Of a stretch of 64,000 nucleotides of DNA, positions 1 to 64,000 are shown piece after piece. Numbering within the stretch: position 1 is the first letter of the stretch; every line of letters begins with the position of its first letter. Position numbers and translations under genes: made by a program. Source of the DNA: Candidatus Woesearchaeota archaeon (GTDB taxonomy: Archaea; Nanobdellota; Nanobdellia; Pacearchaeales; GW2011-AR1); NCBI GenBank assembly GCA_964516745.1, contig CAZEYD010000001.1, positions 303,309 through 367,308 of the forward strand. Reading direction: 5' to 3'. The notes under the pieces were generated by a model. The model was not told where the DNA came from. It did no database searches and saw only the letters and a list, made by a program, of their open reading frames with translations.

Positions 1-225
1 TCTATTCTGAGAACAGAAAGCATATTTATTGTTTTGCTCACAGGCCAAATTACAAGAACCAATAACTTCATCAACATTCATCTTCCCACCACCAAGGCTA
101 GTAACCTTATTCATAAAATTTCCCCAACCTGTAGAAAATCCAAAGACTAAAAATACTAATACTGTAACTGCTAAAACAATCGCGACAATCATACCTATCG
201 TCATATCACCCTTTTTGTTCACCAT
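1..225 (-). CDS. Pilin-like small secreted protein, partial (C-terminus lies outside the window)
   Basis: Reverse-strand ATG at 223-225. My translation is MVNKKGDMTIGMIVAIVLAVTVLVF...GSCNLACEQNNKYAFCSQNR, with a basic N-terminus, a KKGD motif and a hydrophobic helix (class III signal peptide look). It shares a C-x-LAC...K-x-x-[FY]C motif with the ORF at 335-673. Confidence 0.5.
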   Translation of the reverse strand, partial: MVNKKGDMTIGMIVAIVLAVTVLVFLVFGFSTGWGNFMNKVTSLGGGKMNVDEVIGSCNLACEQNNKYAFCSQNR

Positions 226-334
226 ATAAATTAACCTAGTATCTTTTATTTATAAATGTTTTTATTATTCTTTCTTTTTACTAAAAATAAATGTCAACAA
301 AAAAACTTATTAACATACAAGGTTCTTTAGATAT

Positions 335-673
335 ATGAAAAAAAAGGGACAAATGCAAATAGAGGTATTAGTTGCTTTAGTCATGGGGGTATTGGTTCTA
401 GCTTTTGGAATATTTGGTTTTATTACTAATTGGGATATGTTCAACAATAAAGTTTGTATATTCGGTAATTGTTATTCTAACGTCGAATCTGTACAAAACG
501 AATGCAAACTTGCATGTATAGATAACGATAAAGAAACATATTGTGAAAAAGAAATTAAATTAAAATTGAACGAAAATAAAATCGAAAAGGGAACCTGTGA
601 AAGTTTTTCTAATCAACCGTTCGACGGATTTGAAATAGAGCCGTGTATTAATATATGCAATTACAAAGAATGA
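335..673 (+). CDS. Pilin-like Cys-rich secreted protein
   Basis: N-terminus MKKKGQMQIEVLVALVMGVLVLAF has KG then Q followed by a hydrophobic helix. Several Cys follow (NECKLACIDNDKETYCEKE). It is a paralog of the divergent partial gene at 1-225. Confidence 0.55.
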   Translation: MKKKGQMQIEVLVALVMGVLVLAFGIFGFITNWDMFNNKVCIFGNCYSNVESVQNECKLACIDNDKETYCEKEIKLKLNENKIEKGTCESFSNQPFDGFEIEPCINICNYKE

Positions 674-683
674 GATATACAAA

Positions 684-860
684 ATGAAAAAAATATTACA
701 AAAAATCAACAAAAAGGGGGATGTCGATATAGATCTACTAATAAAAGCAATACTCGCGATAATAGTCTTAGGGGCATCTATAGCAGGAGTAATATTACTA
801 AAGGGTAAGGGTGGAGACATACTTGGGTCAATAAGAGGATTCATTAAATTTGGTGGTTAG
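684..860 (+). CDS. Small pilin-like protein (58 aa, below the ORF-track cutoff)
   Basis: My translation is MKKILQKINKKGDVDIDLLIKAILAIIVLGASIAGVILLKGKGGDILGSIRGFIKFGG, ending at TAG 858-860. It has the same KKGD plus hydrophobic helix pattern as its neighbours. Confidence 0.4.
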   Translation: MKKILQKINKKGDVDIDLLIKAILAIIVLGASIAGVILLKGKGGDILGSIRGFIKFGG

Positions 861-863
861 ATA

Positions 864-1982
864 TTACTCTTTATTAAAATCTAAAGCGAAAACAATATCA
901 CCGATATCTGCACGTTTTCCACTACCATTATCTTGACAAAAACCAATATTAGAAACTATAAGGTATCCGTCACCATCTTTGTAATCATCAAATTCTAAAT
1001 CAAGGCTAATCCCTCGCCCAATCCATTTACTCCTATATATATCTACATCATCTTGGATATAAAGAGGGACAGAATAAACATTATAATCACCATCTACAAT
1101 AGAATTAATACCTTTTCTCCTATTCCTCTCTGCAATTTCTTCTAGTCCTGAAGCCAAGAATATTGTACTATTAACAACAGCTCCCCACTTCCCAGGAATC
1201 TTTTTTAGCAAAGATAAATATTCATCTTCGGTATCCACATAATCATATTTCTCTTCTACTTTTGATTCCAACCATCTTAATGTAGAACAAAGTGGATCAC
1301 TTACTATTCCTTTCAACCCATCAAGAATTATATTGAATTCTTTATTTTTAATCCCATCAATGACATCATCAATTCCATCGCCACCTAGCGCAACATCAAA
1401 TATCTCATTAAGCTTTTGTACCCTTGTATACATATTCGTCTCTTTTGCAGGAACACCTTCATACGCATAGATTCTGCCATCTTCCAAATTTCTCTCTAAT
1501 AATATTTGATTATTTTCAACAATCGTAACATCATCTGGTAAAAGCAAATACAGGTTTGTAGAACCACGAGTCTCATTATAATAAACATTTGAAAATCCTA
1601 TTTCTTTTTTCTCTTTCTCATCTAAACCTCCAATACCATTATTCCCATAAAGAAAAACTAAATTATTATCCTCCAAAGATGCATTAATAAAAAAGTCCAG
1701 AGACTCTCCTCGTATCTTCTGTTCTAATTCTCCAAAAGCTATTTTCTCAACGAATTCTTCGTAATCATAATCGCTAATATTACACCGCTCACTAACAATT
1801 CTTTCATCATCACCTTGCCTAGATAAAAAATTAGAATTATAATCATAATTAATCCCTATATTATACCATAACTCTCTTACCTCTCCATTCTTCATTTCAA
1901 GAAACTCTGTCGCATCCATTTTTGTCAAAGATGCCGAACTCAATAAAGCCAGTCCCAATAAAAACTTCGCCCATTTCTTCAT
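864..1982 (-). CDS. Secreted hypothetical protein with N-terminal signal peptide
   Basis: 372-aa ORF. MKKWAKFLLGLALLSSASL is signal-peptide-like. The protein is acidic and no recognisable catalytic motif was seen. Confidence 0.6.
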   Translation of the reverse strand: MKKWAKFLLGLALLSSASLTKMDATEFLEMKNGEVRELWYNIGINYDYNSNFLSRQGDDERIVSERCNISDYDYEEFVEKIAFGELEQKIRGESLDFFINASLEDNNLVFLYGNNGIGGLDEKEKKEIGFSNVYYNETRGSTNLYLLLPDDVTIVENNQILLERNLEDGRIYAYEGVPAKETNMYTRVQKLNEIFDVALGGDGIDDVIDGIKNKEFNIILDGLKGIVSDPLCSTLRWLESKVEEKYDYVDTEDEYLSLLKKIPGKWGAVVNSTIFLASGLEEIAERNRRKGINSIVDGDYNVYSVPLYIQDDVDIYRSKWIGRGISLDLEFDDYKDGDGYLIVSNIGFCQDNGSGKRADIGDIVFALDFNKE

Positions 1983-2201
1983 ACATAATAATTACATTTA
2001 TTATATAAAATGAAAACTGAAAAAAGGGGATAATAATTTCAATATCAGAATAAGATAGCAAAATTAATTTCGTAAATTGATTACAATCTTAATTAAATAG
2101 GAAAATTTTATTCTATTATTTTCTCTTTCCTTTTTTATAATGAAATTAAACATCTAATTTCAGACAAACAGATTTATTAATTCCAATCAATTAAATAAAA
2201 T

Positions 2202-3368
2202 ATGTTAAAGATAGAAAAAAGGGGAGATATTTTAGTTGGTAGTGTAGTAAGTATAATTATTTCTGGAGCAATACTAATTGTTCTAATATGGTTTTTAATT
2301 CAATTAACCCAACCCTTCTTTAACGAAGATGACGCCGTCGCATCAGCATACCACAACACATTAGTAAAAACACTAAAATATGCAAAAGACACGGGAACTG
2401 ACCAATTTATAACAACACAGGATATGTCTCCAAATAGGTATTTCCTAATTTACTTTGGAGACAACTCATATAAAACATTAAAAAGCTTTGACGAATATCA
2501 ATTCTTCTTAAAAAAATCTCCAAAAAATACATTATGCATCTGTCCAGTCTCAAAAACTGCAATAAATCGAATAGTTTGCCCAGCAAAATACTGCGAGAAC
2601 CTAAAACGGCCAATTAGTTCTTTTAATCAAAATGAAGGTTTACCATTAGAACAAGGAACAACAATTGATTTTAGTTATGAAAATAAAGAATACACAATAG
2701 ATGTTGCCAATGAAGGAATATTAATAGATAATAGATATTCTAGTAGTAGTCTAAGGAAAGACGCATGTGATAAAGAGGCAGACTCGCGAAAAATTCACTT
2801 ACTTAATAATATTATTGCAAAATCTTGGATAAAATCTTGTTATAAACATGGTAGTGTCAATGGAGAATTAGACGTTATCTCTAACATAAGTGCAGAATAT
2901 CAAACCGATTCATTTAATTTTATATATAACACAGATCCTCCTACATTTTTGAAACTCGTAAGAATAGCAACACTAGGAATAATAAAATCTAACGAAAAAA
3001 CCGAAATAAATTTAGTCGGTAAAAAAAACCTTAGCGATTCAACTCAACTTAGCTTGGAATTTAAGGGTAATAAGGTTGGAAAAATGAACTTATTAAATGG
3101 AAATATAAATATAAACTCTATTTATTTAAATAGAATTCTACTATCATCAATTTCTGATAAAAAAGATTATACATTGAATTCCTTACAAGAACAGTCATCG
3201 TTTTACTCTTTACAATATAGTGTAAATTCCGATGAATTTTTTATATTTGAAGATTCTAAGTGGCTTAGTTCACAAGAAAGTAATATTTTAGAGGATCTTA
3301 ACTTTGAAGATGGACTAAATGAATTAAAAGATGGATACTCTGATACATTAGTTATCGGATTCATATAA
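2202..3368 (+). CDS. Large pilin-like protein (class III signal peptide)
   Basis: MLKIEKRGDILVGSVVSIIISGAILIVLIW shows KRGD followed by a hydrophobic helix. It is the first gene of a tightly overlapping operon running 2202-6462. Confidence 0.6.
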   Translation: MLKIEKRGDILVGSVVSIIISGAILIVLIWFLIQLTQPFFNEDDAVASAYHNTLVKTLKYAKDTGTDQFITTQDMSPNRYFLIYFGDNSYKTLKSFDEYQFFLKKSPKNTLCICPVSKTAINRIVCPAKYCENLKRPISSFNQNEGLPLEQGTTIDFSYENKEYTIDVANEGILIDNRYSSSSLRKDACDKEADSRKIHLLNNIIAKSWIKSCYKHGSVNGELDVISNISAEYQTDSFNFIYNTDPPTFLKLVRIATLGIIKSNEKTEINLVGKKNLSDSTQLSLEFKGNKVGKMNLLNGNININSIYLNRILLSSISDKKDYTLNSLQEQSSFYSLQYSVNSDEFFIFEDSKWLSSQESNILEDLNFEDGLNELKDGYSDTLVIGFI

Positions 3369-3478
3369 TGAAAACTAAAAAAGCAGATACCACCGAAATC
3401 CTCAAATGGATATTAATTCTTGCAATACTTATATCATCAACAATCGCTATAATAATTGGAGTAAATAAGGTTGCATAA
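3368..3478 (+). CDS. Possible 36-aa single-pass membrane micro-ORF
   Basis: My translation is MKTKKADTTEILKWILILAILISSTIAIIIGVNKVA. The ATG overlaps the upstream stop (TAATG). It is short, so only weakly supported. Confidence 0.25.
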   Translation: MKTKKADTTEILKWILILAILISSTIAIIIGVNKVA

Positions 3479-3479
3479 A

Positions 3480-3839
3480 ATGAAAAAAAACAAGAGAGGA
3501 GATACTATACAAACCGCATTAATACATATCCTTATAATTGGATTTATAGCTACAATCTTTTTCATATCCAACGCGCAACGTATAGACAATAGATTCGTAA
3601 GACAACAAATAATAGAAAAACAAATTGCTTTGTTCATAGACTCGGCAATACCAGGAATGGAGTTTACAATAAATAAAATCAAAGAGGGGAGTTATATAAA
3701 TAAACTGGAAATCAAAGATGATTATATTTATGCAACAGTCAATAGCCTTCCCTCTGCAAAAGGTTACCCCATTTTCTCTCCATATAGTATTCAAATAAAT
3801 CAAGATGAATGGGAATATAGAATTTCTATAACAAAATGA
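3480..3839 (+). CDS. Pilin-like protein
   Basis: MKKNKRGDTIQTALIHILIIGFIATIFF. The ORF track starts at a TTG at 3471, but the ATG at 3480 gives the typical short basic leader. Confidence 0.55.
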   Translation: MKKNKRGDTIQTALIHILIIGFIATIFFISNAQRIDNRFVRQQIIEKQIALFIDSAIPGMEFTINKIKEGSYINKLEIKDDYIYATVNSLPSAKGYPIFSPYSIQINQDEWEYRISITK

Positions 3840-4339
3840 AAAATAAAAAGGCGGAAACTGCTGTCTCGGAAGGAATGCAAATGATGTACCGGATTTTTCT
3901 CGTTTTAATGGTAGCATTTATCATACTCGGAATTTCAGGGACAATATATAGAAATTATATAGATGTAAGAACAGTAGAAGCTGGTATCCTGAATAAAAAA
4001 ATCTTTGAATGCTTCGTACAAGATAATGTAATCGACATGATTAATCTTAAAAATAATGAGAATACGATACTAGATTTTTGTGGATATTCAGAAATAGAAA
4101 TAGAACGGTTTTTTGTACAAATACGGATTACTAATAACACTGGAACTGAAACTTACCAACAAGGAGACTCAGGAAGTGTTTGGATATTAGACACAATACA
4201 AGCAAGTCAAAAAGCAAATAATTTCGAATACTACGAACCAGGTTATTCATCTACAACATATAATGTAACAATCAAAAATAGTGCCAATTCTGCAGAAATA
4301 AATATACAAACCTACATAAATGAAGAAACAAAAAGATAA
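3836..4339 (+). CDS. N-terminally anchored pilus-operon protein
   Basis: ATGA overlap with the upstream gene. A hydrophobic helix YRIFLVLMVAFIILGISG follows a basic leader. Confidence 0.55.
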   Translation: MKNKKAETAVSEGMQMMYRIFLVLMVAFIILGISGTIYRNYIDVRTVEAGILNKKIFECFVQDNVIDMINLKNNENTILDFCGYSEIEIERFFVQIRITNNTGTETYQQGDSGSVWILDTIQASQKANNFEYYEPGYSSTTYNVTIKNSANSAEINIQTYINEETKR

Positions 4340-4877
4340 AAAAGCACAAATAGGAACACTTTTTGCGAATTTTGTAATGACAATTATTATCGTTTTTGTA
4401 CTCGCTGGCTTTATTATCTCAAGCTCAGCAATAAAATCAAGATACGACACCGACGTAAATATGCATAAATTAACAAACATAGATACATATAATGACCAAT
4501 TTAAACTTTATCAAAAACGCCTATACGAAAAACATGATGAGAAAATAAAATGTGAAGAGGTTTCTATATATAAATTTAATCTTGCAGGTGGAAAGATATT
4601 TTTTACAATTAATAATAAATTACTATATGTAAAACAATATGATACCGACTGGACACCTTTTAGTTGGAGCAACATTGAAAAAAGTGGAAATTATATATTA
4701 AGCAAGGATACTAATAACGAAGTAAGATTAATTATTGAAAACTCAAACGATTATGTGAAAACTGAGAATTTACTTCGAAGTTTAAATAAAATCAATACAG
4801 AACAAAAACCATACACAGAACAAATAAAAATCTTACAAAATTCAGAATTAATAGAGGATGTTGGTTATGATTGCTAA
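4320..4877 (+). CDS. Pilin-like protein
   Basis: MKKQKDKKAQIGTLFANFVMTIIIVFVLAGF shows KA then Q followed by a hydrophobic helix. It overlaps both neighbouring genes. Confidence 0.55.
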   Translation: MKKQKDKKAQIGTLFANFVMTIIIVFVLAGFIISSSAIKSRYDTDVNMHKLTNIDTYNDQFKLYQKRLYEKHDEKIKCEEVSIYKFNLAGGKIFFTINNKLLYVKQYDTDWTPFSWSNIEKSGNYILSKDTNNEVRLIIENSNDYVKTENLLRSLNKINTEQKPYTEQIKILQNSELIEDVGYDC

Positions 4878-5406
4878 AAAAAACAAACGAGGCGATTTAT
4901 TCGCACTTTATTTCGTACCATTAGTTCTTACCTTAGTTCTAATGAGTATCTTAGCATTTGTTTCGAATCAAAACACAGTAAATGCAGCTATAATCTCTCC
5001 GGATAAAGTTCTAAAAATCGAAGACGAAAAAAATATATTTGAACACAACGAAAGAATTATCTTAAATGAAACCATAAAAAGCACATATACCGATTTAGAT
5101 AGTCTAGATAACTTAAAATTACAGTTCTGTATTTCTATTCACCCATATTCGAGATTTATCATATCAAACAGAATTGACAATAATAGAAAACAAATTGAAT
5201 CTAAGTTTGAAACTCTAAACGAATGGGTCGGTTTATGTGAACGAATATATACCTTCTCTAATAATGCTGATGGAACACAATTAATGGTGAATAGAGAACC
5301 TAATCAAAAACAGATTTTATTAAAACCAGAAGATGAAAGAGAAATCACTTATAACATAAAACTCATATATACTCACAGTAAAAAATACACCATCCCTTTA
5401 AAATAA
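4867..5406 (+). CDS. Pilin-like protein
   Basis: MIAKKNKRGDLFALYFVPLVLTLVLMSIL. GAGG lies 9 nt upstream of the ATG at 4867. The ORF track begins at 4858. Confidence 0.55.
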   Translation: MIAKKNKRGDLFALYFVPLVLTLVLMSILAFVSNQNTVNAAIISPDKVLKIEDEKNIFEHNERIILNETIKSTYTDLDSLDNLKLQFCISIHPYSRFIISNRIDNNRKQIESKFETLNEWVGLCERIYTFSNNADGTQLMVNREPNQKQILLKPEDEREITYNIKLIYTHSKKYTIPLK

Positions 5407-5464
5407 AATTGATAACTTTCTAGATTAACTAAACAATTAAAAACAAAAAGGTATTAAGATTAAT

Positions 5465-5635
5465 ATGGATTACAGTTCGGATGATAAACGAAAAACCAAA
5501 AAAGATCTAAAAAGAAAAAGGCAGTATCGAGTCTATAAACGAGGTGGGCAATTTCGGTCTCAAGAGGTCGATGATACAAAATCGTCAAATACTCTCTCGA
5601 GTAAAAAAAATAAAAAGAAACAGAAAAAATTATGA
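5465..5635 (+). CDS. Possible 56-aa highly basic small protein
   Basis: My translation is MDYSSDDKRKTKKDLKRKRQYRVYKRGGQFRSQEVDDTKSSNTLSSKKNKKKQKKL. Its stop overlaps the peptidase start (ATGA at 5632-5635), which suggests translational coupling. Confidence 0.3.
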   Translation: MDYSSDDKRKTKKDLKRKRQYRVYKRGGQFRSQEVDDTKSSNTLSSKKNKKKQKKL

Positions 5636-6462
5636 TTACTAACTTTCTGTTTTGGTTCTTATTCTCTGGAACAATTATAGCCTCTCTTCAAGACATAAAA
5701 CGAAGAGAGATTGATAGATGGTTGAATTATACATTAATAACTGGTAGTATAATCTTTCTGGCATTCAAAACCATATTAACTTCAAATCCACAAATTATAT
5801 TACAGGGAATATTTGTGTTCGCAGTACTATTTATCTTCAGTAATCTATTATATTATGCCAAATTTTTCGCAGGTGGAGATTCTAGTTTGTTTTTCGCAAT
5901 AAGCGCACTCTTCATCGGGCCAACAATACTGGTAAGCACTCTCAATATATTATCATTTATCGTTTTTCTACTATTTTCTGGAAGTGTCTATGGACTAATA
6001 TACTCTGGAGGACTTTATCTTGGAAATATTAAAACAACCAATCATGAAATGAAAAAGTTATTCAAGAATACCAAACAAAAATATCTCATTTTAATCAGTA
6101 TCCCCTTTATTATTTTAAGTTTCTATAATTCGTTATTTATATCACTGGGAATAATGTTGGCACTATATCCATTACTCTTCATATTTACTAAATCATTAGA
6201 AAAAACGGCTCTAACAAAGATAATTTCGGGAAACAAATTAACACTCGGAGATTGGTTAGATCATGACGTAAAAATAAAAGGAAAAATTATCAAATCTGTC
6301 TTTAGTGGATTAAGACAGGAAGATTTAGATTTGTTAAAAAATAGAAAGAAGGTAACAATTAAACAAGGACTTCCATTTGCACCAGCATTTACAATTGCCA
6401 TGATATTATACTTTTTTCTATCAGATAAATTAATCACAACAATTTTTACATTATTTATCTAA
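5632..6462 (+). CDS. Prepilin/preflagellin peptidase (A24 aspartic peptidase family)
   Basis: Polytopic membrane protein carrying the two family Asp motifs: LQDIKRREID near the N-terminus and FAGGDSSLF. It ends in GLPFAPAFTIAM. It lies at the end of the pilin operon. Confidence 0.75.
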   Translation: MITNFLFWFLFSGTIIASLQDIKRREIDRWLNYTLITGSIIFLAFKTILTSNPQIILQGIFVFAVLFIFSNLLYYAKFFAGGDSSLFFAISALFIGPTILVSTLNILSFIVFLLFSGSVYGLIYSGGLYLGNIKTTNHEMKKLFKNTKQKYLILISIPFIILSFYNSLFISLGIMLALYPLLFIFTKSLEKTALTKIISGNKLTLGDWLDHDVKIKGKIIKSVFSGLRQEDLDLLKNRKKVTIKQGLPFAPAFTIAMILYFFLSDKLITTIFTLFI

Positions 6463-6476
6463 AGATTTTAAAAAAA

Positions 6477-7121
6477 TTATGGGATTCTGTCATTCAAGTG
6501 AGGCAATGAAGGGGATTCTTCCTCGTCACAATCTTCCTCTAAATCTTCTGGTTCAATGATTTCGGTTTCCTCTTGAATATCTTTATTAGCATCTTTAGGA
6601 AGTTCTTCTAAAATTTCAGATTCATTAATTTCCTTTTCTAAAATCTTTAATTCTTCAATATCAGCTTTTTTCTTAACTAATTCTTCGCCATAATTAGGAA
6701 TAACCTCTAAAACAGTATGACCCAGAACTTTCCCTTCATTAATATCAACATCTTCTGGTGAATATAATTTAATCAATTTACCACCAACACTCTTCGCAAG
6801 TTCTCTCATAGCATCATCAACCTCACCCTCATGCTTTTTACTAATAACCAAAGCGTGCCCCTTAGAAACAGGATTTAACTCTAAAAAAGCGATAGCTCCA
6901 TCATTCTCACCCAACCTAAAACAAGGACTTTTCCCTTCAACAATAGAACAAAAAATACAACCACCATTACCTTGATTTTGCTTAACAAACTCTTCTAGCT
7001 CCTCAGCTTCCATAGACTCAATCTTCTCTCTAATACCAACCTTCTGTTCATCAGGCAAGCTATCCAACTGCTTAAAAATAGATTCTTTAATCTGCACAAT
7101 TTGTTCATCACTAAACACCAT
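6477..7121 (-). CDS. HIT-superfamily-like protein with degenerate histidine triad and acidic extensions
   Basis: The core CIFCSIVEGK...AFLELNPVSKGHALVISKKH...GHTVLEVIP matches the HIT fold pattern. The expected H-x-H-x-H reads H-T-V-L-E. Confidence 0.7.
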   Translation of the reverse strand: MVFSDEQIVQIKESIFKQLDSLPDEQKVGIREKIESMEAEELEEFVKQNQGNGGCIFCSIVEGKSPCFRLGENDGAIAFLELNPVSKGHALVISKKHEGEVDDAMRELAKSVGGKLIKLYSPEDVDINEGKVLGHTVLEVIPNYGEELVKKKADIEELKILEKEINESEILEELPKDANKDIQEETEIIEPEDLEEDCDEEESPSLPHLNDRIP

Positions 7122-7162
7122 AAAAAAACTAACAACTTAGATTTAATAAATCTTTAGAACTG

Positions 7163-7268
7163 TTTCCTTACAAAATAAAAAGTATAGCTTGACAGATAGT
7201 TCTCCTTCCCAATATTCCCTTTCCTACAAAACAAAAAGCGTAGCCCGGTAAATGGTTTTTCTTTCCAA
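7163..7268. repeat. Two tandem ~50-nt imperfect direct repeats in the spacer between the HIT-like gene and ef1b
   Basis: The copies are tttccttacaaaataaaaagtatagcttgacagatagttctccttcccaa and ctttcctacaaaacaaaaagcgtagcccggtaaatggtttttctttccaa. Confidence 0.6.
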
Positions 7269-7292
7269 GGTTTCTTTTCTCAAAAAGAAAGC

Positions 7293-7565
7293 TTAACCAA
7301 GTGCTCTTCTATAATCAATCATCTCGGCGGAAGAAATCTCAGCAATTAAAGATAATGCATTACCAACAACATCAATTTCATTCTCTTCTGGATAAGCAAA
7401 AGAAAAAATTAAAGCTTTTAGGCCAAAAGCAATTGGTTGTTCCTCAACACTAGACATCATACCACCAAGTTCAACAATCTTTGCTTCAACAGCAGTCTTA
7501 ATAGCATCAAAATCACTATCAACACCCTCTGGCATAATTTTATATTGTACAGCACTCATTCCCAT
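7293..7565 (-). CDS. ef1b: Translation elongation factor aEF-1 beta
   Basis: MGMSAVQYKIMPEGVDSDFDAIK...EEQPIAFGLKAL...IDYRRALG is the typical ~90-aa aEF-1beta pattern. The longer ORF-track start at 7607 overlaps the upstream Zn-ribbon gene. Confidence 0.8.
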   Translation of the reverse strand: MGMSAVQYKIMPEGVDSDFDAIKTAVEAKIVELGGMMSSVEEQPIAFGLKALIFSFAYPEENEIDVVGNALSLIAEISSAEMIDYRRALG

Positions 7566-7585
7566 TTTATAAAACCTAAATCCAA

Positions 7586-7735
7586 CTAAGGACCAACATA
7601 TCCACACTTAGGACATGTATATTTAATTGAAAGACCTCGACATTTTTTACATCTCAGAATTTCAGAAGAACACTTAGGACAAGGAAACTTAACACCATCA
7701 ACAGCATTCTTATCACAACTAATACATTTTTCCAT
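7586..7735 (-). CDS. Small Zn-ribbon protein (49 aa) of the type usually next to aEF-1beta
   Basis: My translation is MEKCISCDKNAVDGVKFPCPKCSSEILRCKKCRGLSIKYTCPKCGYVGP, with four CxxC pairs. It is not in the ORF track because it is under 60 aa. Confidence 0.6.
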   Translation of the reverse strand: MEKCISCDKNAVDGVKFPCPKCSSEILRCKKCRGLSIKYTCPKCGYVGP

Positions 7736-7821
7736 ATAATAAAATCAAATTTTAAATTTATAAGGCTTTGGGTAGAAAAAATTAACAAATCTCAATTTTC
7801 TTTATCTTACTAACAACACTC

Positions 7822-10800
7822 TTACTTATCTCTCGCCTTTTCTATCTCATTTACAAACAAACTATTGCCTCTCTCCTTACTCTCATTATACCTACCGCTA
7901 ACAATAACACCATCACCATCATTTAATTCCAAAAACACTTTAAAGTCTTCAAATACTTTAGGAAAAACAACACAATCGCAATAACTACTTCTATTTCCAA
8001 TCGTCATAAATGCCATATCTTCTCCCTTTTTCGTTCTAATTTTTCTAAAGCTCTTAATGATTCCAAACAAACTAATTTCCTCACCACCTTTTAAATCACT
8101 ATAAGAATTTAAGATATCAGATTTGGATTCAACATACAAATCAACAGGGTGACATGAAATACAAACTCCCATTAGCTCTTTTTCAAGTTCAATTTTATTC
8201 CTCAAACTCAACTCAGATTCAACAACCAATTCACCAGCGGAAGTACCACCAAACAAGGTTGTCTGCTTCCCAACGCTCGATCCATTTTTTTTCACCTTAT
8301 CATAGGTTGCAAGTAGTTCGCCACGCCCGATACCAAAATTGTCAAAGCACCCAACGCCTATTAAATTTTTCATTACTCTCTTATTAACCTTAGATAAATC
8401 AACACTATTAACAAAATTCTGAAACGAATCATATGGCCTTTTTCCTATAATAGAATCTGTAGCACCATGTCCAACATTTTTGATACCAGATAAACCAAAT
8501 CTAATAAATTTCCTACCAGCGATACTTTCTACGTTAAAATCCTCCAAAGAAGAATTTATCTCGGGACCTAATATGTTAATTTTCATTTTTCTTGCCTCCT
8601 CCAAATAGAAACTCATCTTCTCAGGATCATTAGTATTAGAGGAAATGGTAGCCGTCATAAATTCAACAGGATAATATCTTTTTAGATAAGCAGTTCTATA
8701 GGCGATCAAAGCATAAGCAGCAGCATGACTCTTATTAAAAGAATATGATGCAAATTTCACAATGTCGTCCCACAAATTATCAATATCTTTTTGTTCCATT
8801 TTTGCAACATTTAAACATCCGTCCTTAAACTTCTTTTCTAGACTATTCATTAAATCTAAAATCTTTTTACCTATTGCTTTACGCAAAGTATCGGCTTCAG
8901 ACATCGTAAAGCCAGCTAACTTTTGAGCCAATTGCATAACTTGTTCCTGATAAACCATAATACCATAAGTGGGATCTAAGATTTCCTTCGCCCAAATATG
9001 AGGATAACTTACTTTCTCACGACCATGTTTCCTATCACCATAAACTTGTAAATATTGCATTGGACCCGGGCGATATAAAGCAACAATCGCAATAATATCA
9101 TTAAAATTTGTCGGAACAACAGACTTCAATGTCTTCTGCATACCACTACTTTCTAACTGAAAAACACCAACGCTATCACCATCACCCAACATTTCATACA
9201 CGGCTTTATCATCTAAAGGGATTTCCTCTAACCATTTAGTATCCTTACCAATAAAATCCAAAATCTTCTTCGTAATATTTAAGGTCTCTAATCCTAAAAA
9301 ATCAAACTTAACCAGTCCCCTGTCCTCGATTTCATGACCATCTGTTTGAGTAACGATAAAACCATCTTTCTCACTAACAGGAACGTACTCAGTTATAGCC
9401 TCCTTTCCCCATACAACACCACAGGCATGGATTCCTTTATGACGAACTCCTCCCTCTAGCCTTAAAGCAATATCAAATATTTCAAAATATTCTTCTCTAA
9501 ATTTAATTAATTTATCATTAATTAATTTCCCAGATTCATTTTTTAATTCTAAACTCTTCTGGATTGTTTTTTCGGTAACATAATTAGTTACCTCGTTCGC
9601 AATATTAAATGGAATCTTAAACACTCTCATAACATCTTTCAAAACTGATTTTGCACTCATCGTTCCATAAGTTCCAATCAAAGCAATCTTATCATGCCCA
9701 TATTTCTCTTTCACATAATTTACAACAACGTCTTTATCACCAAAATCTATATCAAAATCAGGCAAACTAATTCTATCAGGATTTAAAAACCGTTCAAACA
9801 AAAGACCAAGATGCAAGGGTTCTAACTGGGTAATTCCTAATAAATATGCAACAATGCTACCAGCTCCACTACCACGACCAGGTCCAACTTGACATTGAGT
9901 CTTAGCATAAGCAACAAAATCTTGAACAATTAAAAAATAAGTAGAAAAATTCATTTTCTCTATAACAGACAACTCATATTTTAGTCTTGATTTCGCTTCA
10001 TCATACAAAACATTTCCACCATAAACCTCTTCCAATTTTTTGGAACACAATTTGTTTAAATATTCATCATGATCCATATTGCCTGGGGCATCATATTTTG
10101 GCCAAATTGTCTCACCAAATTTCCAATCAACATTACATTTCTCTGCAATCTCAACACTATTAGAAACAGCATCTAACCTTTCACTAAAGCGTTCCTTCAT
10201 TTCTTCTTCGCTCATTATATAATACCCATCACCAGGAAATTGAAAATGTTTAGGGTCTTCCAAAGAACCATTTGTCTGAATACATAGCATAGTTTCGTGA
10301 GCCTTCTTATCTTCCTTTAATAAATAATGTGCATCACAAGCCGCAACTAATTTTAGCCCCATTTCATCAGCCCACCTATAATAAACATCTCTTACCTTTT
10401 TTTCCTCAGGAATATTATGATTATGAACTTCTAAATAAAAATCTTCTTTCCCAAAAATATCCAAATACTCTTTTAATTTTTCTTTGGCCAAATCCATATT
10501 GTCCCAAACAATAGCGGTAGCAATATCATTAGCAAGGCAGGCAGACATACAAATTAACCCTTCAGAATATTCCTTCAATATCTTTTTATCTATTCTTGGT
10601 CTATAATAAAATCCATTACAGGAAGCAATAGAATTCAGTTTTATTAAATTTTTCAATCCAATTTCATTTTTAGCAAGCAAAATAAGATGCGCTCGCTTTT
10701 CATCTTTATCTCTAACATTTAAATCCTTGACAATATAAGGCTCAACACCAAATATCAATTTAACGCCAGCTTTTTTTGCTACCTTATACTTATTTATAAT

Positions 10801-10935
10801 AGATTCCATATTCCCATGCTCGGTAATTGCGACAGAATTCATACCTAATTCTTTAACTCTCTCAAACAAATCAGAAACTTTTATTGCACCATCCAGAAAA
10901 CTATACTCAGTATGTAGATGTAAATGAACAAATCC
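7822..10935 (-). other. DnaE (C-family polymerase) module of the fusion ORF
   Basis: It begins GFVHLHLHTEYS (I checked the nucleotides at 10921-10935). The order is PHP, palm, thumb/fingers, an internal QTTLF motif, then an OB fold. No tau-binding tail is evident. Confidence 0.8.
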
Positions 10936-13900
10936 GTCATTGAGTTTTTTTTTATCTATCGATTTTGGTATTATATTTTTATTAACAATAACATTTTCTT
11001 CTTTTTGTTTCTCTTCTACAATTATAGGTTTCTCAATAACCAAAATTTCATCTCTTTTAACGTCTTCTTTAATCAATATATTTCCAGAATCTCTGCTCTC
11101 ATGATTAACAGATTCGTTCTTTTCAAATAAAGATAACTGTTTTTCTACCCCAAATATTTCTTCTATATAATCTTTCATTAAATATAAACAATCTTTTGTA
11201 TATTCTGAAATTTCATATTTATCCGCAAGTTCTAATGCAGAACCTAAATATTTTTTTATTGAACCATAAGAAACTGTTAAAAGAAGTTTGCTACCACACT
11301 TTCTACAAATTCCTGCTAATGGGGGTCTTCTATATTTTTGATTACAAGAAGAACATCTAAATTGCTGACGAAAAAACTTCTTTAAATTTCCTCCAATATC
11401 TTTCAAAAAGTGTTTTTCAATAATCATTTCTGCAACATTATCGCTATCAACAGCCCTAATTTTTTCCACTAATTGCATTTGCTTCTCTACCTTTTCCTTC
11501 ATTGTAGGCAAAGATTTGTAGGAACCATTAGTCACACCAATGTTAAAATCAAAGGTATTATGAGTAAATCCTAAACCACTAAATGTAGTAATTCCCTCTC
11601 TTAATCGTTTTTTAACATTATCACTATCAACTTTACTAGAATGCATTCTTTCCTCTGCTAACTCATATAATTCTAATGGATAGTTCCACGCAACATCATA
11701 CTCTAATATTTGATCGTCAACACCCCCTGCTTGAATTCTTCCATTAATAACTAAGGGTGCATCTTGGCTAGCCCCCCTGTGATTAGAAAGATAACTTTTA
11801 CTAAAATTTAAAAGAACATCCATTAACATCATAACAGCCATTTCATCTCCATCACAATCACGACGAATAGCAGCATGCATATATGGACTAGCCATAATTC
11901 CTTGAATATTACTAAAACCTATTATTCTACCAACAACTCCAGCACAATTATGAGGAGCCATACAAACAACCAATTGTCCAACTAAGTCCTCTTTTGTCTT
12001 TAAATTATATAGTTTCTCTTTATTGTAAATCTTCTCTAACTCTTCATCAATAAAATTGGCAATATTAAAAAAAACGTCATCGCCTTTTTCATCATGACTA
12101 TCAGAACATGCCGATAAAACAATATCGTGAGGTCTCAAATCTAAAATTTGATTTGCATCCTTTAGCTCTTTTCCATAAATGTCTTTATCATATCCTAACT
12201 CTATTAACTTTTCAACACTAACATTAATTTCATTTGGTTTAAAATGACTCAACGGAATTTCTATTCCATCATATCTAATTGTTCCATCTTTATTAACTAA
12301 TAGATTATACTTGGATCTCAATATTCCTTTTCCTATATACTCTACCTCACCATTTCCAGAACTAACATTATTAACTCCTTTGACTATTGAAGGGAAATTG
12401 TCTATATCATATCCTAATTTATCCATTGTTGTAAGAATATGTTCTTTAAGTTTTATTTCTCTAAACTGGCAACCATTTCCCCTATGCTCTAAACATTTTT
12501 CTTTATACGTTTTATTACATATCTCACAAAAAAAATTCCTTTCTATTTTTTTCCCACATTTATCACAAACAGAGTATATTGTAGAATTTCCACATTTACA
12601 TTCGTATAAAGGAAACATTCCTTTAAACATAGATTTACTTGCCTCAAATACATTTCTTTGTCTTCCCCCTTTATCATAAACAGGAAATAGCCCATTTGGA
12701 CTTCCTTCCTGTTTTCGTAATTTTGCTTTTTCAGGACGTCCCATTCTAGAACCAATAAAGTCACCCGCCTTATCTTTAATTGTAAATTCAGATAATTCAT
12801 TAATTAATTTTAAAACATCGTCACCATTACTAATTTTAGATTTTAATAAGCCTACTCTTTCCTTAACTAACCCATCCTCACTTATATCCCCTATTCCTAT
12901 ATTATAAAACAATGCTCTTGCCTTTTCCTTTTCTAAAACAACATTATCTAAAACAACATCATGATCAATACCAACTAACTCTAATGCCCTTTTTGCAACA
13001 GAAAATGTATTCTTAATCTCTTTTCCCCATGGCAACACAAACTTTTTATCGCTATCACCTCGCCACATTCCCTCTTCTAACCAGGAAAACAAGGCTAAAA
13101 GATTTTCTCTATTTATCTCTGTCCAATAAAAAATATATTTTGGATATAATGGAACAGAATATTTTATACTTATATTAACGGCCAAATCTATGTCAATTTT
13201 CCATTTATCATATTCAAGTATATCACCTGTCACCTCTAATTTTTTTTTGAGTTCTAAGTCCCACCATTCTTCTACATAACCTGATTTAACCAAATCAGAA
13301 TTTCTATCTCTAACATCACCTAATGAACATAACATATCGCCAAGATAAATTATTTCATAAACATCTTTACTTAACTCCATAGCTTTCTCATATTCGTGAA
13401 TTTGTTTTACACTACCATCTTTTAACTTAACGATTGGTCCTTCTAATACATCACAAGAGGTAATTATTGTTCCCTTAATCGGTTTTTCCAATTTTAATTG
13501 TGTACCTTGAGATAAAAATCCATCACTAATTCCCATCGTTGCGGGACTTATACTAACCGCACTAAACCCATTTGTTCTACTTTTTCCATAACGAAATCTA
13601 AAACCTCCGCTTCTAGATGGATGTCCATAAACTGGTCTTCCTGCAACTAAATCTTTTATATATGTTGCACCAACATCTCCTAAACCACTCTCTCTCTTGG
13701 AATGAATAACCAAATATTCTACAAGAAAATCCCAACCAGTACTCTTTATACCGTTCTTTTTAACATCATTTAATCGATGTAATCCCTTTGCTGCTTTCTG
13801 AGCAAGACCTTCAGCCAAAACCAAACAAACACCACCTCTAATTCTAGGAGTATGAACTCTCTCTATATCCTTAAAATTACTAACCTCCTGTAACTCTGTT

Positions 13901-14604
13901 GGATCTCCATCTATCTGAATTGGTAAATTTTTCGATAAAAAAATCAGTTCCTCTTCTGTCGGCATATATTGTAAATTAGATACTTTATCATTATAATCAA
14001 CACATTCAATATAATATCTCTTAATTTCATCTTCTGTTGCAATATATTTAGCATAACCAAAATATTCTCGTAAATAGTCAACCAACATCAAAAAAACACA
14101 AGTAGCAGTTGTTCCAGCACTCCTAATCGGACCAGAAAATTTAACTCTAAAGTATTCAGATTTATCCCTGTTTTTATCTAAACTGATACCAGTATAACCT
14201 TCTAGTGGACTAGCAACAACTCCTAAAGTTAAATACGAAAAACCAACTCGCAAACCAGCATCAATTCCAATCATTTTATCTTCAAAACTACAAAATTTAT
14301 TCTTCGCTATTTCTCTAGCAATAATAAAACTAACAGTTGTATTTAATTGACCATATTTCTTTTCTAATTCTAATATTCTTTTAGATATCTCAGCAACTGG
14401 TAGTTGAGGATATACTATTGCAATTAAATTAACACATTTTTCAGCCATAGACATAGCTAAAGGTGTTTCAACTTGTTGCATAAAATCAAACCCATTTTTC
14501 TTAGCAGAATTTGCTATATCATAAATTTCTCTTATATTTTTGTTCATCAAATTAAAATATTCAGATTCATCCCAATATCCCATTTTGTTTATTTTTTCTT
14601 CCAT
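7822..14604 (-). CDS. Fusion protein: archaeal DNA polymerase D large subunit (DP2, aa 1 to ~1160), a K/E-rich linker, then a bacterial-type DNA polymerase III alpha subunit (DnaE, aa ~1222-2260)
   Basis: One uninterrupted 2260-codon frame. The DP2 part has GPIRSAGTTA, RSGGFRFRYGKSRT, Cys clusters CKCG..CDKCG and CSSCN..CRKCG, and the catalytic AIRRDCDGDEMAVMML. The DnaE part has PHP HLHLHTEYSFLDG, AITEHGN, GVEPY, AHLILLAKN, MSAC and CDAHY. It also has GPGRGSGAGS, the palm PDFDIDF and KFDFLGLETL, then GVFQLES, ALYRPGP, YQEQVMQ, FNKSHAAAYA and a C-terminal OB-fold-like segment. Confidence 0.85.
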   Translation of the reverse strand: MEEKINKMGYWDESEYFNLMNKNIREIYDIANSAKKNGFDFMQQVETPLAMSMAEKCVNLIAIVYPQLPVAEISKRILELEKKYGQLNTTVSFIIAREIAKNKFCSFEDKMIGIDAGLRVGFSYLTLGVVASPLEGYTGISLDKNRDKSEYFRVKFSGPIRSAGTTATCVFLMLVDYLREYFGYAKYIATEDEIKRYYIECVDYNDKVSNLQYMPTEEELIFLSKNLPIQIDGDPTELQEVSNFKDIERVHTPRIRGGVCLVLAEGLAQKAAKGLHRLNDVKKNGIKSTGWDFLVEYLVIHSKRESGLGDVGATYIKDLVAGRPVYGHPSRSGGFRFRYGKSRTNGFSAVSISPATMGISDGFLSQGTQLKLEKPIKGTIITSCDVLEGPIVKLKDGSVKQIHEYEKAMELSKDVYEIIYLGDMLCSLGDVRDRNSDLVKSGYVEEWWDLELKKKLEVTGDILEYDKWKIDIDLAVNISIKYSVPLYPKYIFYWTEINRENLLALFSWLEEGMWRGDSDKKFVLPWGKEIKNTFSVAKRALELVGIDHDVVLDNVVLEKEKARALFYNIGIGDISEDGLVKERVGLLKSKISNGDDVLKLINELSEFTIKDKAGDFIGSRMGRPEKAKLRKQEGSPNGLFPVYDKGGRQRNVFEASKSMFKGMFPLYECKCGNSTIYSVCDKCGKKIERNFFCEICNKTYKEKCLEHRGNGCQFREIKLKEHILTTMDKLGYDIDNFPSIVKGVNNVSSGNGEVEYIGKGILRSKYNLLVNKDGTIRYDGIEIPLSHFKPNEINVSVEKLIELGYDKDIYGKELKDANQILDLRPHDIVLSACSDSHDEKGDDVFFNIANFIDEELEKIYNKEKLYNLKTKEDLVGQLVVCMAPHNCAGVVGRIIGFSNIQGIMASPYMHAAIRRDCDGDEMAVMMLMDVLLNFSKSYLSNHRGASQDAPLVINGRIQAGGVDDQILEYDVAWNYPLELYELAEERMHSSKVDSDNVKKRLREGITTFSGLGFTHNTFDFNIGVTNGSYKSLPTMKEKVEKQMQLVEKIRAVDSDNVAEMIIEKHFLKDIGGNLKKFFRQQFRCSSCNQKYRRPPLAGICRKCGSKLLLTVSYGSIKKYLGSALELADKYEISEYTKDCLYLMKDYIEEIFGVEKQLSLFEKNESVNHESRDSGNILIKEDVKRDEILVIEKPIIVEEKQKEENVIVNKNIIPKSIDKKKLNDGFVHLHLHTEYSFLDGAIKVSDLFERVKELGMNSVAITEHGNMESIINKYKVAKKAGVKLIFGVEPYIVKDLNVRDKDEKRAHLILLAKNEIGLKNLIKLNSIASCNGFYYRPRIDKKILKEYSEGLICMSACLANDIATAIVWDNMDLAKEKLKEYLDIFGKEDFYLEVHNHNIPEEKKVRDVYYRWADEMGLKLVAACDAHYLLKEDKKAHETMLCIQTNGSLEDPKHFQFPGDGYYIMSEEEMKERFSERLDAVSNSVEIAEKCNVDWKFGETIWPKYDAPGNMDHDEYLNKLCSKKLEEVYGGNVLYDEAKSRLKYELSVIEKMNFSTYFLIVQDFVAYAKTQCQVGPGRGSGAGSIVAYLLGITQLEPLHLGLLFERFLNPDRISLPDFDIDFGDKDVVVNYVKEKYGHDKIALIGTYGTMSAKSVLKDVMRVFKIPFNIANEVTNYVTEKTIQKSLELKNESGKLINDKLIKFREEYFEIFDIALRLEGGVRHKGIHACGVVWGKEAITEYVPVSEKDGFIVTQTDGHEIEDRGLVKFDFLGLETLNITKKILDFIGKDTKWLEEIPLDDKAVYEMLGDGDSVGVFQLESSGMQKTLKSVVPTNFNDIIAIVALYRPGPMQYLQVYGDRKHGREKVSYPHIWAKEILDPTYGIMVYQEQVMQLAQKLAGFTMSEADTLRKAIGKKILDLMNSLEKKFKDGCLNVAKMEQKDIDNLWDDIVKFASYSFNKSHAAAYALIAYRTAYLKRYYPVEFMTATISSNTNDPEKMSFYLEEARKMKINILGPEINSSLEDFNVESIAGRKFIRFGLSGIKNVGHGATDSIIGKRPYDSFQNFVNSVDLSKVNKRVMKNLIGVGCFDNFGIGRGELLATYDKVKKNGSSVGKQTTLFGGTSAGELVVESELSLRNKIELEKELMGVCISCHPVDLYVESKSDILNSYSDLKGGEEISLFGIIKSFRKIRTKKGEDMAFMTIGNRSSYCDCVVFPKVFEDFKVFLELNDGDGVIVSGRYNESKERGNSLFVNEIEKARDK
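10936..11121 (-). other. Low-complexity K/E/I/V-rich linker between the DP2 and DnaE modules
   Basis: KNESVNHESRDSGNILIKEDVKRDEILVIEKPIIVEEKQKEENVIVNKNIIPKSIDKKKLND. It contains no stop codon and no Met. Confidence 0.7.
11122..14604 (-). other. DP2 (PolD large subunit) module of the fusion ORF
   Basis: Covers aa 1 to ~1161. It ends with ...DYIEEIFGVEKQLSLFE, where QLSLF lies at nt 11125-11139. Confidence 0.8.
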
Positions 14605-14713
14605 TAATATCTCAAAACTCCTCTATATTAAAAATCACTAAAATCTTTAAATATATTCTTATAGACAAATACCTATTGTTTAAACAACTAATTAAAATAG
14701 AACATAAACTCTA

Positions 14714-16285
14714 TTAATCATTCATTTTACAACAAATATTATCATCCTTTATCCATTTCACTTGCTTACTATCATCACTAAAATCTAAAACTTTTATCTC
14801 TCTTGTTCTTAAATTTAACAATGGTACTTTACACGGATCCGAAAGAATCCCTTTCTTATCTAAATAATTTGTATTATTCATCCAACAAGAACCATTGATT
14901 AACAAGATATTTTCTTTCATTTCTATTTCACATCTATGTAAATTTCCAGTAAATATAATATCAGGTATCGGTTCTATTATTGATAAATCTTTTTCCTCTG
15001 GTATAATATCTACACTACCATACATTGGAGATAATTGTTTTATTCTTAGCAACTCTTTAATTATATTGTTCGGAGAGGAAAATCCAGATTTATTTCGAAT
15101 ATTTGGCATTTCATTCGTTAAATTATAAATATTTGTACCATGATATAATAATATATTAATTTTATTTTCTATTTTAACCCAAGATGGATTTTCTAAAAAC
15201 GTTATATTATTTCTAGCATCTAATTCCTTAAACCATTTATTTTCTATTCTACTCTGTGGTTCACCTCTCCATACTGCATCTCTATCTCCAGATGTAACCA
15301 GTATATTAAGATCTTTTCTAAACAATTTAAATAGTTCTTGAACTTTTTCATATTGTTTGGTTATGTTTTTTATTTTAAGATCTTTTTCTTGATTTACATA
15401 ATGTCCAATCCCATCAACTAAATTTCCTCCAATAAATAAATATTTTATGTTTTTAGAAATTTCTGAATAAATATTTTTCTCTTTTCCATTTATCCATTTT
15501 ATAAATTTGAGGAAGTTTTTCTCCATAAAATTAACAGAACCACAATGTAAATCACTAATAAATGCAACCCAGCAATCATTCTCTGTTTTTACTATTCTAT
15601 TATTTTTTACTTCAGGAAAAATTATATCATTACAAAAAAACATTTCGCTAGAACAACTTCCTCTAAAAACTAAAACACTATCCATCAAAATTTGACTAGC
15701 TTGTTCATATAATTTATTTTTGTTCTTATTTATTAGCAAATTTATACTACCTGTCATATCTTCTACCTCTAAAATTATATTTTTGTTTTTTGTTATCCTT
15801 TTACTAAATACAGAACCTATTATTGTAAAACTACTATTTTTACTTATTTTTCTTATACTTGTTATATCACTATACTCTTTTTCTAACAAAAAATCTTTTA
15901 TTATATTATATTTTCTTCTAAAACTATTAATAAAATCGTTAACTGTAAATATTTTAGGTTTATGTTCTTTCTCCTTTATTACTTGAATTGTGTTAAATTC
16001 TTCTTTTTTATTAATATTTTCTGTCTTTTTCTTTTCATTTAGTTCTAAAAAAAATGCATCAACACTATCATTAAGACCTCCATTCATAATTTTTTTGATA
16101 TTTTTGATGTTATCAGAAAATATTTTTCTAGTAATTACCCGTTCTTTTAACTTTAAATTACCAATAATGTCTATTATTTCATTTATCTTATCTGATTCAA
16201 TCTTATTAAAAATATCTAACATTTCTTTGTCTAATAAAAACCCTTTCTTCATACACTCTTTTAATACTAAATTTACCATATTCAA
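14714..16285 (-). CDS. DNA polymerase D small subunit (DP1), with atypical phosphoesterase motifs
   Basis: OB region plus calcineurin-like phosphoesterase region: AFISDLHCGS, LFIGGNLVDGIG, VTSGDRDAVWRGEPQ, LLYHGTN and IFTGNLH. It lies directly upstream of DP2, as in other archaea. Confidence 0.85.
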   Translation of the reverse strand: MNMVNLVLKECMKKGFLLDKEMLDIFNKIESDKINEIIDIIGNLKLKERVITRKIFSDNIKNIKKIMNGGLNDSVDAFFLELNEKKKTENINKKEEFNTIQVIKEKEHKPKIFTVNDFINSFRRKYNIIKDFLLEKEYSDITSIRKISKNSSFTIIGSVFSKRITKNKNIILEVEDMTGSINLLINKNKNKLYEQASQILMDSVLVFRGSCSSEMFFCNDIIFPEVKNNRIVKTENDCWVAFISDLHCGSVNFMEKNFLKFIKWINGKEKNIYSEISKNIKYLFIGGNLVDGIGHYVNQEKDLKIKNITKQYEKVQELFKLFRKDLNILVTSGDRDAVWRGEPQSRIENKWFKELDARNNITFLENPSWVKIENKINILLYHGTNIYNLTNEMPNIRNKSGFSSPNNIIKELLRIKQLSPMYGSVDIIPEEKDLSIIEPIPDIIFTGNLHRCEIEMKENILLINGSCWMNNTNYLDKKGILSDPCKVPLLNLRTREIKVLDFSDDSKQVKWIKDDNICCKMND

Positions 16286-16334
16286 TGCAATAAAAAGTCA
16301 ATATTTCTTTATATAAATTCTCGTAATAGAAACA

Positions 16335-17549
16335 CTAAATACCCAACATTTCAATCAAACTAATCTCTATTTTTTTAAATATATTATTAGGAACACTTAA
16401 TTTAATATCCCTAGTTCTCCCATGCCTTCCTTTACTTATAACCTTAGCATTAATAATTCCCATCATATCTAAATCTGCTAATATATCACTAATTCTTCTT
16501 TGTGTTAGGCCATCTGTTTTTGTCTGTAAGCATAAATCCTGATATACATTATAAACATCACCTGTAAAAAACTTATCAATATTCTTCTCTTTTTGTTGTT
16601 TTGTTAATTGAACTATTGAATATAATACCAATTTATGTTGTTTTGGATATGTTTCAACTATATCTAATATTTTATCCTTTTCTATTTTTTGATTTGCAAA
16701 GTCAATATATTCTTCTTCTACTACAACCTTTGAATCTCTTTCTGATAATTCTCCCGCTATTCTTAATAAATCTAATGCTCTTCTTGCATCTCCATGCTCC
16801 CTAGCAGCATAGGCGGCACATTTTGCAATAACTCCATCACTAATAACATTTTTTTTGAATGCTAATTCGCACCTCTCATTTAATATGTCTCTCAATTGTA
16901 TTGCATTATATGGAGAAAATATAAATTCTTCTTCACCCAAACTACTTCTTACTCTTGGATCTATATTTTCTAAAAAAGTAACATCATTACTAATTCCTAT
17001 CAAGGATATTTGTGCATTAACTAACTCTTGATTAATCCTAGTCATAGTATATAAAAAATTATCACTCATTTTTTTAACAGCTTGATCTATCTCATCAAAA
17101 ATAAAAACTATTAATTGTTTCTTTTTATCGATAATTTCAAGAAACTTTGCCCAAACTTTATCTGTTGGTAATCCTGTTGCTGAAATTTCTCCACCCATTT
17201 TCTTTATCAGTGCTGCTAATATTCTATATTCTGTATCCGCAACCTTTCTTAATTTACAATTAAGATATTCAAATCTTACATCAACTCCTATTTCTTTTGA
17301 TTTTTCTGTTAATTGATTACAAACATATTCAACTGATAATGTTTTACCTGTTCCTGTTTTTCCATAAACAAACAAATTGCTCGGTGTTTCCCCTCTTAAT
17401 ATAGATGCCAATATTCCTGCTATGGATTTTATTTGTTTATCTCTGTGTGGAATATTATCAGGAGTATATCTAACTTGAAGTACTCCTTTGTTCTTAAATA
17501 AACTATTATTTACAGCACTTTCAAATATATCATTTAATTCAACTCCCAT
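16335..17549 (-). CDS. cdc6: Orc1/Cdc6 replication initiator
   Basis: Walker A GKTGTGKT, Walker B IFDEIDQ, sensor region and a C-terminal winged helix (GRHGRTRDIKL). It is adjacent to an AT-rich intergenic region. Confidence 0.9.
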   Translation of the reverse strand: MGVELNDIFESAVNNSLFKNKGVLQVRYTPDNIPHRDKQIKSIAGILASILRGETPSNLFVYGKTGTGKTLSVEYVCNQLTEKSKEIGVDVRFEYLNCKLRKVADTEYRILAALIKKMGGEISATGLPTDKVWAKFLEIIDKKKQLIVFIFDEIDQAVKKMSDNFLYTMTRINQELVNAQISLIGISNDVTFLENIDPRVRSSLGEEEFIFSPYNAIQLRDILNERCELAFKKNVISDGVIAKCAAYAAREHGDARRALDLLRIAGELSERDSKVVVEEEYIDFANQKIEKDKILDIVETYPKQHKLVLYSIVQLTKQQKEKNIDKFFTGDVYNVYQDLCLQTKTDGLTQRRISDILADLDMMGIINAKVISKGRHGRTRDIKLSVPNNIFKKIEISLIEMLGI

Positions 17550-17608
17550 CTTCTATTTTAAAACATATTAAAGTATTTAAATATGATATATCGGAAATTA
17601 TTATTATT

Positions 17609-17895
17609 ACCCCCTATTTCAAATGGAACTTATTTTATAGACTCTTTTTACTTAAAATATTTTAAAGACGAAGATTACTCTAAATTTTTATATCCCTCAC
17701 CCCATCATTTCCTTTCCAAAAGAAACTATCAACAATAATAATAATGGTAAATAATTATTCTAAAATATATATTCATTAATAACTATTACATTATACTATA
17801 TTATATTATATAAATACTTTTAAATAAAATTAATAAAATTAATAAATTAAATGTTTAAATATTTTATAATAAATCTCCAACAGAAATAGTAGGGT
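17609..17895. promoter_or_regulatory. Candidate replication origin (oriC): inverted ORB-like elements flanking an extremely AT-rich unwinding region
   Basis: The reverse complement of 17609-17629 reads GTTCCATTTGAAATAGGGGGT. The forward strand at 17874-17895 reads TCTCCAACAGAAATAGTAGGGT. The shared core is TCCAnnnGAAATAG..GGGT, in inverted orientation. A third mini-ORB-like TTCCAAAAGAAAC lies at 17714-17726. Positions ~17735-17872 are almost pure A/T. Confidence 0.55.
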
Positions 17896-18013
17896 CACAC
17901 CCATAACAAATAAAAATTATTTATTTGAATAAAATAATCAAATTAAAGTATACATACTAGAATATATTATTAAATACACAAACATTTATAAAATATTTTA
18001 ATTTATATCAAAT

Positions 18014-18268
18014 ATGGAAAAAAGATCATTCAAATCATTTTTAGGAAAACAGGTAGTAACTAAAGAAGGAAAAAAATTAGGATTAGTAAAAGATATTACA
18101 TTTGAATCAAGAACGGGTGAATTAATTCATTTAGTAATAAAAGATTTAACAACATATACAGCAAATCTTTCATTAGAAAAAACAAAAGAAAAAGAAGCCT
18201 TAGTTCCATATAATTCTGTAATTGCAGTAGGCGATTTTATTGTAGTTTCTGAAGAAGACTTAATGTAA
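18014..18268 (+). CDS. PRC-barrel domain protein
   Basis: FLGKQVVTKEGKKLGLVKDITFESRTGELIHLVI...VPYNSVIAVGDFIVV is the typical PRC-barrel pattern. Confidence 0.6.
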   Translation: MEKRSFKSFLGKQVVTKEGKKLGLVKDITFESRTGELIHLVIKDLTTYTANLSLEKTKEKEALVPYNSVIAVGDFIVVSEEDLM

Positions 18269-18312
18269 ACAAACATAATAAAACTTAAAAACCCTCAATA
18301 TTAAAAGATAAC

Positions 18313-18720
18313 ATGGTAATGAAATTATTAGGATCAAAATATATTAAAATTTTTGCACAAATAAATCCAGATTTTAGTGGAAAATTGAATATGAATCAAA
18401 ATATTAATATAAAAAAGATAGAAAAATATAAACCAGACCTTTCTAAGCAAGATAGTTTAAGAATTGAATATATATATACAATAGATTATAAAGAATTAGG
18501 AAAAATAGAAATAGAAGGAATATTGTTTATAGGCGGGGATAGTAAAATTCAAAAAGATCTTTTAAAAAGTTGGAATGAAAAAGATCATAATACACCAGAA
18601 CAAATAGCAGTAATGAATTTAATTATACAGAAAGCATCAATAAAGGCTGTAGAAATAGAAGAGGAATTGTCATTACCAATACATTTCAAATTACCATCAT
18701 TACAACCAAAGACAGAATAA
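18313..18720 (+). CDS. Hypothetical protein
   Basis: 135-aa ORF with no recognisable motif. Confidence 0.5.
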   Translation: MVMKLLGSKYIKIFAQINPDFSGKLNMNQNINIKKIEKYKPDLSKQDSLRIEYIYTIDYKELGKIEIEGILFIGGDSKIQKDLLKSWNEKDHNTPEQIAVMNLIIQKASIKAVEIEEELSLPIHFKLPSLQPKTE

Positions 18721-18759
18721 ATTCTAAAAATTTATAAAAGATATTAAATATAATAAATT

Positions 18760-19029
18760 ATGCCAAAAATATCAATCAAAAAAAAAGAAAAGATTTCAGA
18801 ACAAATTTTATTTTATTTATATTCTCAGTTTCCCAAACAATTATTTACAGCTGAAATAGCTAATGAATTAGCAAGAGATGAAGAATTTATAAAAGAAATG
18901 TTGATAGGAATGGAGAAGAAAGGTCTTATATTAAAAATAACAAAAAATCCAAATGGAATAAGTTATATAAGAAGATTAAGATGGAGAATTTCTAATAAAG
19001 CTTACAATATCTATAAACAAATGCAGTAA
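18760..19029 (+). CDS. Small winged-helix DNA-binding protein
   Basis: 89 aa. ILFYLYSQFPKQLFTAEIANELARDEEFIKEMLIGMEKKGLI resembles a wHTH. Confidence 0.55.
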   Translation: MPKISIKKKEKISEQILFYLYSQFPKQLFTAEIANELARDEEFIKEMLIGMEKKGLILKITKNPNGISYIRRLRWRISNKAYNIYKQMQ

Positions 19030-19089
19030 TCAAAATAATATACAATGATTTATAATTATAATTATAAACAACAAACATATTAATTTATT

Positions 19090-19899
19090 ATGGATTTAAT
19101 AAAAGAGGCCTTCACCAAAATAAAAAATGACATCAATATATTAAGAAATGAAATAAACACAATTAATAATGAAGTAAAAAACATATCTACAGAACAAATA
19201 CAAACAGACACAATAATGCAACAAATAGGAGCACTAAGAGAGCAAATAGATAGTCTTCTTAACAAACAATCAATAGTCAAACAGACGAATATACAAGAAA
19301 AAAACCCAACAATTCCAACACAAAATATATCGTCCATATCAATTTCTCCAACAATTCTAACACAAGAACAGATACTAGAAGAGGAAAAAGGTGATTTAGG
19401 GGGCCTAAAATACCAGAATCGTAATCTCTCCATAGGAAATGGTGGGGTCCCAACAAACACACCAACAAACACACCAACAAACCAACACAGGAATATATCA
19501 ATACCAAATAATCAAAAGGATACAAAAACCATAAATAATAAAGAATATCTTAATTTACCAACATCATTTGAAAGAGCTAGTCAAATATTAGAATCATTAG
19601 ATGATATAAAAAAAGACATAAGAAAGACATTCAAACAACTTACCAACCAAGAAATGATGGTTTTTTCAACCTTATATACATATAACGAGCAAAGAATAGA
19701 AGAAATAACATATAAAATGATTGCCAATACGTTAAAATTGAGTGAATCGTCAATAAGGGATTATATAAACCGTTTAATAAAAAAAGGGATCCCAATAGAG
19801 AAACGTCGTCTAAATAACAAGAAAATCATACTAAATGTATCAACAAACCTATTAGAAGTCACTAATTTATCAACAATAACAAGATTAAGAAACCTCTAA
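19090..19899 (+). CDS. Coiled-coil protein with C-terminal HTH domain
   Basis: N-terminal heptad-like region, a PTNTPTN low-complexity stretch, then a C-terminal LTNQEMMVFSTLY...IANTLKLSESSIRDYINRLIKKG. Confidence 0.55.
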   Translation: MDLIKEAFTKIKNDINILRNEINTINNEVKNISTEQIQTDTIMQQIGALREQIDSLLNKQSIVKQTNIQEKNPTIPTQNISSISISPTILTQEQILEEEKGDLGGLKYQNRNLSIGNGGVPTNTPTNTPTNQHRNISIPNNQKDTKTINNKEYLNLPTSFERASQILESLDDIKKDIRKTFKQLTNQEMMVFSTLYTYNEQRIEEITYKMIANTLKLSESSIRDYINRLIKKGIPIEKRRLNNKKIILNVSTNLLEVTNLSTITRLRNL

Positions 19900-20088
19900 T
19901 TCAAAATAACTTATTCGATAAACCGAATAAATAGATAATTATATTAAAGTTAACACTAAATGAATTTAATACAACAAAATATTTACATAAGTAACAAAAT
20001 AGCGTCGACAAAATAGATTTTTAACATTTAAAAAAGACTAATCAAACAAAAAATATTATATAACCCAAACTTTTTGTGTATAATAATA

Positions 20089-20190
20089 TCTCACTTTTTC
20101 ATTTACTAATATATTTTTAGTTATATCTCACTTTTACTACAAAAAATGTATCTTTTTTCATCATTTTTTGCTTAGCTAACTCTCACTTTT
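20089..20190 (+). repeat. Three direct copies of TCTCACTTTT in a 300-bp noncoding spacer
   Basis: Copies at 20089-20098, 20126-20135 and 20181-20190. CGTCGACAAA lies at 20003-20012 just outside. Confidence 0.7.
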
Positions 20191-20197
20191 CATACTT

Positions 20198-20800
20198 TTA
20201 GTGCTTTTTAGCTCTTTTTATCTTAATTTTTATACTTTTTGTTATATAATCTTTCATTTTATCAGGAATAAAGACTCTTTTTTTACCAGAAGGCTCCATA
20301 AGTTCACCAATAATTCCTGGGATCTTTTGTTTTATAGTGTTTATTTGCCCTCTCACAGTGCTTTTGTTCTTACCAAACATGCTTGATAAGTCCTCATAAC
20401 TCAGTTTTAATTCACTATTTAACAAAGCAAAAACAATTGCCCTTTCCATCACAGTTAATCTATATAATCCATCTGTTTGAACACCTGTTTGGACATCTGT
20501 TTGAACAGAGTTAAACGTTGTATCTGTTTGAACGGAATTAGACACCTGTTTGGACACACCCTGTCCAAAGAATGCAGAATTAGCTCTAATTGTTTCAATG
20601 TCCTTTTTTAGGTTAGCTAATTCATTATCAAGAGAACTATTTTTTTTATCATTTTTATCAGACTTATCGTCGAGAACCGTTATCCATTCACCCACTTTAG
20701 CAAAGTCTTTTTTTACGTTATCAAAAGACTCAACAATTTCCTTTCTTAATTCATTGATTTTCCTTTTTTGACCAAACATCTTATGGTTAAGAATAAACAC
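20198..20800 (-). CDS. Coiled-coil protein with VQT[DG] repeats and C-terminal HTH domain (paralog-like to 19090-19899)
   Basis: NSVQTDTTFNSVQTDVQTGVQTDG repeats, followed by LTVMERAIVFALL...LSSMFGKNKSTVRGQINTIKQK. Confidence 0.55.
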   Translation of the reverse strand: MFILNHKMFGQKRKINELRKEIVESFDNVKKDFAKVGEWITVLDDKSDKNDKKNSSLDNELANLKKDIETIRANSAFFGQGVSKQVSNSVQTDTTFNSVQTDVQTGVQTDGLYRLTVMERAIVFALLNSELKLSYEDLSSMFGKNKSTVRGQINTIKQKIPGIIGELMEPSGKKRVFIPDKMKDYITKSIKIKIKRAKKH

Positions 20801-21091
20801 CTGTTTATAAAACTTCCCACCTGTTCAAACAGCAAACAGCCTTTAGACACCAATTAGTAATAATATGTTAATAAATAAACAAGTAAATATTTATATTTTT
20901 CATTCTTCTATAATTATAACGTCGACAAATAAAAAATCTAAAAAAAAAGACAATTTCATTTATAACTTACATAAACACCTGTTTGCACATTGTTTGAACG
21001 GTATCATGTTTAATACACCTGTCCAAACACAACTAAAACAACTACAAACATTAAAGTAAAAATTTAAATAGATAAACAAATATTATACAAT

Positions 21092-21394
21092 ATGCAAATA
21101 AAAAAAAGATTATCATATTCATTTATGATAGCAGCAAGCACGTTAATATTATCTTTTATTTTTCCAATTATCCCATGTAGAAAAGCACCAAATATTCCTA
21201 ACCCAATATATAAATGGTCTATGTGTACGTTGAATTCAGGATCAATATTACAAACAAACTCAACAATCGAATATTTTGGATATACAACAAATCTTAGTAG
21301 TGCAGTATTCACTTTAGTGATATTAATATCCATTATAACATACCTAACCTTAGTTCTAATTGCAAGAAGCAATAAAAAAAAAAGAAATAAGTAG
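21092..21394 (+). CDS. Small two-helix membrane protein, hypothetical
   Basis: Two hydrophobic segments and a basic tail KKKRNK. It is preferred over the overlapping antisense ORF at 21064-21372. Confidence 0.35.
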   Translation: MQIKKRLSYSFMIAASTLILSFIFPIIPCRKAPNIPNPIYKWSMCTLNSGSILQTNSTIEYFGYTTNLSSAVFTLVILISIITYLTLVLIARSNKKKRNK

Positions 21395-21839
21395 GATCAA
21401 AATAGTCGGTAAAACACTATATCTGTTACAACAAATATCAGTGTAATTAAAGAATAAATTATTTTATAATAGAATAGGTGTATGAATATCTGTCTAAGAA
21501 TCAATATCAATAAAGAGAAAGGTACATATTTCCCTGTTTAGAAATAAATAAAAATACAAATTTGTCAATTTCAATTTTTAGTAATACAATAAAAAAGAGT
21601 GAAAAATTAGGTAAATTATTATGAAAGATAAATAAAATAAACATCAAAATAAGTAGAGATAGTCATCGAATTAAAGCGATTTTGATTCAAAAAAATAAAT
21701 AATTACTTTCGTTATTTTGTTACGATCAAAACAAATCTAAAAAATATGAAATAAGAATGGATACCTACAAAATAAATATTACAAACAAATTTTATCTTTT
21801 GAGTGGCTCAAAAACCGAAAAACCCCTAAAATATTCGAA

Positions 21840-21867
21840 AGTTCGTACAATATGCATTGTGTGAAGT
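21840..21867 (+). promoter_or_regulatory. dif-like 11-6-11 site 1
   Basis: AGTTCGTACAA-TATGCA-TTGTGTGAAGT. The arms are imperfect inverted repeats, 8 of 11. Confidence 0.45.
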
Positions 21868-21941
21868 TCTAATGTATATAAACGAACGGAAATGGGCCGT
21901 TCTTACAAAAATATTTATATGCGAACGAATAATAATCTGAT

Positions 21942-22427
21942 ATGATAAAAATATGTGCAAATTGTGGAGAACAAAAAGAACATCACGCAAAAAACCTTTG
22001 TTATAGCTGTTATAAAAAGTTAAATTGGCAACCAAAGATAAAAATATGCAAAAGGTGTAAAAAAAAAAGAGCTATACATGCAAAAGGTCTTTGTGCATCT
22101 TGCTACAATTATGTGTTTCATCTTGATAAGAATAGGGCATACAATCAAAGAAAATCAAACAACATTGATCTAAAAACATACAGAAAAATCACAGAAAAAT
22201 GTGTAATATGCGGGTTTGATAAGGTAGTAGATATCCATCACCTAGATTTCAATAAAAAGAATAACTCCTCTGATAATCTAATTGGACTATGTCCTAACCA
22301 TCACCGTATGGCAAATAATTATAATCATAAGTACGAAATATTCCAAGAATTACAAAAATTAGGATATATATTACCATTGAACATAAAGATAGAATTTCAT
22401 AAAAACAAGGGGTCTGCTATTATCTAA
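21942..22427 (+). CDS. HNH endonuclease with duplicated N-terminal Zn-ribbon
   Basis: CANCGEQKEHHAKNLCYSCY and CKRCKKKRAIHAKGLCASCY form a duplicated Cys4 unit. The C-terminal HNH motif reads CVICGFDKVVDIHHLDFNKKNNSSDNLIGLCPNHHRMANN. Confidence 0.7.
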   Translation: MIKICANCGEQKEHHAKNLCYSCYKKLNWQPKIKICKRCKKKRAIHAKGLCASCYNYVFHLDKNRAYNQRKSNNIDLKTYRKITEKCVICGFDKVVDIHHLDFNKKNNSSDNLIGLCPNHHRMANNYNHKYEIFQELQKLGYILPLNIKIEFHKNKGSAII

Positions 22428-22599
22428 AAACATACATATTTCTTAGTCAGGGGCATCCTAAGCCAATTAAAACAATAAGTATAGGTAATACTCACAATAA
22501 AAGAAAGAGTCCAGTACTGACTTAGAAGAAAGGGCTCATTAAAATGAATGAAACAGAATTTATATCAAAAACAAAAAAACAGATATTTCCCAACAGAAA

Positions 22600-22627
22600 G
22601 GTTCGCACAATAATAATTATAACATAT
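22600..22627 (+). promoter_or_regulatory. dif-like 11-6-11 site 2
   Basis: GGTTCGCACAA-TAATAA-TTATAACATAT. The left arm matches sites 1 and 3 at 10 of 11. Confidence 0.35.
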
Positions 22628-22638
22628 TTTAGAGAGAG

Positions 22639-22751
22639 AAAAGTGAGAGTTAGATATGATAAATAAATACGTAAAATGTATAAAAAGTGAGAGCATTGGC
22701 AATATTTAGTGAAAATTATTCTAAATAATGGTTGATTTGTAAAAAGTGAGA
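22639..22751 (-). repeat. Three copies of AAAAGTGAGA (reverse complement of TCTCACTTTT) in a 500-bp noncoding spacer
   Basis: Copies at 22639-22648, 22683-22692 and 22742-22751. TTTGTCGACG (reverse complement of CGTCGACAAA) lies at 22768-22777 just outside. Confidence 0.7.
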
Positions 22752-22903
22752 AGTATACAATAATAAATTTGTCGACGATAAAAATACAATTAATAGAAAG
22801 ATAAAAAGAAATAAGAACTTCAAAATAATAACAATTAAAGATATTCGTTTTAACGAATAACCATAATACATTATAAAGTAATTATAAATATATAAAAACA
22901 AAA

Positions 22904-22931
22904 GGTTCGTACAATCTAAGAGGTGTGTAAT
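22904..22931 (+). promoter_or_regulatory. dif-like 11-6-11 site 3, overlapping the xer start codon
   Basis: GGTTCGTACAA-TCTAAG-AGGTGTGTAAT. The xer ATG lies at 22930-22932, and a TATA-like tataaatatata lies ~35 nt upstream. Confidence 0.4.
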
Positions 22932-23757
22932 GAATAAAAAAGAGTTTTTAAAAAAGGTAGAAATAGAGTTAAAGATATCAAAGAATTCGGAGTACACAGT
23001 TAGAAATTACATTAGAGCTAATGAAGAATTAATAAATTTTGTAGATAAATTTCCAAAAGAGATAAATCCAGATGATATAAAATTATATCTAGCAGAAAAT
23101 TGTTCAGATAGGGCTACAAGTTCGGTTATATTGTTTTTATCAGCGATAAGATATGCTCATCTTGCAGTTTTTCAGAAAGATCCAACACAGATTATAAAGC
23201 GTCCAAAAAAAGAAAAAAGAATCCCAACCGTATTAACAAAAGAAGAGGTAAAACAATTAATAAATATAATAACAAACCAAAAGTCTAAGCTAATTATTTC
23301 TCTTATTTATGCCTGTGGATTAAGAGTCTCAGAAATAGTTACATTAAAAATAAATGACTTAGATTTCATAGAAAATGTTGGACACATAAGGCAGGCAAAG
23401 GGAAAAAAAGATAGAATGGTAAATATCCCCAAATTTCTAACAGATGATTTAAAATATCAAGTAAAAAAACAAAAAGATCAGAAACAAGAATACTTATTTA
23501 CCGGACCAAAAGGAAAAATGACAACAAGGAACATACAAAAAATAGTACAAAAAGCATCAGATAAATTAGATATAAATAAAAGTATTCATTGTCATACTCT
23601 AAGACACTCATTCGCTACACATTTATTAGAAAATAATGTAGATATAAGAAAAATTCAAGAGTTATTAGGACACGCAGATTTATCTACAACACAGATATAC
23701 ACACACATCTCAAGACAAGAGCTAAAAAAAATCCAATCACCACTAGATACATTATAA
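22930..23757 (+). CDS. xerA: Tyrosine recombinase, XerA/XerCD-like
   Basis: The catalytic pattern is present: GLRVSE (R), GKKDR (K), HTLRHSFAT (HxxR), LGHADL (H) and QIYTH (Y). Confidence 0.85.
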   Translation: MNKKEFLKKVEIELKISKNSEYTVRNYIRANEELINFVDKFPKEINPDDIKLYLAENCSDRATSSVILFLSAIRYAHLAVFQKDPTQIIKRPKKEKRIPTVLTKEEVKQLINIITNQKSKLIISLIYACGLRVSEIVTLKINDLDFIENVGHIRQAKGKKDRMVNIPKFLTDDLKYQVKKQKDQKQEYLFTGPKGKMTTRNIQKIVQKASDKLDINKSIHCHTLRHSFATHLLENNVDIRKIQELLGHADLSTTQIYTHISRQELKKIQSPLDTL

Positions 23758-23783
23758 ACAGCTGTCCAAAAAACAAACAAGTA

Positions 23784-25397
23784 TCAAGTACTTTTTCTTT
23801 TTATTGCACTTTCGATTAAGCCTAAAAATAATGGTGCAGGTTTTTCCAATTTTGACTTAAATTCAGGATGTGCCTGAGTTCCAATAAAATAAGGATGTTG
23901 TTCTAAAGAAATAAACTCTACCAACATTCCGTTCTCACTCATTCCTGCTAAACTCATACCGTTATTTTCTAGAATAGAATGATATTTTGGATTGACTTCA
24001 TAACGATGTCTATGCCTTTCATCTATATTTTCAGAATTATACGCATCATAAATTTTGGTCCCGAGTTTTATTCTAGCATTATAAGATCCAAGTCGGAGAG
24101 TACCTCCAATATCTATTTTTATATTTTGACCAGGTAAATATTTTATTACCTGATGTTCTGAAATTAAATCAAATTCTTCACTAGTTGCATCTCTTACTTC
24201 ACAAACATTTCTTAAAAACTCGATAACCGCTAATTGTAATCCTAAACAAATCCCTAAAAAAGGAATATTATTTTCTCGAGCATATTTAATCACTTTAATT
24301 TTACCTTCAGTTCCTCTGTTCCCAAATCCCCCAGGAACAATTATCGCATCAACTCCTTCTAAAATCCTTTTTACATCCTCATCATTTTCTAAATTTGAAG
24401 TTTCGATCATTTCAATTTCAATTTGTTTTTTAGTTTTTGCTTTACAATGAGTTAATGCCTCAATAATCGAAGCATAAGAATCTTCTAATCCTGTATATTT
24501 TCCACAAATAGCAACTTTAATCGGATTTTCTTTTTCTAATACACCTAAGCTTTTTGTTAAATCAATCCATCTTAAATCAACTTCTTTAGAAAGTTCTAGT
24601 TCCAACTTTGTATTAAGTAAGTGAATCATATTTTGTTTAACATAAATTTCAGGAATTTCATAAATATTTTTTACATCATGCGCCGAAATAACATCTTCTC
24701 TTCTAACATTACAAAAGAGAGCAATTTTATCTTTTATTTGGTCACTTATCTTGTCAGTACATCTAGCCAGAATAATATCGGGTTTAATTCCTCTTTCTAA
24801 AAGTAGCTTAACACTTTGTTGAGTAGGCTTTGTTTTAGGCTCACCAACATGAGGAGGAATAGGCACATATGTTAGATGAACAAACATACAATTCATTTCT
24901 CCAAGTTCACTACCTAGCTGTTTAATAGTTTCGATGAATAATTCAGATTCAATATCTCCAACAGTACCCCCAACCTCAACAATAACAATCTCAGCATTTC
25001 CTGCAGCGATTTTAATCTTTTCTTTAATTAAATCAGTAACGTGTGGAATTAACTGAACAGTTTTTCCTAAATAATCTCCTCTCCGTTCTTTCTTCTGAAT
25101 ATCCGAGAAGACTCTTCCCATAGTAATTGATTGTTCTTTTGTACAAGTACAATTAAAATATCTTTCATAATGTCCAAAATCCATATCAACTTCAGTACCA
25201 TCATCTAGAACAAAAACTTCTCCATGTTCTTTTGGATTCATAGTTCCGGGATCTGTATTTAGGTAACCATCCATCTTTACAGGAACAACATTATATTTAT
25301 GAGACAGAATATGACCAATACTTGCAGCAGCAATTCCTTTACCCAATCCAGAAAGCACGCCTCCCGTAACAAAGATAAACTTTTGTTGCATTATCAA
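23784..25397 (-). CDS. pyrG: CTP synthase
   Basis: N-terminal KFIFVTGGVLSGLGKGI, and a glutaminase domain with GICLGLQ and HRHRYEVN. Confidence 0.95.
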   Translation of the reverse strand: MIMQQKFIFVTGGVLSGLGKGIAAASIGHILSHKYNVVPVKMDGYLNTDPGTMNPKEHGEVFVLDDGTEVDMDFGHYERYFNCTCTKEQSITMGRVFSDIQKKERRGDYLGKTVQLIPHVTDLIKEKIKIAAGNAEIVIVEVGGTVGDIESELFIETIKQLGSELGEMNCMFVHLTYVPIPPHVGEPKTKPTQQSVKLLLERGIKPDIILARCTDKISDQIKDKIALFCNVRREDVISAHDVKNIYEIPEIYVKQNMIHLLNTKLELELSKEVDLRWIDLTKSLGVLEKENPIKVAICGKYTGLEDSYASIIEALTHCKAKTKKQIEIEMIETSNLENDEDVKRILEGVDAIIVPGGFGNRGTEGKIKVIKYARENNIPFLGICLGLQLAVIEFLRNVCEVRDATSEEFDLISEHQVIKYLPGQNIKIDIGGTLRLGSYNARIKLGTKIYDAYNSENIDERHRHRYEVNPKYHSILENNGMSLAGMSENGMLVEFISLEQHPYFIGTQAHPEFKSKLEKPAPLFLGLIESAIKRKST

Positions 25398-25577
25398 GAA
25401 TATAAAAACTCATTTTTATATTTGCTTATAGTCAAATATACATTAATTTAAATATTTTAAATAATACACAACAATGGATTATTGTCCACAAATTTTACTA
25501 ATTTTAATATATATTAAAAAGAGGTAGTTTTCTATATCAACCCTTAAATTTAAAAGGAAATTTTTCTTAGTTAGTTT

Positions 25578-26228
25578 ATGGCAATAAAAACCCCAGATAT
25601 TTTACCAGGAGAACCAGGATGGGAAAAACTCCAGAAAAAAAAACAATCTAAGAAAAAAGAACAGGCATCATCCACAAAATCTAAGAAAAAAGCACCAACA
25701 AAAATTGGTAAAATAGTATTAGGGGAGAAGGCATTCAGATTTGGACTCCCATTTACAACACACAAAAAAGAAACCAAATATTTCATCTGGAGATATAGAA
25801 GAAAAATAGGAGAGGTTATAGTTACAAATATAGGTGAAAACGATGAGAGCATAGAACTTTCCCTTATAAGACTTAAAGGGGTTGGCAATTTTAAAAGTTT
25901 AATTGACGATGTTGATTTTCAAAAGCAATGGGAATCAAGAGAACAAGAATTACTAAAGACACAGGCCAGTTGTCACATCTGTCAGAGAAAGATTTCTAAA
26001 GTAGCTAAACCAAACATTTACCATTATAATTTATTCAAGAAAAGGGCAGACATTTTAGAAAAATCTAAAAAAGTTGCAGACGAAATAAAGTCAGGTAAAC
26101 TTACTGTATCAGAAGGTTGGGACAAGTTTAATGATATATTAGAAGAAGGAAACAGATATTTTATGTCATTGAAGGAAACAGCATTGATTTGCACAAGTTG
26201 CGCAAAATCAAAACAACTAGATTACTAA
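25578..26228 (+). CDS. Hypothetical protein with Lys-rich N-terminus and C-terminal Cys pairs
   Basis: 216-aa ORF with CHICQ...CTSCAK. No family was recognised. Confidence 0.5.
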   Translation: MAIKTPDILPGEPGWEKLQKKKQSKKKEQASSTKSKKKAPTKIGKIVLGEKAFRFGLPFTTHKKETKYFIWRYRRKIGEVIVTNIGENDESIELSLIRLKGVGNFKSLIDDVDFQKQWESREQELLKTQASCHICQRKISKVAKPNIYHYNLFKKRADILEKSKKVADEIKSGKLTVSEGWDKFNDILEEGNRYFMSLKETALICTSCAKSKQLDY

Positions 26229-26247
26229 ATATTTTTAAATAACTAAA

Positions 26248-26955
26248 TTAAGCAATAAAATTTGCTTCTTTAGAACTTTCAACATTATCAATATTAATAT
26301 TTCTGATTAATACACCCTGTCTTTTAGACTTTTCACGGATTTCGGCAGGTTTCATATTAGTCATGTCTTTTGGGTAGACTATTTTATCAATATTTAAGCT
26401 ATGAGAAATTTTAATTTCTGTCCAATCTAACCCAATATCCCAAAATAGAAGATTTAAGAAGTTCTCTTCGTTAGTCTTTACAACACAAAAATCTGCAGTT
26501 GGCCCTTCATTATCTTTTTTGTTAGCTTTTGCAGCTTTAGGAGGTTTGGCCTTTATCTTTACATCAATATCTCCAATTTTAAAACTTAAAGCAAAGAAAG
26601 CTTTTGGATATTTATTCATCATTCCAATGATCTCTTGTGGATTTACTTCAGTTTTTAATATGAGTTTTTTTACACCCTGAAATTGGCTGACCTTTGCAAT
26701 AGGGAATGTTGCCTCACTAGCAATATCCAAAGTTGTCGAGATAATCCCAGTTACAGCTACACTTTTTCCAGCCTTAGGTAGAAAATATCTGACAATAAAA
26801 TTAGCGAATTCGGCACCAGTTTTAACAACCCGTTTTTTAGCCTGTTTTTTACCATAAATCAAATATTTATTCTTAAATTCACCACGAGAGAATTTTACAA
26901 AATCATTATGTATTTCATCGTCAAAGTCACCATCAAATATTTTCTTAATAATCAT
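26248..26955 (-). CDS. Hypothetical protein
   Basis: 235-aa ORF with coding-like composition. No family was recognised. Confidence 0.55.
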   Translation of the reverse strand: MIIKKIFDGDFDDEIHNDFVKFSRGEFKNKYLIYGKKQAKKRVVKTGAEFANFIVRYFLPKAGKSVAVTGIISTTLDIASEATFPIAKVSQFQGVKKLILKTEVNPQEIIGMMNKYPKAFFALSFKIGDIDVKIKAKPPKAAKANKKDNEGPTADFCVVKTNEENFLNLLFWDIGLDWTEIKISHSLNIDKIVYPKDMTNMKPAEIREKSKRQGVLIRNINIDNVESSKEANFIA

Positions 26956-27086
26956 TCATCTTTCAAAGATTTTCCATTTATAAGTTTTTCTTATTAGTAA
27001 TATCAGGAGTCACATAAAACTAGTCATCTTAAACACCATCAATTTAATACAATAATCCTTAAAAGAAAACATAAATTCCATATACT

Positions 27087-28679
27087 ATGTCAGATGAAGT
27101 AATATCTCAAGAAGCAGAGAGAATTATGGGGAAAACTGCTCAGAGAAATAATATATTAGCAGCAAGAATTCTTTCAGAAACAGTAAAAACCACATTAGGA
27201 CCAAAGGGGATGGATAAAATGTTAGTAAACAGGTCGGGTGAAGTTATAATAACAAACGACGGTGTCACAATTTTGGAAGAGATGGAAATAGAACATCCAG
27301 CTGCTAAGATGTTAGTTGAAGTAGCCAAAACCCAGGAACAAGAAGTCGGTGATGGAACAACAACGGCCGTAATGTTAGCGGGAAAACTACTAGAAAACGC
27401 AGAGAATCTCCTAGATAAAAAGATTCATCCAACGGTTATCACTAAAGGGTATAGATTAGCACAACAAAAATCAATAGAGATATTGAAAAGTATATCGCAT
27501 GAGGTTAATGATGAGACAGAACTACGTCAGGTAGCTCAGACGGCGATGACAGGTAAGGGAGCAGAATATATGAAAGAAAAGTTCTCAAAAATAATAGTTG
27601 ACGCGGTTAAGGTTATAGCAGAAGGAACACAATTTAATTCGAATGATATAAGGATAGAAAAACAAAGGGGAGAGTCTATCGAACAAACAGAATTAGTTAG
27701 AGGAATCATCCTTGACAAAGAAAGGGTTTCAATAGAAATGCCGCTGCAAATACAAGATGCGAAGATAGCACTAATAGAAGAGGCGTTAGAAATAAGATCT
27801 CCAGAAATGGAAGCAAAAATATCGGTTGCTTCTCCAGATCAACTTCAGAGCTTTTTGAATCAAGAAGATATAATATTAAAAGACAAGGTAGATAAAATAA
27901 AATCTACAGGTGCGAATGTAATAATTTGCCAAAAAGGAATAGACGAGGTAGTTCAATTCTATTTATCAAAAGCAAATATCTTTGCTATTCGTAGAGTAGC
28001 AAAATCAGATATCCAAGCAATATCTAAAGCCACAGGTGCAAAGATAATTTCAAAGCTGTCAGAAATAACAGAAGAAGATTTAGGTTCTGCACAAAAAGTA
28101 GAAGAGAAACAAGAATCAGATCAGGGATTTACATACATTACAGGATGTGCAAATCCAAGAACATTGACTATTCTAATAAGAGGTGGAAGTGGACATGTTA
28201 TGGACGAGATACAAAGGGCAATTGAGGATGCATTAGGAGACGTTTCAGCAATATTAAAAGATTCAAAAGTTGTTGCGGGTGGCGGGGCTACAGAAATTGA
28301 GGTATCAAGACAGTTAAAACAATACGCTCAAACATTAGCAGGACGTGAACAATTAGCAGTAGAAGAATTTGCGAAAGCATTAGAATTTATACCAACAACG
28401 TTAGCTGAAAATGCAGGATTAGATCCAATAGACGTATTGACAGAACTAAAATCAACTCATGACGCGAATTACTCTAATCAAGGACTAAATTTATTTACAT
28501 CGAAAATAGAAGACACATTGAAATGTGGAATAATCGAACCATTAAAAGTCAAAACACAAGCAATAAGTTCAGCAACAGAAGTAGCAATAATGATATTAAG
28601 AATAGACGATGTTATTGCAGCAAAACAAAAGGGCGGACATTCTTTAACCAACCCATCAGGAATGATAGATTACGAATAA
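27087..28679 (+). CDS. ths: Thermosome subunit (group II chaperonin)
   Basis: [29 protein letters not shown] and VAGGGATE. Confidence 0.95.
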
Positions 28680-28714
28680 TAATGAACTTTTTATAATTAA
28701 AATATAATTAAGAA

Positions 28715-28825
28715 CTACTTGTTTCTATGCATTTTTCTTTTACGCTTCTCAGTCTTAAGTCTTTTACGTTGCCATTTCCAACGCATTTGACCCTTTTTCT
28801 TCCATCTTCTACTTGATCTCTTCAT
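28715..28825 (-). CDS. rpl41e: Ribosomal protein eL41-like micro-ORF (36 aa, or 23 aa from an internal Met at 28786)
   Basis: My translation is MKRSSRRWKKKGQMRWKWQRKRLKTEKRKRKMHRNK. The MRWKWQRKRLK..KRKRKM part resembles eL41. It is not in the ORF track. Confidence 0.5.
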   Translation of the reverse strand: MKRSSRRWKKKGQMRWKWQRKRLKTEKRKRKMHRNK

Positions 28826-28936
28826 AAATATAAAGCCAATTTTAGCTTTATAAAAGTTTGTATAATTAAGAGATATATAAAACAAGTCATCTCCGATAAG
28901 TTTTTAATTTGAAATTAGTTTTCTACCATATAGTCT

Positions 28937-29009
28937 AGTCCCGTAGTCTAGTGGTCAAGGATGTCGGACTCTGAATCCGGCGACCCAGGTTCGAATCCTG
29001 GCGGGGCTA
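28937..29009 (+). tRNA. tRNA-Gln (anticodon CUG)
   Basis: Hand-folded cloverleaf. Acceptor agtcccg/cggggct, anticodon stem tcgga/tccgg with loop ctCTGaa, T arm ccagg-ttcgaat-cctgg, discriminator a. Confidence 0.85.
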
Positions 29010-29145
29010 TAATATTTTTAGAAATAAAGTCACCATTACAATGCCATGATGAGAACCTGAGGTTCGACGAACAGTTTTACTCGAATTTTATATTAATATA
29101 TACTAATAAAATTTCAGAGTGAAATGTGAGCACTGGCGGGGCTAT
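28998..29145 (+). repeat. 13-nt direct repeat of the tRNA-Gln 3' end (ctggcggggctat at 28998-29010 and 29133-29145) bracketing a ~120-nt insert
   Basis: The two copies match exactly. The second copy is followed by an 8-T run. The inner part, 29053-29132, is homologous to 62546-62631. Confidence 0.8.
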
Positions 29146-29188
29146 TTTTTTTCAAAACCTTTATAACTTTCTCTAACCACCTATTTTT

Positions 29189-29710
29189 ATGAAAATTCAA
29201 GCAATATTACTAGGGAAAAAGATTAGTTCAAACTCAAAAGAGGCCTTTGATTTATTATCAAACCAAAGATTTGGAGAAAAGGAAGGAGACAAGGTCTATT
29301 ATATGTTAGAAGAGGCATATTATCTTTTAGAAAAAAGAAAAATAACAATAAAATCATCTTCATATAAAGAACTTAATAAATTAGAGGTGAGCAAAAAATT
29401 CAGTGTGATAGATAGAAATTTTCTAGTTAACTATATGGCATATAAAGATTTGAAGGAAAAAGGATATTTAATAAAAACAGGACTGAAGTTTGGAGGAACA
29501 TTTAGAGTATATAATAAAGAAGCAAGAATCGGACAATCTCATTCAAAATGGATATGTTTTGCAATAGACTCAAAAGAAAAAAATGCATGGCAAGATTTTG
29601 CAGCAAAAAACAGAGTCGCCCATTCAACAAAAAAAACACTATTAATAGCTGTTGTAGATGCAGAGAATGACGTAACATACTATGAGTCTTCTTGGAAGAA
29701 AATTGTTTAA
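29189..29710 (+). CDS. endA: tRNA-splicing endonuclease (short homotetramer-type EndA)
   Basis: GLKFGGTFRVY, SHSKWICFAI and AHSTKKTLLIAVVD match the Y/H/K catalytic context of EndA. The size of 173 aa fits. Confidence 0.8.
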   Translation: MKIQAILLGKKISSNSKEAFDLLSNQRFGEKEGDKVYYMLEEAYYLLEKRKITIKSSSYKELNKLEVSKKFSVIDRNFLVNYMAYKDLKEKGYLIKTGLKFGGTFRVYNKEARIGQSHSKWICFAIDSKEKNAWQDFAAKNRVAHSTKKTLLIAVVDAENDVTYYESSWKKIV

Positions 29711-29832
29711 TATATTATATAAAACTGTCATTTATTCCACAAACCTTTTAAACCCAAATTACACAATAATATTAATTATCAGGTGCAAAACCAATCGGAA
29801 GTAGCATTAACTCCTGAACTAATTATAATAAA

Positions 29833-30813
29833 ATGGTAAAAACAAAAGAAACAATAGTTGAAAAGATAAAAGATAAAGTAGAAGAAGTTATAGAAAAGAC
29901 AAAAGAAATTTTAGAAATAGAACCAGAAAAAAAAGTAAAACCTGTAAAAAAGAGTATAAAAGTAATAGAAGATAAAAAGAAAACTACAGAAAAAGTTGAA
30001 GATGGCGAAGTGGCAAAGGATAGTACAATCCTAACACCAATAGAGGATTACATAAAAACAGCATCATATTTAGGAACTAAAGTAATCACTCCATCGATGA
30101 GAAAATATATTTATAGGAGAAGACTGGATGGTTTGGCGATTTTAAATACGTTATTAGTAGATAAAAAACTATCAGAAGCGATTGATTTTATTAAACAATA
30201 TAAACCGGATGAATGGACTCTAGTATGTAAAAGAGAAGCTGGTTGGCGAGCAGCTAAAATGTTCTCGGAGTTAACAGGAGTAAAGGTATTCACAAAGAAG
30301 TATCCATCAGGCGTACTTACAAATATTCGATTAGATAACTTCATCGAAACAAGAATGTTAATGATTTGCGATCCATGGTTGGACAAGAATGCTCTTAAGG
30401 ACGCAAAGAAAGTTAAAATTCCTGTAGTCGGAATCTGTGATACAAATAATCATACTTCAAACATAGATGTTGTAGCAATAGCAAACAACAAATCAAACAA
30501 ATCCCTGGGATTAGTCTTCTGGTTATTATCAAGGGAATACATGAAAGCACATGATATCGATAAAAGTCTGCCAAGTCTAGAGGATTTTGTTGGCGAAAAA
30601 TTAATATTAGAAGAACCAAGAAAGAAAAAGAAAGTAAAAGAACAAAAAGAACAACAATTGAAAAGTGCCGAAGCAGCTATTGAGGAGAGAATGAAGCAAA
30701 TCGCGGATAAGGAAGATAGTAATGTAAAATCCGAATCAAAACAACAAGATATAGATTCAGGTAAAGAAGTTCCAGTTGTTAAAGTAAGTGAAGGCGCAAG
30801 TCAAGGTGTTTAA
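29833..30813 (+). CDS. rps2: Ribosomal protein uS2 with K/E-rich N- and C-terminal extensions
   Basis: The core runs YLGTKVITPSMRKYIYRRRLDGLAILN...PVVGICDTNN...IANNKSNKSLGLVFWLL. Extensions of ~65 aa and ~70 aa flank it. Confidence 0.85.
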   Translation: MVKTKETIVEKIKDKVEEVIEKTKEILEIEPEKKVKPVKKSIKVIEDKKKTTEKVEDGEVAKDSTILTPIEDYIKTASYLGTKVITPSMRKYIYRRRLDGLAILNTLLVDKKLSEAIDFIKQYKPDEWTLVCKREAGWRAAKMFSELTGVKVFTKKYPSGVLTNIRLDNFIETRMLMICDPWLDKNALKDAKKVKIPVVGICDTNNHTSNIDVVAIANNKSNKSLGLVFWLLSREYMKAHDIDKSLPSLEDFVGEKLILEEPRKKKKVKEQKEQQLKSAEAAIEERMKQIADKEDSNVKSESKQQDIDSGKEVPVVKVSEGASQGV

Positions 30814-30826
30814 TTTTTAATATATT

Positions 30827-32047
30827 TTAAGAAAATCTTTTATGAATCTGTTTCTCTATGTCTATTAATCTTTTGTGTTTAATAAGCCGTTCTTGTCCCA
30901 TAATTCCACATTTAATAAAACTAGCATCAAAACCTACAGCAAGATCAGAGAGCAAAGTATCTTTTGTCTCTCCAGATCTGTGTGAAAAAATCAATTTAAT
31001 ATTGTTTTTTTTACAAATTTCCGCAACTTTTTTTACCTCGATTAAAGATCCAATTTGATTAGGTTTAATAATTATAGCATTAATAGATTTAGACCTAATA
31101 GCCCGATTTAATCTTTCTGTATTCGTGGTGGTTAAATCATCACCGACAACTAAGGTATTTCTTTTTTTTGTAGAGGCTACAATTTCTTTAAAACCACTAA
31201 AGTCCTCTTCATCCAACGGGTCCTCTAAATAGAATAAGTTGTATTTATTTATAATCCTCTTCATATAATCAATTTGATCAAGCCTGTCTCTTGTCAACTT
31301 TTTATTTTTGTAATTATAATAACCCTTTTCAAAGAAAGTCGAAGCAGCGATGTCAATACCAATTCTTAAATCAAACTTTTCAACAATTTCCATCAAAATA
31401 AATAAAACCTCCTCATTTGTTTTGTTTGTTTTCCAAGCAGACTCATCATTTTTTGCTTTTCCTCGAATGAGCGACCTTGCATATTGATAAGCCCTGATAT
31501 TTTTAGAAATAGCTCTCGAAAAAGTCTCCTCATTTGGGATCAATAGAAATTCTTGAAAATCAGGTCTCTTCCTTTTAACAAAGGCAGAATGTAATCCACC
31601 ACCAATACAATTTCCAATAGGCATAGGCATTTTCGGTTTTCTGCCGATGTTCACATCATCAAAAATAAATTCCCAAACATCTTTATTATTGTCCTTAGCG
31701 GCAGCTTTCAGGAAAACTCCATCTAAAATATAAGTGACATTTCCTCCAAGTTTCCCATAATGCGTTTCAAACTTTTTGACCAAACTTTGTAACTGTATTA
31801 AATCATCAACAATTTTTATTAGAAAGTTTTTTCCCTTTAATTTTTCACAAAACTCTTTCAATAAATTAAAACTTTTTGTAATACCATCTTTATTGTAACT
31901 CATAACTTCATGTGCACCAGTAGATTTACCAGTAGGAGCTGAACAAGAAAAAGTACCCTCATAACTTTTTAGAAATATTTCAATTGTTTTACCACCACGT
32001 GAATCCTTTATAATTCTAGGTTTAATCTCTTTGATAAACATAAACAA
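30827..32047 (-). CDS. eno: Enolase
   Basis: DSRGGKTIE, APTGKSTGAHE, LEDPLDEEDF, VGDDLTTTN, IKPNQIGS and SHRSGET. Confidence 0.9.
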   Translation of the reverse strand: MFMFIKEIKPRIIKDSRGGKTIEIFLKSYEGTFSCSAPTGKSTGAHEVMSYNKDGITKSFNLLKEFCEKLKGKNFLIKIVDDLIQLQSLVKKFETHYGKLGGNVTYILDGVFLKAAAKDNNKDVWEFIFDDVNIGRKPKMPMPIGNCIGGGLHSAFVKRKRPDFQEFLLIPNEETFSRAISKNIRAYQYARSLIRGKAKNDESAWKTNKTNEEVLFILMEIVEKFDLRIGIDIAASTFFEKGYYNYKNKKLTRDRLDQIDYMKRIINKYNLFYLEDPLDEEDFSGFKEIVASTKKRNTLVVGDDLTTTNTERLNRAIRSKSINAIIIKPNQIGSLIEVKKVAEICKKNNIKLIFSHRSGETKDTLLSDLAVGFDASFIKCGIMGQERLIKHKRLIDIEKQIHKRFS

Positions 32048-32145
32048 AGAAAACTAAAATACTTAATAAATTTATCTAACGATAATATAAACATAAACAA
32101 AGAAATAATCAAAGAATTTATAAATAGAAACACCTTAAAATAATA

Positions 32146-32919
32146 ATGAGAAAGGGGCTTCATAACAAGAAGGGACAACTAACCTTATTTATAATTCTAG
32201 GAATAATAATCTTTGCCGGAATCTTCGTCTTTATCTTTTGGGTACAACCAACGTTTATCTCTCAAAACTCAGCAAGATTGAGCTTTGAAGGATGTATCGA
32301 AAAAGTAGTAGATGACTCAATAACAGAATTAGCATTAACAGGTGGATACAAGAACCCAAGCTTCTCCTATATATATAAGGGACAAGAAATCCCATATTTT
32401 ATTTATACCAGCGAATATTATAAACCAGGTGTAACTCAGAATCCATTCCCAATAAAAGCATTTAGAGAAGAACTTATATCGTATACAACTCCAGGAATAG
32501 AAGCATGTTATTCAAATTCTATATCAAAATTACAGAAACTAGGATATGAGGTTGTAAAGGGAACACCAAAGGTATCGATACTAGTTTTCCCAGAGTTTGT
32601 TCGTGTAACATTAGATGCACCAACAACAATAGGCACAGAACAATATCAAGAATTCATAATAGATATCCCATCTGAAATTTTCGGAATATTGGAAAAAGTA
32701 AGTACCATACTATATAGAGAATCATTATATGGAACAACAGATATTCTTGAATTAATGAGAACAACATCTAATCATATAATCCAAGTGTTTAAGCAGGGTG
32801 ATGGAACAAAGGTATATGTGATTGAAGATAGAGAATCTGGAACTAAATATCAATTTGCTAGCAGATCTTATGTCAAACCAGTAGGTATCGACATAGAGGC
32901 AATATCGGGATTATTATGA
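32146..32919 (+). CDS. Pilin-like protein, first gene of the second pilus-like operon
   Basis: MRKGLHNKKGQLTLFIILGIIIFAGIFVFIFW shows KG then Q followed by a hydrophobic helix. Confidence 0.55.
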   Translation: MRKGLHNKKGQLTLFIILGIIIFAGIFVFIFWVQPTFISQNSARLSFEGCIEKVVDDSITELALTGGYKNPSFSYIYKGQEIPYFIYTSEYYKPGVTQNPFPIKAFREELISYTTPGIEACYSNSISKLQKLGYEVVKGTPKVSILVFPEFVRVTLDAPTTIGTEQYQEFIIDIPSEIFGILEKVSTILYRESLYGTTDILELMRTTSNHIIQVFKQGDGTKVYVIEDRESGTKYQFASRSYVKPVGIDIEAISGLL

Positions 32920-34724
32920 AAATGGAACACAACACAACACAAATATTTGTACTCCTATTAATATTAGCTACATTTTTACCATTAGTATTAGCAGAACCAA
33001 GCACATCAACATATTGTTGTGAGAAAACAATAACAGATGGAAGCTGTGTTAATACAATAAGAGCGGAATGTAATGATTCTATGCAAAAAAGCCAAGCATC
33101 TTGTGGTAGCACAACATATTGTCAATTAGGAACATGCTACGATACTGACAACGGAGAATGTTCAGGTAACATCGCAAAAGCACGTTGTTTAGAAAAAGGA
33201 GGAGAGTTTATCCCAGGAGATATTCGTGAGGTAGGACAATGTAAATTAGGTTGCTGTATATTAGGAGATAACGCCCAATTGTCAACACATACTAGATGTA
33301 TAGCAACAGGAACTATGTTAGGAATTAATTCAGATTTTAATGCAGGAATAACAATAGAATCAGAATGTATATCATCAGTTCAAACACAGGACAGAGGAGC
33401 ATGTGTGACACCAACAGACATAGGAAGACAATGTATCGTTACAACAAGAGAAGACTGTGGGGGAAGCGAAGGAACAATAACCAGTGGAACATACCAATCC
33501 GAATCAGCAAAAACATTTTATAGCGGATATTTATGTTCATCAGGTGCCCTATTGACCAACTGTGGAAAACAAGCAGAAACACGATGTGATGATGACGATA
33601 TTTATTGGTATGATACTTGTGGAAATAGAGAAAACGTGTATTCTGGAGTTTTTACAAACAAGACAGATATCATAAGTTATAATAATGGAAAATTAGCAAC
33701 ACCAAAAGAAATAAGTCCAACTAGATCTCTAGATGGAGATTGTGATTATTTCTTTGAAAGTATTTGTGCCGATTGGAGTAAAAACACAATCGGTGCACCA
33801 GAATCAGTTCCAGAAAGGGTAGCTAGTTATTGTAAGTCAACAACATGTATAGACAAAGACAAAAATCCAAGAAAAAATCTGGAAGCTTGGTGTGTTACAG
33901 ATGATACAAATTCTAACAAGATATTAAAATTTAACGACAAAAATATATTACAACAACAGGGTGAAGGATTAGATTTAGTAGGTTCAGAATATTTCGTAAA
34001 GTATTGTAATAATGGTATAATCTATAATGAAAGCTGCCAATCTAACAGAAGAGAGATTTGTATTGAAGGATACAAAAATGTAGGTTCAGATACGGAAACA
34101 TCTCTTACAAAACAAGCAACTGCAAGATGTGTAAACAATAGAAATGAAGAATGTATAATAATAGATCAAAAAACAGATTGCGAGAATTCAGACAAAAGAG
34201 ATTGTATATGGTTAGGTGATTCAGAAATAAGCACATTGATATCAACTAATTCAACTCTATTATCAACAGAGGATGGAATTAAAATAAGAGGGAATAGAAG
34301 AAGTAATAAAAAAGAAAACGGTGTTTGTGTTTCGAGGTATTCACAAGGACTAATCACAAATTCATCAGCAGGTGATACAACCTGTAACCTAGCATCTGTT
34401 AGTTGTGAAGTTACATATGAAAGAGATCTAATGGAAAAAGTTTTTTCATCTGTCGAACTATTTTTTGGAGGCAAAGTAGGCGGAAAAAATCCAAGATTAA
34501 GAGATTATAAGTTTGAGATATTAGAAAATAATAAGTGTTTAGGAAAAGATTGGGTTAATGAAGCAAATAAAATATGTGTTAGGCAAGGAGATTGTGGAGC
34601 ATATAAGAATTATGAAAACTATAAAGACTTTGCATATGAATACACTGGTAGTATTGAAGGTGATTTAAATGGGAGTTCTATTCAGGGCGAATTAAATAAA
34701 TGGATAGATGGGAGTATAATATGA
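32916..34724 (+). CDS. Large Cys-rich secreted protein
   Basis: 602 aa with a signal-like N-terminus (FVLLLILATFLPLVLA). Cys residues are very numerous throughout. ATGA overlap with the upstream gene. Confidence 0.6.
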   Translation: MKMEHNTTQIFVLLLILATFLPLVLAEPSTSTYCCEKTITDGSCVNTIRAECNDSMQKSQASCGSTTYCQLGTCYDTDNGECSGNIAKARCLEKGGEFIPGDIREVGQCKLGCCILGDNAQLSTHTRCIATGTMLGINSDFNAGITIESECISSVQTQDRGACVTPTDIGRQCIVTTREDCGGSEGTITSGTYQSESAKTFYSGYLCSSGALLTNCGKQAETRCDDDDIYWYDTCGNRENVYSGVFTNKTDIISYNNGKLATPKEISPTRSLDGDCDYFFESICADWSKNTIGAPESVPERVASYCKSTTCIDKDKNPRKNLEAWCVTDDTNSNKILKFNDKNILQQQGEGLDLVGSEYFVKYCNNGIIYNESCQSNRREICIEGYKNVGSDTETSLTKQATARCVNNRNEECIIIDQKTDCENSDKRDCIWLGDSEISTLISTNSTLLSTEDGIKIRGNRRSNKKENGVCVSRYSQGLITNSSAGDTTCNLASVSCEVTYERDLMEKVFSSVELFFGGKVGGKNPRLRDYKFEILENNKCLGKDWVNEANKICVRQGDCGAYKNYENYKDFAYEYTGSIEGDLNGSSIQGELNKWIDGSII

Positions 34725-36526
34725 AAAATGAAAAAAGCGCAGTATTTCAAATAATGATATTATTAATAGGTTTCCTTTCATTCGTCATGCTGATAAATTT
34801 TGGTATGGCTGAAGAATTAAATTTTGAAGGCAAGGTGGATTTTAGCGACAAAAGTTCGAATAATAACTGGTTTAATCTTTTTGTTGCGGGTGCTGCTGGT
34901 CTTGTATTGGGTGCAGCAACTTGTCTTATCCCTTTAATCGCGCCATTCTGTTTGGTACCTATAATACTAGGCGCTGTAGGAGGAGGCTTATTGGGTACAG
35001 CTTTTAGAGAAACAGTCACCCAAACAATAACTTATAGTTGTGAACCATGGGAGCCCTCAGTAGGAGGGGAAAATTGTCATAGATGTAATGAAGTAGAAGT
35101 TCCATGTAATGAATATAGATGCTCGTCATTGGGTCAGTCATGTGTTTTTGTTGATGATGAAGGAGAAAATGTTTGTGTAGAATCTAATTCTAGGGACATA
35201 TCCCCACCAATAATCTCTCCAAATAAAGAAGTGTTATCGGTAGGATACGAATACATAGATTTAGACGATTATTCATTTGGTGGAGCGGGAGGATATAAAA
35301 TTAGACAAAACAATGCAAATAAAGATGAATATGTTAAGGCAGGTGATCCAATAACATTCGGAATTACAACTGACGAACCGGCTAAGTGTAAAATTTCTTT
35401 AAATAGATCAACTGGTTATGATGGAGCAGTTAAGATGGGTGGAGACTCAAGTACAAGATCAAGCTTCTCTGAGACAATGAACTTACCAAACGCAGATATA
35501 CTAAAAGGAGCCGGACTTACATTAGTTGACGGAAAAGAGATGAACTTATATGTTTGGTGCCAAGACCATCGAGGAAATCAAGATGGACCGTATTTAATCC
35601 GTTTTAATGTAGATCCAACACCAGATATAACATCACCAACAGTAATAGGTACAGTTTCAGGTGGTAACGATAAATGTGTCGGCACTTCAGATTTGCAAGT
35701 AGGATTTAAAGTGAAGGACTCTTCGTTGGTTACTGATTGTAGATGGAGCAGGACAAGCCAAAGTTATAATAAAATGGAGGCGAACAAAACAATGAGTTGT
35801 ATTTCTTCAAATGACCCAACCTACCGAGCAGTATGTACAGCAGATTTAAACGGAGTAGCAAGAGAGCTAACTTCGTATTATGTAGCATGTAAAGATGGTG
35901 CTAATAACTCTAACATCCAACCAGCTTACGAACTAAAACTAAGAGTGGGAAGTGAGCTTAAATTAGATTCTGTAAAACCAATATCAGGAGAAACAATATA
36001 TGGAACAATCCAAGAATTACCAGTAATTTTAGAGGTTCAAACTTTATTAGGATGTAATGATGGAAAAGCAGATTGTAAATTTGCAAAAGGTCCAAGTGCA
36101 AGACTAATAGACTTAAGAGAGTTCGACGATACAAACAATATAGATGGTGTAAGCACACACACACTTTTCTTAAATGGAGGAAGCCATGAATATTTGATCC
36201 AGTGTGTAGATGAAGGAGGAAATACAGTTCAAGAAACAATAAATTTCGATGTAGAAATAGATTCAGATTCTCCAATAATAGCAAGAATGTATGAAGAGGA
36301 AGGAGATTTGAAAATAATAACAGCCTATGATTCAAACTGTAGTTATAGCCTGACCACTTGTACTTTCGATTTTGATACAGAAGGAACAGTAATGCCATAT
36401 AGTAATAGTCAAAACCATATACTCCCATGGGACAAGGAAGCAACATATTACATTAAATGTACAGATGGATTAAGAACAATACCACAAGATTGTTCAACAA
36501 TAGTAAGGCCGACATCTAACTATTAA
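34721..36526 (+). CDS. Large membrane-anchored extracellular protein
   Basis: MKNEKSAVFQIMILLIGFLSFVML, then a Gly/Ala-rich second hydrophobic segment, then ~500 aa of extracellular-looking sequence. ATGA overlap with the upstream gene. Confidence 0.6.
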   Translation: MKNEKSAVFQIMILLIGFLSFVMLINFGMAEELNFEGKVDFSDKSSNNNWFNLFVAGAAGLVLGAATCLIPLIAPFCLVPIILGAVGGGLLGTAFRETVTQTITYSCEPWEPSVGGENCHRCNEVEVPCNEYRCSSLGQSCVFVDDEGENVCVESNSRDISPPIISPNKEVLSVGYEYIDLDDYSFGGAGGYKIRQNNANKDEYVKAGDPITFGITTDEPAKCKISLNRSTGYDGAVKMGGDSSTRSSFSETMNLPNADILKGAGLTLVDGKEMNLYVWCQDHRGNQDGPYLIRFNVDPTPDITSPTVIGTVSGGNDKCVGTSDLQVGFKVKDSSLVTDCRWSRTSQSYNKMEANKTMSCISSNDPTYRAVCTADLNGVARELTSYYVACKDGANNSNIQPAYELKLRVGSELKLDSVKPISGETIYGTIQELPVILEVQTLLGCNDGKADCKFAKGPSARLIDLREFDDTNNIDGVSTHTLFLNGGSHEYLIQCVDEGGNTVQETINFDVEIDSDSPIIARMYEEEGDLKIITAYDSNCSYSLTTCTFDFDTEGTVMPYSNSQNHILPWDKEATYYIKCTDGLRTIPQDCSTIVRPTSNY

Positions 36527-36532
36527 TTAATA

Positions 36533-37021
36533 ATGATACCAAAAAAGGCTCAGCAATCAGTAGGAATGTCGTTTGGTATGATATTTTCTATAATATTAAT
36601 TGTTATTTTTGTTGCATTTGCATTCATGGCAATAAAGTTTTTTCTAAATTTCGGTTCATCATCTCAAGTGGTTCAGTTCTATGAAAGTTTTCAAGGTGAG
36701 ATAGATAATGCATGGAGTTCAGCATCAGTAGAAAAACCGTATGAGATAAATTTGCCAAAAAAGATCACACATATTTGTTTTGCGAATTTTTCAGCACCAC
36801 TCACAGCAGACCAAGAACTAAGCTCTCAAATAAAGAGTTACGACTATGAATCTAACTTATTCTTGATTCCACAAAAAGCTGCTTTTGGCTTCAAATCCAA
36901 AACAATAGAGCATCTCGAGATATCAAAAATTACCAGGAATCAAAATCCATACTGTATCCCAAACCCAGGAGTAATCATAATCAAAAAAGAATTGGGTTCA
37001 AAAAAAGTAATTGTTGAATAA
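36533..37021 (+). CDS. Pilin-like protein
   Basis: MIPKKAQQSVGMSFGMIFSIILIVIFVAFAF shows a KAQ motif followed by a hydrophobic helix. Confidence 0.55.
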   Translation: MIPKKAQQSVGMSFGMIFSIILIVIFVAFAFMAIKFFLNFGSSSQVVQFYESFQGEIDNAWSSASVEKPYEINLPKKITHICFANFSAPLTADQELSSQIKSYDYESNLFLIPQKAAFGFKSKTIEHLEISKITRNQNPYCIPNPGVIIIKKELGSKKVIVE

Positions 37022-37076
37022 TTTTATTATCGTATCTTCCCCATAAATTTATAATATTTCTTATCATAAAAATAAA

Positions 37077-38036
37077 ATGAAAGAGAAGAGGGGTGATTTT
37101 AATTTCGTAACTATTTTCGCTATTATAGCCGGTGTGTCTATTCTTATATTATCTATATATGGAGTTACAAAATCAGGGGATACGCAGAAGTATCAATCAG
37201 ACACTACAATCGCAAAACAAATCGAAGTATTCATAGATCCTCTACAAACAGGTTTTGCAACAAGTTCTTCGGGCGAAATAGACTTTCACCAAAAAATAAA
37301 ATTTAAAAATAGGTGCGAGAGTTTTACAGACTTTGGAGGGAACAGAATCTCAGTAGCGACATTAGATACTTCACGAAAATCATACGGTGATTTTGGTTCA
37401 GAAATAGTTGTAGAAGACAAATATTTGTTCTCTGATGAACAATTAGAGACAGAAAGATTATATACAATATCGAAGACTTTCTCGTATCCGTATGAGGTTT
37501 CAGATTTCATTATTTTAATCCCAGACACTAAACAATATTGTTTAGAAAATGCCCCCGAATTTATTAAGATAAGTCTAGGTGCATTAAAGATACCAACAAT
37601 AAGTGTCGAAAATTGTTCAGAATTAAATATCACTCAGGTCTGCTCAAGCGATAACTCCTGCGACATTTCAATAGAACCAATGTGTCTTTCTACTAGCTGT
37701 AAAACAAAATATGATTATGGCATTGTAAAGAAAGAAGGCGTATCTGTACCATTTATAGGAGAGTTAGTTTATGCCGCAATATTCTCAGAAGAAGATAACT
37801 ATTACTGTAATGTGGACAGATTATTATATAGAACATATTTGTTGTCTAAACTATATACAGAAAAGGCAGACATATTATCAGCCAGATCTTGTTATACACA
37901 AATAAAACCACAGCTAATAGAGTGGACGAATTCACTACTATCGTCAGAAGATCCAGAGCAAATGTTAGATATATATGACCAATCAATGAATCTATATAAT
38001 GATAATAAGGCCGGAGGATGTAAAGTATGGGAATGA
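37077..38036 (+). CDS. Pilin-like protein
   Basis: MKEKRGDFNFVTIFAIIAGVSILILSIYG. Confidence 0.55.
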   Translation: MKEKRGDFNFVTIFAIIAGVSILILSIYGVTKSGDTQKYQSDTTIAKQIEVFIDPLQTGFATSSSGEIDFHQKIKFKNRCESFTDFGGNRISVATLDTSRKSYGDFGSEIVVEDKYLFSDEQLETERLYTISKTFSYPYEVSDFIILIPDTKQYCLENAPEFIKISLGALKIPTISVENCSELNITQVCSSDNSCDISIEPMCLSTSCKTKYDYGIVKKEGVSVPFIGELVYAAIFSEEDNYYCNVDRLLYRTYLLSKLYTEKADILSARSCYTQIKPQLIEWTNSLLSSEDPEQMLDIYDQSMNLYNDNKAGGCKVWE

Positions 38037-38521
38037 AAGCACAATATAAGATAATGCAGATGGTTGTTATGGTTTTGGCCATATTCTTATTTTTTATATT
38101 AGTAGGTATATTTTTAATAAATTCCCAATCTCAAGGGCTAAAAGAATCATCAGATAATTTAAAGAGAGCACAAACAATTTCATCCATAGAATCTTTAGCA
38201 AATTCACCAGAATTCTCTTGCGGTAGTACAGAATCGTGGTGTGTAGATAGTGATAAGCTTCATATAATGTCAGGTGAATTAGGAAAAGAATATTCCGACT
38301 TCTGGCAAATATCCTCTATTGAAGTATTATCCATTTATCCAAATAATCAAACAGATGTTATAGAATGTCCAGGAGAAGGATGCAATTATTATAAAATATA
38401 TGATAATAACCAACCAAATAAAGAAACGTATTCTGCATATATCAGTTTATGCGAAAGAAAAAGTAGGCTAATTGTTGAGTGTCAACTAGCAAAACTTATT
38501 GTAGGAGTAAAAAATGTATAA
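38033..38521 (+). CDS. Pilin-like protein
   Basis: MKAQYKIMQMVVMVLAIFLFFILVGIF. ATGA overlap with the upstream stop. The ORF track starts at 38027. Confidence 0.5.
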   Translation: MKAQYKIMQMVVMVLAIFLFFILVGIFLINSQSQGLKESSDNLKRAQTISSIESLANSPEFSCGSTESWCVDSDKLHIMSGELGKEYSDFWQISSIEVLSIYPNNQTDVIECPGEGCNYYKIYDNNQPNKETYSAYISLCERKSRLIVECQLAKLIVGVKNV

Positions 38522-39014
38522 AAAAGCTCAGCAAGAAATGGTAGGATTCGTTTTAATAGTAATAGTAGTAGTAATCGCATTATTAGTTTTTATGATATTC
38601 AAGATATCACAACCGGCAAAAGTTTATGAAAGTATATCAGTTGATAATATCCTCCAAGGGGTTATGCACACCAGTTCTCAGTGCAAAGTATCTCAAAAAT
38701 CAGGTTATCAAAAAATAGAAGATTTATTCGAAGATTGTTATGATAATAAACGATGTATGAATACAGATAGCATGGTTTGCGACGAGTTAAATGTCACACT
38801 GAAACAAATATTTGACGAAATATTATTCACAGACAACCAAGTTTCTGCATATGAATTAAACACTAAATATAATTATGAAGAGGATTCTCAAGACCAATTT
38901 ACAATAATCAACGGCAATTGTTCTAGTAAGGTATATGGCTCGAATCCCTATATTATATCTTTAGGAAATGATGGAGACATCAGTGTTGACTTAAAGCTGT
39001 GTATGGCAAATTAA
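38514..39014 (+). CDS. Pilin-like protein
   Basis: MYKKAQQEMVGFVLIVIVVVIALLVFMIF. Confidence 0.55.
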   Translation: MYKKAQQEMVGFVLIVIVVVIALLVFMIFKISQPAKVYESISVDNILQGVMHTSSQCKVSQKSGYQKIEDLFEDCYDNKRCMNTDSMVCDELNVTLKQIFDEILFTDNQVSAYELNTKYNYEEDSQDQFTIINGNCSSKVYGSNPYIISLGNDGDISVDLKLCMAN

Positions 39015-39367
39015 ATCTTAATACTAATATCCATCCTATTAATAATCAAAACAGGTTTAAGGCTTTCTCTTTTTCCATTTTTTTCCGAATGAAATTCAAT
39101 GAAGCCAAATCGCTCTAAAAATTTAACATCATCGTGAACAGATTTAAAATCTCGTCCTAACCCCTTTGCCAATTCATATATAGAACCCGGTTTTTTCTTT
39201 TTCAAAGTGAATAAAATCCTCCCCTTTTCTCGCGACAAAAGCTTTCTAATCATATGAATATCAGAAAAATCATATTTACGTGGAGCTCCAGACATTTTGG
39301 CAACAAACCCACGAGTGTCAGGGTTTATACTTGCATATCTTATCTTCGTTTTCTGACGAGTAACCAT
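39011..39367 (-). CDS. Winged-helix transcriptional regulator
   Basis: MVTRQKTKI...RKLLSREKGRILFTLKKKKPGSIYELAKGLGRDFKSVHDDVKFLERFGFIEF. The ORF-track start at 39433 adds an implausible hydrophobic extension. Confidence 0.6.
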   Translation of the reverse strand: MVTRQKTKIRYASINPDTRGFVAKMSGAPRKYDFSDIHMIRKLLSREKGRILFTLKKKKPGSIYELAKGLGRDFKSVHDDVKFLERFGFIEFHSEKNGKRESLKPVLIINRMDISIKI

Positions 39368-39751
39368 TGTATATATGGGATATGGATACACATATATAAA
39401 TGTTACTATTAAGAGAATGTATGGACCAAACATTTAATGGTAAAGGCTTTGTCATCATTCTGAAGAATAACACAAAACTTATAAACGAAACGCGAGACTT
39501 AGGAGAAAATCACCGTCTATAAACCAATTATAACAATAAACCTTATAAACTGTTTTTTTCTTATATGATTGCGTTATTGTTCATCAATAATGCTGACTAG
39601 TCAGTGATCAAACAGGGACCCTCAGTGATGACCTTATAGCGCTCCCTAGTTATAAGTCCGACCAGGCTATTTAGTTAAGCTTAACCTGAATTATCAGGGC
39701 CTTGAATAAGGCGGTTAAAACTAATAGTACTGAAAGGAGGTTTAAAAAAAA

Positions 39752-42085
39752 ATGAAAAAATTATTTCACAAAGCTATAACAGTTTTAGGAACGTTGGCTC
39801 TTGTAGGTTCTACAATGGGCACTGCCGTAGCTGCTAGTTACTCTGATACATTTGGTGGAGATTCCGCCGTAGTGGTTGGTAGTATAGCAGCAGGTTCAGA
39901 TACTATTGCAGCCATTAGTATTGCTAATGACTTAGGTATATCTGCAATTGGGGCAACAGCTACAACAACAACTGGTTCAACAAGTGTTACTGCTGAAGAT
40001 TCTTACAAGTTTGAAAAATCATCTACTAAATTTAATTTAGGAAATAGTTTCACAGATCTAAGATCAACAATCAATGATGAGTACTTACCTAGTTTACTAG
40101 GAGATGGTACATATACTGATGATGATAATGATGAATTTGACTTTACTCAAAAAATAGTTCCGGCCGATAGGAACTTAACACTTTTTGATGATAACGACTA
40201 TATGGATGATACTCCAACAGTTGGTTTTAAGTATTCATCAGGTGATACTGTATTGACGTATACATTAGCATTTAGTACTAAACCAACGTTTGATGATTTA
40301 AAGACAACTAACATACCTATAATGGGTAATGACTATTATGTCTTAAGTAATGGAACAGATGTACAGAATCCAATATTGACATTTCTAGATTCTGCTGTTG
40401 ATACAGTATTAAGCGATGGTGCAACTAACACATTAGATGTTGGTGGAACTGCATATGCAGCTACTATCGAATATATATCTACATCTTCAGTAAAATTAAA
40501 TGTTAATGGTGAAGTTACAAGTTCTTTGAGTATAGGCGAAACCTATAAGTTAAGTGATGGATCTTATATTGGTGTTAAAGATATTTTATATGATGCTAAA
40601 GAAAGCGGTATCAGTAAGGTTGAATTTAGTATTGGTCAAGGTAAATTGATTTTAACAGATGGTAATGAAGTTCAGCTTAATGAAGATACGATTTCTGGTT
40701 TAACTGCACATGTAACAAATGGTACTACTGGTACTACATTAGTATCTATTGGGCTAACATGGAAAGCTGACGATGATTTGTTTATAACTGAAGATTCTAC
40801 TATTACTATGCCTGGATTCGAAGTGGTAAGTCTTTCATATGGAGGATCAACATATCCTGCAGAGGAAGAAACTCATGTTGATGTTTCAAACAATGTGTTT
40901 ACATTAACTGATTTTCCATTAGATGACGGTGCTGCAAGTATCGATTTATATTACATAAATGAAACAAGCGGTAACATCTCAGGTTATGGTAGTGCTGTAG
41001 ATAAACAGCTATTGATTAGTGACGCTGCTGCAAGTACAGGTATTGTTTTTAATGATTCTGAGCATGAATATTTCATCGCATCATGGAACGATACAACAGA
41101 TTCTGCATCTTATTTGATGAGAGCGACATCCTTTATCGTTGAAAGTACAACTGTAAATAAAACTACAATTCAGTACTACAAAGACGATTCTTGGACAGAC
41201 GCTAAAGTTAAAGCTCAACCAGATGATATAGTCACATTAGGTGATATGGAATTAACTGTTCGTAATGTAAATAGGTTAGGTAAGACTGTTAACATAACAG
41301 GAAACGCTGGAACTTCATTTAATACGCTATATTCTACAGAAGGATTAGCTGTTACTTTAGGAGTAAACGCTGACATTACAAATCTGTCTTCTGACAACGT
41401 AAGTAGTATGTCATTAATTTTTGCTGAACAAGATAAAAGCGATAATTTAGGTAATGGTGATACATTCACTGCTACACTAGGTTCTGCTGGAACTTCTCCA
41501 TCAAAGACAGCTTCTATTACTGCAGTTACTACTTCAAGTGGTAGTTTAGCCTATGAAATTGGTAATACTGACGTCTATAGACAATTTGCGTATAGTGCAT
41601 TAGCAACTGAAGCTCTTTATGATAAGAGTGATTCTAGTGCTAAGTCATTAACGTTAATTTATCATGGTTCAGAAGTAGCTAACGATGTATATATTACATC
41701 TTCCGATGTAGTTGTTACAGCTGGCGATACTATTCCTGGTGCTACAGGTCAAAAAACATTTACAGATGCAGAAGCAACAGCTTTTGCTGATAAAGATTTG
41801 ATTGTAATAGGTGGTAGTTGTGTTAACACTGTTGCTGCAGAATTATTAGGTAGTTCTACACCAGTTTGTGGTGATGCCTTTACTACTGCTACAAGTGTTA
41901 AAGCGGGACAATATATGTTCGAATCATTTGCTAGAAACGGTAAAGTTGCTTTACTTGTTGCTGGTTATGATGCAGAAGATACAACAAAAGCCGCTACTCA
42001 CTTAATCAACAAAGTAGTTGATGTTACTGTAGGAGCTAAGAATGTTTATACAACAGCTAATGAAGCCGTTGTTGCAACAGCCTAA
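39752..42085 (+). CDS. S-layer-like major surface protein
   Basis: Signal peptide MKKLFHKAITVLGTLALVGSTMGTAVAA and an AGGAGG RBS. The 777-aa protein is rich in T/S/D/N/G and acidic. The C-terminal LIVIGGSCVNTVAAELLG is like euryarchaeal S-layer proteins. A strong terminator follows. Confidence 0.7.
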   Translation: MKKLFHKAITVLGTLALVGSTMGTAVAASYSDTFGGDSAVVVGSIAAGSDTIAAISIANDLGISAIGATATTTTGSTSVTAEDSYKFEKSSTKFNLGNSFTDLRSTINDEYLPSLLGDGTYTDDDNDEFDFTQKIVPADRNLTLFDDNDYMDDTPTVGFKYSSGDTVLTYTLAFSTKPTFDDLKTTNIPIMGNDYYVLSNGTDVQNPILTFLDSAVDTVLSDGATNTLDVGGTAYAATIEYISTSSVKLNVNGEVTSSLSIGETYKLSDGSYIGVKDILYDAKESGISKVEFSIGQGKLILTDGNEVQLNEDTISGLTAHVTNGTTGTTLVSIGLTWKADDDLFITEDSTITMPGFEVVSLSYGGSTYPAEEETHVDVSNNVFTLTDFPLDDGAASIDLYYINETSGNISGYGSAVDKQLLISDAAASTGIVFNDSEHEYFIASWNDTTDSASYLMRATSFIVESTTVNKTTIQYYKDDSWTDAKVKAQPDDIVTLGDMELTVRNVNRLGKTVNITGNAGTSFNTLYSTEGLAVTLGVNADITNLSSDNVSSMSLIFAEQDKSDNLGNGDTFTATLGSAGTSPSKTASITAVTTSSGSLAYEIGNTDVYRQFAYSALATEALYDKSDSSAKSLTLIYHGSEVANDVYITSSDVVVTAGDTIPGATGQKTFTDAEATAFADKDLIVIGGSCVNTVAAELLGSSTPVCGDAFTTATSVKAGQYMFESFARNGKVALLVAGYDAEDTTKAATHLINKVVDVTVGAKNVYTTANEAVVATA

Positions 42086-42099
42086 GTTTAATCTAAAAA

Positions 42100-42153
42100 T
42101 AAAAAGGATTTTTTCCTTTTTTTTCTTTTTTTTTCTTTCTTCTTCCTTTTTTA
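42100..42153 (+). terminator. Hairpin plus long T/pyrimidine tract downstream of the S-layer-like gene
   Basis: aaaagga-ttttt-tcctttt stem-loop at 42102-42120, followed by T-runs. Confidence 0.5.
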
Positions 42154-42188
42154 GTTAGTTTTATAATATAAGAATTCTTAAATTCAAT

Positions 42189-42926
42189 ATGAAAAAAAGA
42201 GATGAAGTTATACGATTGGTAGATGTAAAAAAATATTATCAATTAGGGGATAGTACAGTAAAAGCCTTAGATGGAATAGATATTTTAGTTAGAAGAGGAG
42301 AATTTATAGCAATAATGGGACCATCTGGTTCTGGTAAATCTACGGCCATGAATATGATTGGTTCTCTTGATACTCCGACACACGGGTCAGTTTTTTTAGA
42401 TGGAGAAGATATAAGCAAACTTTCTGAAAGCAGACTTGCTCAGTTAAGAGGTAAAAAAATAGGATTTATATTTCAACAATTCAATTTAATTCCGAACCTG
42501 ACAGCAATAGAAAATGTTGCATTACCACTTCTATTTCAAGGGGTTGATGAATCAAAGCGTCTAATCAAAGCGAAAAATCTCTTATCGCTGATAGAATTGG
42601 AAGACAGGATAAATCATTACCCAAATCAACTTTCAGGAGGACAACAGCAACGAGTAGCAATAGCAAGGAGTCTATCAAACGAACCAGAAGTTATCTTAGC
42701 TGATGAACCAACAGGAAATCTAGATACAAAAACAGGAAAAATAGTAATGGACTTTTTAGACAACATGCATAAGCAAAACAAAACAATTGTAATGGTGACA
42801 CATGATCCAAATTTAGCAATTCAACATGCAGATAAAGTATATTGGATAATTGATGGAAAGGTCAGCAAGATAACACAGAAACAAGATGGGAAATGGACTC
42901 AAGTTAAAAAGCAGGAAATGATATGA
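42189..42926 (+). CDS. ABC transporter ATP-binding protein (MacB/LolD-like)
   Basis: [35 protein letters not shown] and VTHD. Confidence 0.9.
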
Positions 42927-44134
42927 AAGATTATTTTCTAATAGCTTGGAGAAATCTTCTAAGACGAAAACTTAGAAGCTGGTTAACAATTATAGGAATT
43001 TTCATCGGAATTGCAGCCGTAGTAGCTCTAATAAGTCTAGGGCAAGCATTACAAACAGCTGTCAGTTCACAATTCTCAGATTTAGAACCAGACAGAATAA
43101 CACTCAAGAATGCTGATGCCGGATTTGGCCCTCCAGGAACAACCGCCGCAGAATCATTAACAAATAGAGAAGTAAAATTAATTCAGAAAGTAACTGGAGT
43201 AAAGGAAGCTTATGGAATATATCTAGAACCAGTAATACTAGAATATAACGGTGTAAGTACTTTTTCTTTTGCTATGAGTATTCCAATGGACAAGACACAA
43301 CAGAATTTGAGATACAAAGCATTTGACGATTTAGAAAAAGGAAATTTAATATATTCTAGTAATACAAGGAAAATATTATTAGGCATAGATTTTTATAAAA
43401 AAAATATCTTTAATAGAAAACTTAATGTTGGAACAACAATTAAGATTAATAATGAAGATTTTAAAATTAATGGATTCTTAGGCGAAACTGGAGCATTTAC
43501 GAAAAACTCTGCAACCTATATTCTAGAAAAGGATTTAGAAGATATAACAAATCAATCTGATCAATATGATTTGATACAAATATATGTAGACGATCAAGAT
43601 AATATAGATACAATAGCAAAAGGAATAAGAGATATAGTACGTAAAGACAGGAAAGATACAGAAGGAGAAGAGAGCTTTAGTGTAGAAACGGCAGGGACTA
43701 GTCTACAGAATATGAATGTTATACTTTCAATGGTAAACATCGTAGTCATAGCAATAGCGTCAATGGCTATTCTAATAGGGAGTATTGGCGTCGCTAATAA
43801 TATGTTTACTTCTGTATTAGAAAGACAGAACGAAATAGGAATAATGAAAGCCATTGGAGCAAGAAACATATCTGTAATGTCAATCTTTTTGTTTGAAGCG
43901 GGTTTGTTAGGGTTATTTGGAGGAATCGCTGGTACATTATTTGGAATATTAATAGCATGGGGGATTACAGCCATCGCTACGGTGTTCTTAGGAGAAGGAC
44001 TTTTTGTTTTAAATCTACCACTCTCTTTACTTTTAGGACCCGCATTGTTTTCATTTGTAGTGGGTATAATCGCGGGCTATATTCCTGCAAGACAAGCATC
44101 ACAACTAAATCCAGTTGAAGCGTTAAGAAAATGA
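42923..44134 (+). CDS. ABC transporter permease, FtsX/MacB type
   Basis: N-terminal TM, a large extracytoplasmic domain, and three C-terminal TMs with the EIGIMKAIGA motif. Overlaps both neighbours. Confidence 0.85.
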   Translation: MKDYFLIAWRNLLRRKLRSWLTIIGIFIGIAAVVALISLGQALQTAVSSQFSDLEPDRITLKNADAGFGPPGTTAAESLTNREVKLIQKVTGVKEAYGIYLEPVILEYNGVSTFSFAMSIPMDKTQQNLRYKAFDDLEKGNLIYSSNTRKILLGIDFYKKNIFNRKLNVGTTIKINNEDFKINGFLGETGAFTKNSATYILEKDLEDITNQSDQYDLIQIYVDDQDNIDTIAKGIRDIVRKDRKDTEGEESFSVETAGTSLQNMNVILSMVNIVVIAIASMAILIGSIGVANNMFTSVLERQNEIGIMKAIGARNISVMSIFLFEAGLLGLFGGIAGTLFGILIAWGITAIATVFLGEGLFVLNLPLSLLLGPALFSFVVGIIAGYIPARQASQLNPVEALRK

Positions 44135-45333
44135 ATAAACAATTTTTTAAATTATCATGGACAAATTTAAGAAACCGTAAATTAAGAAGTGGGTTAACAC
44201 TTTTAGGTATAGTAATCTCAGTAATGGTAATATTTGTTTTAATATCATTATCATTAGGTTTGCAAAATGGAATAGAACAACAATTCGAAAAAATGGGACG
44301 AGATAAAATATTTATTTACCCATCTGGAATACCAGGAGTTGCAAGTCCTACCACACTAACCATTGAAAACGCGAATGCACTAGAGAGAGTAAGTGGTGTA
44401 GATACAGTATTCTATGCCTCTATTGACACAGCGAAGGTAGCATGGGGGGATAAAACGAGGTATTTGTTTACAATGGGTATCCCGAATGATAATAATGAAA
44501 TATTAGATATAATAAAAGAGAGTTTTACAATGGAAATAGAGGAGGGAAAATTCTTCAAAACAGATGAATCAAAAAAAATAGTTATAGGATACAAAATTCC
44601 ACAGATATTTACAGGGATAGAGGTAGGCGATAAGATATCATTAAATGGAGAGAAATATAGAGTAATTGGAATTTTAGAAACTCTTGGAAACGACGGCGAC
44701 GACAAAAATATATATATAAGTTATAACGATGCAAAAGATTTATTCGGAAGTGATGGCGAGATAGATTTTTTAGGTGTTCAGGTGAAAGATGTTGCCAGCA
44801 TAGATAAGACAGTTTCTCAGATAGAATCAAAACTAGATAAGAGTAGGGATGTAGACGAAAAAACTAGAGACTATACAATCCAGACACCGGAAGAACTAAT
44901 GGAAAGTTTCAATTCTATTCTGTCAATCTTAACAGTTTTTCTGGTAGGCATTGGCGGGATTAGCATTCTCGTCGGTGCTGTTGGGATAGCAAATACAATG
45001 TATACATCAGTAGTAGAGCGAACAAAAGAAATAGGTATAATGAAAGCTATTGGCGCAAAGAACTCCTCGATAACTACAATCTTCTTAATAGAATCAGGAT
45101 TATTAGGACTTATAGGCGGGATATTGGGAATGGTCATAGGACTTGGTATCTCTGAAGCCGTTGGATATATCGCAGTAAAATTCGCAGGAACAACATATCT
45201 TCAACCAGTTTATCCTTTGGTTGTCGTTCTTTCATTGCTTTTCTTTAGCATATTAATCGGCATATTAAGTGGCATTTTTCCATCAAAAAATGCGGCTCAG
45301 ACAAATATTATCGAGGCGTTAAGATATGAATAG
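44131..45333 (+). CDS. ABC transporter permease, FtsX/MacB type (second paralog)
   Basis: Same architecture as the preceding permease, with the EIGIMKAIGA motif. Confidence 0.85.
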   Translation: MNKQFFKLSWTNLRNRKLRSGLTLLGIVISVMVIFVLISLSLGLQNGIEQQFEKMGRDKIFIYPSGIPGVASPTTLTIENANALERVSGVDTVFYASIDTAKVAWGDKTRYLFTMGIPNDNNEILDIIKESFTMEIEEGKFFKTDESKKIVIGYKIPQIFTGIEVGDKISLNGEKYRVIGILETLGNDGDDKNIYISYNDAKDLFGSDGEIDFLGVQVKDVASIDKTVSQIESKLDKSRDVDEKTRDYTIQTPEELMESFNSILSILTVFLVGIGGISILVGAVGIANTMYTSVVERTKEIGIMKAIGAKNSSITTIFLIESGLLGLIGGILGMVIGLGISEAVGYIAVKFAGTTYLQPVYPLVVVLSLLFFSILIGILSGIFPSKNAAQTNIIEALRYE

Positions 45334-45415
45334 AAACAAAACATTTATAATTAACAATATCGTAAAAAAGATATCACTAGATATAATCTAGATACAATTG
45401 AAAGGGGGAAATAAT

Positions 45416-45931
45416 ATGATAAATAGAAAAAACAAAAAAGGTGTCTCTGCAATTGTTGCAACAAGTCTTATAATTTTAATTACCGTAGCTGCTATATCAA
45501 TTGTATGGACGATAGTTTTACCAATGATTAGAGATAATCTTCAAGGTAGCCAAGCATGTATGGAAGCTGCTAGTTCTATAACTATAAGAACTAATACAGG
45601 ACAAACATGTTGGAACAAAACAAATTCCGGTACTGGCGATTATAATGGGACAGTCTTTGTTCAAATAGAAAGGTCCTCTGCCAATATTGATATAAGCTCA
45701 CTTAATTTAAGAGCTATTGACGCTAATGGTAATGCTCAAAACACAATATTGTCAACATCTAATGATACATTCTTTGGACCTGATGGTTTGGAGCCGGGTG
45801 ATGTATATGTGTATAGCGAAAACACAACAGAGATAATTGTTGCTTTTGAAATAGTTCCTGTTTTAACAGTAGGTACTCAAGAGTATTCATGTAACGACGC
45901 TGTCGCTGCTGCAGAAGTAGGTCTTTGTTAA
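45416..45931 (+). CDS. Archaeal type IV pilin (tandem paralog 1 of 3)
   Basis: MINRKNKKGVSAIVATSLIILITVAAISIVW is the archaeal pilin N-terminal domain pattern (KG then VS.IV). AGGGGGA RBS. The ORF-track TTG start at 45398 is less likely. Confidence 0.75.
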   Translation: MINRKNKKGVSAIVATSLIILITVAAISIVWTIVLPMIRDNLQGSQACMEAASSITIRTNTGQTCWNKTNSGTGDYNGTVFVQIERSSANIDISSLNLRAIDANGNAQNTILSTSNDTFFGPDGLEPGDVYVYSENTTEIIVAFEIVPVLTVGTQEYSCNDAVAAAEVGLC

Positions 45932-45944
45932 TCGCGTAATTTTC

Positions 45945-45985
45945 AAAAAGGGGCTTTGTCCCCTTTTTCTTTCTTTTTATTTTTC
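45945..45985 (+). terminator. Hairpin plus T-runs after pilin paralog 1
   Basis: aaaaagggg-ctttgt-ccccttttt, followed by T-rich sequence. Confidence 0.45.
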
Positions 45986-46037
45986 GAAACATTTATAATT
46001 AATCTCATCTTAGATAAACTATAATTAAGAGGGAAAT

Positions 46038-46553
46038 ATGATAAATAGAAAAAACAAAAAAGGTGTTTCTGCAATTGTTGCAACGAGTCTTATAATTCTA
46101 ATTACTGTAGCTGCTATATCAATTGTATGGACAATAGTCTTACCTATGATAAAAGGGAATCTTCAGAATAGCCAAGTTTGTTCAAATGTTGTAGGCTCTA
46201 TAACTATAAGGACCAACACAGGTCAAACATGTTGGAACAAAACAAATACAGACCCTGATGATACAACTGGAACAGTATTCGTTCAGATAGAAAGGTCCTC
46301 TGCCAATATAATATTGACTTCACTTAACTTAAGAGCTATTGACGCCAGCGGAAATGCTGAAAACATAATAATAAAAACAGATAACGAAACAATTTTTGGA
46401 GTTGATGGTATAGAGCCAGGTGATGTATATGTATATAACCAAAGCACAAAAAAAGAGATTGTATCTTTCGAAATAATTCCCGTTATAACTATAGGAACTC
46501 AAGAATATTCATGTAAAGAAGCTGTATCTTCCGCAGAAGTAAGTATTTGCTAA
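46038..46553 (+). CDS. Archaeal type IV pilin (tandem paralog 2 of 3)
   Basis: Its first ~38 aa are near-identical to paralog 1. It has the conserved C-terminal TIGTQEYSC..AV.SAEV..C. Confidence 0.75.
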   Translation: MINRKNKKGVSAIVATSLIILITVAAISIVWTIVLPMIKGNLQNSQVCSNVVGSITIRTNTGQTCWNKTNTDPDDTTGTVFVQIERSSANIILTSLNLRAIDASGNAENIIIKTDNETIFGVDGIEPGDVYVYNQSTKKEIVSFEIIPVITIGTQEYSCKEAVSSAEVSIC

Positions 46554-46624
46554 TTCTAAAAATAACCTTTTCAAAACATTTATAATTAATATTATCTTAG
46601 ATAAACTATAATTAAGAGGGAAAT

Positions 46625-47134
46625 ATGATAAATAGAAAAAACAAAAAAGGTGTTTCCGCAATTGTTGCGACGAGTCTTATAATTCTAATTACTGTAGCTG
46701 CTATATCAATTGTATGGACAGTAGTTTTGCCAATGATAAGAAATAGTCTTCAAAGTAGTCAAGCATGTATGGAGGCTGCTAGCGCTATAACCATAAGAAC
46801 TAGTACAGGAAAAACATGTTGGAGTGACGGTAATAGAAAAGTATATGTTCAGATAGAGAGGTCATCTGCTAATATCGATATAACTTCGCTTAATTTAAAA
46901 GCTATTGACGCTAATGGTAATGCCCAAAACGAAAACATAGAAACAACCAATGTAACAGCCTTTGGGGTTGGTGGTTTAGGCCCAGGAGACGTTTATACAT
47001 ACAATCAGACTGCAGTTCTTAAAATTGTCACCTTCGAAATAATTCCTGTCATAACCATTGGGACACAAGAATATTCGTGCAATGACGCTGTCGCTTCCGC
47101 AGAAGTTGGCATATGTCCATCTCTCGGTGCTTAA
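46625..47134 (+). CDS. Archaeal type IV pilin (tandem paralog 3 of 3)
   Basis: It shares the conserved N- and C-termini of paralogs 1 and 2, with a variable middle. Confidence 0.75.
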   Translation: MINRKNKKGVSAIVATSLIILITVAAISIVWTVVLPMIRNSLQSSQACMEAASAITIRTSTGKTCWSDGNRKVYVQIERSSANIDITSLNLKAIDANGNAQNENIETTNVTAFGVGGLGPGDVYTYNQTAVLKIVTFEIIPVITIGTQEYSCNDAVASAEVGICPSLGA

Positions 47135-47218
47135 AGCATTAAACCATCTAGGACCTTATTCATTTATTCTATCTTGTTTTTAAGTTAAATATTTAAATGA
47201 ATTTTCCTTCATTAAATC

Positions 47219-47764
47219 ATGAGGTGTATTATTGAAAATAAAAGTTCTCTTAATAAAAGAGGACAGGTATGGATAGAAACAGTTGTTTATACTTTGGTTG
47301 GATTAGCGATTTTGGGTTTACTATTAGCTGCAACAAAACCAAAATTAGATAAAATGAAAGATGAATCTTTAATTAATCAAGCAATAGAAAGTTTTGGAGT
47401 AATTAATGAAAAAATATATGAAGCAGCTCAAACAACTGGTATGAGAGTAAAATATAATTTAGAGATCGGCAAAGGCGTCTTTTCTATAAATGCGACAGAT
47501 GATTCGCTTTATTGGACAATACCATCCAGCTTAAAATATAGCGAAGAAGATATAGAAGTAAGTATCGGAACGACAATGACGGTAAAAACAACCTCTGCTG
47601 ATCCATGGCTAGTAGAAATCAAAATGCCCTATAACTTTGATATTAAATATAACAGCGAAGATGAAAATAAAGAATTTATTAAAAGCGGGACACCATATGT
47701 TTTTACAATAGAAAACGAAGGATCTCAAGATAGAGTATTACAATTAAACTTTAAGGAAATATAA
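47219..47764 (+). CDS. Pilin-like protein
   Basis: LNKRGQVWIETVVYTLVGLAILGLLLA shows G then Q followed by a hydrophobic helix, with an early Glu. Confidence 0.55.
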   Translation: MRCIIENKSSLNKRGQVWIETVVYTLVGLAILGLLLAATKPKLDKMKDESLINQAIESFGVINEKIYEAAQTTGMRVKYNLEIGKGVFSINATDDSLYWTIPSSLKYSEEDIEVSIGTTMTVKTTSADPWLVEIKMPYNFDIKYNSEDENKEFIKSGTPYVFTIENEGSQDRVLQLNFKEI

Positions 47765-47768
47765 GATT

Positions 47769-49298
47769 ATGGAAAAGATAAAAATAAACCTAAATCCAAT
47801 AGTTCCCTCTATTCAAAAGTTCGAAGATAAAGCTCAAATAAATGTAAGATATATGGTAATCTCCCCATATGTATCAATCCATATTTATTGGGATTCACAA
47901 ATATCAGAAGTTATATATGAGGTAGAGGAACCGATTCTAGACCAAAAGGAAACTGAACTATTAAGTAAAATAGAACTGTCGCTAAGAGAAACAGTGAATT
48001 TCAATATAAGCGAAGAAAATCAGACAAAGGAATCTCTAATAAATTATATTGAAGACAATTCTAGATCAACCATATCAGAGCTAGGTATAAAATCAAGCGA
48101 AGAATCATTCAGGAAAATATTTTATTATCTTTACAGAGATTTTATCGGACTCAATGAAATAGAGGCATTTATGAGAGATTATTTTATAGAAGATATTGAG
48201 TGTAATGGAGCGGGAGAACAGATATACATAGTTCATCGTGTATTTAGGAATGTTAAAACAAATGTAAAGTTTAAATCTATAGAGCCTTTGTCTAATTTTG
48301 TAGAGAAATTGGCACAAAAAACAGGTCGATATATTTCATATGCGTCACCAATATTAGATGGAAGTTTACCAGATGGGAGCAGAGTTAACGCAACATACAC
48401 CAAAGATATAACAAGCAAAGGACCAACATTCACAATAAGGAAATTTACAAAAGTTCCTTGGACACCAATTCAGTTATTAGGATTTAATTCAATAAGCCCA
48501 GAAATGTTAGCATATTTCTGGTTGGCCCTTCAGTATAATGCAAATATAATGATAGTAGGAGGAACAGCATCAGGAAAAACAACTTTATTGAATGCAATAG
48601 CATTTTTCATATCTCCTGAAAAAAGAGTTGTTTCAATTGAGGATACTAGAGAATTGAATCTACCGAGAGAAAACTGGTTACCAAGTGTAGTAAGGTCGGG
48701 AATGTCTAACAGTGGTGTAGGTGAGGTAGATATGTTTAGTTTACTAAAGGGCTCATTTAGACAAAATCCAGATTATGTTATTGTTGGTGAAGTAAGAGGG
48801 AAAGAAGCCTCTGTTTTGTTTCAAGGTATGGCATCAGGTCATTCTTCCATCTCGACACTCCATGCAGACTCAGTTCAAGCAATCGTTAATAGATTATCGA
48901 CGCCACCAATTAGTTTGAGTCCAACACTAATAAATACTTTAGATTTTGTAGCCATTCAAACTCATGCAGTTGTTAACGGTCACGAAACTCGTCGACTTAG
49001 AGAAATAGTCGAAATTACACAAGTCAATCCAGATGGAACATTTCAGACAAATACCCCATTTCAGTGGAATCCAGCAGATGATAAGTTCTACTTTCAAAGT
49101 CAAAGCCAATTATTCACGAAGATATCGGAAAAAAACGGAATTTCGATGGAGCAATTAATAAAAGAATATGAAACAAGAAAGAAAGTATTATACGCACTAT
49201 ATAATCAGAAAATATTAGGATATGATGAAGTCCAAAGAGTAATAAATGAATATTCTAAAAATCCAGCCCCAATCTTAACTAGACTAGGAATATCCTAA
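47769..49298 (+). CDS. Type IV pilus/archaellum-family secretion ATPase (FlaI/PilB/VirB11-like)
   Basis: Walker A GGTASGKTTLLNA, LPDGSRVNATY, Walker B-like VIVGEVRGKEA and His-box SGHSSISTLHA. Confidence 0.85.
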   Translation: MEKIKINLNPIVPSIQKFEDKAQINVRYMVISPYVSIHIYWDSQISEVIYEVEEPILDQKETELLSKIELSLRETVNFNISEENQTKESLINYIEDNSRSTISELGIKSSEESFRKIFYYLYRDFIGLNEIEAFMRDYFIEDIECNGAGEQIYIVHRVFRNVKTNVKFKSIEPLSNFVEKLAQKTGRYISYASPILDGSLPDGSRVNATYTKDITSKGPTFTIRKFTKVPWTPIQLLGFNSISPEMLAYFWLALQYNANIMIVGGTASGKTTLLNAIAFFISPEKRVVSIEDTRELNLPRENWLPSVVRSGMSNSGVGEVDMFSLLKGSFRQNPDYVIVGEVRGKEASVLFQGMASGHSSISTLHADSVQAIVNRLSTPPISLSPTLINTLDFVAIQTHAVVNGHETRRLREIVEITQVNPDGTFQTNTPFQWNPADDKFYFQSQSQLFTKISEKNGISMEQLIKEYETRKKVLYALYNQKILGYDEVQRVINEYSKNPAPILTRLGIS

Positions 49299-49738
49299 TC
49301 AAGTAATATTGTTTTTACTTCATCAATAAATGCATCAACCTTAACTGCATATTCAGTTAATTGTTCCATATTAATATTCGTAGTTTTCGTTGCATCTTTT
49401 ATTTTAAGTGTAACATGTTTTCTAAATTCGCTTTCACGAGCTTTTGATAAATCGGGAACACGTTTAAAGAAAATGTACATAGGTATAATATTTTGGATAG
49501 TGGGAAATTTACTAAAATACTTTCTTATGAATTCTATTCTCTGTTTAGGGGAGATAGGCATTTCGGGGATTTTGCCTAATTCATTATATTTTTCAATGAT
49601 AGAATCAAAACTACCTTCTATCAAGCTCTTCCATCTAGCTAACAGGTTCAAAATAACATCACATGTCTTAGTATATTTTAAGCTCACATATAGTAAGTGA
49701 TCGGCACTTGTTTTTTCTTTGGCAATTTCTTCTATCAT
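49295..49738 (-). CDS. Hypothetical protein
   Basis: 147-aa ORF, predicted helical. No family was recognised. Confidence 0.5.
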   Translation of the reverse strand: MIEEIAKEKTSADHLLYVSLKYTKTCDVILNLLARWKSLIEGSFDSIIEKYNELGKIPEMPISPKQRIEFIRKYFSKFPTIQNIIPMYIFFKRVPDLSKARESEFRKHVTLKIKDATKTTNINMEQLTEYAVKVDAFIDEVKTILLD

Positions 49739-49793
49739 AGTTCATTCAGTAAAATTTAAATGGGTAACTCATTTTTGGAAAGCATTTACCTTT

Positions 49794-50624
49794 TTATACT
49801 TTTTTGTTTTTTCTATATTTCTTACGAGCTACAAAAAATGCTATTATAACAATTATAGCGGCTATAATCCAAAAGTTAGAGTTATTTTTCCCCTCTTTAG
49901 GATAGTCGAAGTTTCCTAAATCCAATTTAATATTTTGATTTACCGTTCTTCTAGTGTTAGTAACATCTGAATAATGTACAGTAAGATTTAGAGAATCGTT
50001 TTTAGTTAGAAGTTTAAACTCAGATGTTGTTGCTTCGTTAGAAGACAAATCTCCAATATTCTCTCTATTAGGACCATATACTTTAATGCCATTCTGGTTA
50101 GGAATCTCTATCGTTACGGCTTCAATATCCTCGCTACCAGTATTTAAAATTTCAAATGTAATAGTGTTTGTCGCTGTATCGAAATCGTCAACAAAAATCT
50201 CAAAATTAGCCCTAATATCTCTTATTTCAATATCAAATGTTTTTTCAAGGTTTTGATATTTTAATTTAATTGGGGTTTCTCCATCTAGTGCATCTTCGTC
50301 AACTCTAACTTTAAAGGGGGCCATAAATGTACTGCTATAATCTCTCGTGTATGTTCCAGATTGAATATTATAAATTGGAGAAGATGATGGATCAAGAGTA
50401 AATGGGAATTCTTCTAAGAGTTCTACATTAACATCTTCACATTCAGAGGAATCAATTCCGCTAATTTGGAAAACCAATTTAAGTATATCTCCTGGTACTG
50501 CAGGGTATGGTTCCTGATTCAATAATGCAACACTTAAATCACAACCTGCTACAGCTATCACACCGTTCGACAAAAATAATGTTAATATCAAACTAAAGAA
50601 AATTATCATCTTTTTCATATTCAA
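49794..50624 (-). CDS. Surface protein with signal peptide and C-terminal TM anchor
   Basis: MKKMIIFFSLILTLFLSNGVIA at the N-terminus, and NFWIIAAIIVIIAFFVARKKYRK at the C-terminus. The beta-rich middle resembles archaeal S-layer-domain/CARDB-like proteins. Confidence 0.6.
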   Translation of the reverse strand: MNMKKMIIFFSLILTLFLSNGVIAVAGCDLSVALLNQEPYPAVPGDILKLVFQISGIDSSECEDVNVELLEEFPFTLDPSSSPIYNIQSGTYTRDYSSTFMAPFKVRVDEDALDGETPIKLKYQNLEKTFDIEIRDIRANFEIFVDDFDTATNTITFEILNTGSEDIEAVTIEIPNQNGIKVYGPNRENIGDLSSNEATTSEFKLLTKNDSLNLTVHYSDVTNTRRTVNQNIKLDLGNFDYPKEGKNNSNFWIIAAIIVIIAFFVARKKYRKNKKV

Positions 50625-50717
50625 CCAAAGAAAATTCTTTTTTTAAACATTTCTATAACCAACATATTTCAATCCATATAAATTTAAAAAGAGTACAAAC
50701 TTACATAAAAAAAGAGG

Positions 50718-50966
50718 ATGGGAAAAAAATGTATTTATTGTTCTGCTGAAATAGAGTCTACTTCTGTAGTTGATATGTGTGAACTCTGTATGTATCAAGT
50801 ATGGGGAGAAAAGATGACAAAAGCAATATTGGAGAATATGGAAAGGGAAAGAGAAGCAGGTAATTTAGAACTAGGTAGAGTAGGAGAAACATCAAAACTA
50901 AGTCATGAAATTAAAAAAGAAATGCAAATAGTAGAATTTGACGACGACAAAATAAAAGAGTCATAA
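50718..50966 (+). CDS. Small Cys4 protein, hypothetical
   Basis: CIYCSAE...CELCMYQ. Confidence 0.45.
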
Positions 50967-51138
50967 GAAAGATACTCCTTAAGGATATAAAATCCCACAG
51001 AAGCATCAAAGATCACACCAAGAATTTATTGTAAAAGTAGTAAAAAGATTTTTAAAGGGTTTTTTTCTTCATCTATTAGGACAATTTATGTTCGAGTTGT
51101 AATACAGCGAGAAATGGTTCTCAGTTGTTAAAAATAAT

Positions 51139-51387
51139 ATGGTACGAGGAAAAAGAATAAGACAAAAAGGCAAAATCAGGTTTAGTGAATACTTTAAAAA
51201 ACTAGACAATAATGATAGAGTTGCTGTGGTAATAGAAAAAGCAGTTAGGGCAGCATTCCCTAAAAGACTTCAAGGCAGAAGTGGAAAGGTGATAGGTGAG
51301 AGAGGTAGATTTAAATCAGTTGAAATCAACGACAAAAATAAAGTAAAAACGTATATAATACATCCAGTACACTTAAAAAAATTATAA
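51139..51387 (+). CDS. rpl21e: Ribosomal protein eL21
   Basis: MVRGKRIRQKGK...RLQGRSGKVIG...IHPVHLKKL. Confidence 0.85.
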   Translation: MVRGKRIRQKGKIRFSEYFKKLDNNDRVAVVIEKAVRAAFPKRLQGRSGKVIGERGRFKSVEINDKNKVKTYIIHPVHLKKL

Positions 51388-51689
51388 TGGTAATAAAAGA
51401 AGAAAAACCACTAACAATATCTGAAGTAGCAAGCTTAATCGGAGATACAGAAAGAATAGAATCAATAATGACTTTTATTAAACAGTTTAAAGTCCAACCC
51501 GTAGAAAAAGCATTAGAGTTAAAACAAGAACTAAAAGAGTTGGATTTATTAAAATTAAAAGAAAAATATATAGTTAAAATAGTTGACTTTATGCCCGAAG
51601 AACCAACGGAATTAAATAAAATACTTAGTGATTTGAATCTAGATGCAACAGAAATCACAAAGATATTAGATGTTGTTAAAAGATATTGA
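51387..51689 (+). CDS. rpoF: RNA polymerase subunit Rpo4/RpoF (probable)
   Basis: Size, helical character and the conserved position between rpl21e and the DUF655-type gene. Confidence 0.65.
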   Translation: MVIKEEKPLTISEVASLIGDTERIESIMTFIKQFKVQPVEKALELKQELKELDLLKLKEKYIVKIVDFMPEEPTELNKILSDLNLDATEITKILDVVKRY

Positions 51690-52231
51690 AGATAATGGTA
51701 CAAGAAGAAAATGCAATTATATTAGATTTCCTACCTTATGGATATCCATTAGAGAATAAGATGTTACCAGTAGCACAAGCTATTGGTAAAGACAAATTTA
51801 CTCTTTTACAATTGGTCCCTAGAAGAGGTATAAAGTTTGAAGTAGGCGAAACAGTTTATATTGGAGTAGACAAAAGAGAAAAAGTCCAATATATATTAGG
51901 GAGATGTCCTCGAGAAAAATTAACAGAAACATCAAAAATGCAATTGGCTGAATTTATTGAAAAATCAGTAGAAGAACAAGAAGATCGTATAGTTAAATTT
52001 TTCAACGAGGCACAACCTATAAATACCCGACTTCATCAATTTGAATTAATACCTGGATTTGGTAAAAAGCATACTCAAGCTATTATAGAAGCAAGAGAAA
52101 CAAAGCCCTTTGTATCATGTCAGGATATAAAGGAAAGAGTTCACAATATTCCAGACCCAAAGAAGGGTGTAGAAAAAAGAATATTAGAGGAATTAACAGA
52201 AATACAGAGATACAATTTATTTATATCATAA
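51686..52231 (+). CDS. OB-fold/HhH nucleic-acid-binding protein (DUF655-type)
   Basis: ILDFLPYGYP..., LIPGFGKKHTQAIIEAR, and conserved synteny. Confidence 0.7.
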   Translation: MKIMVQEENAIILDFLPYGYPLENKMLPVAQAIGKDKFTLLQLVPRRGIKFEVGETVYIGVDKREKVQYILGRCPREKLTETSKMQLAEFIEKSVEEQEDRIVKFFNEAQPINTRLHQFELIPGFGKKHTQAIIEARETKPFVSCQDIKERVHNIPDPKKGVEKRILEELTEIQRYNLFIS

Positions 52232-52232
52232 A

Positions 52233-52703
52233 ATGGCAGAAAAAAACTTTCATAAACAACAAGAGCAAGATTTTGAACTAATTAGATTACTTGGAAAGGA
52301 CATTAGGGGAAGTAAAGATGTTTTTACTGGTCTGACATTAGTAAAAGGTATTAATTGGGCAGTTTCAAATGCAATATGTAAAATAACTGGAATAGACAAA
52401 GATAAGAAAGTAGGAGAACTAGATACAGATGACATTAAGAAAATAGAAGATTTTATGTCTAATCCCACATTACCATCATTTCTAAAAAATAGACAGAAAG
52501 ATTTCGATAGCGGGGAAGATTTTCATCTATATAGTTCTGATTTGAATTTAAGGCAGGAATTTGATATTAAGAGATTAAAAAAAATAAGATCGTATAAAGG
52601 ACTAAGGCATGCATTTAATCTGCCAGTACGAGGACAAAGAACTAAATCAAATTTTAGACCAAACAGGCGAAAGAATGCAGCTGCTGGTTCTAAAAAGAAG
52701 TAA
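52233..52703 (+). CDS. rps13: Ribosomal protein uS13
   Basis: IRSYKGLRHAFNLPVRGQRTKSN. Confidence 0.9.
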   Translation: MAEKNFHKQQEQDFELIRLLGKDIRGSKDVFTGLTLVKGINWAVSNAICKITGIDKDKKVGELDTDDIKKIEDFMSNPTLPSFLKNRQKDFDSGEDFHLYSSDLNLRQEFDIKRLKKIRSYKGLRHAFNLPVRGQRTKSNFRPNRRKNAAAGSKKK

Positions 52704-52707
52704 TAAT

Positions 52708-53223
52708 ATGGGCGATATAAAAAGAAAAAGAAAAAAGTTTAGTAGACCAAGACAATTATTCGATAGAGTTAGAATGGACCAAGAAAATGCGATAGTAGAG
52801 AAATACGGTCTAAAAAACAAGAGAGAGATATGGAAAGCAAAAACAAAGATTTCAAGAATAAGAAGAAGAGCGAAGGAATTAATAGGTGTTTCAATGGAAG
52901 AACAAAAAGAATTTTTTGATAAATTAAATAAGTTAGGATTAAAGATATCTGAAATAAGTGATGCATTAGCTTTAACAGAAAATGATTTATTAGAAAGAAG
53001 GTTACAAACGATTGTATTTAAAAAGTCCTTAGCAAACACAGTAAAGCAAGCTAGGCAACTAATTGTGCATAAACATGTTCTAGTAGATGGTTCTATTGTT
53101 AATACGCCTTCGGTATGGGTTAACAAAAGTATGGAATCAAAAATCAATATAAAACCTAGAAGCGAAAAAGTAAAACCTAGTCAGTCAGAGATAGACAGCA
53201 CACCAGAGGAGGAAACCGAATAA
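52708..53223 (+). CDS. rps4: Ribosomal protein uS4
   Basis: MGDIKRKRKKFSRPRQLFD...ARQLIVHKHVLVDG (S4 domain). The ORF-track start at 52609 overlaps rps13. Confidence 0.9.
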   Translation: MGDIKRKRKKFSRPRQLFDRVRMDQENAIVEKYGLKNKREIWKAKTKISRIRRRAKELIGVSMEEQKEFFDKLNKLGLKISEISDALALTENDLLERRLQTIVFKKSLANTVKQARQLIVHKHVLVDGSIVNTPSVWVNKSMESKINIKPRSEKVKPSQSEIDSTPEEETE

Positions 53224-53224
53224 T

Positions 53225-53617
53225 ATGGCAAAAGAAAAAACAGAAGACCATGTTGCAATATTGAATATATATGCAAGTTATAACAACACAATAACAAATT
53301 TAACGGATTTAGCTGGAAATACAATAGGAAGGGTAACAGGTGGGCAGATAACAAAGCATGATAGAATGAGAGCCAATCCAACAATAGCTATGTTCATAGC
53401 TAAAAGAGTTCAAGAGCTGTGTAAAGACTATAAAATCACGAGTTTGTATATTAGAATGAAAGGACAGACTGGTGGTAGAGGTATCGGACCGGGTGGACAT
53501 GCCATAGTAAAAACATTAACCAAAGAAGGATTTAGGATACTGAGTATGAATGAGACTACATGTGTTCCTCGTGGAGGTCCAAAAAAGAAAGGTGGACGAA
53601 GGGGGCGTAGAGTATAA
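53225..53617 (+). CDS. rps11: Ribosomal protein uS11
   Basis: NNTITNLTD..., GPGGHAIVKTL and TCVPRGGPKKKGGRRGRRV. Confidence 0.9.
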   Translation: MAKEKTEDHVAILNIYASYNNTITNLTDLAGNTIGRVTGGQITKHDRMRANPTIAMFIAKRVQELCKDYKITSLYIRMKGQTGGRGIGPGGHAIVKTLTKEGFRILSMNETTCVPRGGPKKKGGRRGRRV

Positions 53618-53648
53618 ATTTATAAATCGAATTTATAATTAATATAAC

Positions 53649-54353
53649 ATGGAATTAATAAATAAAAACAATCACAAAATAAGTTTTATAGCTTCAATGA
53701 ATATAAGTTTAGCGAATGCTATAAGAAGAACTGTCGTTGAAATTCCAGTGTTAGCAATTAGAGAATGTGATTTCTACAAAAATGATAGTGCACTGTATGA
53801 TGAAATGATTGCACAGAGACTAGGATTAGTCCCATTAAAGAATCAAAAACTAAAAAAAGGTGAAATCATCGAGCTTAAAATGAAAGCTAAAGGTGCAGAA
53901 GGTGGAATCTATGTTATGTCGGGAGAGTTAGGAGATATGGTAGTATTCCCAGACATGCCGATAGTTTATTTAGATAAAGGTCAAAGTATTGAAATCGTTG
54001 CAAGAGTAGGAATGGGTGATGGGCAGGAGCACGCAAAATTTATACCTGGGCTTTTCTATTATAAAAATCTATCAAAAATAAAGATAAATAAAGAAGGGGA
54101 ATCATTAATTGAATTATCAAAAATATATCCTGAAATTTTTGAGTTTAAAGATAAGTTAATGGTCAAAGATGCAAGTAAATGTGAGTTAGATACAGAGGAC
54201 CTAAAAAATTATCCTGGAGTAGAAATTACGTTTGATAATAAATTAGTCTTTGATATTGAAACATGGGGACAAATGAGTACAACTGATATCTTTTTAGAAA
54301 GTTGTAAAACTCTAAAATCGAATTTGTCTGAAGTTTCTAAACTACTAAAATAA
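53649..54353 (+). CDS. rpoD: RNA polymerase subunit Rpo3/RpoD
   Basis: ANAIRRTVVEIPVLAI, DEMIAQRLGLVPL, and position after rps11. Confidence 0.8.
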   Translation: MELINKNNHKISFIASMNISLANAIRRTVVEIPVLAIRECDFYKNDSALYDEMIAQRLGLVPLKNQKLKKGEIIELKMKAKGAEGGIYVMSGELGDMVVFPDMPIVYLDKGQSIEIVARVGMGDGQEHAKFIPGLFYYKNLSKIKINKEGESLIELSKIYPEIFEFKDKLMVKDASKCELDTEDLKNYPGVEITFDNKLVFDIETWGQMSTTDIFLESCKTLKSNLSEVSKLLK

Positions 54354-54431
54354 TAATATAGAAAGAGATATTAGGACGATTATAACCTACAAGGGTTCAA
54401 ATCATCCTATCTTTTTATTAAAAAATAGAAA

Positions 54432-54803
54432 ATGGAAAAAACAATAAACAAAACCAAAATAGAACGAAGAATGAAGGGAAAGAAAGATTCTTTATTAGTG
54501 GAAACAATAATCAAGTTAAAAAAAACAAATCCAGAAGTAGCAAAAGAACTAGCAAAACCAAAAAGGAAATGGGCTACAATGAATTTAAAAGATGTTGACA
54601 TGGTTGATGGAGATGTTATCGTTGCTGGGAAGGTTCTAAGTGCTGGCGAATTAACAATAAAAAAAAGGATAGTTGCTTGGTCTTTTAGTCAAAAAGCTAA
54701 AGCAAAAATCGATAGTGTAAAAGGTGAAGCAATTTTAATTATAAAAGAGATGGAAAAAAATCCAGAATTAAATGACTTAATGCTTGTAAAACAAAAATGG
54801 TAG
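54432..54803 (+). CDS. rpl18e: Ribosomal protein eL18
   Basis: AKPKRKWATMNL..., GKVLSAGEL, and synteny. Confidence 0.8.
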   Translation: MEKTINKTKIERRMKGKKDSLLVETIIKLKKTNPEVAKELAKPKRKWATMNLKDVDMVDGDVIVAGKVLSAGELTIKKRIVAWSFSQKAKAKIDSVKGEAILIIKEMEKNPELNDLMLVKQKW

Positions 54804-55210
54804 AAATAATTGTTGATGGTAAAGATATAGTATTAGGAAGATTAGGTAGTTATGTTGCCAAAGAATTATTAAAAGGAAATTCTGTAACGGTAATCAACTC
54901 AGAAGAGGTCGTTATGTCTGGCAATAAGAATCAAATAGTAGAGAAAATCAACAAAAAAAGACGAATGGGACAAGGTGGATCTCTTAAAGGGCCAATATAT
55001 ATAAGGCAAAGTGATAGATTGTTAAAAAGAATGATAAGAGGAATGCTCCCATGGGATAGAACAAAAGGAAGAGAAGCATATAAGCGGTTAAGATGTTACA
55101 TAGGAAGTTCTGATATTAGTGAAGAAGATTTATTGAAGGTAAAAACATTAAATTTCAAGAGGCCCCTAAGGGTTGTAACAATGAAAGAGATTGTGAGGGC
55201 ATTAAAATGA
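54797..55210 (+). CDS. rpl13: Ribosomal protein uL13
   Basis: GRLGSYVAKELLKG..., MIRGMLP, and synteny. Confidence 0.85.
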   Translation: MVEIIVDGKDIVLGRLGSYVAKELLKGNSVTVINSEEVVMSGNKNQIVEKINKKRRMGQGGSLKGPIYIRQSDRLLKRMIRGMLPWDRTKGREAYKRLRCYIGSSDISEEDLLKVKTLNFKRPLRVVTMKEIVRALK

Positions 55211-55608
55211 ATAATCTTGTAGTTTCGGGAAAAAGAAAAACAGCAATAGCAAAAGCAACAATAAAAGAAGGAACAGGAATAGTTACATATAATAAAAAAC
55301 CAATTTCTTTTTTACCACAATTACAACAATTAGAAATAAGTGAACCGTTAATTTTGGCGAAAAACATTTTAAAAGATATTCAATTCGATATTGCATTAAA
55401 TGTAAAGGGCGGAGGTAGTTCTTGTCAAATTGAGGCCTCTAGATTAGCAATCGCAAGAGCAATTGTAAAATTCACAGAGAACGAAGAGGTAAAGCGTTCA
55501 TTTTTATCTTACGATAGGAATTTATTAGTAGCAGATACCAGAAGAAAAGAAACTTGTAAACCAGGCGACTCAAAAGCACGAGCAAAAAGACAAACATCAT
55601 TTAGATAA
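55207..55608 (+). CDS. rps9: Ribosomal protein uS9
   Basis: GKRKTAIAKA..., GGGSSCQIEASRLAIARA, and a basic C-terminus ending in R. Confidence 0.9.
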   Translation: MNNLVVSGKRKTAIAKATIKEGTGIVTYNKKPISFLPQLQQLEISEPLILAKNILKDIQFDIALNVKGGGSSCQIEASRLAIARAIVKFTENEEVKRSFLSYDRNLLVADTRRKETCKPGDSKARAKRQTSFR

Positions 55609-55643
55609 ATATGCATTTAATAAAAATATCTTATATCAATTAA

Positions 55644-56186
55644 TCATATTATTTTTTTAGGTCTAAGCTGTTTTTCTAATTTTCTTTGGACGGCATAAAA
55701 CGTTTCATTATCAATAATTACTTTATGCTTGGACCTATAGATTTTCCCTCCAAACTTTATTTCACCCAAATAACATCTATTTGTTAGAACTTTCTTCATT
55801 CCATTAAGGGAAAGTCCAAATTCTTTAGAAAGTGAATTAAGAGAACAATCGGTTTTTAAAAAAGTCCTATAGAGCGAGACTACTCTAATACTATCTTCAT
55901 TTGGTATAAATTCCTTGTTCTTAATAGAATACCCGAGAGGAGCTCTCGTGACAGGGTGCCCATCTTTTATCTCTGTTTCCATACCTTTCTTTTGTTTAAT
56001 TCCGCGATTAGAATTGAACTTTCTGAAAGTTTCCAAAGTTTTCCAATCTATCTTTTCAAGAACATATTTCTTGACATCTCTTTCATTATCTGGGACAAAA
56101 GCGCCACATATATTACAAAAAGATTTACTAAATCTCCAAACCTCGTTTCTATCGGAATATCCACATTTAGAGCACACCATATACAT
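55644..56186 (-). CDS. Zn-ribbon plus serine-recombinase 'recombinase domain' protein lacking the catalytic resolvase domain
   Basis: N-terminal CSKCG..CNICG. Then APLGYSIKNKEFIPNEDSIRVVSLYRTFL...LNSLSKEFGLSLNGMKKVLTNRCYLGEIKF...HKVIIDNETFYAVQRKL, which matches the recombinase-domain pattern of large serine recombinases. Confidence 0.6.
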   Translation of the reverse strand: MYMVCSKCGYSDRNEVWRFSKSFCNICGAFVPDNERDVKKYVLEKIDWKTLETFRKFNSNRGIKQKKGMETEIKDGHPVTRAPLGYSIKNKEFIPNEDSIRVVSLYRTFLKTDCSLNSLSKEFGLSLNGMKKVLTNRCYLGEIKFGGKIYRSKHKVIIDNETFYAVQRKLEKQLRPKKII

Positions 56187-56283
56187 TAAAAGAATTTCAT
56201 CTTTAAAATTTTAATCATTATAAGAGTAGTATAAAGTTCTTAGAAACCAAAATTTTTTATAACTGAGAAAGTATAATTATTGT

Positions 56284-56877
56284 ATGTTAAAAATATTAGC
56301 AGCAGCAGATCTTCATGGTGATAGATCAATAGCAGAAAGATTATCTAAAAAGGCACTGAAAAACAATATTGAATTGATAATACTCGCTGGAGATATTTTC
56401 GGAGCATTAAAAGAAACAGATGCTTCTATTTTGAATCCCTTCGTAGAAAACAATCAAAAAGTATCTTTTGTTTTGGGCAATTGGGAATCAATAGATGAAA
56501 CAAATTTACTAAAACAACAATCTAATGCAAAAAACCTAGAAAATTATTATATAACTTATAACAATGTAGGAATAGCAGGAATTGGGCATGGTAATTGGAA
56601 ATTAGTATCAGATGAAATTGGGTTTCAAAATGTGAAGAGAAATTTTGAAAGAATGGAACCATCCAAAAAGATATTAGTTTCTCATAATCATGCAGAAGGT
56701 AGTAAGGCTGAGTTCTCAGGGTTTAGGGGAGATAAAATATTAAGAAAAGCAGTTGATATATTGCAACCAGATATTTTAATATCTGCCCATATTCACGAAG
56801 CCGAGGGTATAGAAGAAAAAATCGGCAAAACCAAAATCATTCAAGTAGGACGAAAAGGGACAATAATTGAATTATAA
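56284..56877 (+). CDS. Calcineurin-like metallophosphoesterase
   Basis: AAADLHGD, LAGDIFG, GNWES, SHNHAEG and SAHIHEAEG. Confidence 0.75.
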   Translation: MLKILAAADLHGDRSIAERLSKKALKNNIELIILAGDIFGALKETDASILNPFVENNQKVSFVLGNWESIDETNLLKQQSNAKNLENYYITYNNVGIAGIGHGNWKLVSDEIGFQNVKRNFERMEPSKKILVSHNHAEGSKAEFSGFRGDKILRKAVDILQPDILISAHIHEAEGIEEKIGKTKIIQVGRKGTIIEL

Positions 56878-56917
56878 CTCCAAAACAAATAAATAGTCAG
56901 TCCTTTCTTTATTCATT

Positions 56918-59104
56918 ATGCCTAAGCCAAAAATATCTAAAAATACAACACTAATAATTACAGAAAAGCCTCAGGCTGCCGCCAAAATAGCTGCTGCCCT
57001 CTCTAATGCTAAAGATCAAAAATATACAACGAAAGAGAAGGTTTCTTATTATGAATTTCAAAGAGATGGACGAACATATATCGTAGGTTGTGCAGTTGGT
57101 CATCTATTTGGTATCCAACAAATTGCACAAAGAGGCCCATTCCCAAATTTTGACATAAAATGGCAACCAGCTCATCAAAAGAAGAATTCTGCATTTACAA
57201 AAAAATATTTAACAACATTAAAGAAAATATCTAAAGATGTTGACGAGTTTATTATAGCTACAGATTTTGATAGAGAGGGGGAAGTCATAGGTTGGAATGT
57301 ATTACGATACATATGTAAACAGAAAGATGCAAAACGAATGAAGTTTTCTACACTAACAAAAGACGAATTAGAAAGATCTTTTCAAGAAGTTCATTCACAT
57401 ATCGAATGGGGAGCAGCATATGCAGGAGAAACAAGACATTATCTTGACTGGTTCTATGGAATAAATTTATCTCGTGGGTTAATGAAAGCATTATCAAAGA
57501 CAGGACAATTTAGAATTCTTTCGATAGGAAGAGTTCAAGGACCATCATTAAACCTTTTAGTAGAACGAGAAAAAGAGATTAATAAATTTATTCCAACACC
57601 ATATTGGCAGATATTTACACAAATAAGAGATATAAAAAAACAGAAAGCTGAATTAAAATATACAAAAGATATTACAAACAAATCAGAGCTACTTAAATTT
57701 CAACATCTAAAAGGGAAAAAGGCAATAGCAGAAACAAATTCAAGAGAGGATAGCATTTTAGCTCCGATACCGTTTGATTTGACAACATTGCAAACAGAGT
57801 GCTATAAGCATCTCAGACTCACTCCGTCACAAACATTAAGTGTTGCCCAAGGACTTTATACTAATGGAATTATATCTTACCCAAGGACATCATCACAGGA
57901 ATATCCAAAAGGAATAGAATATGACAAGATATTGAAACGTATTAAAAAATATACAACTCTTGTTAAATATATTACAAATAAAACTCCAACCAAAGGTAAG
58001 AAAAAAGATCCAGCTCATCCCGCAATATATCCGACAGGAGAAACAAAAAAGCTAAAAGATCTTGAGAAGAAGGTTTATGATTTAATTGTAAAAAGATTTA
58101 TATCCTGTTTCTGTAAACCGGCTATAGTAGAAAGAAGACAAGTAGCTGTTATGATAAATAACTTAAAGTTTACTATGAACGGAAGCTCCATTAAAGAAAA
58201 AAATTGGATGAACGTCTACCCTACAGATATAAAAGAAGAATCAATCCCAACCATAAATGGAGATGTCGATGTACTAGAGATTAGAACGGAAGAAAAAATG
58301 ACGAAACCACCAAGAAGATATACACCCGCATCATTAATTAAAGAATTAGAAAAAAGGGAACTAGGGACCAAGGCAACAAGGTCATCAATAATAGAAACAT
58401 TATTTAACAGAGGCTATGTCGCCGGTAAGTCAATAGAGGTAAGCGATTTAGGAATGCAGATGCATAAAACACTCGAAGAGTTTGCTCCTCTAATATTAGA
58501 TGAAAAGATGACAAGTCAAATGGAAAAACAAATGGAAAAAATAGAATTATCAACAAAGAATTATCAAGAACAAGAAGGCAAATTACTTGAAAAAGCTAAA
58601 AAAGATATCATATCGATAGCAAAAAGTTTCACAAAAAATTTAGATAAAATTGGAGAGTCCTTAGCCGATGCAAATCAAAAAGTATGGGATCAAGAACGTG
58701 AAGCAAATACAATGAATGAATGTCCGGTGTGTAAAGAAGGAAAACTAACAGTTCGTTATGGTCGTAAGTTTTCACGATATTTTGTAGCTTGCAATAATTA
58801 TCCAAAATGTAAAACAACGTTCTCATTACCACCCAACGGAGTTATGAAACCAGCGAGAGATAAAGATAAAGAACTAGAATTATGTAAAGAATGTGGATAT
58901 CCATTAGTAGCCTCTTTCAAGAAAGGAAAAGCTCCATGGAGATTTTGTTTTAATCCAACTTGCCCAACAAATAAAGAATTACAAGAAAAAAAAGAGGAGT
59001 TCAAAAAGAAGTTGGCATCAGGGGAGGTCATAATAAAGGACGGAAAGATTATTGATACAACAAAAACTGTTCCAAAGAAAAAACCCCGTAAAAAACAAAC
59101 TTAA
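56918..59104 (+). CDS. topA: Type IA DNA topoisomerase
   Basis: Toprim LIITEKPQAA and ATDFDREGE, active-site ISYPRTSSQEY, and C-terminal Cys4 Zn-ribbons. Confidence 0.9.
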   Translation: MPKPKISKNTTLIITEKPQAAAKIAAALSNAKDQKYTTKEKVSYYEFQRDGRTYIVGCAVGHLFGIQQIAQRGPFPNFDIKWQPAHQKKNSAFTKKYLTTLKKISKDVDEFIIATDFDREGEVIGWNVLRYICKQKDAKRMKFSTLTKDELERSFQEVHSHIEWGAAYAGETRHYLDWFYGINLSRGLMKALSKTGQFRILSIGRVQGPSLNLLVEREKEINKFIPTPYWQIFTQIRDIKKQKAELKYTKDITNKSELLKFQHLKGKKAIAETNSREDSILAPIPFDLTTLQTECYKHLRLTPSQTLSVAQGLYTNGIISYPRTSSQEYPKGIEYDKILKRIKKYTTLVKYITNKTPTKGKKKDPAHPAIYPTGETKKLKDLEKKVYDLIVKRFISCFCKPAIVERRQVAVMINNLKFTMNGSSIKEKNWMNVYPTDIKEESIPTINGDVDVLEIRTEEKMTKPPRRYTPASLIKELEKRELGTKATRSSIIETLFNRGYVAGKSIEVSDLGMQMHKTLEEFAPLILDEKMTSQMEKQMEKIELSTKNYQEQEGKLLEKAKKDIISIAKSFTKNLDKIGESLADANQKVWDQEREANTMNECPVCKEGKLTVRYGRKFSRYFVACNNYPKCKTTFSLPPNGVMKPARDKDKELELCKECGYPLVASFKKGKAPWRFCFNPTCPTNKELQEKKEEFKKKLASGEVIIKDGKIIDTTKTVPKKKPRKKQT

Positions 59105-59832
59105 AATAATCCTTTTTTCCTAATTCCTAAATTAATTATTTCAAATCCCATTTCTTTTTCTCTAATACTTCTATGCTTTCTCAGTATTAGTTTTCGTCTT
59201 CCAAAATTATTTTGTAGCTCTATCAAACATTTGCTCCAATATTTTAACAAATCTCCACCAACCATATTTGTTTTTTTTTCCGTTTTATAATCAAAATTTT
59301 TCTCAAAGTTTGAATAAACTTGATTTGTAACTACAACAGGAATATTTTTTTTCCTAGCAATTCCATTCAAGAACATTAATTGTTTAGCCATCTTTCCATT
59401 AACGCTTTGAATTTTATCTTGTTCTTTAGACTCAATAGCTTCTGCTAATTCAAGTCTATATAACATTCCAATAGAATCCACAATAATTAGAGAAATATCA
59501 CCTACTCTTAATTGTTTAGCTAAGTCTTCAAAGGCTTTTTCTTGTTCGGCAAAAGTTGTAGGATTTAAAATCAAGACATTAGCAATATCTCTCTCAATCT
59601 CATCTTTTTCTCCATTATGTATTTGTTTAAAACGATCTATAGAAAAGCTTCCCTCACTATCTATAAAGATAAGTTTGTTCCCTTTTTTTGCTTGACTGAC
59701 AGATAGGCACATACAAAAATTGCTTTTGCCACTTCCACCCGGACCATAAATAGTAGTAATTATATCTTTCTCGAACCCACCCTGTAAAAAACGATTTAAA
59801 TCGTAACTACCCGCAGAAATTTTATTGGCCAT
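59101..59832 (-). CDS. radB: RadB-type RecA-family ATPase
   Basis: MANKISAGSYDLNRFLQGGFEKDIITTIYGPGGSGKSNF (Walker A) and LIIVDSIG (Walker B). There is no N-terminal HhH domain. Confidence 0.8.
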   Translation of the reverse strand: MANKISAGSYDLNRFLQGGFEKDIITTIYGPGGSGKSNFCMCLSVSQAKKGNKLIFIDSEGSFSIDRFKQIHNGEKDEIERDIANVLILNPTTFAEQEKAFEDLAKQLRVGDISLIIVDSIGMLYRLELAEAIESKEQDKIQSVNGKMAKQLMFLNGIARKKNIPVVVTNQVYSNFEKNFDYKTEKKTNMVGGDLLKYWSKCLIELQNNFGRRKLILRKHRSIREKEMGFEIINLGIRKKGLF

Positions 59833-59870
59833 AATATAATAACATAAAGTCAAAATTAAAAAGATTTAGA

Positions 59871-60659
59871 TTATTCAACATTCATGATTTCCAATTCGGA
59901 ATTCAGGATTTTTAATTCTTCACTATGTAATTTAGCAGTAATATGGATATCTCCAAAATGGATAGGCTGCCAAAGATACAGTTTCTGTTGATTTGCAAGA
60001 TGCAATATTGGCAAAAACGATGCAATCTTTTCTTCCTTATCTTCAGCAAGATGATGGAATTTTATAGAATCGTTTTCAGGCTTAGAAAGATGATCACTAA
60101 TAATATCATAAATCTTTTTTACCCTGACCTTCAAAGGAATATGCTGTTGTGGCAATACCATTAACGCTGATTTCTCGGCCTGTCGAGTTTTAATATGTTT
60201 TTTAATTCTTCGATTTTCAGTATTTATAGCATGGTTCAATGCCTTCATTAATTCATCAATAGTTACCTTTTTATGACGAGCAAGTGGGGTTCTCAGAACA
60301 AGTATTGGTAAGTCATCTTCATCAATATTAAAATCCTCCAAGCCTAAAACTGTTTGAGTTTCTTTCTTACCATATAACGCATCATTCAATTCTTGAATAT
60401 ATTGATTAGCTAATATATCAGATTTTAATCTCAGAAACAGAGAACAAGCTAGAAGAACTTTGGAAGAAATAAAAAAATCAGCTTCCTCTAACATTTGTAT
60501 AACCTCCAGATATCTATCGGCAAGAATACCAATATCAATATCCCATGGATTAAGCTGATCAGTTTTAATCAAATCATATATTATAGATTGCCAACTCAGC
60601 TCATTACTTGTAATTAAATCAAAGAATTGATTCTGATTTATTCTATCACCTCTTTCCAT
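59871..60659 (-). CDS. scpA: Segregation and condensation protein A (kleisin ScpA)
   Basis: FDLITSNELSWQSIIYDLI...NPWDIDIGILADRYLEVI. The ATG at 60659 lies 12 nt after AGGAGGA. The ORF-track TTG start is at 60671. Confidence 0.75.
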   Translation of the reverse strand: MERGDRINQNQFFDLITSNELSWQSIIYDLIKTDQLNPWDIDIGILADRYLEVIQMLEEADFFISSKVLLACSLFLRLKSDILANQYIQELNDALYGKKETQTVLGLEDFNIDEDDLPILVLRTPLARHKKVTIDELMKALNHAINTENRRIKKHIKTRQAEKSALMVLPQQHIPLKVRVKKIYDIISDHLSKPENDSIKFHHLAEDKEEKIASFLPILHLANQQKLYLWQPIHFGDIHITAKLHSEELKILNSELEIMNVE

Positions 60660-60778
60660 AGTATGTTTCAATCCTCCTGATTAATAAATTTACCCACAGG
60701 GTGATGTCACTAAGCGATTACAACAGAACCAAAAACTTTATAAAGGTGGATAATATAATTATATTATCACCTCTTTTT

Positions 60779-60834
60779 CCCCAGGAGAGCGCGGTAAGGC
60801 ATCTTTTTAGCCGCTTTATCGCATCTCCCAGGGT
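60779..60834 (-). ncRNA. Candidate small structured RNA (GC-rich hairpin with internal loop), function unknown
   Basis: This is a local GC island in an AT-rich spacer. On the minus strand ccctgggaga...tctcctgggg pairs over 10 bp, including 2 G-U pairs that would be A-C mismatches on the plus strand. Inner stems gcg/cgc and gcgg/ccgc also pair. An AT hairpin at 60744-60772 plus a T-run follows on the minus strand. Confidence 0.25.
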
Positions 60835-60934
60835 ATATTAAAGTATTAAAATTAATATTTCTAGTAAAACAATGAGAAGTATAATTTCTTAAACATATAT
60901 AGTCATTAAATAAAAATATCAATAATCAGTAGGT

Positions 60935-61159
60935 CTATTCTAACTTAGCTTCAACTTCTTTCTTATCAAATTCTGTAAAATGACATCTTCCACAATAGGC
61001 TCTTCCTTGACCAATAGATAAAAAGATTCCAGGGCCACATCTAGGACAACTTCTAGCTCTTATTAACTTCTCACCATCAATTTTATACTTTGTATATTTC
61101 TTTGAGGTTGGTTTGTTAACATGTTTTTTCTTACCTTTTATTTTTGACTTGATTGCCAT
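60935..61159 (-). CDS. rps27ae: Ribosomal protein eS31 (S27ae)
   Basis: CPRCGPG...CGRCHF Zn-ribbon with a basic N-terminus. Confidence 0.85.
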   Translation of the reverse strand: MAIKSKIKGKKKHVNKPTSKKYTKYKIDGEKLIRARSCPRCGPGIFLSIGQGRAYCGRCHFTEFDKKEVEAKLE

Positions 61160-61548
61160 TATTCTGTTGCCTCCTCAATATTTTCCTTAACCTTTTCTTC
61201 TTTTGCTGCTGCTGCAGCTTCAGTAGCAGCTTTCTCTTCTGCTTCCTTCTTTTTCTTTTCTTCTGCCTCTCTTTCCAATCTATCTTTTTCCATTTTTATT
61301 CTAACTTTTTTAGGAATAGCCATATATTTACTCTTAGCTTCAAGAGAATTATAGACAACTAGATCAACAATAAAAGATTGCTTTCCAAAGTTAGTATGAA
61401 TTTTTCTAATAACAGTTAATTCAGCATTTTTACCTAATTCTGCAATAACCTCGTACTTCGTAGGAGAAGCTCTATTCACAATTTTTAACATAAATTCTTC
61501 CCTCTCCAAAAAGGGATTGCTATTTTGACTAATAATTTTTGATTCCAT
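61159..61548 (-). CDS. rps24e: Ribosomal protein eS24 with K/E/A-rich C-terminal extension
   Basis: NPFLEREEFMLKI...IHTNFGKQSFIV..., followed by an EAEEKKKKEAEEKAATEAAAAAKEEK tail. Confidence 0.85.
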   Translation of the reverse strand: MESKIISQNSNPFLEREEFMLKIVNRASPTKYEVIAELGKNAELTVIRKIHTNFGKQSFIVDLVVYNSLEAKSKYMAIPKKVRIKMEKDRLEREAEEKKKKEAEEKAATEAAAAAKEEKVKENIEEATE

Positions 61549-61549
61549 T

Positions 61550-61747
61550 TTATTTTATTTTAATTGCAAATTCTCCTTCTTTATGAATATCTAATCTATT
61601 TGCAATCTCTGATTTATCAGCATTAAATACTTGTAATTTTCCCTTAAAAGTATTCGTAGACGGTGTCTCATCACATTTTGGACAACGATCTCCAATATAT
61701 ACAGCTTTACAATTCAAACATGCTTTTTCTTTTATTTTTCCTGCCAT
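61550..61747 (-). CDS. spt4: Transcription elongation factor Spt4 / RpoE''
   Basis: CLNCKAVYIGDRCPKCDE Zn-ribbon, 65 aa, downstream of rpoE'. Confidence 0.75.
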   Translation of the reverse strand: MAGKIKEKACLNCKAVYIGDRCPKCDETPSTNTFKGKLQVFNADKSEIANRLDIHKEGEFAIKIK

Positions 61748-61748
61748 T

Positions 61749-62342
61749 TTATTTTTTCTTTACAGTCTTTTTTTCAATCTTCAAGACCTTGACTGTTTGT
61801 TGTTTAGATTTCTCCTTTTCTAATTGAACCCATTCTAATTTTCCTAAGCCAGGTTGTCTCATAGTAAGACCAATTTTTGGCTCATCCCCTCTATATGAAA
61901 TTGCAACAATTCTAGCAATACAATCATCTCCCTTAACCAAAGATCTTTTACTTTCTTTACCAGAAAGAGCTCCAGTATCAGAAAAGGATACAAAATCATC
62001 CATAGTTTGTGAAATATGAATCATTCCTTTAATAATTCCTAAATTAATAAAAGCACCGAAATTTGTAATCTCTTCAATCGTTCCATACACAACCTCTTGT
62101 AATTCAGGTCTAAACACAATAACTTTAAATGTAGATTCGTAATAAGCAGAACCATCACCAGGTATAATAATACCTTCTTGAACCTCTAAAACTTCTAAAA
62201 CAGAAACAATAACTCCCATATCTTTATCTTGAAATCCAATATAAGATTCTTCAAGTTGTTTTTTAACAGCTTCATCAGTATCAGCGCTAAACTTGTCAGG
62301 ACTTACTCTTATATGATCCGTTACTAATAATTCATAGAACAT
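61749..62342 (-). CDS. rpoE: RNA polymerase subunit Rpo7/RpoE'
   Basis: The N-terminal Rpo7 fold begins MFYELLVTDHIRVSP. S1 domain GTIEEITNFGAFINLG...GMIHISQ. Confidence 0.85.
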   Translation of the reverse strand: MFYELLVTDHIRVSPDKFSADTDEAVKKQLEESYIGFQDKDMGVIVSVLEVLEVQEGIIIPGDGSAYYESTFKVIVFRPELQEVVYGTIEEITNFGAFINLGIIKGMIHISQTMDDFVSFSDTGALSGKESKRSLVKGDDCIARIVAISYRGDEPKIGLTMRQPGLGKLEWVQLEKEKSKQQTVKVLKIEKKTVKKK

Positions 62343-62466
62343 AAAATATTGGAGAAAATTCGATTTATAAATCTTTTGGAGTTACAGTAATATCAAAACA
62401 AAACAGAATAATAAGTAAAAGAGATAAACATTAAATTTTTAAATTGTTTTTAATCTAATCTTGTAT

Positions 62467-62540
62467 GGCTCTGTAGCTCAGCTGGTTAGAGCGCCGCTCT
62501 CATGAGGCGGAGGTCGAGGGTTCGTATCCCTCCAGAGCCA
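62467..62540 (+). tRNA. tRNA with CAU anticodon (elongator Met or Ile2)
   Basis: Hand-folded. Acceptor ggctctg/cagagcc, D arm gctc-agctggtta-gagc, anticodon stem ccgct/ggcgg with loop ctCATga, T arm gaggg-ttcgtat-ccctc, discriminator a. Confidence 0.85.
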
Positions 62541-62653
62541 TTAACGAACCCGAGACAGTCGAGGGCGAACAATTCACTCCGAATGAAAATATTTTCTATA
62601 ATCTTTTTCAATGAGGTGTAAATTGTAAGCAGTATCCCTCCAGAGCCATTAAC
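62524..62653 (+). repeat. 22-nt direct repeat of the tRNA(CAU) 3' end (gtatccctccagagccattaac at 62524-62545 and 62632-62653) bracketing an 86-nt insert
   Basis: The two copies match exactly. The insert 62546-62631 is homologous to 29053-29132. Confidence 0.8.
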
Positions 62654-62729
62654 CCTTAACCGTAGCGCGAAGGTTGAAGACTTTAACCCATTTCTTATGT
62701 AATGTCAGAGAAATGTCTAAGCAACCAAA

Positions 62730-63386
62730 TTAATTATTTCCAATATTACGAAATGTTTTATGAGGGTCTTGCGAAATCAAAATCCCGTCAGGTGCCAATA
62801 GTCTTTTCTCTATTCCAGAAACATAAAATCCATAAGAACTCATATTTTGATATAGATCAGCTCCCATTATATCAACGACTACATCAAATTTTCCAACTAA
62901 TTCAGGATTATTTTGAATCGCATCAATAAACGGAAAATTTATTAAATTAACTTTTTCGGGATCTAAATATACGTCACATCTTCTGACTAAAGATTCCAAT
63001 TCTGGTGTTATTTTAGGATCAATACGTAAATTAATGGCATATTGTAACATGTTTTTCATCTTTTTATAATCTGAAAGCTCTATTACTGTCGGCCTTTCAT
63101 CAAATTCAATTTTTTCTAAAATATAAGGAATCCATTCAGCCAAACCAGAACCAACTTCTAAACATTTATCAGTGGCCTTTATTTTTATTTCACTCAATTC
63201 AGAAGAATAAGTATCAACTTCTCTATGTGTTACTGGTATCCCACATGGAAGATTAAACCAAATATCGTAAACATTCTCTCTCGTGATGTTATCAGGAATA
63301 TTAATCGATAACTTATAACCCGTTTTATCGAAAATTAATAAATTTCCTTCATCGGCATCAATATCTGTTATATATTCTTCAATCAT
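62730..63386 (-). CDS. Possible SAM-dependent methyltransferase-like protein
   Basis: CLEVGSGLAEW resembles motif I, and FDVVVDIMG is a later acidic-loop-like motif. The assignment is weak. Confidence 0.45.
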   Translation of the reverse strand: MIEEYITDIDADEGNLLIFDKTGYKLSINIPDNITRENVYDIWFNLPCGIPVTHREVDTYSSELSEIKIKATDKCLEVGSGLAEWIPYILEKIEFDERPTVIELSDYKKMKNMLQYAINLRIDPKITPELESLVRRCDVYLDPEKVNLINFPFIDAIQNNPELVGKFDVVVDIMGADLYQNMSSYGFYVSGIEKRLLAPDGILISQDPHKTFRNIGNN

Positions 63387-63504
63387 ATTAAATTAATATG
63401 TAAAGGGTATTTAAATCTTAATATCCGTAACTACTAGTAAGTTAGTCAAATGATTCCTTTTTTAAATATTTAATGCAAAACCATTTTCTCAACCAACTCC
63501 CCTC

Positions 63505-64000
63505 TCACTTAAACAACCTTTTCCACAATCTCACAAGAAACCCATCACCAAAATCATTTACAACTCTCCTGTCTTCACACATCATACAAGAGCCACCACA
63601 ATCAACATCAATTTCGTCACCATCTAAAATACCATTGAAACAATAATTGCAATAAGGACTAGTAGCAATATTAGACAAATCAATATTAACATAAGGAGCT
63701 TGTTCATTTCCCTGTTTTAAGTTAGCAATAAGGGAGTCATCTAAGTTATTATAGAGACCAATATAGTCTTCACCACACTTAGTAAATGGTTGGATATAAA
63801 CGTCAACTGCAGTCGAACATTCCTGAGTTTCTCTTACATCGTTAGTGCATTTATTTGAATCTTTACATATTCTCGACTGAACACCATCATATAGATACTC
63901 ATTCTCGGACAATGTTAAAAAGTTATAATCAGGAACACAAAGATTCCAATCTTCACAAACAATATTAGGAACACACTCTTTTCGACATTCAACTTTTGAA
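63505..64000 (-). CDS. Cys-rich secreted-type protein, partial (N-terminus lies outside the window)
   Basis: The reading frame stays open upstream of the ORF-track TTG at 63912, all the way to the window edge (...SKVECRKECVPNIVCEDWNLCVPDYNFLTLSENEY...). Many Cys residues. Confidence 0.5.
   Translation of the reverse strand, partial: SKVECRKECVPNIVCEDWNLCVPDYNFLTLSENEYLYDGVQSRICKDSNKCTNDVRETQECSTAVDVYIQPFTKCGEDYIGLYNNLDDSLIANLKQGNEQAPYVNIDLSNIATSPYCNYCFNGILDGDEIDVDCGGSCMMCEDRRVVNDFGDGFLVRLWKRLFK

Follow-up and report, generated by a model that had tools for sequence, protein, structure and literature searches.

Can a single gene of a tiny uncultivated (DPANN) archaeon encode both the archaeal replicative DNA polymerase (PolD) and a bacterial-type one (DnaE), and what would such a protein do? 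The question was raised by an earlier note on a 64,000-nucleotide stretch of contig CAZEYD010000001.1 (hereafter the window) from Candidatus Woesearchaeota archaeon, in which one open reading frame was read as a PolD large subunit (DP2) joined to a Pol III alpha. The observation was confirmed, and the reading of a genuine covalent fusion is supported. The ORF at 7822..14604 lies on the minus strand and comprises 2260 codons with an ATG start and no internal stop, and the identical protein (P0001) is present on a 371-kb contig in NCBI, JGI and ENA. Pfam searches returned PolC_DP2_N (15-297), PolC_DP2_central (314-699), PolC_DP2_cat (740-1038), PHP (1227-1396), DNA_pol3_alpha (1514-1771), DNA_pol3_finger (1775-1931), HHH_6 (2008-2096) and OB (2178-2256), all far above the gathering cut-offs. 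Consistently, the NCBIfam model TIGR00354 (DP2) scored 1030 bits against a cut-off of 702 over residues 15-1156, and PRK05673 (DnaE) scored 1120 bits against a cut-off of 1002 over residues 1223-2257.

Residues 1-1152 (11149..14604, minus strand) constitute a complete DP2 with the N-terminal, central and catalytic domains and the C-terminal helical bundle with Zn-III, and the structured part ends at EEIFG. This part scored 750 bits to P. abyssi DP2, aligning up to chain residue 1191 of 1270. The catalytic motif RRDCDGDE (residues 914-921; Asp 916/918/920; 11842..11865, minus strand) aligns to RRNCDGDE of P. abyssi DP2 and is invariant in 8 fusions, while in 113 unfused DP2 sequences only Cys917 varies, in one sequence. 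The Zn-I/Zn-II cysteine cluster (residues 669-707; 12484..12600, minus strand) is present, as is the DP1-docking element formed by Zn-III (Cys 1084, 1087, 1100 and 1103) with KYRRPP (11296..11355, minus strand), which was aligned to P. abyssi and T. kodakarensis DP2 and whose cysteines are invariant; the roles of these zinc modules are known from previous work (PMC6355029).

Residues 1225-2260 plus the stop codon (7822..10932, minus strand) form a DnaE1-type Pol III alpha with PHP, palm/thumb, fingers, HhH and OB regions, which scored 738 bits to T. aquaticus alpha, 635 to M. tuberculosis DnaE1 and 608 to E. coli alpha. Every motif listed in the earlier note is present, including GVFQLES, ALYRPGP and FNKSHAAAYA, as is HLHLH (1227-1231). 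The palm motif PDFDIDF (residues 1615-1621 with D1616 and D1618; 9742..9762, minus strand) aligns to T. aquaticus PDIDTDF and is invariant, and the palm Asp of KFDFLGL (residues 1766-1772 with D1768; 9289..9309, minus strand) is likewise invariant in all fusions. In addition, the nine PHP exonuclease metal ligands H1229, H1231, D1238, H1263, E1288, H1306, C1356, D1424 and H1426 (10327..10920, minus strand) are invariant in 8 fusions and, gaps aside, in 117 stand-alone archaeal DnaE, matching the "active" signature HHDHEH[C/H]DH (PMC12926913). An internal clamp-binding-type motif, QTTLF (residues 2114-2118; 8251..8265, minus strand), is located between HhH and OB; its Q and L are invariant and F is present in 123 of the 125 archaeal DnaE sequences, and Q/L/F are invariant in all fusions. 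Although the earlier note described a full-length Pol III alpha, the DnaE part stops at profile position 1062 of 1146 and aligns to E. coli alpha only up to residue 1055 of 1160, showing that the tau-binding C-terminal domain alone is lacking. The note's uniform codon and AT bias also needs correction, since the composition is similar but not identical across the junction, with GC of 0.310 against 0.333, GC3 of 0.181 against 0.257 and a codon-count correlation of r = 0.935.

The two parts are connected by a K/E/I-rich linker at residues 1153-1224 (10933..11148, minus strand; 72 aa; K 17%, E 15%, I 14%; GC 0.255) in which neither a Pfam domain nor an intein was detected. As the sequence is derived from a metagenome, an A9 homopolymer sits near the junction and one related fusion is labelled Patescibacteria in NCBI, an assembly chimera, a missed stop or frameshift, or a bacterial contaminant joined to an archaeal contig had to be considered. 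This explanation is essentially excluded. Eight clusters at 90% identity (17 member sequences) plus a ninth contig-truncated case (L017) were found in JGI, ENA, NCBI and Logan assemblies, and one of them is a GTDB species representative, CAZFHC010000005.1. These nine independent lineages, from different samples and assemblers, all keep an open frame across linkers of 41-165 aa that are only 15-50% identical, and DnaE Met1 is replaced in every fusion. Both halves co-diverge, the DP2 halves being 54-89% and the DnaE halves 64-90% identical with congruent pairwise patterns, indicating that both are under purifying selection. Moreover, the flanking genes are archaeal (Cdc6, DP1, aEF-1beta, thermosome, RadA, RNAP subunits and tRNA-splicing endonuclease), and the nearest DnaE relatives are themselves archaeal and linked to DP2.

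A fused gene does not exclude that the cell ends up with two separate proteins, through proteolysis in the long, exposed and unconserved linker, internal initiation at an in-frame TTG codon of the linker, or a -1 slip on the A9 run (10945-10953), which is followed by ACT CAA TGA in the -1 frame and would terminate two codons later to give a DP2-only product. This possibility seems very improbable. The ancestral DnaE Met1 is lost in all fusions, no in-frame ATG exists between the DP2 end and the PHP HxH motif, the KKK/A9 run is absent at this place in the other fusions, and no intein or protease domain is present. Furthermore, nothing explains why separate genes would be kept fused across lineages that are only 54-65% identical.

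The genomic context revealed how the fusion arose. The gene follows DP1 (14714..16285, minus strand; 523 aa), identified by Pfam DNA_pol_E_B, OB and Metallophos with 205 bits to P. abyssi DP1, and the initiator gene cdc6/orc1 (16335..17549, minus strand; Pfam Cdc6_C, Cdc6_lid and AAA), the first gene of a conserved cdc6-DP1-DP2(-dnaE) cluster; the cdc6-DP1-fusion order is seen in five other fusion contigs. The earlier note placed the gene in an oriC-cdc6-DP1-DP2 position, yet the 460-bp AT-rich spacer upstream of cdc6 (17550..18013; GC about 0.25) is only a possible origin, with short AT-rich inverted repeats and no clear ORB elements. DnaE, regarded in the note as atypical for archaea, is not an oddity of this genome: a stand-alone DnaE of about 1040 aa (55-66% identical) is widespread in Pacearchaeota/Woesearchaeota MAGs and often lies directly downstream of DP2. 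The gap is TAA + 1 nt + ATG in three unfused loci (L006, L007 and L023), and other gaps are about 0, 14, 29-36, 418-564 and about 900-1700 nt. The fusion is thus a local event between neighbouring genes rather than the capture of a foreign gene into DP2; the DP2 stop codon, the short spacer and the DnaE start codon were lost in one subclade. An exhaustive search of 1.84 billion representatives found only one 50%-identity cluster holding both halves, and the DnaE halves of the fusions are monophyletic in 50 of 50 NJ bootstraps, although the DP2-half tree does not recover fusion monophyly (2 of 50 bootstraps). All fusions probably stem from one event.

Interestingly, the most informative feature, which was not seen in the earlier note, is that the partner DP1 and PolD-specific elements have decayed in the fused lineages. 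In DP1 motif III of this locus, SGDRDA (residues 332-337; 15275..15292, minus strand), GNHD has become GDRD, whereby the catalytic His (P. abyssi H451) is replaced by Arg335; in motif II, GGNLVDG (15410..15430, minus strand), the Asp of GD is replaced by Asn288. H451 is the proton donor, and H451A is proofreading-deficient (PMC6355029). This His is lost in 6 of 7 fusion lineages (Arg in five, Asn in one) and kept in 81 of 81 unfused loci, and two DP1 proteins picked only because they carry His->Arg turned out to sit upstream of fusion genes. However, the replacements are only presumed to be inactivating, and one fusion lineage (P0006, locus L019) keeps His. Because of the probable single origin, the link between fusion and decay rests on few independent changes: by the branching within group B, His was lost at least three times (Arg in group A, Arg in the P0008 lineage and Asn in the P0003 lineage), unless it was lost once and regained in P0006, and the Fisher P of 1e-8 ignores phylogeny. 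In addition, all fusions have lost the aromatic pair of the DP2 C-terminal PIP box. Unfused relatives end in KQxxLxxWF (80 of 96 tails), while all fusions keep only Q-L-x-[L/F], here the remnant QLSLF (residues 1156-1160; 11125..11139, minus strand), which resembles the P. abyssi iPIP Q1198-L-x-L-I. The Zn-I/II module is deleted in at least two fusions, P0002 and P0007. DP1 and DP2 also evolve somewhat faster relative to DnaE in fused pairs (ratios 1.78 and 1.29) than in unfused pairs (1.51 and 1.16), albeit the differences are small and the pairs are not independent.

These results suggest, with moderate confidence, a tethered two-polymerase replicase in which proofreading has probably shifted to DnaE, and it looks like one replicase being swapped for another. 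As inferred from sequence, the gene makes one polypeptide of about 260 kDa whose DP2 part still docks DP1 through Zn-III and which holds two different, catalytically competent DNA polymerases in 1:1 stoichiometry at the fork, which would allow hand-off or a division of labour between them; the bacterial coupler is not available, because this DnaE lacks the tau-binding domain. DnaE brings its own PHP 3'-5' exonuclease with the complete active signature, and in most fused lineages, including this one, the DP1 nuclease has lost its proton-donor His. The most likely working model is therefore that proofreading, and perhaps bulk synthesis and clamp attachment through QxTLF, have moved to the DnaE module, and that the PolD module would keep a polymerase centre and provide the connections to the archaeal replisome. 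Notably, no clamp gene (PCNA or beta) lies in the window or in any of the loci retrieved.

Alternatively, PolD may remain the replicase, with the tethered DnaE acting as an accessory enzyme for repair, gap filling or translesion synthesis, or mainly as a proofreading module supplied in cis. PolD is the essential replicase in other archaea, the DP2 active site is fully conserved, and 38 unfused relatives show no dnaE within at least 5 kb downstream of DP2, so that DnaE may be dispensable or encoded elsewhere in parts of the group. This reading is nevertheless considered unlikely: the DnaE part matches the replicative model PRK05673 and does not reach the error-prone DnaE2 model (PRK05672, 551 against 939), it is the most conserved of the three proteins, and its polymerase aspartates, not only its PHP ligands, are invariant.

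The adjacency of DP2 and dnaE was already reported by Castelle et al. 2021 (PMC8204110), whereas no paper describing their fusion was found. A further, tentative possibility is that the PolD half is turning into a non-catalytic adaptor, with DnaE as the replicase proper and DP2-DP1 surviving mainly as the scaffold that plugs DnaE into the archaeal CMG/primase/PCNA machinery. The decay of the DP1 site, the PIP box and Zn-I/II, the stronger conservation of the DnaE half and the relatively faster evolution of the PolD subunits in fused genomes favour this view. Contrarily, RRDCDGDE, the RMGRPEK motif and Zn-III are invariant in every fusion, which argues against PolD being reduced to a mere scaffold, the DP2 halves remain 54-89% identical over their full length, and no fusion with a truncated DP2 core was found among the 1.84 billion representatives. 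Such an adaptor would be comparable to eukaryotic PolB replicases, which kept only the DP2 C-terminal domain and an inactive DP1-like B subunit, and a precedent is provided by the PolB-DP2CTD fusions that bind DP1 in Baldrarchaeia and Aenigmatarchaeota, which lack DP2 (PMC12680538).

The region 7822-14604 on the minus strand holds one ORF of 2260 codons with an ATG start and no internal stop. The observation of the earlier note, a D-family large subunit and a C-family polymerase encoded in one frame, stands. A Pfam search placed three DP2 domains at residues 15-297, 314-699 and 740-1038 (PF03833 251 bits, PF24844 325 bits and PF24846 328 bits, with a cut-off of 24.3 each), followed by PHP, DNA_pol3_alpha, fingers, HhH and an OB fold at residues 1227-1396, 1514-1771, 1775-1931, 2008-2096 and 2178-2256 (30-272 bits, all above the gathering scores). 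In the NCBIfam search, the DP2 equivalog TIGR00354 scored 1030 bits against a cut-off of 702 over residues 15-1156, while PRK04023 reached 1192 bits, just under its cut-off of 1269. The DnaE equivalog PRK05673 scored 1120 bits against 1002 over residues 1223-2257, and TIGR00594 scored 1075 bits against 434. In contrast, the models of error-prone DnaE2 (PRK05672, 551 bits against 939) and PolC (PRK00448, 202 bits against 873) stayed far below their cut-offs. The possibility that DnaE serves only as an accessory or repair enzyme is disfavored by this fit to the replicative DnaE model and by the higher conservation of the DnaE half.

Alignment against solved structures showed that the N-terminal half matched P. 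abyssi DP2 (750 bits) up to chain residue 1191 of 1270, and that the C-terminal half matched T. aquaticus alpha (738 bits), M. tuberculosis DnaE1 (635 bits) and E. coli alpha (608 bits). The DnaE alignment ended at position 1062 of 1146 of PRK05673 and at residue 1055 of 1160 of E. coli alpha, and the protein ends 4 residues after the OB match, so that the tau-binding C-terminal domain is lacking. No intein domain (PF14890 or PF14528) was hit in this ORF, although most unfused relatives carry them, and no supporting protease or mobile-element domain was found for the extra length. Likewise, some stand-alone archaeal DnaE proteins (homologues P0170 and P0225) carry an intein (Intein_splicing plus LAGLIDADG_3), as most DP2 of the group do, whereas the fusion proteins carry none.

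The flanking genes are archaeal, with DP1 and Cdc6/Orc1 upstream and aEF-1beta downstream, and thermosome, RadA, RNA polymerase subunits, tRNA-splicing endonuclease and topoisomerase further along. A tyrosine recombinase (Phage_integrase, 275 aa) at 22930-23757 lies about 5 kb beyond cdc6, and equivalent 275-aa genes sit at matching positions in fusion relatives (the contig of fusion P0005 and locus L018), so it is probably a chromosomal Xer-type recombinase rather than a prophage marker. A search for ORB repeats upstream of cdc6 gave only short AT-rich repeats. At 20470-20990 and 21010-21029, about 3 kb from cdc6, six direct copies of a 14-nt motif, CAYCTGTTTGRACA, five of them within 90 nt, and an inverted copy 500 nt away lie partly inside the 200-aa ORF 20198-20800 (minus strand), and could be protein-binding sites or a coding repeat. 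A 45-nt AT-rich box ending in ATG (TAAAAATTTATAAAA...ATATG) recurs in front of three small ORFs at 17979-18023, 18725-18769 and 21057-21101 and is probably a shared archaeal promoter/leader. In addition, seven consecutive plus-strand ORFs (162-608 aa) at 32146-39014 have no Pfam match and are followed by an S-layer-like protein (39752-42085) and a MacB-type ABC transporter (42189-45333).

A search of 5.8 billion proteins with the whole ORF returned the identical protein on a 371-kb contig held by NCBI, JGI and ENA. Seven further clusters with the same full architecture, at 2153-2367 aa and 62-78% identity, came from JGI, ENA, NCBI and Logan assemblies, and the eight clusters together hold 17 member sequences. 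A ninth lineage (locus L017) is cut by its contig end just after ...DFVHLHLHTEY. One GTDB species representative, 'Candidatus Woesearchaeota archaeon' CAZFHC010000005.1, carries a 2233-codon open frame across both halves. The order cdc6-DP1-fusion was seen in five other fusion contigs, although in the lineage of fusion P0007 (L017, L018, L020) a GT2 glycosyltransferase gene and a 216-aa ORF are inserted between DP1 and the fusion gene, so the otherwise tight DP1-DP2 pair is interrupted. A metagenome scan of 80 more loci gave no certain new fusion, and one contig-start fragment (L021, 81% identical, DnaE part only) could not be classified. Fusion proteins, where named, are called only 'DNA polymerase III subunit alpha', and one of them with its DP1 (P0396, MGK0208831.1, and P0402, on a 74.6-kb contig) is labelled 'Patescibacteria group bacterium' in NCBI, which is probably mis-binning plus annotation that hides the architecture.

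The linkers are 41-165 residues long, acidic or lysine-rich, only 15-50% identical and always in frame, and their disorder is evident from length and sequence variability. The position of the DnaE initiator Met is occupied by Asp, Ser, Ala, Gly, Asn or Glu. Pairwise identities of the two halves are congruent, with 54-89% for DP2 and 64-90% for DnaE. Based on these results, an assembly chimera, a missed stop or contamination is effectively excluded. A product split after or during translation is also disfavored, since there is no start codon and no intein. Notably, nine consecutive A (Lys-Lys-Lys) at 10945-10953 lie three codons before the first DnaE residue, and a -1 slip there would read ACT CAA TGA and end the protein, giving a DP2-plus-linker product reminiscent of dnaX tau/gamma. 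However, this run is absent from the other fusions and is probably chance.

The DnaE half found hundreds of stand-alone proteins of about 1040 aa at 55-66% identity which, where named, belong to Pacearchaeota, Nanoarchaeota or 'archaeon' MAGs. In many of these genomes dnaE follows DP2 in the same cdc6-DP1-DP2 cluster, and the spacing forms a series among the loci: a 268-aa ORF on the other strand lies between them in L002, an 84-aa ORF in L004, a gap of 418-1700 nt in several loci and a gap of 14-36 nt in L010, L014 and L047, while the two genes abut in L032 and are separated by TAA, one nucleotide and ATG in L006, L007 and L023. The last arrangement belongs to the closest stand-alone relative, P0121. 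Of the unfused loci, 17 had dnaE downstream and another 38 had at least 5 kb of downstream sequence without it, so the linkage is common but not universal. A graded natural series is provided, from PolD clusters with no dnaE nearby, through dnaE following at a distance of a few hundred to about 1,700 nt and dnaE abutting DP2, to fused genes with an intact DP1 site and fused genes with an altered one. A different linkage was seen in L008 (9001-14988; lineage P0236), where dnaE, an 80-aa ORF and a 770-aa, possibly split DP2 with only the central and catalytic domains (no N-terminal domain) lie beside an intein-bearing MCM gene.

Castelle et al. 2021 (PMC8204110) had already noted Pol III next to the PolD subunit genes in two Pacearchaeota without reporting a fusion; its supplementary tables gave no searchable Pol III, PCNA or DnaN entries, and no description of the fusion was found in the literature searched. 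The DnaE halves of the fusions were monophyletic in 50 of 50 neighbour-joining bootstraps. The DP2 halves were not resolved, as the fusions fell into two groups (P0001/2/7 and P0003-6/8) interleaved with unfused DP2 and monophyly appeared in only 2 of 50 bootstraps, which neither confirms nor refutes a single origin. A HMMER search of all 1.84 billion representatives at 50% identity found exactly one representative holding both halves. The simplest history is a single fusion of adjacent, probably co-translated genes in one narrow clade. Interestingly, PolD subunits of related Pacearchaeota carry other fused enzymes: DP2 has an N-terminal 5'-nucleotidase domain (NT5C; P0013, P0016, P0019, P0022, P0024, P0031, P0061 and P0087) or an HD phosphohydrolase domain (P0058), and one DP1 (P0424) also matches cytidylate-kinase/AAA Pfam families. 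It seems that PolD is a hub for fusions with nucleotide-metabolism enzymes in this group.

In the DnaE part, the palm aspartates D1616 and D1618 (PDFDIDF) and D1768 (KFDFLGL), which align to PDIDTDF and KMDFLGL of T. aquaticus, the nine PHP metal ligands H1229, H1231, D1238, H1263, E1288, H1306, C1356, D1424 and H1426, and Q, L and F of the internal QxTLF motif between HhH and OB (QTTLF, residues 2114-2118) are invariant in all eight fusions. The same holds in 117 stand-alone archaeal homologues, apart from a few alignment gaps and two Phe-to-Leu changes in QxTLF. The PHP pattern equals the 'active' signature HHDHEH[C/H]DH used by a 2026 survey of bacterial polymerases (PMC12926913). In the DP2 part, RRDCDGDE (residues 914-921, aligned to RRNCDGDE of P. 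abyssi), RMGRPEK and the Zn-III cysteines (Cys 1084, 1087, 1100 and 1103, with KYRRPP, in the module that docks DP1; PMC6355029) are invariant in all fusions and, except for Cys917 in a single sequence, in 113 unfused DP2. Both polymerase centers and the PHP nuclease thus look functional, although their activity is inferred from sequence. The perfectly conserved DP2 catalytic center argues against the alternative that PolD is becoming a mere scaffold.

Contrarily, other PolD-specific elements, which the earlier note did not see, are eroding in the fused lineages. In the DP1 encoded at 14714-16285, motif II GD has become GN, motif III GNHD has become GDRD and motif V GHxH has become GNLH, so that the proton-donor His (P. 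abyssi H451) is replaced by Arg. H451A is the standard proofreading-deficient variant (PMC6355029), and loss of activity is inferred here. Among 121 DP1 sequences (that of the window, that of P. abyssi and 119 homologues), only five lacked this His, and all five belong to fusion genomes. Two of them (P0398 and P0404) were chosen solely for this substitution, and each proved to lie upstream of a DP2::DnaE gene. Overall, the His is lost in 6 of 7 fusion lineages examined (Arg in the window, L015, L017, the P0007 lineage and the P0008-like genome, and Asn in the P0003 lineage) and kept in the P0006 lineage, whereas it is present in 81 of 81 unfused loci. Because the fusions probably share one origin, only a few independent changes underlie this pattern; by the group-B branching in the DP2-half phylogeny, His was lost at least three times (Arg in group A, Arg in the P0008 lineage and Asn in the P0003 lineage), unless it was lost once and regained in P0006. 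Moreover, among loci L002-L100, dnaE lies downstream of DP2 only where DP1 motif III reads GQHD (14 loci) or GTHD (1), and never where it is the canonical GNHD (0 of 21 loci with at least 5 kb downstream), which may be only a clade marker or an earlier step in DP1 change.

Unfused relatives end, about 13 residues after the last DP2 helix, in a canonical C-terminal PIP box KQxxLxxWF (80 of 96). Every fusion has lost the aromatic pair and keeps only Q-L-x-[L/F], here the internal QLSLF at residues 1156-1160, which resembles the internal PIP of P. abyssi DP2, Q1198-L-x-L-I. In addition, P0002, the closest relative of the window, and P0007 have deleted the Zn-I/Zn-II module, whose first four cysteines are invariant in all 113 unfused DP2, while the window retains it; Zn-I stabilises clamp-2 and Zn-II lines the template entry (PMC6355029). 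DP1 and DP2 also diverge somewhat faster relative to DnaE in fused pairs (ratios 1.78 and 1.29) than in unfused pairs (1.51 and 1.16), but this is suggestive only.

These results show that the gene is real and derives from neighbours, and that both halves are under selection. It is inferred that the gene makes one polypeptide of about 260 kDa, in which the DP2 module still binds DP1 through Zn-III and a flexible tether holds beside it a DnaE module with its own proofreader. Considering that this DnaE has no tau-binding domain, the peptide linker may replace the bacterial coupling device, and it would guarantee 1:1 stoichiometry and co-localisation for hand-off or strand-specific division of labour. 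The decay of the DP1 proton donor and of the DP2 PIP aromatic pair contrasts with the strict conservation of PHP and QxTLF, pointing to proofreading, and perhaps clamp attachment, moving to the DnaE module, although no PCNA or DnaN gene was found among 60 ORFs of the window or in the gene tables of the fetched loci. A bolder and only tentative speculation, judged less likely than not, is that these archaea have been caught midway through a replicase displacement, in which a bacterial-type DnaE, first recruited as a neighbour of the PolD operon and then welded to DP2, is taking over proofreading, clamp attachment and perhaps bulk synthesis, while DP1 and DP2 erode towards a docking scaffold. 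This would be an independent, living replay, with a C-family enzyme, of the route proposed for the origin of eukaryotic Pol alpha/delta/epsilon (a foreign polymerase, the DP2 C-terminal domain and an inactivated DP1-like B subunit).

The three cellular replicase families (B, C and D) are unrelated, and how one replaces another during evolution is a long-standing question. Here, two of them, from different domains of life, sit in one polypeptide with both active sites conserved, while accessory features of the resident enzyme (the DP1 proofreading His, the PIP aromatic pair and Zn-I/II) are being lost in parallel. Each half is an unambiguous member of a known family (DP2, and DnaE1-type alpha with an active-type PHP) and the gene neighbourhood was already published, whereas the covalent architecture, its restriction to one clade and the correlated changes in DP1 and DP2 are new.

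Compared with the stand-alone DnaE encoded next to PolD genes in Pacearchaeota (PMC8204110), the same two gene families occur in the same order and in the same, possibly origin-proximal, cluster, and the nearest stand-alone DnaE (P0121) is 66% identical and starts 1 nt after the DP2 stop codon. There, however, the genes are separate, DP2 usually ends in a canonical PIP box and DP1 keeps its catalytic His, while here the reading frames are joined, the PIP aromatic pair is gone and the DP1 His is replaced. Canonical archaeal PolD (P. abyssi / T. kodakarensis DP1-DP2; PDB 6HMS, 6T8H, 6KNB) shares the full DP2 domain set, the DxDxD center, Zn-I/II/III and a DP1 partner gene, but the long C-terminal tail carrying a cPIP is replaced here by a linker and a whole second polymerase, and DP1 motif II/III/V residues are altered, including H451->R. 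Bacterial DnaE1 with an active PHP proofreader (T. aquaticus alpha, M. tuberculosis DnaE1) shares the domain order PHP-palm-thumb-fingers-HhH-OB, the palm aspartates, the complete HHDHEHCDH signature and an internal QxxLF motif. The present DnaE part is about 40-47% identical to non-archaeal representatives, lacks the tau-binding C-terminal domain, sits in an archaeal genome and is covalently attached to DP2.

The nearest conceptual precedent is the PolB-DP2CTD fusion that pairs with DP1 in Baldrarchaeia and Aenigmatarchaeota, together with eukaryotic Pol alpha/delta/epsilon (PMC12680538; PMC7544198), where a polymerase of another family sits in one chain with the DP2 element that docks DP1 and the PDE nuclease of the B/DP1 subunit is decaying or inactive. 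In those enzymes the DP2 catalytic core has been replaced and the foreign polymerase is PolB, placed N-terminal to the CTD, whereas here the complete, conserved DP2 core is retained and the foreign polymerase is C-family, placed C-terminal to the CTD. In two-polymerase replisomes coupled non-covalently (E. coli Pol III cores via tau; B. subtilis PolC + DnaE; archaeal PolD + PolB), two polymerase centers are kept together at one fork, as is inferred here, with a hand-off or division of labour as the presumed logic, but coupling here is by a peptide linker within one gene and joins two unrelated folds (double-psi beta-barrel and Pol-beta-like nucleotidyltransferase).

What the first reader, a model, noticed from the sequence alone, without database searches (positions are those of the whole stretch)
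14714..16285. DP1 (PolD proofreading subunit) has substituted phosphoesterase motifs while the fused DnaE keeps a complete PHP metal-site set
From memory, canonical DP1 motifs read SD(V/I)HxGS, GD-VDG, GNHD, HG and GH-H. Here they read SDLHCGS (kept), GGNLVDG (GD to GN), SGDRDA (GNH to GDR), YHG (kept) and TGNLH (GHxH to GNLH). Three of the metal or catalytic positions of the Mre11-like 3'-5' exonuclease are therefore changed, which suggests a weakened or dead proofreader. In the fusion ORF, the nine PHP positions associated with active PHP exonucleases all appear present (HxH, D, H, E, H, C, DxH). They are seen in HLHLH..LDG, EHGN, GVE, AHL, SAC and CDAH. The inference is that proofreading has moved from DP1 to the DnaE PHP domain.
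Basis: inference. Interest (0 to 1): 0.7.

Follow-up and report, generated by a model that had tools for sequence, protein, structure and literature searches.

The report
PolD–DnaE fusion with decayed DP1 proofreader
In a small group of tiny (DPANN) archaea, the archaeal replicase PolD is fused to a bacterial-type polymerase that has its own intact proofreading site. Only in these organisms has PolD's usual proofreading subunit repeatedly lost its key catalytic residue, much as happened long ago in the matching subunit of eukaryotic polymerases.

Summary
Aligned to Pyrococcus abyssi DP1 structures (E=2e-59), the window's DP1 differs at four of eight active-site positions. These are D404N, N450D, H451R (H451A is the standard exonuclease-dead mutant) and H560N.

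Two changes (N450, H560) fall at positions that already vary in this lineage. H451R and D404N are the telling ones. D404N occurs in none of about 350 other DP1 sequences.

The neighbouring 2260-aa ORF is a genuine DP2::DnaE fusion. It keeps intact catalytic motifs for DP2 and for PolIIIα, and all nine PHP metal ligands.

The fusion occurs on nine independent contigs. Of eight fusion-linked DP1 proteins recovered, seven have lost the catalytic His (Arg in five, Asn in two), probably in three separate events. All roughly 190 unfused relatives keep it. These include the nearest syntenic sisters and genomes with a separate dnaE gene next to DP2.

An unbiased column scan puts the catalytic His and residues beside the exonuclease channel among the most deviant conserved columns. 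Otherwise DP1 stays conserved and is predicted to fold well.

I found no paper describing the fusion or the DP1 decay. Only the dnaE–PolD adjacency in Pacearchaeota has been reported.

The parts
14714..16279 (-). DP1 (PolD small subunit), 521 aa from the ATG. It has an N-terminal helical domain, an OB fold and a Mre11-like phosphoesterase (PDE) domain with a degraded active site.
   Evidence: Pfam. PDB phmmer E=2e-59. AlphaFold model pLDDT 87, best PDB matches P. abyssi DP1 at TM 0.81-0.91. Start codon chosen from alignment A1.
15536..15556 (-). PDE motif I, SDLHCGS. D245 and H247 correspond to P. abyssi D360 and H362 and are retained.
15410..15430 (-). PDE motif II, GGNLVDG. N288 replaces metal ligand D404 (codon GAT->AAT). 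The change is unique to this window.
15275..15292 (-). PDE motif III, SGDRDA. D334 replaces ligand N450. R335 (codon AGA) replaces the catalytic His H451.
   Evidence: PMC10721889
15137..15145 (-). PDE motif IV, YHG. H382 corresponds to H497 and is retained.
14936..14950 (-). PDE motifs V/VI, TGNLH. N448 replaces H560, a position that varies in this lineage. H450 corresponds to H562 and is retained.
7822..14604 (-). DP2::DnaE fusion ORF, 2260 aa: the PolD large subunit joined in frame to a PolIIIα-type C-family polymerase.
   Evidence: Pfam domains. Identical protein on a 371-kb public contig and 7 further fusion clusters. Nine independent contigs.
11155..14604 (-). DP2 part (aa 1-1150). The catalytic RRDCDGDE (P. 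abyssi D956/D958) lies at nt 11842-11865. Zn-III and the C-terminal helices are retained. The former C-terminal PIP box survives as EKQLSLFE (nt 11122-11145) without its aromatic pair.
10939..11154 (-). Low-complexity, charged linker of about 70 aa between DP2 and DnaE. Among the fusions its length varies from about 45 to 170 aa and its sequence is not conserved.
10324..10926 (-). PHP domain of DnaE with all nine metal ligands: H1229, H1231, D1238, H1263, E1288, H1306, C1356, D1424, H1426.
   Evidence: PMC5636811
7837..10065 (-). PolIIIα polymerase core with catalytic PDFDIDF (nt 9742-9762) and KFDFLGL (nt 9289-9309), then the fingers, (HhH)2 and OB fold. The clamp-type motif KQTTLFG lies at nt 8245-8271. 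There is no τ-binding C-terminal domain.
16335..17549 (-). Orc1/Cdc6 gene directly upstream. The order Orc1/Cdc6 - DP1 - DP2(::DnaE) is conserved in every related locus.

Best explanation
This is the replicase operon (orc1/cdc6 - DP1 - DP2::DnaE) of a Pacearchaeota/Nanoarchaeota-type DPANN archaeon.

Its lineage had already acquired a bacterial-type DnaE (PolIIIα) that lacks the τ-binding domain and has a complete PHP exonuclease site. In a small clade this dnaE became fused in frame to the 3' end of DP2. One polypeptide then carries two intact polymerase active sites, D-family and C-family, plus the PHP exonuclease.

Once the two were tethered, the Mre11-like exonuclease of DP1 was no longer under selection. 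Its general-acid His (P. abyssi H451) was replaced at least twice, probably three times. Ligand positions N450 and H560 and residues beside the exo channel drifted. In this window the metal ligand D404 also became Asn.

DP1 itself is kept under purifying selection as a folded, non-catalytic adaptor. It would bind the DP2 C-terminus and, through its conserved N-terminal domain, the replisome, as eukaryotic B subunits do. Proofreading for the complex is then done by the PHP domain.

Shown: the substitutions, the fusion, the intact motifs, and the strict co-occurrence.
Inferred: loss of DP1 activity, activity of the PHP site, and the causal link.
For: **Active-site mapping.** Mapping to solved P. 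abyssi DP1 is unambiguous. Residue roles come from PMC10721889 and PMC4996933.

**Catalytic His by fusion state.** Residues are listed in the order D360, H362, D404, N450, H451, H497, H560, H562.
- Fusion-linked DP1: window DHNDRHNH, L004 DHDSRHSH, L006 DHDNRHHH, L089 DHDERHHH, L008 DHDTRHNH, L001 DHDSNHNH, L002 DHDNNHNH, L005 DHDQHHNH.
- All 82 unfused metagenome loci and 115 unfused protein-database hits have His at H451.

**Controls that separate fusion from DnaE presence.**
- L090/L091/L120 have dnaE starting 1 nt after the DP2 stop, and L094 has dnaE downstream. All keep His.
- L176 shares the window's synteny and L173 shares that of the second fusion clade. Both have unfused DP2 and keep His.

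**Independent losses.**
- DnaE parts of the fusions are monophyletic (100% bootstrap).
- Clade A (window, L004, L006, L089) is all Arg (99-100%). In the other clade L005 is His, L001/L002 are Asn and L008 is Arg.
- Fused branches make up 6.8% of the DP1 tree length. The chance that 3 losses all fall there is about 3e-4; for 2 losses it is about 5e-3.

**Unbiased scan of 67 columns that are >=95% conserved in 188 unfused DP1.** The most deviant columns in fusion-linked DP1 are:
- H451 (7 of 8)
- P594 (7 of 8)
- K588 (6 of 8)
- P413 (5 of 8)

The last three flank the exo-channel residues V593, F586 and Y412 named in PMC10721889.

**DP1 is retained.** The PDE domain as a whole is only slightly faster-evolving than expected from DP2 divergence. 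The model has pLDDT 87 and a DP1 fold.

**The rest of the enzyme is intact.**
- PHP 9/9 and polymerase Asp triad in 8 of 8 fusions.
- DP2 RRDCDGDE in 8 of 8.
- A nine-ligand PHP site is an active Zn-dependent proofreader in M. tuberculosis DnaE1. Its D23N and D226N mutants kill the activity, and E. coli with 5 of 9 altered has none (PMC5636811).

**Precedents.**
- mre11-D56N and mre11-H125N abolish nuclease activity but not complex formation (PMC2625443).
- Archaeal DP1 inactivation where the partner polymerase brings its own exonuclease was proposed for Aenigmarchaeota and Heimdallarchaeota (PMC7544198).
Against: - No biochemistry exists for any of these proteins.
- Five of the seven metal ligands (D360, H362, D404, H497, H562) are still conserved in the fusion-linked DP1 proteins, except D404N here. 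The site may therefore still bind metal and keep some altered or residual activity.
- One fusion (L005) still has the full lineage-typical site, so fusion does not force loss.
- Free-standing archaeal DnaE has the same 9/9 PHP set, yet DP1 stays intact there. PHP presence alone therefore does not explain the loss.
- It is unknown whether PHP can reach a primer end made by DP2. It may instead edit only DnaE's own products.
- Deep nodes of the DP2 and DP1 trees are poorly resolved (bootstraps 21-58%). The number of fusion and loss events is therefore uncertain. The trees are simple neighbour-joining trees.
- One distant DP1 (P0476) of unknown context also reads GDRDAV.
- The DP1 next to fusion P0005 could not be retrieved.
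Confidence: 0.62

Rival explanations
1. Division of labour like Pol α. After the fusion DnaE became the bulk replicase and proofreads only its own products with PHP. The DP2-DP1 module is kept mainly as an anchor to the archaeal replisome (PCNA, GINS/CMG, primase), and perhaps to extend primers briefly before an intramolecular hand-off. DP1's exonuclease decays because DP2 makes little DNA, not because PHP edits DP2's errors.
For: - DP1's N-terminal domain, OB fold and the DP2 C-terminal Zn-III and helices are all conserved.
- The DP2 C-terminal PIP box lost its aromatic pair in all 9 fusions. DnaE keeps a clamp-type KQxTLFG motif.
- Eukaryotic Pol α has an inactive B subunit and no proofreading (established knowledge; PMC7544198).
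- Structural matches after DP1 are eukaryotic B subunits.
Against: - The DP2 catalytic RRDCDGDE and overall DP2 conservation are fully maintained in all fusions. DP2 therefore still polymerises something.
- Sequence alone cannot tell which polymerase does the bulk synthesis.
- This rival shares the main conclusions with the best explanation: DP1 is dead and PHP is the only proofreader.
Confidence: 0.3
2. DP1 is still an active nuclease with a modified mechanism. Arg or Asn at the His position, plus the retained ligands, would support hydrolysis, perhaps with altered substrate or metal preference. No transfer of proofreading would have occurred.
For: - D360, H362, H497 and H562 are invariant, and D404 nearly so, across fusion-linked DP1 proteins despite 40-60% overall divergence.
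- Some calcineurin-like phosphoesterase families lack the motif III His (from memory, not tested here).
- The PDE domain is not evolving like a pseudogene.
Against: - H451A abolishes PolD exonuclease activity (PMC10721889, PMC4996933).
- The corresponding Mre11 H125N and D56N alleles lack nuclease activity (PMC2625443).
- The His is replaced by two chemically different residues (Arg, Asn). Neighbouring ligand N450 became D, S, N, T or E. This looks like relaxation rather than one new catalytic solution.
- Conserved residues flanking the exo channel are also lost.
- The window adds D404N.
Confidence: 0.12
3. Coincidence or general decay. DPANN genomes are reduced and fast-evolving. DP1 proofreading was lost for reasons unrelated to the fusion, such as tolerance of a mutator state, and happens to map to the same small clade.
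For: - All cases lie in one neighbourhood of the tree, so phylogenetic non-independence inflates the raw association (Fisher p=4e-12).
- One distant DP1 of unknown context also lost the His (P0476).
Against: - The closest unfused sisters of both fusion clades, with identical synteny, keep the His.
- Losses are probably three independent events, all on fused branches that hold 6.8% of tree length (p about 3e-4).
- About 190 other DPANN DP1 proteins, equally reduced, keep it.
Confidence: 0.08

Closest known systems
Archaeal PolD (DP1-DP2) of Pyrococcus abyssi / Thermococcus kodakarensis (PDB 5IHE, 6HMS, 6T8H, 8PPT, 6KNB)
   Same: Both subunits are clear homologues (DP1 E=2e-59, DP2 E=3e-223). 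They share the same domain order, the same DP2 catalytic DxD, the same Zn-III and C-terminal DP1-binding region, and the same DP1 fold (TM 0.81-0.91).
   Different: - The DP1 catalytic His and three ligand positions are changed here.
- DP2 carries a whole C-family polymerase at its C-terminus.
- The C-terminal PIP box has lost its aromatic anchor.
Bacterial DnaE1 with an active PHP exonuclease (M. tuberculosis DnaE1, Thermus PolIIIα; PDB 5LEW/7PU7, 2HPI)
   Same: PHP - Pol3 core - fingers - (HhH)2 - OB architecture. All nine PHP ligands, the catalytic Asp triad and a QxxLF-type clamp motif sit at the same positions (37-42% identity to bacterial DnaE).
   Different: - Found in archaea.
- No τ-binding C-terminal domain.
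- Forms its own clade, 55-66% identical among Pacearchaeota and at most 42% identical to bacterial or phage copies.
- Here it is covalently joined to DP2.
Inactivated DP1 / B subunits: eukaryotic Pol α/δ/ε/ζ B subunits, and inactive DP1 of Aenigmarchaeota, Heimdallarchaeota B3/LC3 and some Nitrososphaeria (Kazlauskas et al. 2020, PMC7544198)
   Same: A DP1-family subunit is kept as a structural partner. Its phosphoesterase site decays when the catalytic partner brings its own exonuclease.
   Different: - In those cases the partner is a B-family polymerase with a DnaQ-like exonuclease, and DP2's polymerase part is gone.
- Here DP2 is intact, the incoming polymerase is C-family and the exonuclease is a PHP domain.
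- The decay is recent and partial: five of seven ligands are still present.
- The decay can be followed across sister lineages.
Pacearchaeota dnaE next to PolD genes (Castelle et al. 2021, PMC8204110)
   Same: The same gene neighbourhood and the same DnaE family. That paper reported PolIII genes of two Pacearchaeota located next to the small and large PolD subunit genes.
   Different: The passages I retrieved by term search describe separate genes. They mention neither an in-frame DP2::DnaE fusion nor changes in DP1.

Membership tests
PolD small subunit DP1 (active proofreading exonuclease) | DP1 sequence and fold: OB domain plus calcineurin/Mre11-like PDE domain, homologous to solved DP1 | tested here: met
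   phmmer E=2e-59 to 5IHE/6T8H. Pfam PF04042 and PF00149. AlphaFold model TM 0.81-0.91 to P. abyssi DP1.
PolD small subunit DP1 (active proofreading exonuclease) | Catalytic His of motif III (P. abyssi H451), essential for exonuclease activity | tested here: not met
   Arg335 (codon AGA) occupies the aligned column. H451A is the exo- variant (PMC10721889).
PolD small subunit DP1 (active proofreading exonuclease) | Seven metal ligands D360, H362, D404, N450, H497, H560, H562 | tested here: not met
   Four are kept (D245, H247, H382, H450). D404->N288, N450->D334 and H560->N448 are changed. The last two positions vary in the lineage; D404N is unique.
PolD small subunit DP1 (active proofreading exonuclease) | Measured 3'-5' exonuclease activity | not testable with these tools
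   Requires recombinant protein.
PolD large subunit DP2 (D-family polymerase) | DP2 N-terminal, central and catalytic domains with the catalytic Asp pair (D956/D958) and the C-terminal Zn-III | tested here: met
   Pfam PF03833, PF24844 and PF24846 at E<=1e-74. E=3e-223 to 6T8H_B with RRDCDGDE aligned.
DnaE-type PolIIIα (C-family polymerase) | PHP - Pol3 α core - fingers - (HhH)2 - OB architecture with catalytic Asp triad | tested here: met
   Pfam PF02811, PF07733, PF17657, PF14579 and PF01336. E=1e-220 to 2HPI. PDFDIDF and KFDFLGL conserved.
DnaE-type PolIIIα (C-family polymerase) | C-terminal τ-binding domain of typical DnaE1 | tested here: not met
   The protein ends just after the OB fold. 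The alignment to Taq and M. tuberculosis DnaE stops around residues 1090 and 1070 of 1220 and 1184. The same holds for free-standing archaeal copies.
PHP-domain proofreading exonuclease (M. tuberculosis DnaE1 / Thermus type) | Nine conserved ligands of the trinuclear Zn centre | tested here: met
   H,H,D,H,E,H,C,D,H at the aligned columns in the window, in 8 of 8 fusions and in all full-length free archaeal DnaE. Definition from PMC5636811 and PMC3919608.
PHP-domain proofreading exonuclease (M. tuberculosis DnaE1 / Thermus type) | Demonstrated Zn-dependent 3'-5' exonuclease activity | not testable with these tools
   Requires an assay.
Inactive B-subunit-like DP1 (eukaryotic B subunits, Aenigmarchaeota-type DP1) | PDE active site disrupted while the fold and the partner-binding role are retained | tested here: inconclusive
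   The catalytic His and up to three ligands are lost, and the fold is retained. However, most ligands are still present, and binding to DP2 is only inferred from conservation of the DP2 C-terminal region.

The most novel reading that the evidence does not exclude
A natural single-chain 'hybrid replicase'. An archaeal D-family polymerase and a bacterial-type C-family polymerase work in one polypeptide at the same fork. There would be intramolecular primer hand-off and one shared PHP proofreader. The DP1 subunit is caught in the act of turning into a eukaryote-like inactive B subunit. It would be a living model for how replicative polymerases and their proofreaders are swapped during evolution.
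Probability: 0.4. Interest if true: 0.9.

Novelty: new variant of a known kind. Interest (0 to 1): 0.72.

Why it matters
Replicative polymerases of Bacteria (C-family) and Archaea (D-family) are unrelated, and how one replicase displaces another is an old open question.

Here both sit in one protein. The archaeal proofreading subunit has repeatedly lost its catalytic residue only where the two are fused. Close unfused sisters serve as natural controls.

This repeats, on a recent and traceable timescale, the inactivation of the DP1-derived B subunit in eukaryotic polymerases. It also yields a directly testable system: express DP1 plus DP2::DnaE and knock out each active site in turn.

It also shows that C-family polymerases with a PHP proofreader are a regular part of the replication gene set in one archaeal order.

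Tried and rejected
- **GTDB genome scan with the DnaE part.** Only bacterial loci at 37-42% identity came back, with no archaeal locus and no taxonomy for the clade.
- **Metagenome scan with the DP1 alignment.** It gave 80 DP1 loci but no new fusion. They served as unfused controls.
- **DP1 next to fusion P0005.** The DNA was not retrievable because the sample file is too large.
- **Arg codon usage.** AGA, AGG and CGA do not discriminate one from several His->Arg events.
- **First bootstrap attempt with Biopython.** It timed out and was replaced by a numpy neighbour-joining routine.
- **Phage origin of the DnaE.** Phage-collection hits are at most 41% identical, no closer than bacteria.
- **Artefact explanations rejected.** A frameshift or assembly chimera is excluded because nine independent assemblies carry the in-frame fusion with different linkers. 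A pseudogene is excluded because the ORFs are intact, the PDE domain is conserved and the model is confident.
- **Intein explanation rejected.** Related DP2 proteins have inteins (PF14890/PF14528), but the DnaE part is C-terminal, complete and has no splicing motifs in Pfam.
- **Literature searches.** Searches for a DP2/PolD-DnaE fusion found none.
Full report
**What is at the coordinates.**
The minus strand carries three consecutive genes. They are orc1/cdc6 (16335-17549), a 523-codon ORF (14714-16285) and a 2260-codon ORF (7822-14604).

Pfam identifies the middle ORF as a DP1/B-subunit protein with an OB fold and a calcineurin-like phosphoesterase domain. It identifies the long ORF as DP2 (N-terminal, central and catalytic domains, aa 1-1038). 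These are followed by PHP, PolIIIα core, fingers, (HhH)2 and OB domains (aa 1227-2256).

The rest of the window is an ordinary AT-rich (about 30% GC) archaeal chromosome. It encodes EF-1β, a HIT protein, prepilin peptidase, an S-layer protein, pilins, ribosomal proteins, topoisomerase IA, a RadA/RadB paralogue, ScpA, a Xer-type recombinase and two tRNAs. The best database relatives are labelled Pacearchaeota or Nanoarchaeota.

**Checking the observation.**
phmmer aligns the DP1 to the solved P. abyssi DP1 (5IHE, 6HMF, 6T8H and others) at E=2e-59 over residues 113-503. Betancurt-Anzola et al. (PMC10721889) list the two-metal site as D360, H362, D404, N450, H497, H560 and H562, with H451 as the catalytically essential residue. 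H451A is the exo- variant, and PDB 6HMF shows it in the alignment.

| P. abyssi residue | Window residue | Status |
|---|---|---|
| D360 | D245 | kept |
| H362 | H247 | kept |
| D404 | N288 | changed |
| N450 | D334 | changed |
| H451 | R335 | changed |
| H497 | H382 | kept |
| H560 | N448 | changed |
| H562 | H450 | kept |

The likely start codon is the ATG at 16279.

**How unusual the substitutions are.**
- Among the 120 closest DP1 homologues, N450 is Q in 98 and H560 is D in 104. Those two changes are lineage noise.
- H451 is His in 115 of these 120, and the five exceptions are the query's nearest relatives. D404 is Asp in 120 of 120.
- Among 150 representatives of DP1 diversity (28-48% identity, searched against 1.84 billion cluster representatives), the canonical DHDNHHHH pattern occurs 110 times.
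- In that set H451 is His in 145 of 149 and D404 is Asp in 148 of 148.

**The fusion is real and recurrent.**
The identical 2260-aa protein lies on a 371-kb public contig. Seven further clusters (62-78% identity) have the same DP2+DnaE domain set.

I retrieved eight fusion contigs from different samples, plus a ninth (L089) in which the DP2 ORF runs into FVHLHLHTEY at the contig end. The linker differs in length (about 45-170 aa) and in sequence, while both flanking modules are conserved.

All the full-length fusion proteins (8 of 8) keep the following:
- the DP2 catalytic RRDCDGDE, corresponding to P. abyssi D956/D958 (PMC4996933);
- the Zn-III finger and the C-terminal helices;
- the PolIIIα Asp triad;
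- all nine PHP ligands.

**The DnaE family.**
The DnaE part is 55-66% identical to about 120 free-standing proteins of roughly 1040 aa from Pacearchaeota/Nanoarchaeota MAGs. These have the same truncated architecture (no τ-binding domain), the same 9/9 PHP site and the same KQ[ML]TLFG clamp-type motif. Bacterial and phage-collection DnaE are at most 42% identical.

Castelle et al. 2021 already noted PolIII genes next to the PolD genes in two Pacearchaeota (PMC8204110). Timinskas et al. regarded C-family polymerases as essentially confined to bacteria (PMC3919608). I found no paper that mentions a DP2::DnaE fusion.

**The key comparative result.**
I extracted the DP1 gene next to each fusion and next to unfused DP2 genes. 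Active-site strings follow the order D360, H362, D404, N450, H451, H497, H560, H562.

| Fusion-linked DP1 | Active-site string |
|---|---|
| window | DHNDRHNH |
| L004 | DHDSRHSH |
| L006 | DHDNRHHH |
| L089 | DHDERHHH |
| L008 | DHDTRHNH |
| L001 | DHDSNHNH |
| L002 | DHDNNHNH |
| L005 | DHDQHHNH |

Seven of eight have lost the catalytic His. All 82 unfused loci from the metagenome scan have His.

The informative controls are these:
- L090/L091/L120: dnaE starts one nucleotide after the DP2 stop (TAA T ATG). DP1 reads GQHDA.
- L094: dnaE lies a few hundred bases downstream. His is kept.
- L176: gene order is identical to the window (Orc1 - DP1 - DP2 - aS21 - EF1β - HIT - A24 peptidase) but DP2 is unfused. 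His is kept.
- L173/L174: gene order is identical to the second fusion clade, with DP2 unfused and ending in a canonical PIP box. His is kept.

The loss therefore tracks the covalent fusion, not the presence of DnaE.

**Number of events.**
- Neighbour-joining trees with 100 bootstraps put the fused DnaE parts in one clade (100%).
- Clade A (window, L004, L006, L089; all Arg) has 99-100% support.
- The other fusions are L005 (His), L001/L002 (Asn), and L008 (Arg, grouping with P0005).
- In the DP1 tree the two groups of fusion-linked DP1 are each sister to unfused, His-bearing DP1 proteins.
- Deep nodes are weak (21-58%). Either there were two fusions, or there was one fusion with secondary losses.
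- Both scenarios require about three independent replacements of the His, all on fused branches.
- Those branches hold 6.8% of the DP1 tree length, giving about 3e-4 for three events and 5e-3 for two.
- The raw Fisher test (7 of 8 against 0 of 188, p=4e-12) is not corrected for phylogeny.

**Is the decay specific to the exonuclease?**
I scanned the 67 columns that are at least 95% conserved in 188 unfused DP1 proteins. The columns that deviate most in the fusion-linked set are:
- the catalytic His (7 of 8);
- P594 (7 of 8);
- K588 (6 of 8);
- P413 (5 of 8), all in P. abyssi numbering.

By my hand mapping through the alignment, the last three lie next to V593, F586 and Y412. PMC10721889 describes these as lining the exo channel and holding the -1 and -2 bases.

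By contrast, identity across the whole PDE domain is only slightly below what DP2 divergence predicts (residual -0.02 to -0.06). The N-terminal domain and OB fold are conserved. An AlphaFold model is confident (pLDDT 87) and superposes on P. abyssi DP1 at TM 0.81-0.91, with eukaryotic B subunits as the next matches. DP1 is thus retained as a folded subunit while its exonuclease features drift.

**Interpretation.**
DP1's Mre11-like exonuclease is dead or badly crippled in these organisms, most thoroughly in this window, where it carries both H451R and D404N.

Yeast mre11-H125N and mre11-D56N have no nuclease activity yet still form the complex (PMC2625443). From memory, not tested here, H125 is the motif III His and D56 the motif II Asp, so they would match H451 and D404.

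The only complete proofreading site left in the complex is the PHP trinuclear-metal site. In M. tuberculosis DnaE1 this site is the replicative proofreader and is killed by D23N or D226N (PMC5636811).

Sequence cannot say whether PHP edits primer ends made by DP2. The alternative is that DnaE has become the main polymerase while DP2-DP1 acts as an anchor or primer extender, as with Pol α. I keep that as the main rival on mechanism.

Caveats:
- No activity has been measured.
- Most metal ligands are still conserved, so residual or altered activity is possible.
- One fusion (L005) retains the full lineage-typical site.
- One distant DP1 of unknown context (P0476) also reads GDRDAV.

**Relation to what is known.**
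Inactive DP1-family subunits are known from eukaryotic B subunits. Kazlauskas et al. 2020 also reported them from Aenigmarchaeota, Heimdallarchaeota B3/LC3 and some Nitrososphaeria. They proposed that inactivation was afforded by partner PolBs with their own exonuclease (PMC7544198).

The present case follows the same logic with different parts: a C-family polymerase, a PHP exonuclease, an intact DP2 and a covalent fusion. It is recent enough that intermediate states and unfused sisters are available. I classify it as a new variant of a known kind.

Noticed in passing
window 11122-11145 (aa 1154-1161 of the fusion); loci L001-L008, L089 compared with L093-L176: Unfused DP2 proteins of this lineage mostly end in a canonical C-terminal PIP box KQxxLxxWF* (26 of 37). 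All nine fusions keep Q..L but have lost the aromatic pair (window EKQLSLFE). The DP2 PCNA anchor therefore seems to decay once it is no longer C-terminal.
   Followed up: partly
window 8245-8271 (aa 2112-2120 of the fusion); P0242-P0361: Every archaeal DnaE, fused or free, carries KQ[ML]TLFG at the position of the bacterial β-clamp-binding motif, and none has the τ-binding C-terminal domain. Whether it binds PCNA or a bacterial-type clamp is unknown.
   Followed up: partly
proteins P0013, P0016, P0019, P0022, P0024, P0031, P0061, P0087 (NT5C) and P0058 (HD): Sister Pacearchaeota have DP2 fused at the C-terminus to a 5'(3')-deoxyribonucleotidase (PF06941) or an HD-domain (PF01966) module. The DP2 C-terminus looks like a hot-spot for domain fusions in this order.
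   Followed up: no
L090 9960-10040 (also L091, L120): DP2 stop codon and dnaE start codon are one nucleotide apart (TAA T ATG, different frames). This unfused neighbour arrangement could become the fusion through a small indel. DP1 there keeps the catalytic His.
   Followed up: yes
L176 3737-7243: In an unfused relative with the window's synteny, DP2 is split into two ORFs (694 + 468 aa) inside a zinc-finger region. This may be a genuine split gene or a sequencing error.
   Followed up: no
protein P0476 (from the representatives search): A distant DP1 (at most 40% identical to anything else retrieved) also reads GDRDAV at motif III (N450D, H451R). This is an apparently independent loss of the catalytic His. 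Its genomic context could not be fetched.
   Followed up: partly
proteins P0290 and P0346: Some free-standing Pacearchaeota DnaE genes carry inteins (PF14890/PF14528), as do most unfused DP2 genes of the lineage. The fusion proteins have no intein domains.
   Followed up: no
window 45416-45931, 46038-46553, 46625-47134 (+): Three tandem ORFs of 169-171 aa share an identical pilin-like N-terminus (MINRKNKKGVSAIVATSLIILITVA). They lie upstream of a T2SSE/PilB-type ATPase (47769-49298) and are probably a triplicated archaeal type IV pilin gene.
   Followed up: no
window 17550-18312: A roughly 760-nt, very AT-rich intergenic region lies next to orc1/cdc6 and contains many short AT-rich inverted repeats. 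It is a candidate replication origin. No clear ORB-like repeat family was found.
   Followed up: partly
window 56284-56877 (+): A small stand-alone calcineurin-like metallophosphoesterase (197 aa, Pfam Metallophos E=1e-14) lies just upstream of topoisomerase IA (56918-59104). Its function is unknown and it has no evident link to PolD.
   Followed up: no

Follow-up and report, generated by a model that had tools for sequence, protein, structure and literature searches.

Strand exchange by tyrosine recombinases requires two arms in each site and matching central regions. Placement of dif in the terminus region is true of Thermococcales and not of Sulfolobus. For Sulfolobus, dif has been predicted to lie close to xerA (PMC2958812; Cortez et al. 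2010), and in haloarchaea the predicted dif is upstream of the xerA operon (PMC11840125). The hallmark of archaeal dif sites is the inner motif TAA-N6-8-TTA, and in T. acidophilum one site, dif1, is bound by XerA and does not recombine (PMC11840125). XerA from P. abyssi binds and acts on single arms (PMC3646895). For the bacterial difSL-xerS system, the authors proposed a site in or beside the promoter and, through it, autoregulation of the recombinase (PMC1914069; Le Bourgeois et al. 2007).

Here, we analyzed a locus from a small DPANN (Pacearchaeota-type) archaeon with a genome of 1,008,083 bp (31% GC, 15 contigs). Positions are those of the window, the whole stretch of 64,000 nucleotides that was analyzed (303309-367308 of contig C1). 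On balance, we think it probable that the locus is a chromosomal Xer/dif unit located about 4 kb from the single origin, in which XerA would bind its own promoter and that of a neighboring HNH nuclease gene. The archaeal Xer/dif arrangement as such is known; an origin-proximal dif block with half-sites embedded in promoters would be a new form of it.

The recombinase gene, xerA, is found at 22930-23757 on the plus strand and encodes a 275-aa tyrosine recombinase. The protein is an archaeal XerA, scoring 225 bits against NCBIfam NF040815 (recomb_XerA_Arch) and passing the equivalog cut-off of 220. Among proteins of solved structure, XerA of P. abyssi and XerA of T. acidophilum (PDB 4a8e and 5hxy) match it best, and the R, K, HxxR, H, and Y motifs can be read in its sequence. 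Seven tyrosine-recombinase matches were detected in the genome, of which this protein is the strongest.

The genome's only cdc6 gene is located at 16335-17549, and canonical ORB-type boxes at 17609-17629 and 17874-17895 face each other across AT-rich DNA. Contig C1 has a strong GC skew with a switch of origin polarity in the interval from about 17 to 27 kb, and gene orientation also undergoes an origin-type switch at the locus of the dif-like sites, beside cdc6 and the ORB boxes. The skew switch, the single cdc6, and the ORB boxes therefore place the sites with Xer-type arms about 4 kb from the origin. The position is that of an origin-type switch and not of a terminus region, which we counted against reading the sites as dif. 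Relatives in the genus share the gene order of cdc6, four small genes, a minus-strand gene of 200 aa, a gene of 100 aa, HNH, and xerA. Several HTH genes, including those for conserved winged-helix proteins, lie between cdc6 and xerA and are syntenic with the sites.

A preliminary description of this DNA had reported three 28-mers with a common left arm at 21840-21867 (site 1), 22600-22627 (site 2), and 22904-22931 (site 3), with the start of xerA inside the last. The letters proved exact and all three are on the plus strand; the shared arm is real, and the xerA ATG at 22930 falls within the 28-mer of site 3. The 11-6-11 layout ascribed to all three was borne out for site 1, an inverted repeat (8/11 arm matches) with the form AGTTCGTACAA-TATGCA-TTGTGTGAAGT, in which two arms of about 11 bp flank a 6-bp spacer. 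It failed for sites 2 and 3, which are half-sites whose arms match at only 4 of 11 positions, the level expected by chance. Two further elements had been overlooked: a half-site in inverted orientation at 21878-21888 (minus strand, GTTCGTTTAT; plus strand, CGAACG) and a second palindromic 28-mer at 21899-21926 (GTTCTTACAAA-AATATT-TATATGCGAAC; full letters GTTCTTACAAAAATATTTATATGCGAAC; no strand assigned).

These two elements and site 1 lie in a noncoding block of approximately 95 bp (21840-21926) upstream of the HNH ATG. The block is nearly invariant in 15 aligned genus loci, where it reads AAAGTTCGCATAA-TATACA-TTGTATGACGTTCT...AAACGAACG...CCGTTTGCACAAAGTTTTTAATATGCGAACGC-T-run-ATG, and its elements keep constant offsets of about -100, -42, and -15 relative to the ATG of HNH. 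The inverted half-site, as AAACGAACG, is kept in 15/15 of these loci and in a close relative, L073, and both it and the second 28-mer are as well conserved as site 1. In all 22 of the 22 genus loci that carry HNH, the plus-strand arm of the second 28-mer is located at about -42 from the HNH ATG and the minus-strand arm at -14 to -19. A TATA-like box for HNH, TTTATAT (21914-21920), is contained within the spacer and right arm of this 28-mer. Changes in its arms are non-compensatory, which argues for a protein site at the DNA level rather than an RNA stem. When 15-30 kb of the window was scanned for Rfam families and tRNAs, the single result was a tRNA at 28.9 kb; with nothing detected at the sites and with non-compensatory arm changes, an RNA element was dropped as an explanation.

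Of 48 genus genomes, 40 have exactly one match to a 30-nt pattern for site 1, as do 9/9 of those of high quality. One genus genome had two matches, both at contig ends, and the reversed control pattern yielded none in the genus genomes. When 41 relatives were aligned, the arms of site 1 were invariant or differed only by mirrored Y/R changes (genus consensus GTTCGYAYAA and xxTCRYAYAA), whereas the spacer was more variable, with spacer position 15 the most variable. Conserved arms around a more variable spacer are the signature expected of a tyrosine-recombinase core site. The inner arms in the window read CAA-N6-TTG, which also counts against a dif assignment; across the genus, TAA occurs in 26/41 sites and TTA in 9/41. 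HNH-less genomes from other families carry a palindromic site of the form GTTCGCACAA-N6/7-TTAAGCGAAC shortly upstream of xerA.

A search of the genome for a better palindromic dif, as the preliminary description had advised, returned two good palindromes in noncoding DNA, at C3:71221 and C8:5373. Both were rejected as dif candidates, since they are conserved in 0/48 genus genomes. The resemblance to E. coli dif that had been pointed out amounts to 18, 18, and 17 of 28 positions for sites 1, 2, and 3, respectively, which is insignificant alone: at least 18 matches are reached at 163 positions of this AT-rich genome, and we discarded the similarity as evidence because it is at chance level. We consider the block at 21840-21926 most likely to be the chromosomal dif, given its conservation as the sole dif-like site of its kind in the genus. 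The assignment is made to the block as a whole, in which both 28-mers stay candidate exchange sites and site 1 is the putative site of strand exchange. The initial argument that a dif so near the origin would favor a mobile or regulatory element does not hold up, as the only conserved dif-like site of the genus is this one and its origin-adjacent position is itself conserved.

We then searched the genome for the shared arm, as had also been recommended. GTTCGYACAA has only four copies in 1,008,083 bp, three at this locus and the fourth on contig C10. The looser motif GTTCGYAYAW has eight copies, compared with approximately 18 expected from composition, and four of the eight are located within 1.1 kb (21841-22905). 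Random placement of eight points never brought four of them within 1.1 kb (0/200,000 permutations). The low copy number and the clustering, which was never reproduced at random, indicate that this is no generic promoter element and that chance does not account for the clustering. The preliminary description had named a generic promoter element as one case that would overturn its reading, and this case was ruled out by the eight genomic copies against the 18 or so expected. In a small sample of five further XerA-bearing genomes, each had two to three exact motif copies, one of them upstream of xerA (within 60 bp in 4/5); in an equally small sample of five genomes with no XerA match, there were zero to two copies each. 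The dif-type pattern had no match in viral contigs.

Site 3 has the properties of a candidate operator. Its half-site (GGTTCGTACAA, 22904-22914, plus strand) is positioned between the predicted TATA box of xerA (TATATAAA, 22889-22896, plus strand) and the ATG. In 17/24 genus loci, a half-site stands 15-35 nt ahead of the xerA start codon, with 4-8 bp between it and an upstream ATATAAA-type box; such a box precedes the half-site in most relatives. In other families, the variants GTTCGTTTTA, GTTCGCTTTA, or GTTTGTACAA occupy the position of site 3, and where another gene now precedes xerA, the half-site is retained at the operon promoter. Archaeal repressors of the MDR1, LrpA, and Phr type block polymerase recruitment from operators situated shortly after the TATA box. 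The suggestion that the placement of site 3 points to autoregulation gained weight, as most members of the genus, and other families too, show the TATA-N4-8-GTTCG layout ahead of xerA. Site 3 probably allows XerA to limit its own expression; a recognizable site 3 is absent from 6/24 genus loci, which counts against the overall reading.

Site 2 is less constant. It consists of an isolated half-site (GGTTCGCACAA, 22600-22610, plus strand), and the remainder of its 28-mer has no conserved arm. Half-sites of this type are present between HNH and xerA in 11/22 genus loci, invariably on the plus strand. A palindrome, TATTCG-TTTTAA-CGAATA (22842-22859, no strand assigned), lies just upstream of the xerA promoter, is conserved in L073, and has a mirror copy at 19912-19929. 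In L073, whose HNH protein is 86% identical, the two long spacers cannot be aligned except for conserved islands: the 95-bp block, a stretch holding site 2 and the first 10-mer box, a box reading TCGACGATAAA, a palindrome (TATTCGTTTTAACGAATA), and the xerA TATA box with site 3.

The overlap of two sites with promoters would suit a dedicated transcription factor, such as a winged-helix protein encoded between cdc6 and xerA, for which the GTTCGYAYAA sites would be operators that co-regulate HNH and xerA. The resemblance to dif would then be incidental, as its chance-level similarity to the E. coli site allows, and the true dif would be absent or unrecognized. Neighboring HTH proteins, whose genes are syntenic with the sites, could bind them, a point that we also counted against XerA. 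Against this explanation, site 1 has the 11-6-11 layout, with conserved arms and a more variable spacer, and is single-copy. The motif also follows xerA when gene order has changed, the two other palindromes found as dif candidates are conserved in 0/48 genus genomes, and viral contigs contain no match to the dif-type pattern. We regard this explanation as unlikely, though worth keeping in view, and XerA as the probable binding protein of the sites.

The HNH nuclease gene (21942-22427, plus strand) encodes a protein of 161 aa that begins with two zinc ribbons in its N-terminal part. Across 34 homologs, its four CxxC pairs and its HNH motif (HH...N...H) are invariant. The AF2 model of the protein (pLDDT 90) shows an HNH fold, and its fold matches are weak and all to HNH domains; a structure search for a specific function gave only weak, generic matches of this kind (McrA, PacI, Gme, and Cas9), none of them specific, and a search of NCBIfam with the protein gave no match. 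Among genus loci, the protein is 60-74% identical, a level of conservation on par with XerA, and the gene occupies the same place in 22/24 loci, inside the syntenic block from cdc6 to xerA. Across the order, HNH was found in 30/151 genomes and 17/84 genera, always as a single copy.

This distribution bears on whether HNH entered the locus long ago beside dif, by Xer-mediated integration or by homing into the conserved site, and was then fixed, in which case the second 28-mer and sites 2 and 3 would be remnants of the event. The gene is patchy in the order; wherever it occurs, a dif-like full site immediately precedes it, including cases in which xerA lies at a distance of 5-35 kb. Relatives that lack HNH carry a palindromic site a short way upstream of xerA. 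Ancient insertion next to dif, followed by fixation, is compatible with such a pattern. Loss explains the patchiness equally well, however. The promoter half-site is present in HNH-less genomes, so site 3 must be older than any insertion and cannot be explained by one. HNH identity tracks that of the neighboring 200-aa gene (r = 0.63), with no outlier pair suggestive of transfer, and the catalytic residues are invariant in 34 copies. With regard to a free-standing HNH homing endonuclease, the catalytic motif is intact and the gene is sporadic across the order at one locus (30/151), but its identity follows that of the neighbor gene. We give ancient entry only a small chance of being correct.

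The preliminary description had instead proposed that the direct repeats bracket cassettes, namely HNH and a repeat-filled spacer, a reading under which XerA would still move these in and out. The three directly oriented copies of one arm and the existence of one genus member without HNH, G009, count in favor of such cassettes. A right arm is missing from sites 2 and 3, however, and the central regions TATGCA, TAATAA, and TCTAAG all differ; with one arm only and with different central regions, recombination of sites 2 and 3 with site 1 is not expected. Comparison of the segment among relatives, which had been suggested as a check, revealed no clean empty site: 22/24 genus loci and the closest relative, the 86%-identical L073, retain both HNH and the spacer that carries the 10-mer array. 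In G009, the region is not empty, and it contains IMPDH and other housekeeping genes together with a different palindrome, GTACGCACAA-GGTATC-TTGTGTGTAC. Present-day excisable cassettes are therefore highly improbable, and we abandoned this part of the initial description.

In the Xer/dif unit that we favor, the 95-bp block would be a composite of a dif core (site 1), an inverted half-site, and the second palindromic 28-mer. The gene for XerA lies 1 kb downstream, and its product would bind the common arm GTTCGYAYAA. At the dif core, it would resolve chromosome dimers. On site 3, it would hinder the recruitment of RNA polymerase and thereby keep its own level down, and on the second 28-mer, it would cover the HNH TATA box, such that the HNH gene may be repressed as well. 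Site 2 would be a facultative additional half-site of the same kind. Repression as the outcome of binding is suggested here by the positions of the sites relative to the promoters.

A broader version of this model sees the Xer/dif unit of the order as part of an origin-proximal hub for chromosome handling, with dif beside oriC and flanked by mirror-image arrays of protein-binding sites, and with HNH, its promoter built into the dif block, as a working partner of XerA instead of a passenger. In such a hub, HNH might nick or process junctions and so replace the missing FtsK-type control. We view this extension as speculative and doubtful.

The locus bears on how archaeal Xer recombination is controlled without FtsK, as it combines an origin-adjacent dif-like site, an arm in the promoter of the recombinase itself, and a nuclease gene wired into the dif block. 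If XerA indeed binds these sites, the locus would offer a clear example of a recombinase for chromosome resolution doubling as a transcription factor, and dif in an archaeon with a single origin would not need to sit at the terminus. In terms of annotation, the analysis would place dif for a whole genus of Pacearchaeota-type genomes, and it warns that repeated Xer arms should not be read as mobile elements.

Compared with the archaeal XerA/dif systems of P. abyssi, T. acidophilum, and Sulfolobus, the locus is similar in having a single XerA and a 28-bp site, one per chromosome, with two inverted arms of about 11 bp and a 6-bp spacer. The proximity of dif to xerA resembles what is predicted for Sulfolobus and haloarchaea, and T. 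acidophilum provides, in dif1, a precedent for an additional site that XerA binds without recombination. Unlike in those systems, the site here is about 4 kb from the origin and not in a late-replicating region, and the 95-bp multi-site block, the half-sites in two promoters, and the HNH gene between dif and xerA, all known from sequence, have no counterpart there.

The difSL-xerS system of streptococci and lactococci similarly has one recombinase gene genetically linked to its own site. XerS, however, belongs to a different protein family; the recombinase described here scores 95 bits against the XerS model NF003462, for which the cut-off is 267. In addition, difSL is at the terminus and abuts xerS, whereas here the promoter contains only a half-site, with the full site lying 1.06 kb upstream. 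Integrative elements that exploit Xer (IMEX; CTX, TLC, and GGI) and dif modules likewise have direct repeats of Xer-type arms around a small gene with no recombinase of its own. In contrast to these, the present locus has no two complete sites, no shared central region, and no presence/absence polymorphism with clean junctions, and its HNH gene appears to be inherited vertically. Finally, the locus shares with archaeal repressors of the MDR1, LrpA, and Phr type an operator-like position 4-8 bp downstream of the TATA box, from which polymerase recruitment is blocked in those systems; it differs from them in that the putative binding protein is a recombinase instead of a dedicated regulator.

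Two arrays of AAAAGTGAGA(GTTA) boxes, arranged as mirror images of each other, enclose the 200-aa gene, the 100-aa gene, and the dif-like block together with the HNH nuclease gene. Each array consists of three boxes, one on the minus strand (window 20089-20189) and the other on the plus strand (22639-22751), and all six exact copies of AAAAGTGAGA in the source genome fall within these two arrays. The outer side of each array carries an inverted GTCGAC box (20002-20013 and 22767-22782), accompanied outward of the array by a TATTCG-N6-CGAATA palindrome (19912-19929 and 22842-22859); these elements form part of the enclosure. Conservation of the mirror arrays extends across the order.

In some members of the genus, related sites whose spacer is longer, GTTCGTATAA-N10-TTGTGCGATC, occur as additional tandem copies immediately upstream of the dif core (L020 from genome G022, 396-500; L069 from genome G150, 3829-3941). 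Such copies mean that the block can expand. Noncoding DNA of the source genome contains two other dif-like palindromes, AGTTCGTTTAA-TCTATG-TTAAGCGACAT (G000:C3:71221-71248) and GTTCCACATAA-TATATG-TTATATGGGAA (G000:C8:5373-5400), and neither was conserved when sought in the genus. The fourth copy of the shared arm GTTCGCACAAT is located on contig C10 (G000:C10:8468-8633), within a 197-bp spacer (695-891 of locus L006) upstream of a gene encoding a 326-aa integrase (892-1872). Also within this spacer are a direct repeat of 14 bp, AACTGCGGGACCAT, and a near-perfect 11-6-11 palindrome, GTTCCAACTAA-CATACA-TTAGTTGGAAA. It looks as if a separate element with Xer-like arms, mobile or extrachromosomal, used this spacer for attachment or resolution.

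Downstream of xerA, and before the next gene, lies pyrG, encoding CTP synthase (23784-25397), an order seen only in the source genome when compared with its relatives. In genome G073, as in L073, a close relative, a 214-aa gene directly follows xerA. The neighbor in other relatives is IMPDH or a different gene. Because the neighbor varies in this way, the flank of xerA is a hot spot of rearrangement.

Between cdc6 and the dif-like block, three AT-rich stretches of 45 nt (17979-18023, 18725-18769, and 21057-21101), 71-73% alike, each end at the ATG of a small gene; they probably represent one type of promoter that the small conserved genes of this region have in common. Upstream of cdc6, two canonical ORB-type boxes of the GTTCCATTTGAAATAGGGGG type (17609-17629 and 17874-17895) are oriented toward each other, with AT-only DNA between them. 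The GC skew of contig C1 is unusually strong (about -0.3 to -0.4), and within the window it flips at about 17-27 kb. The boxes of the AAAAGTGAGA arrays are unlike these canonical ORB boxes; therefore, the arrays are probably bound by one of the HTH proteins encoded nearby.
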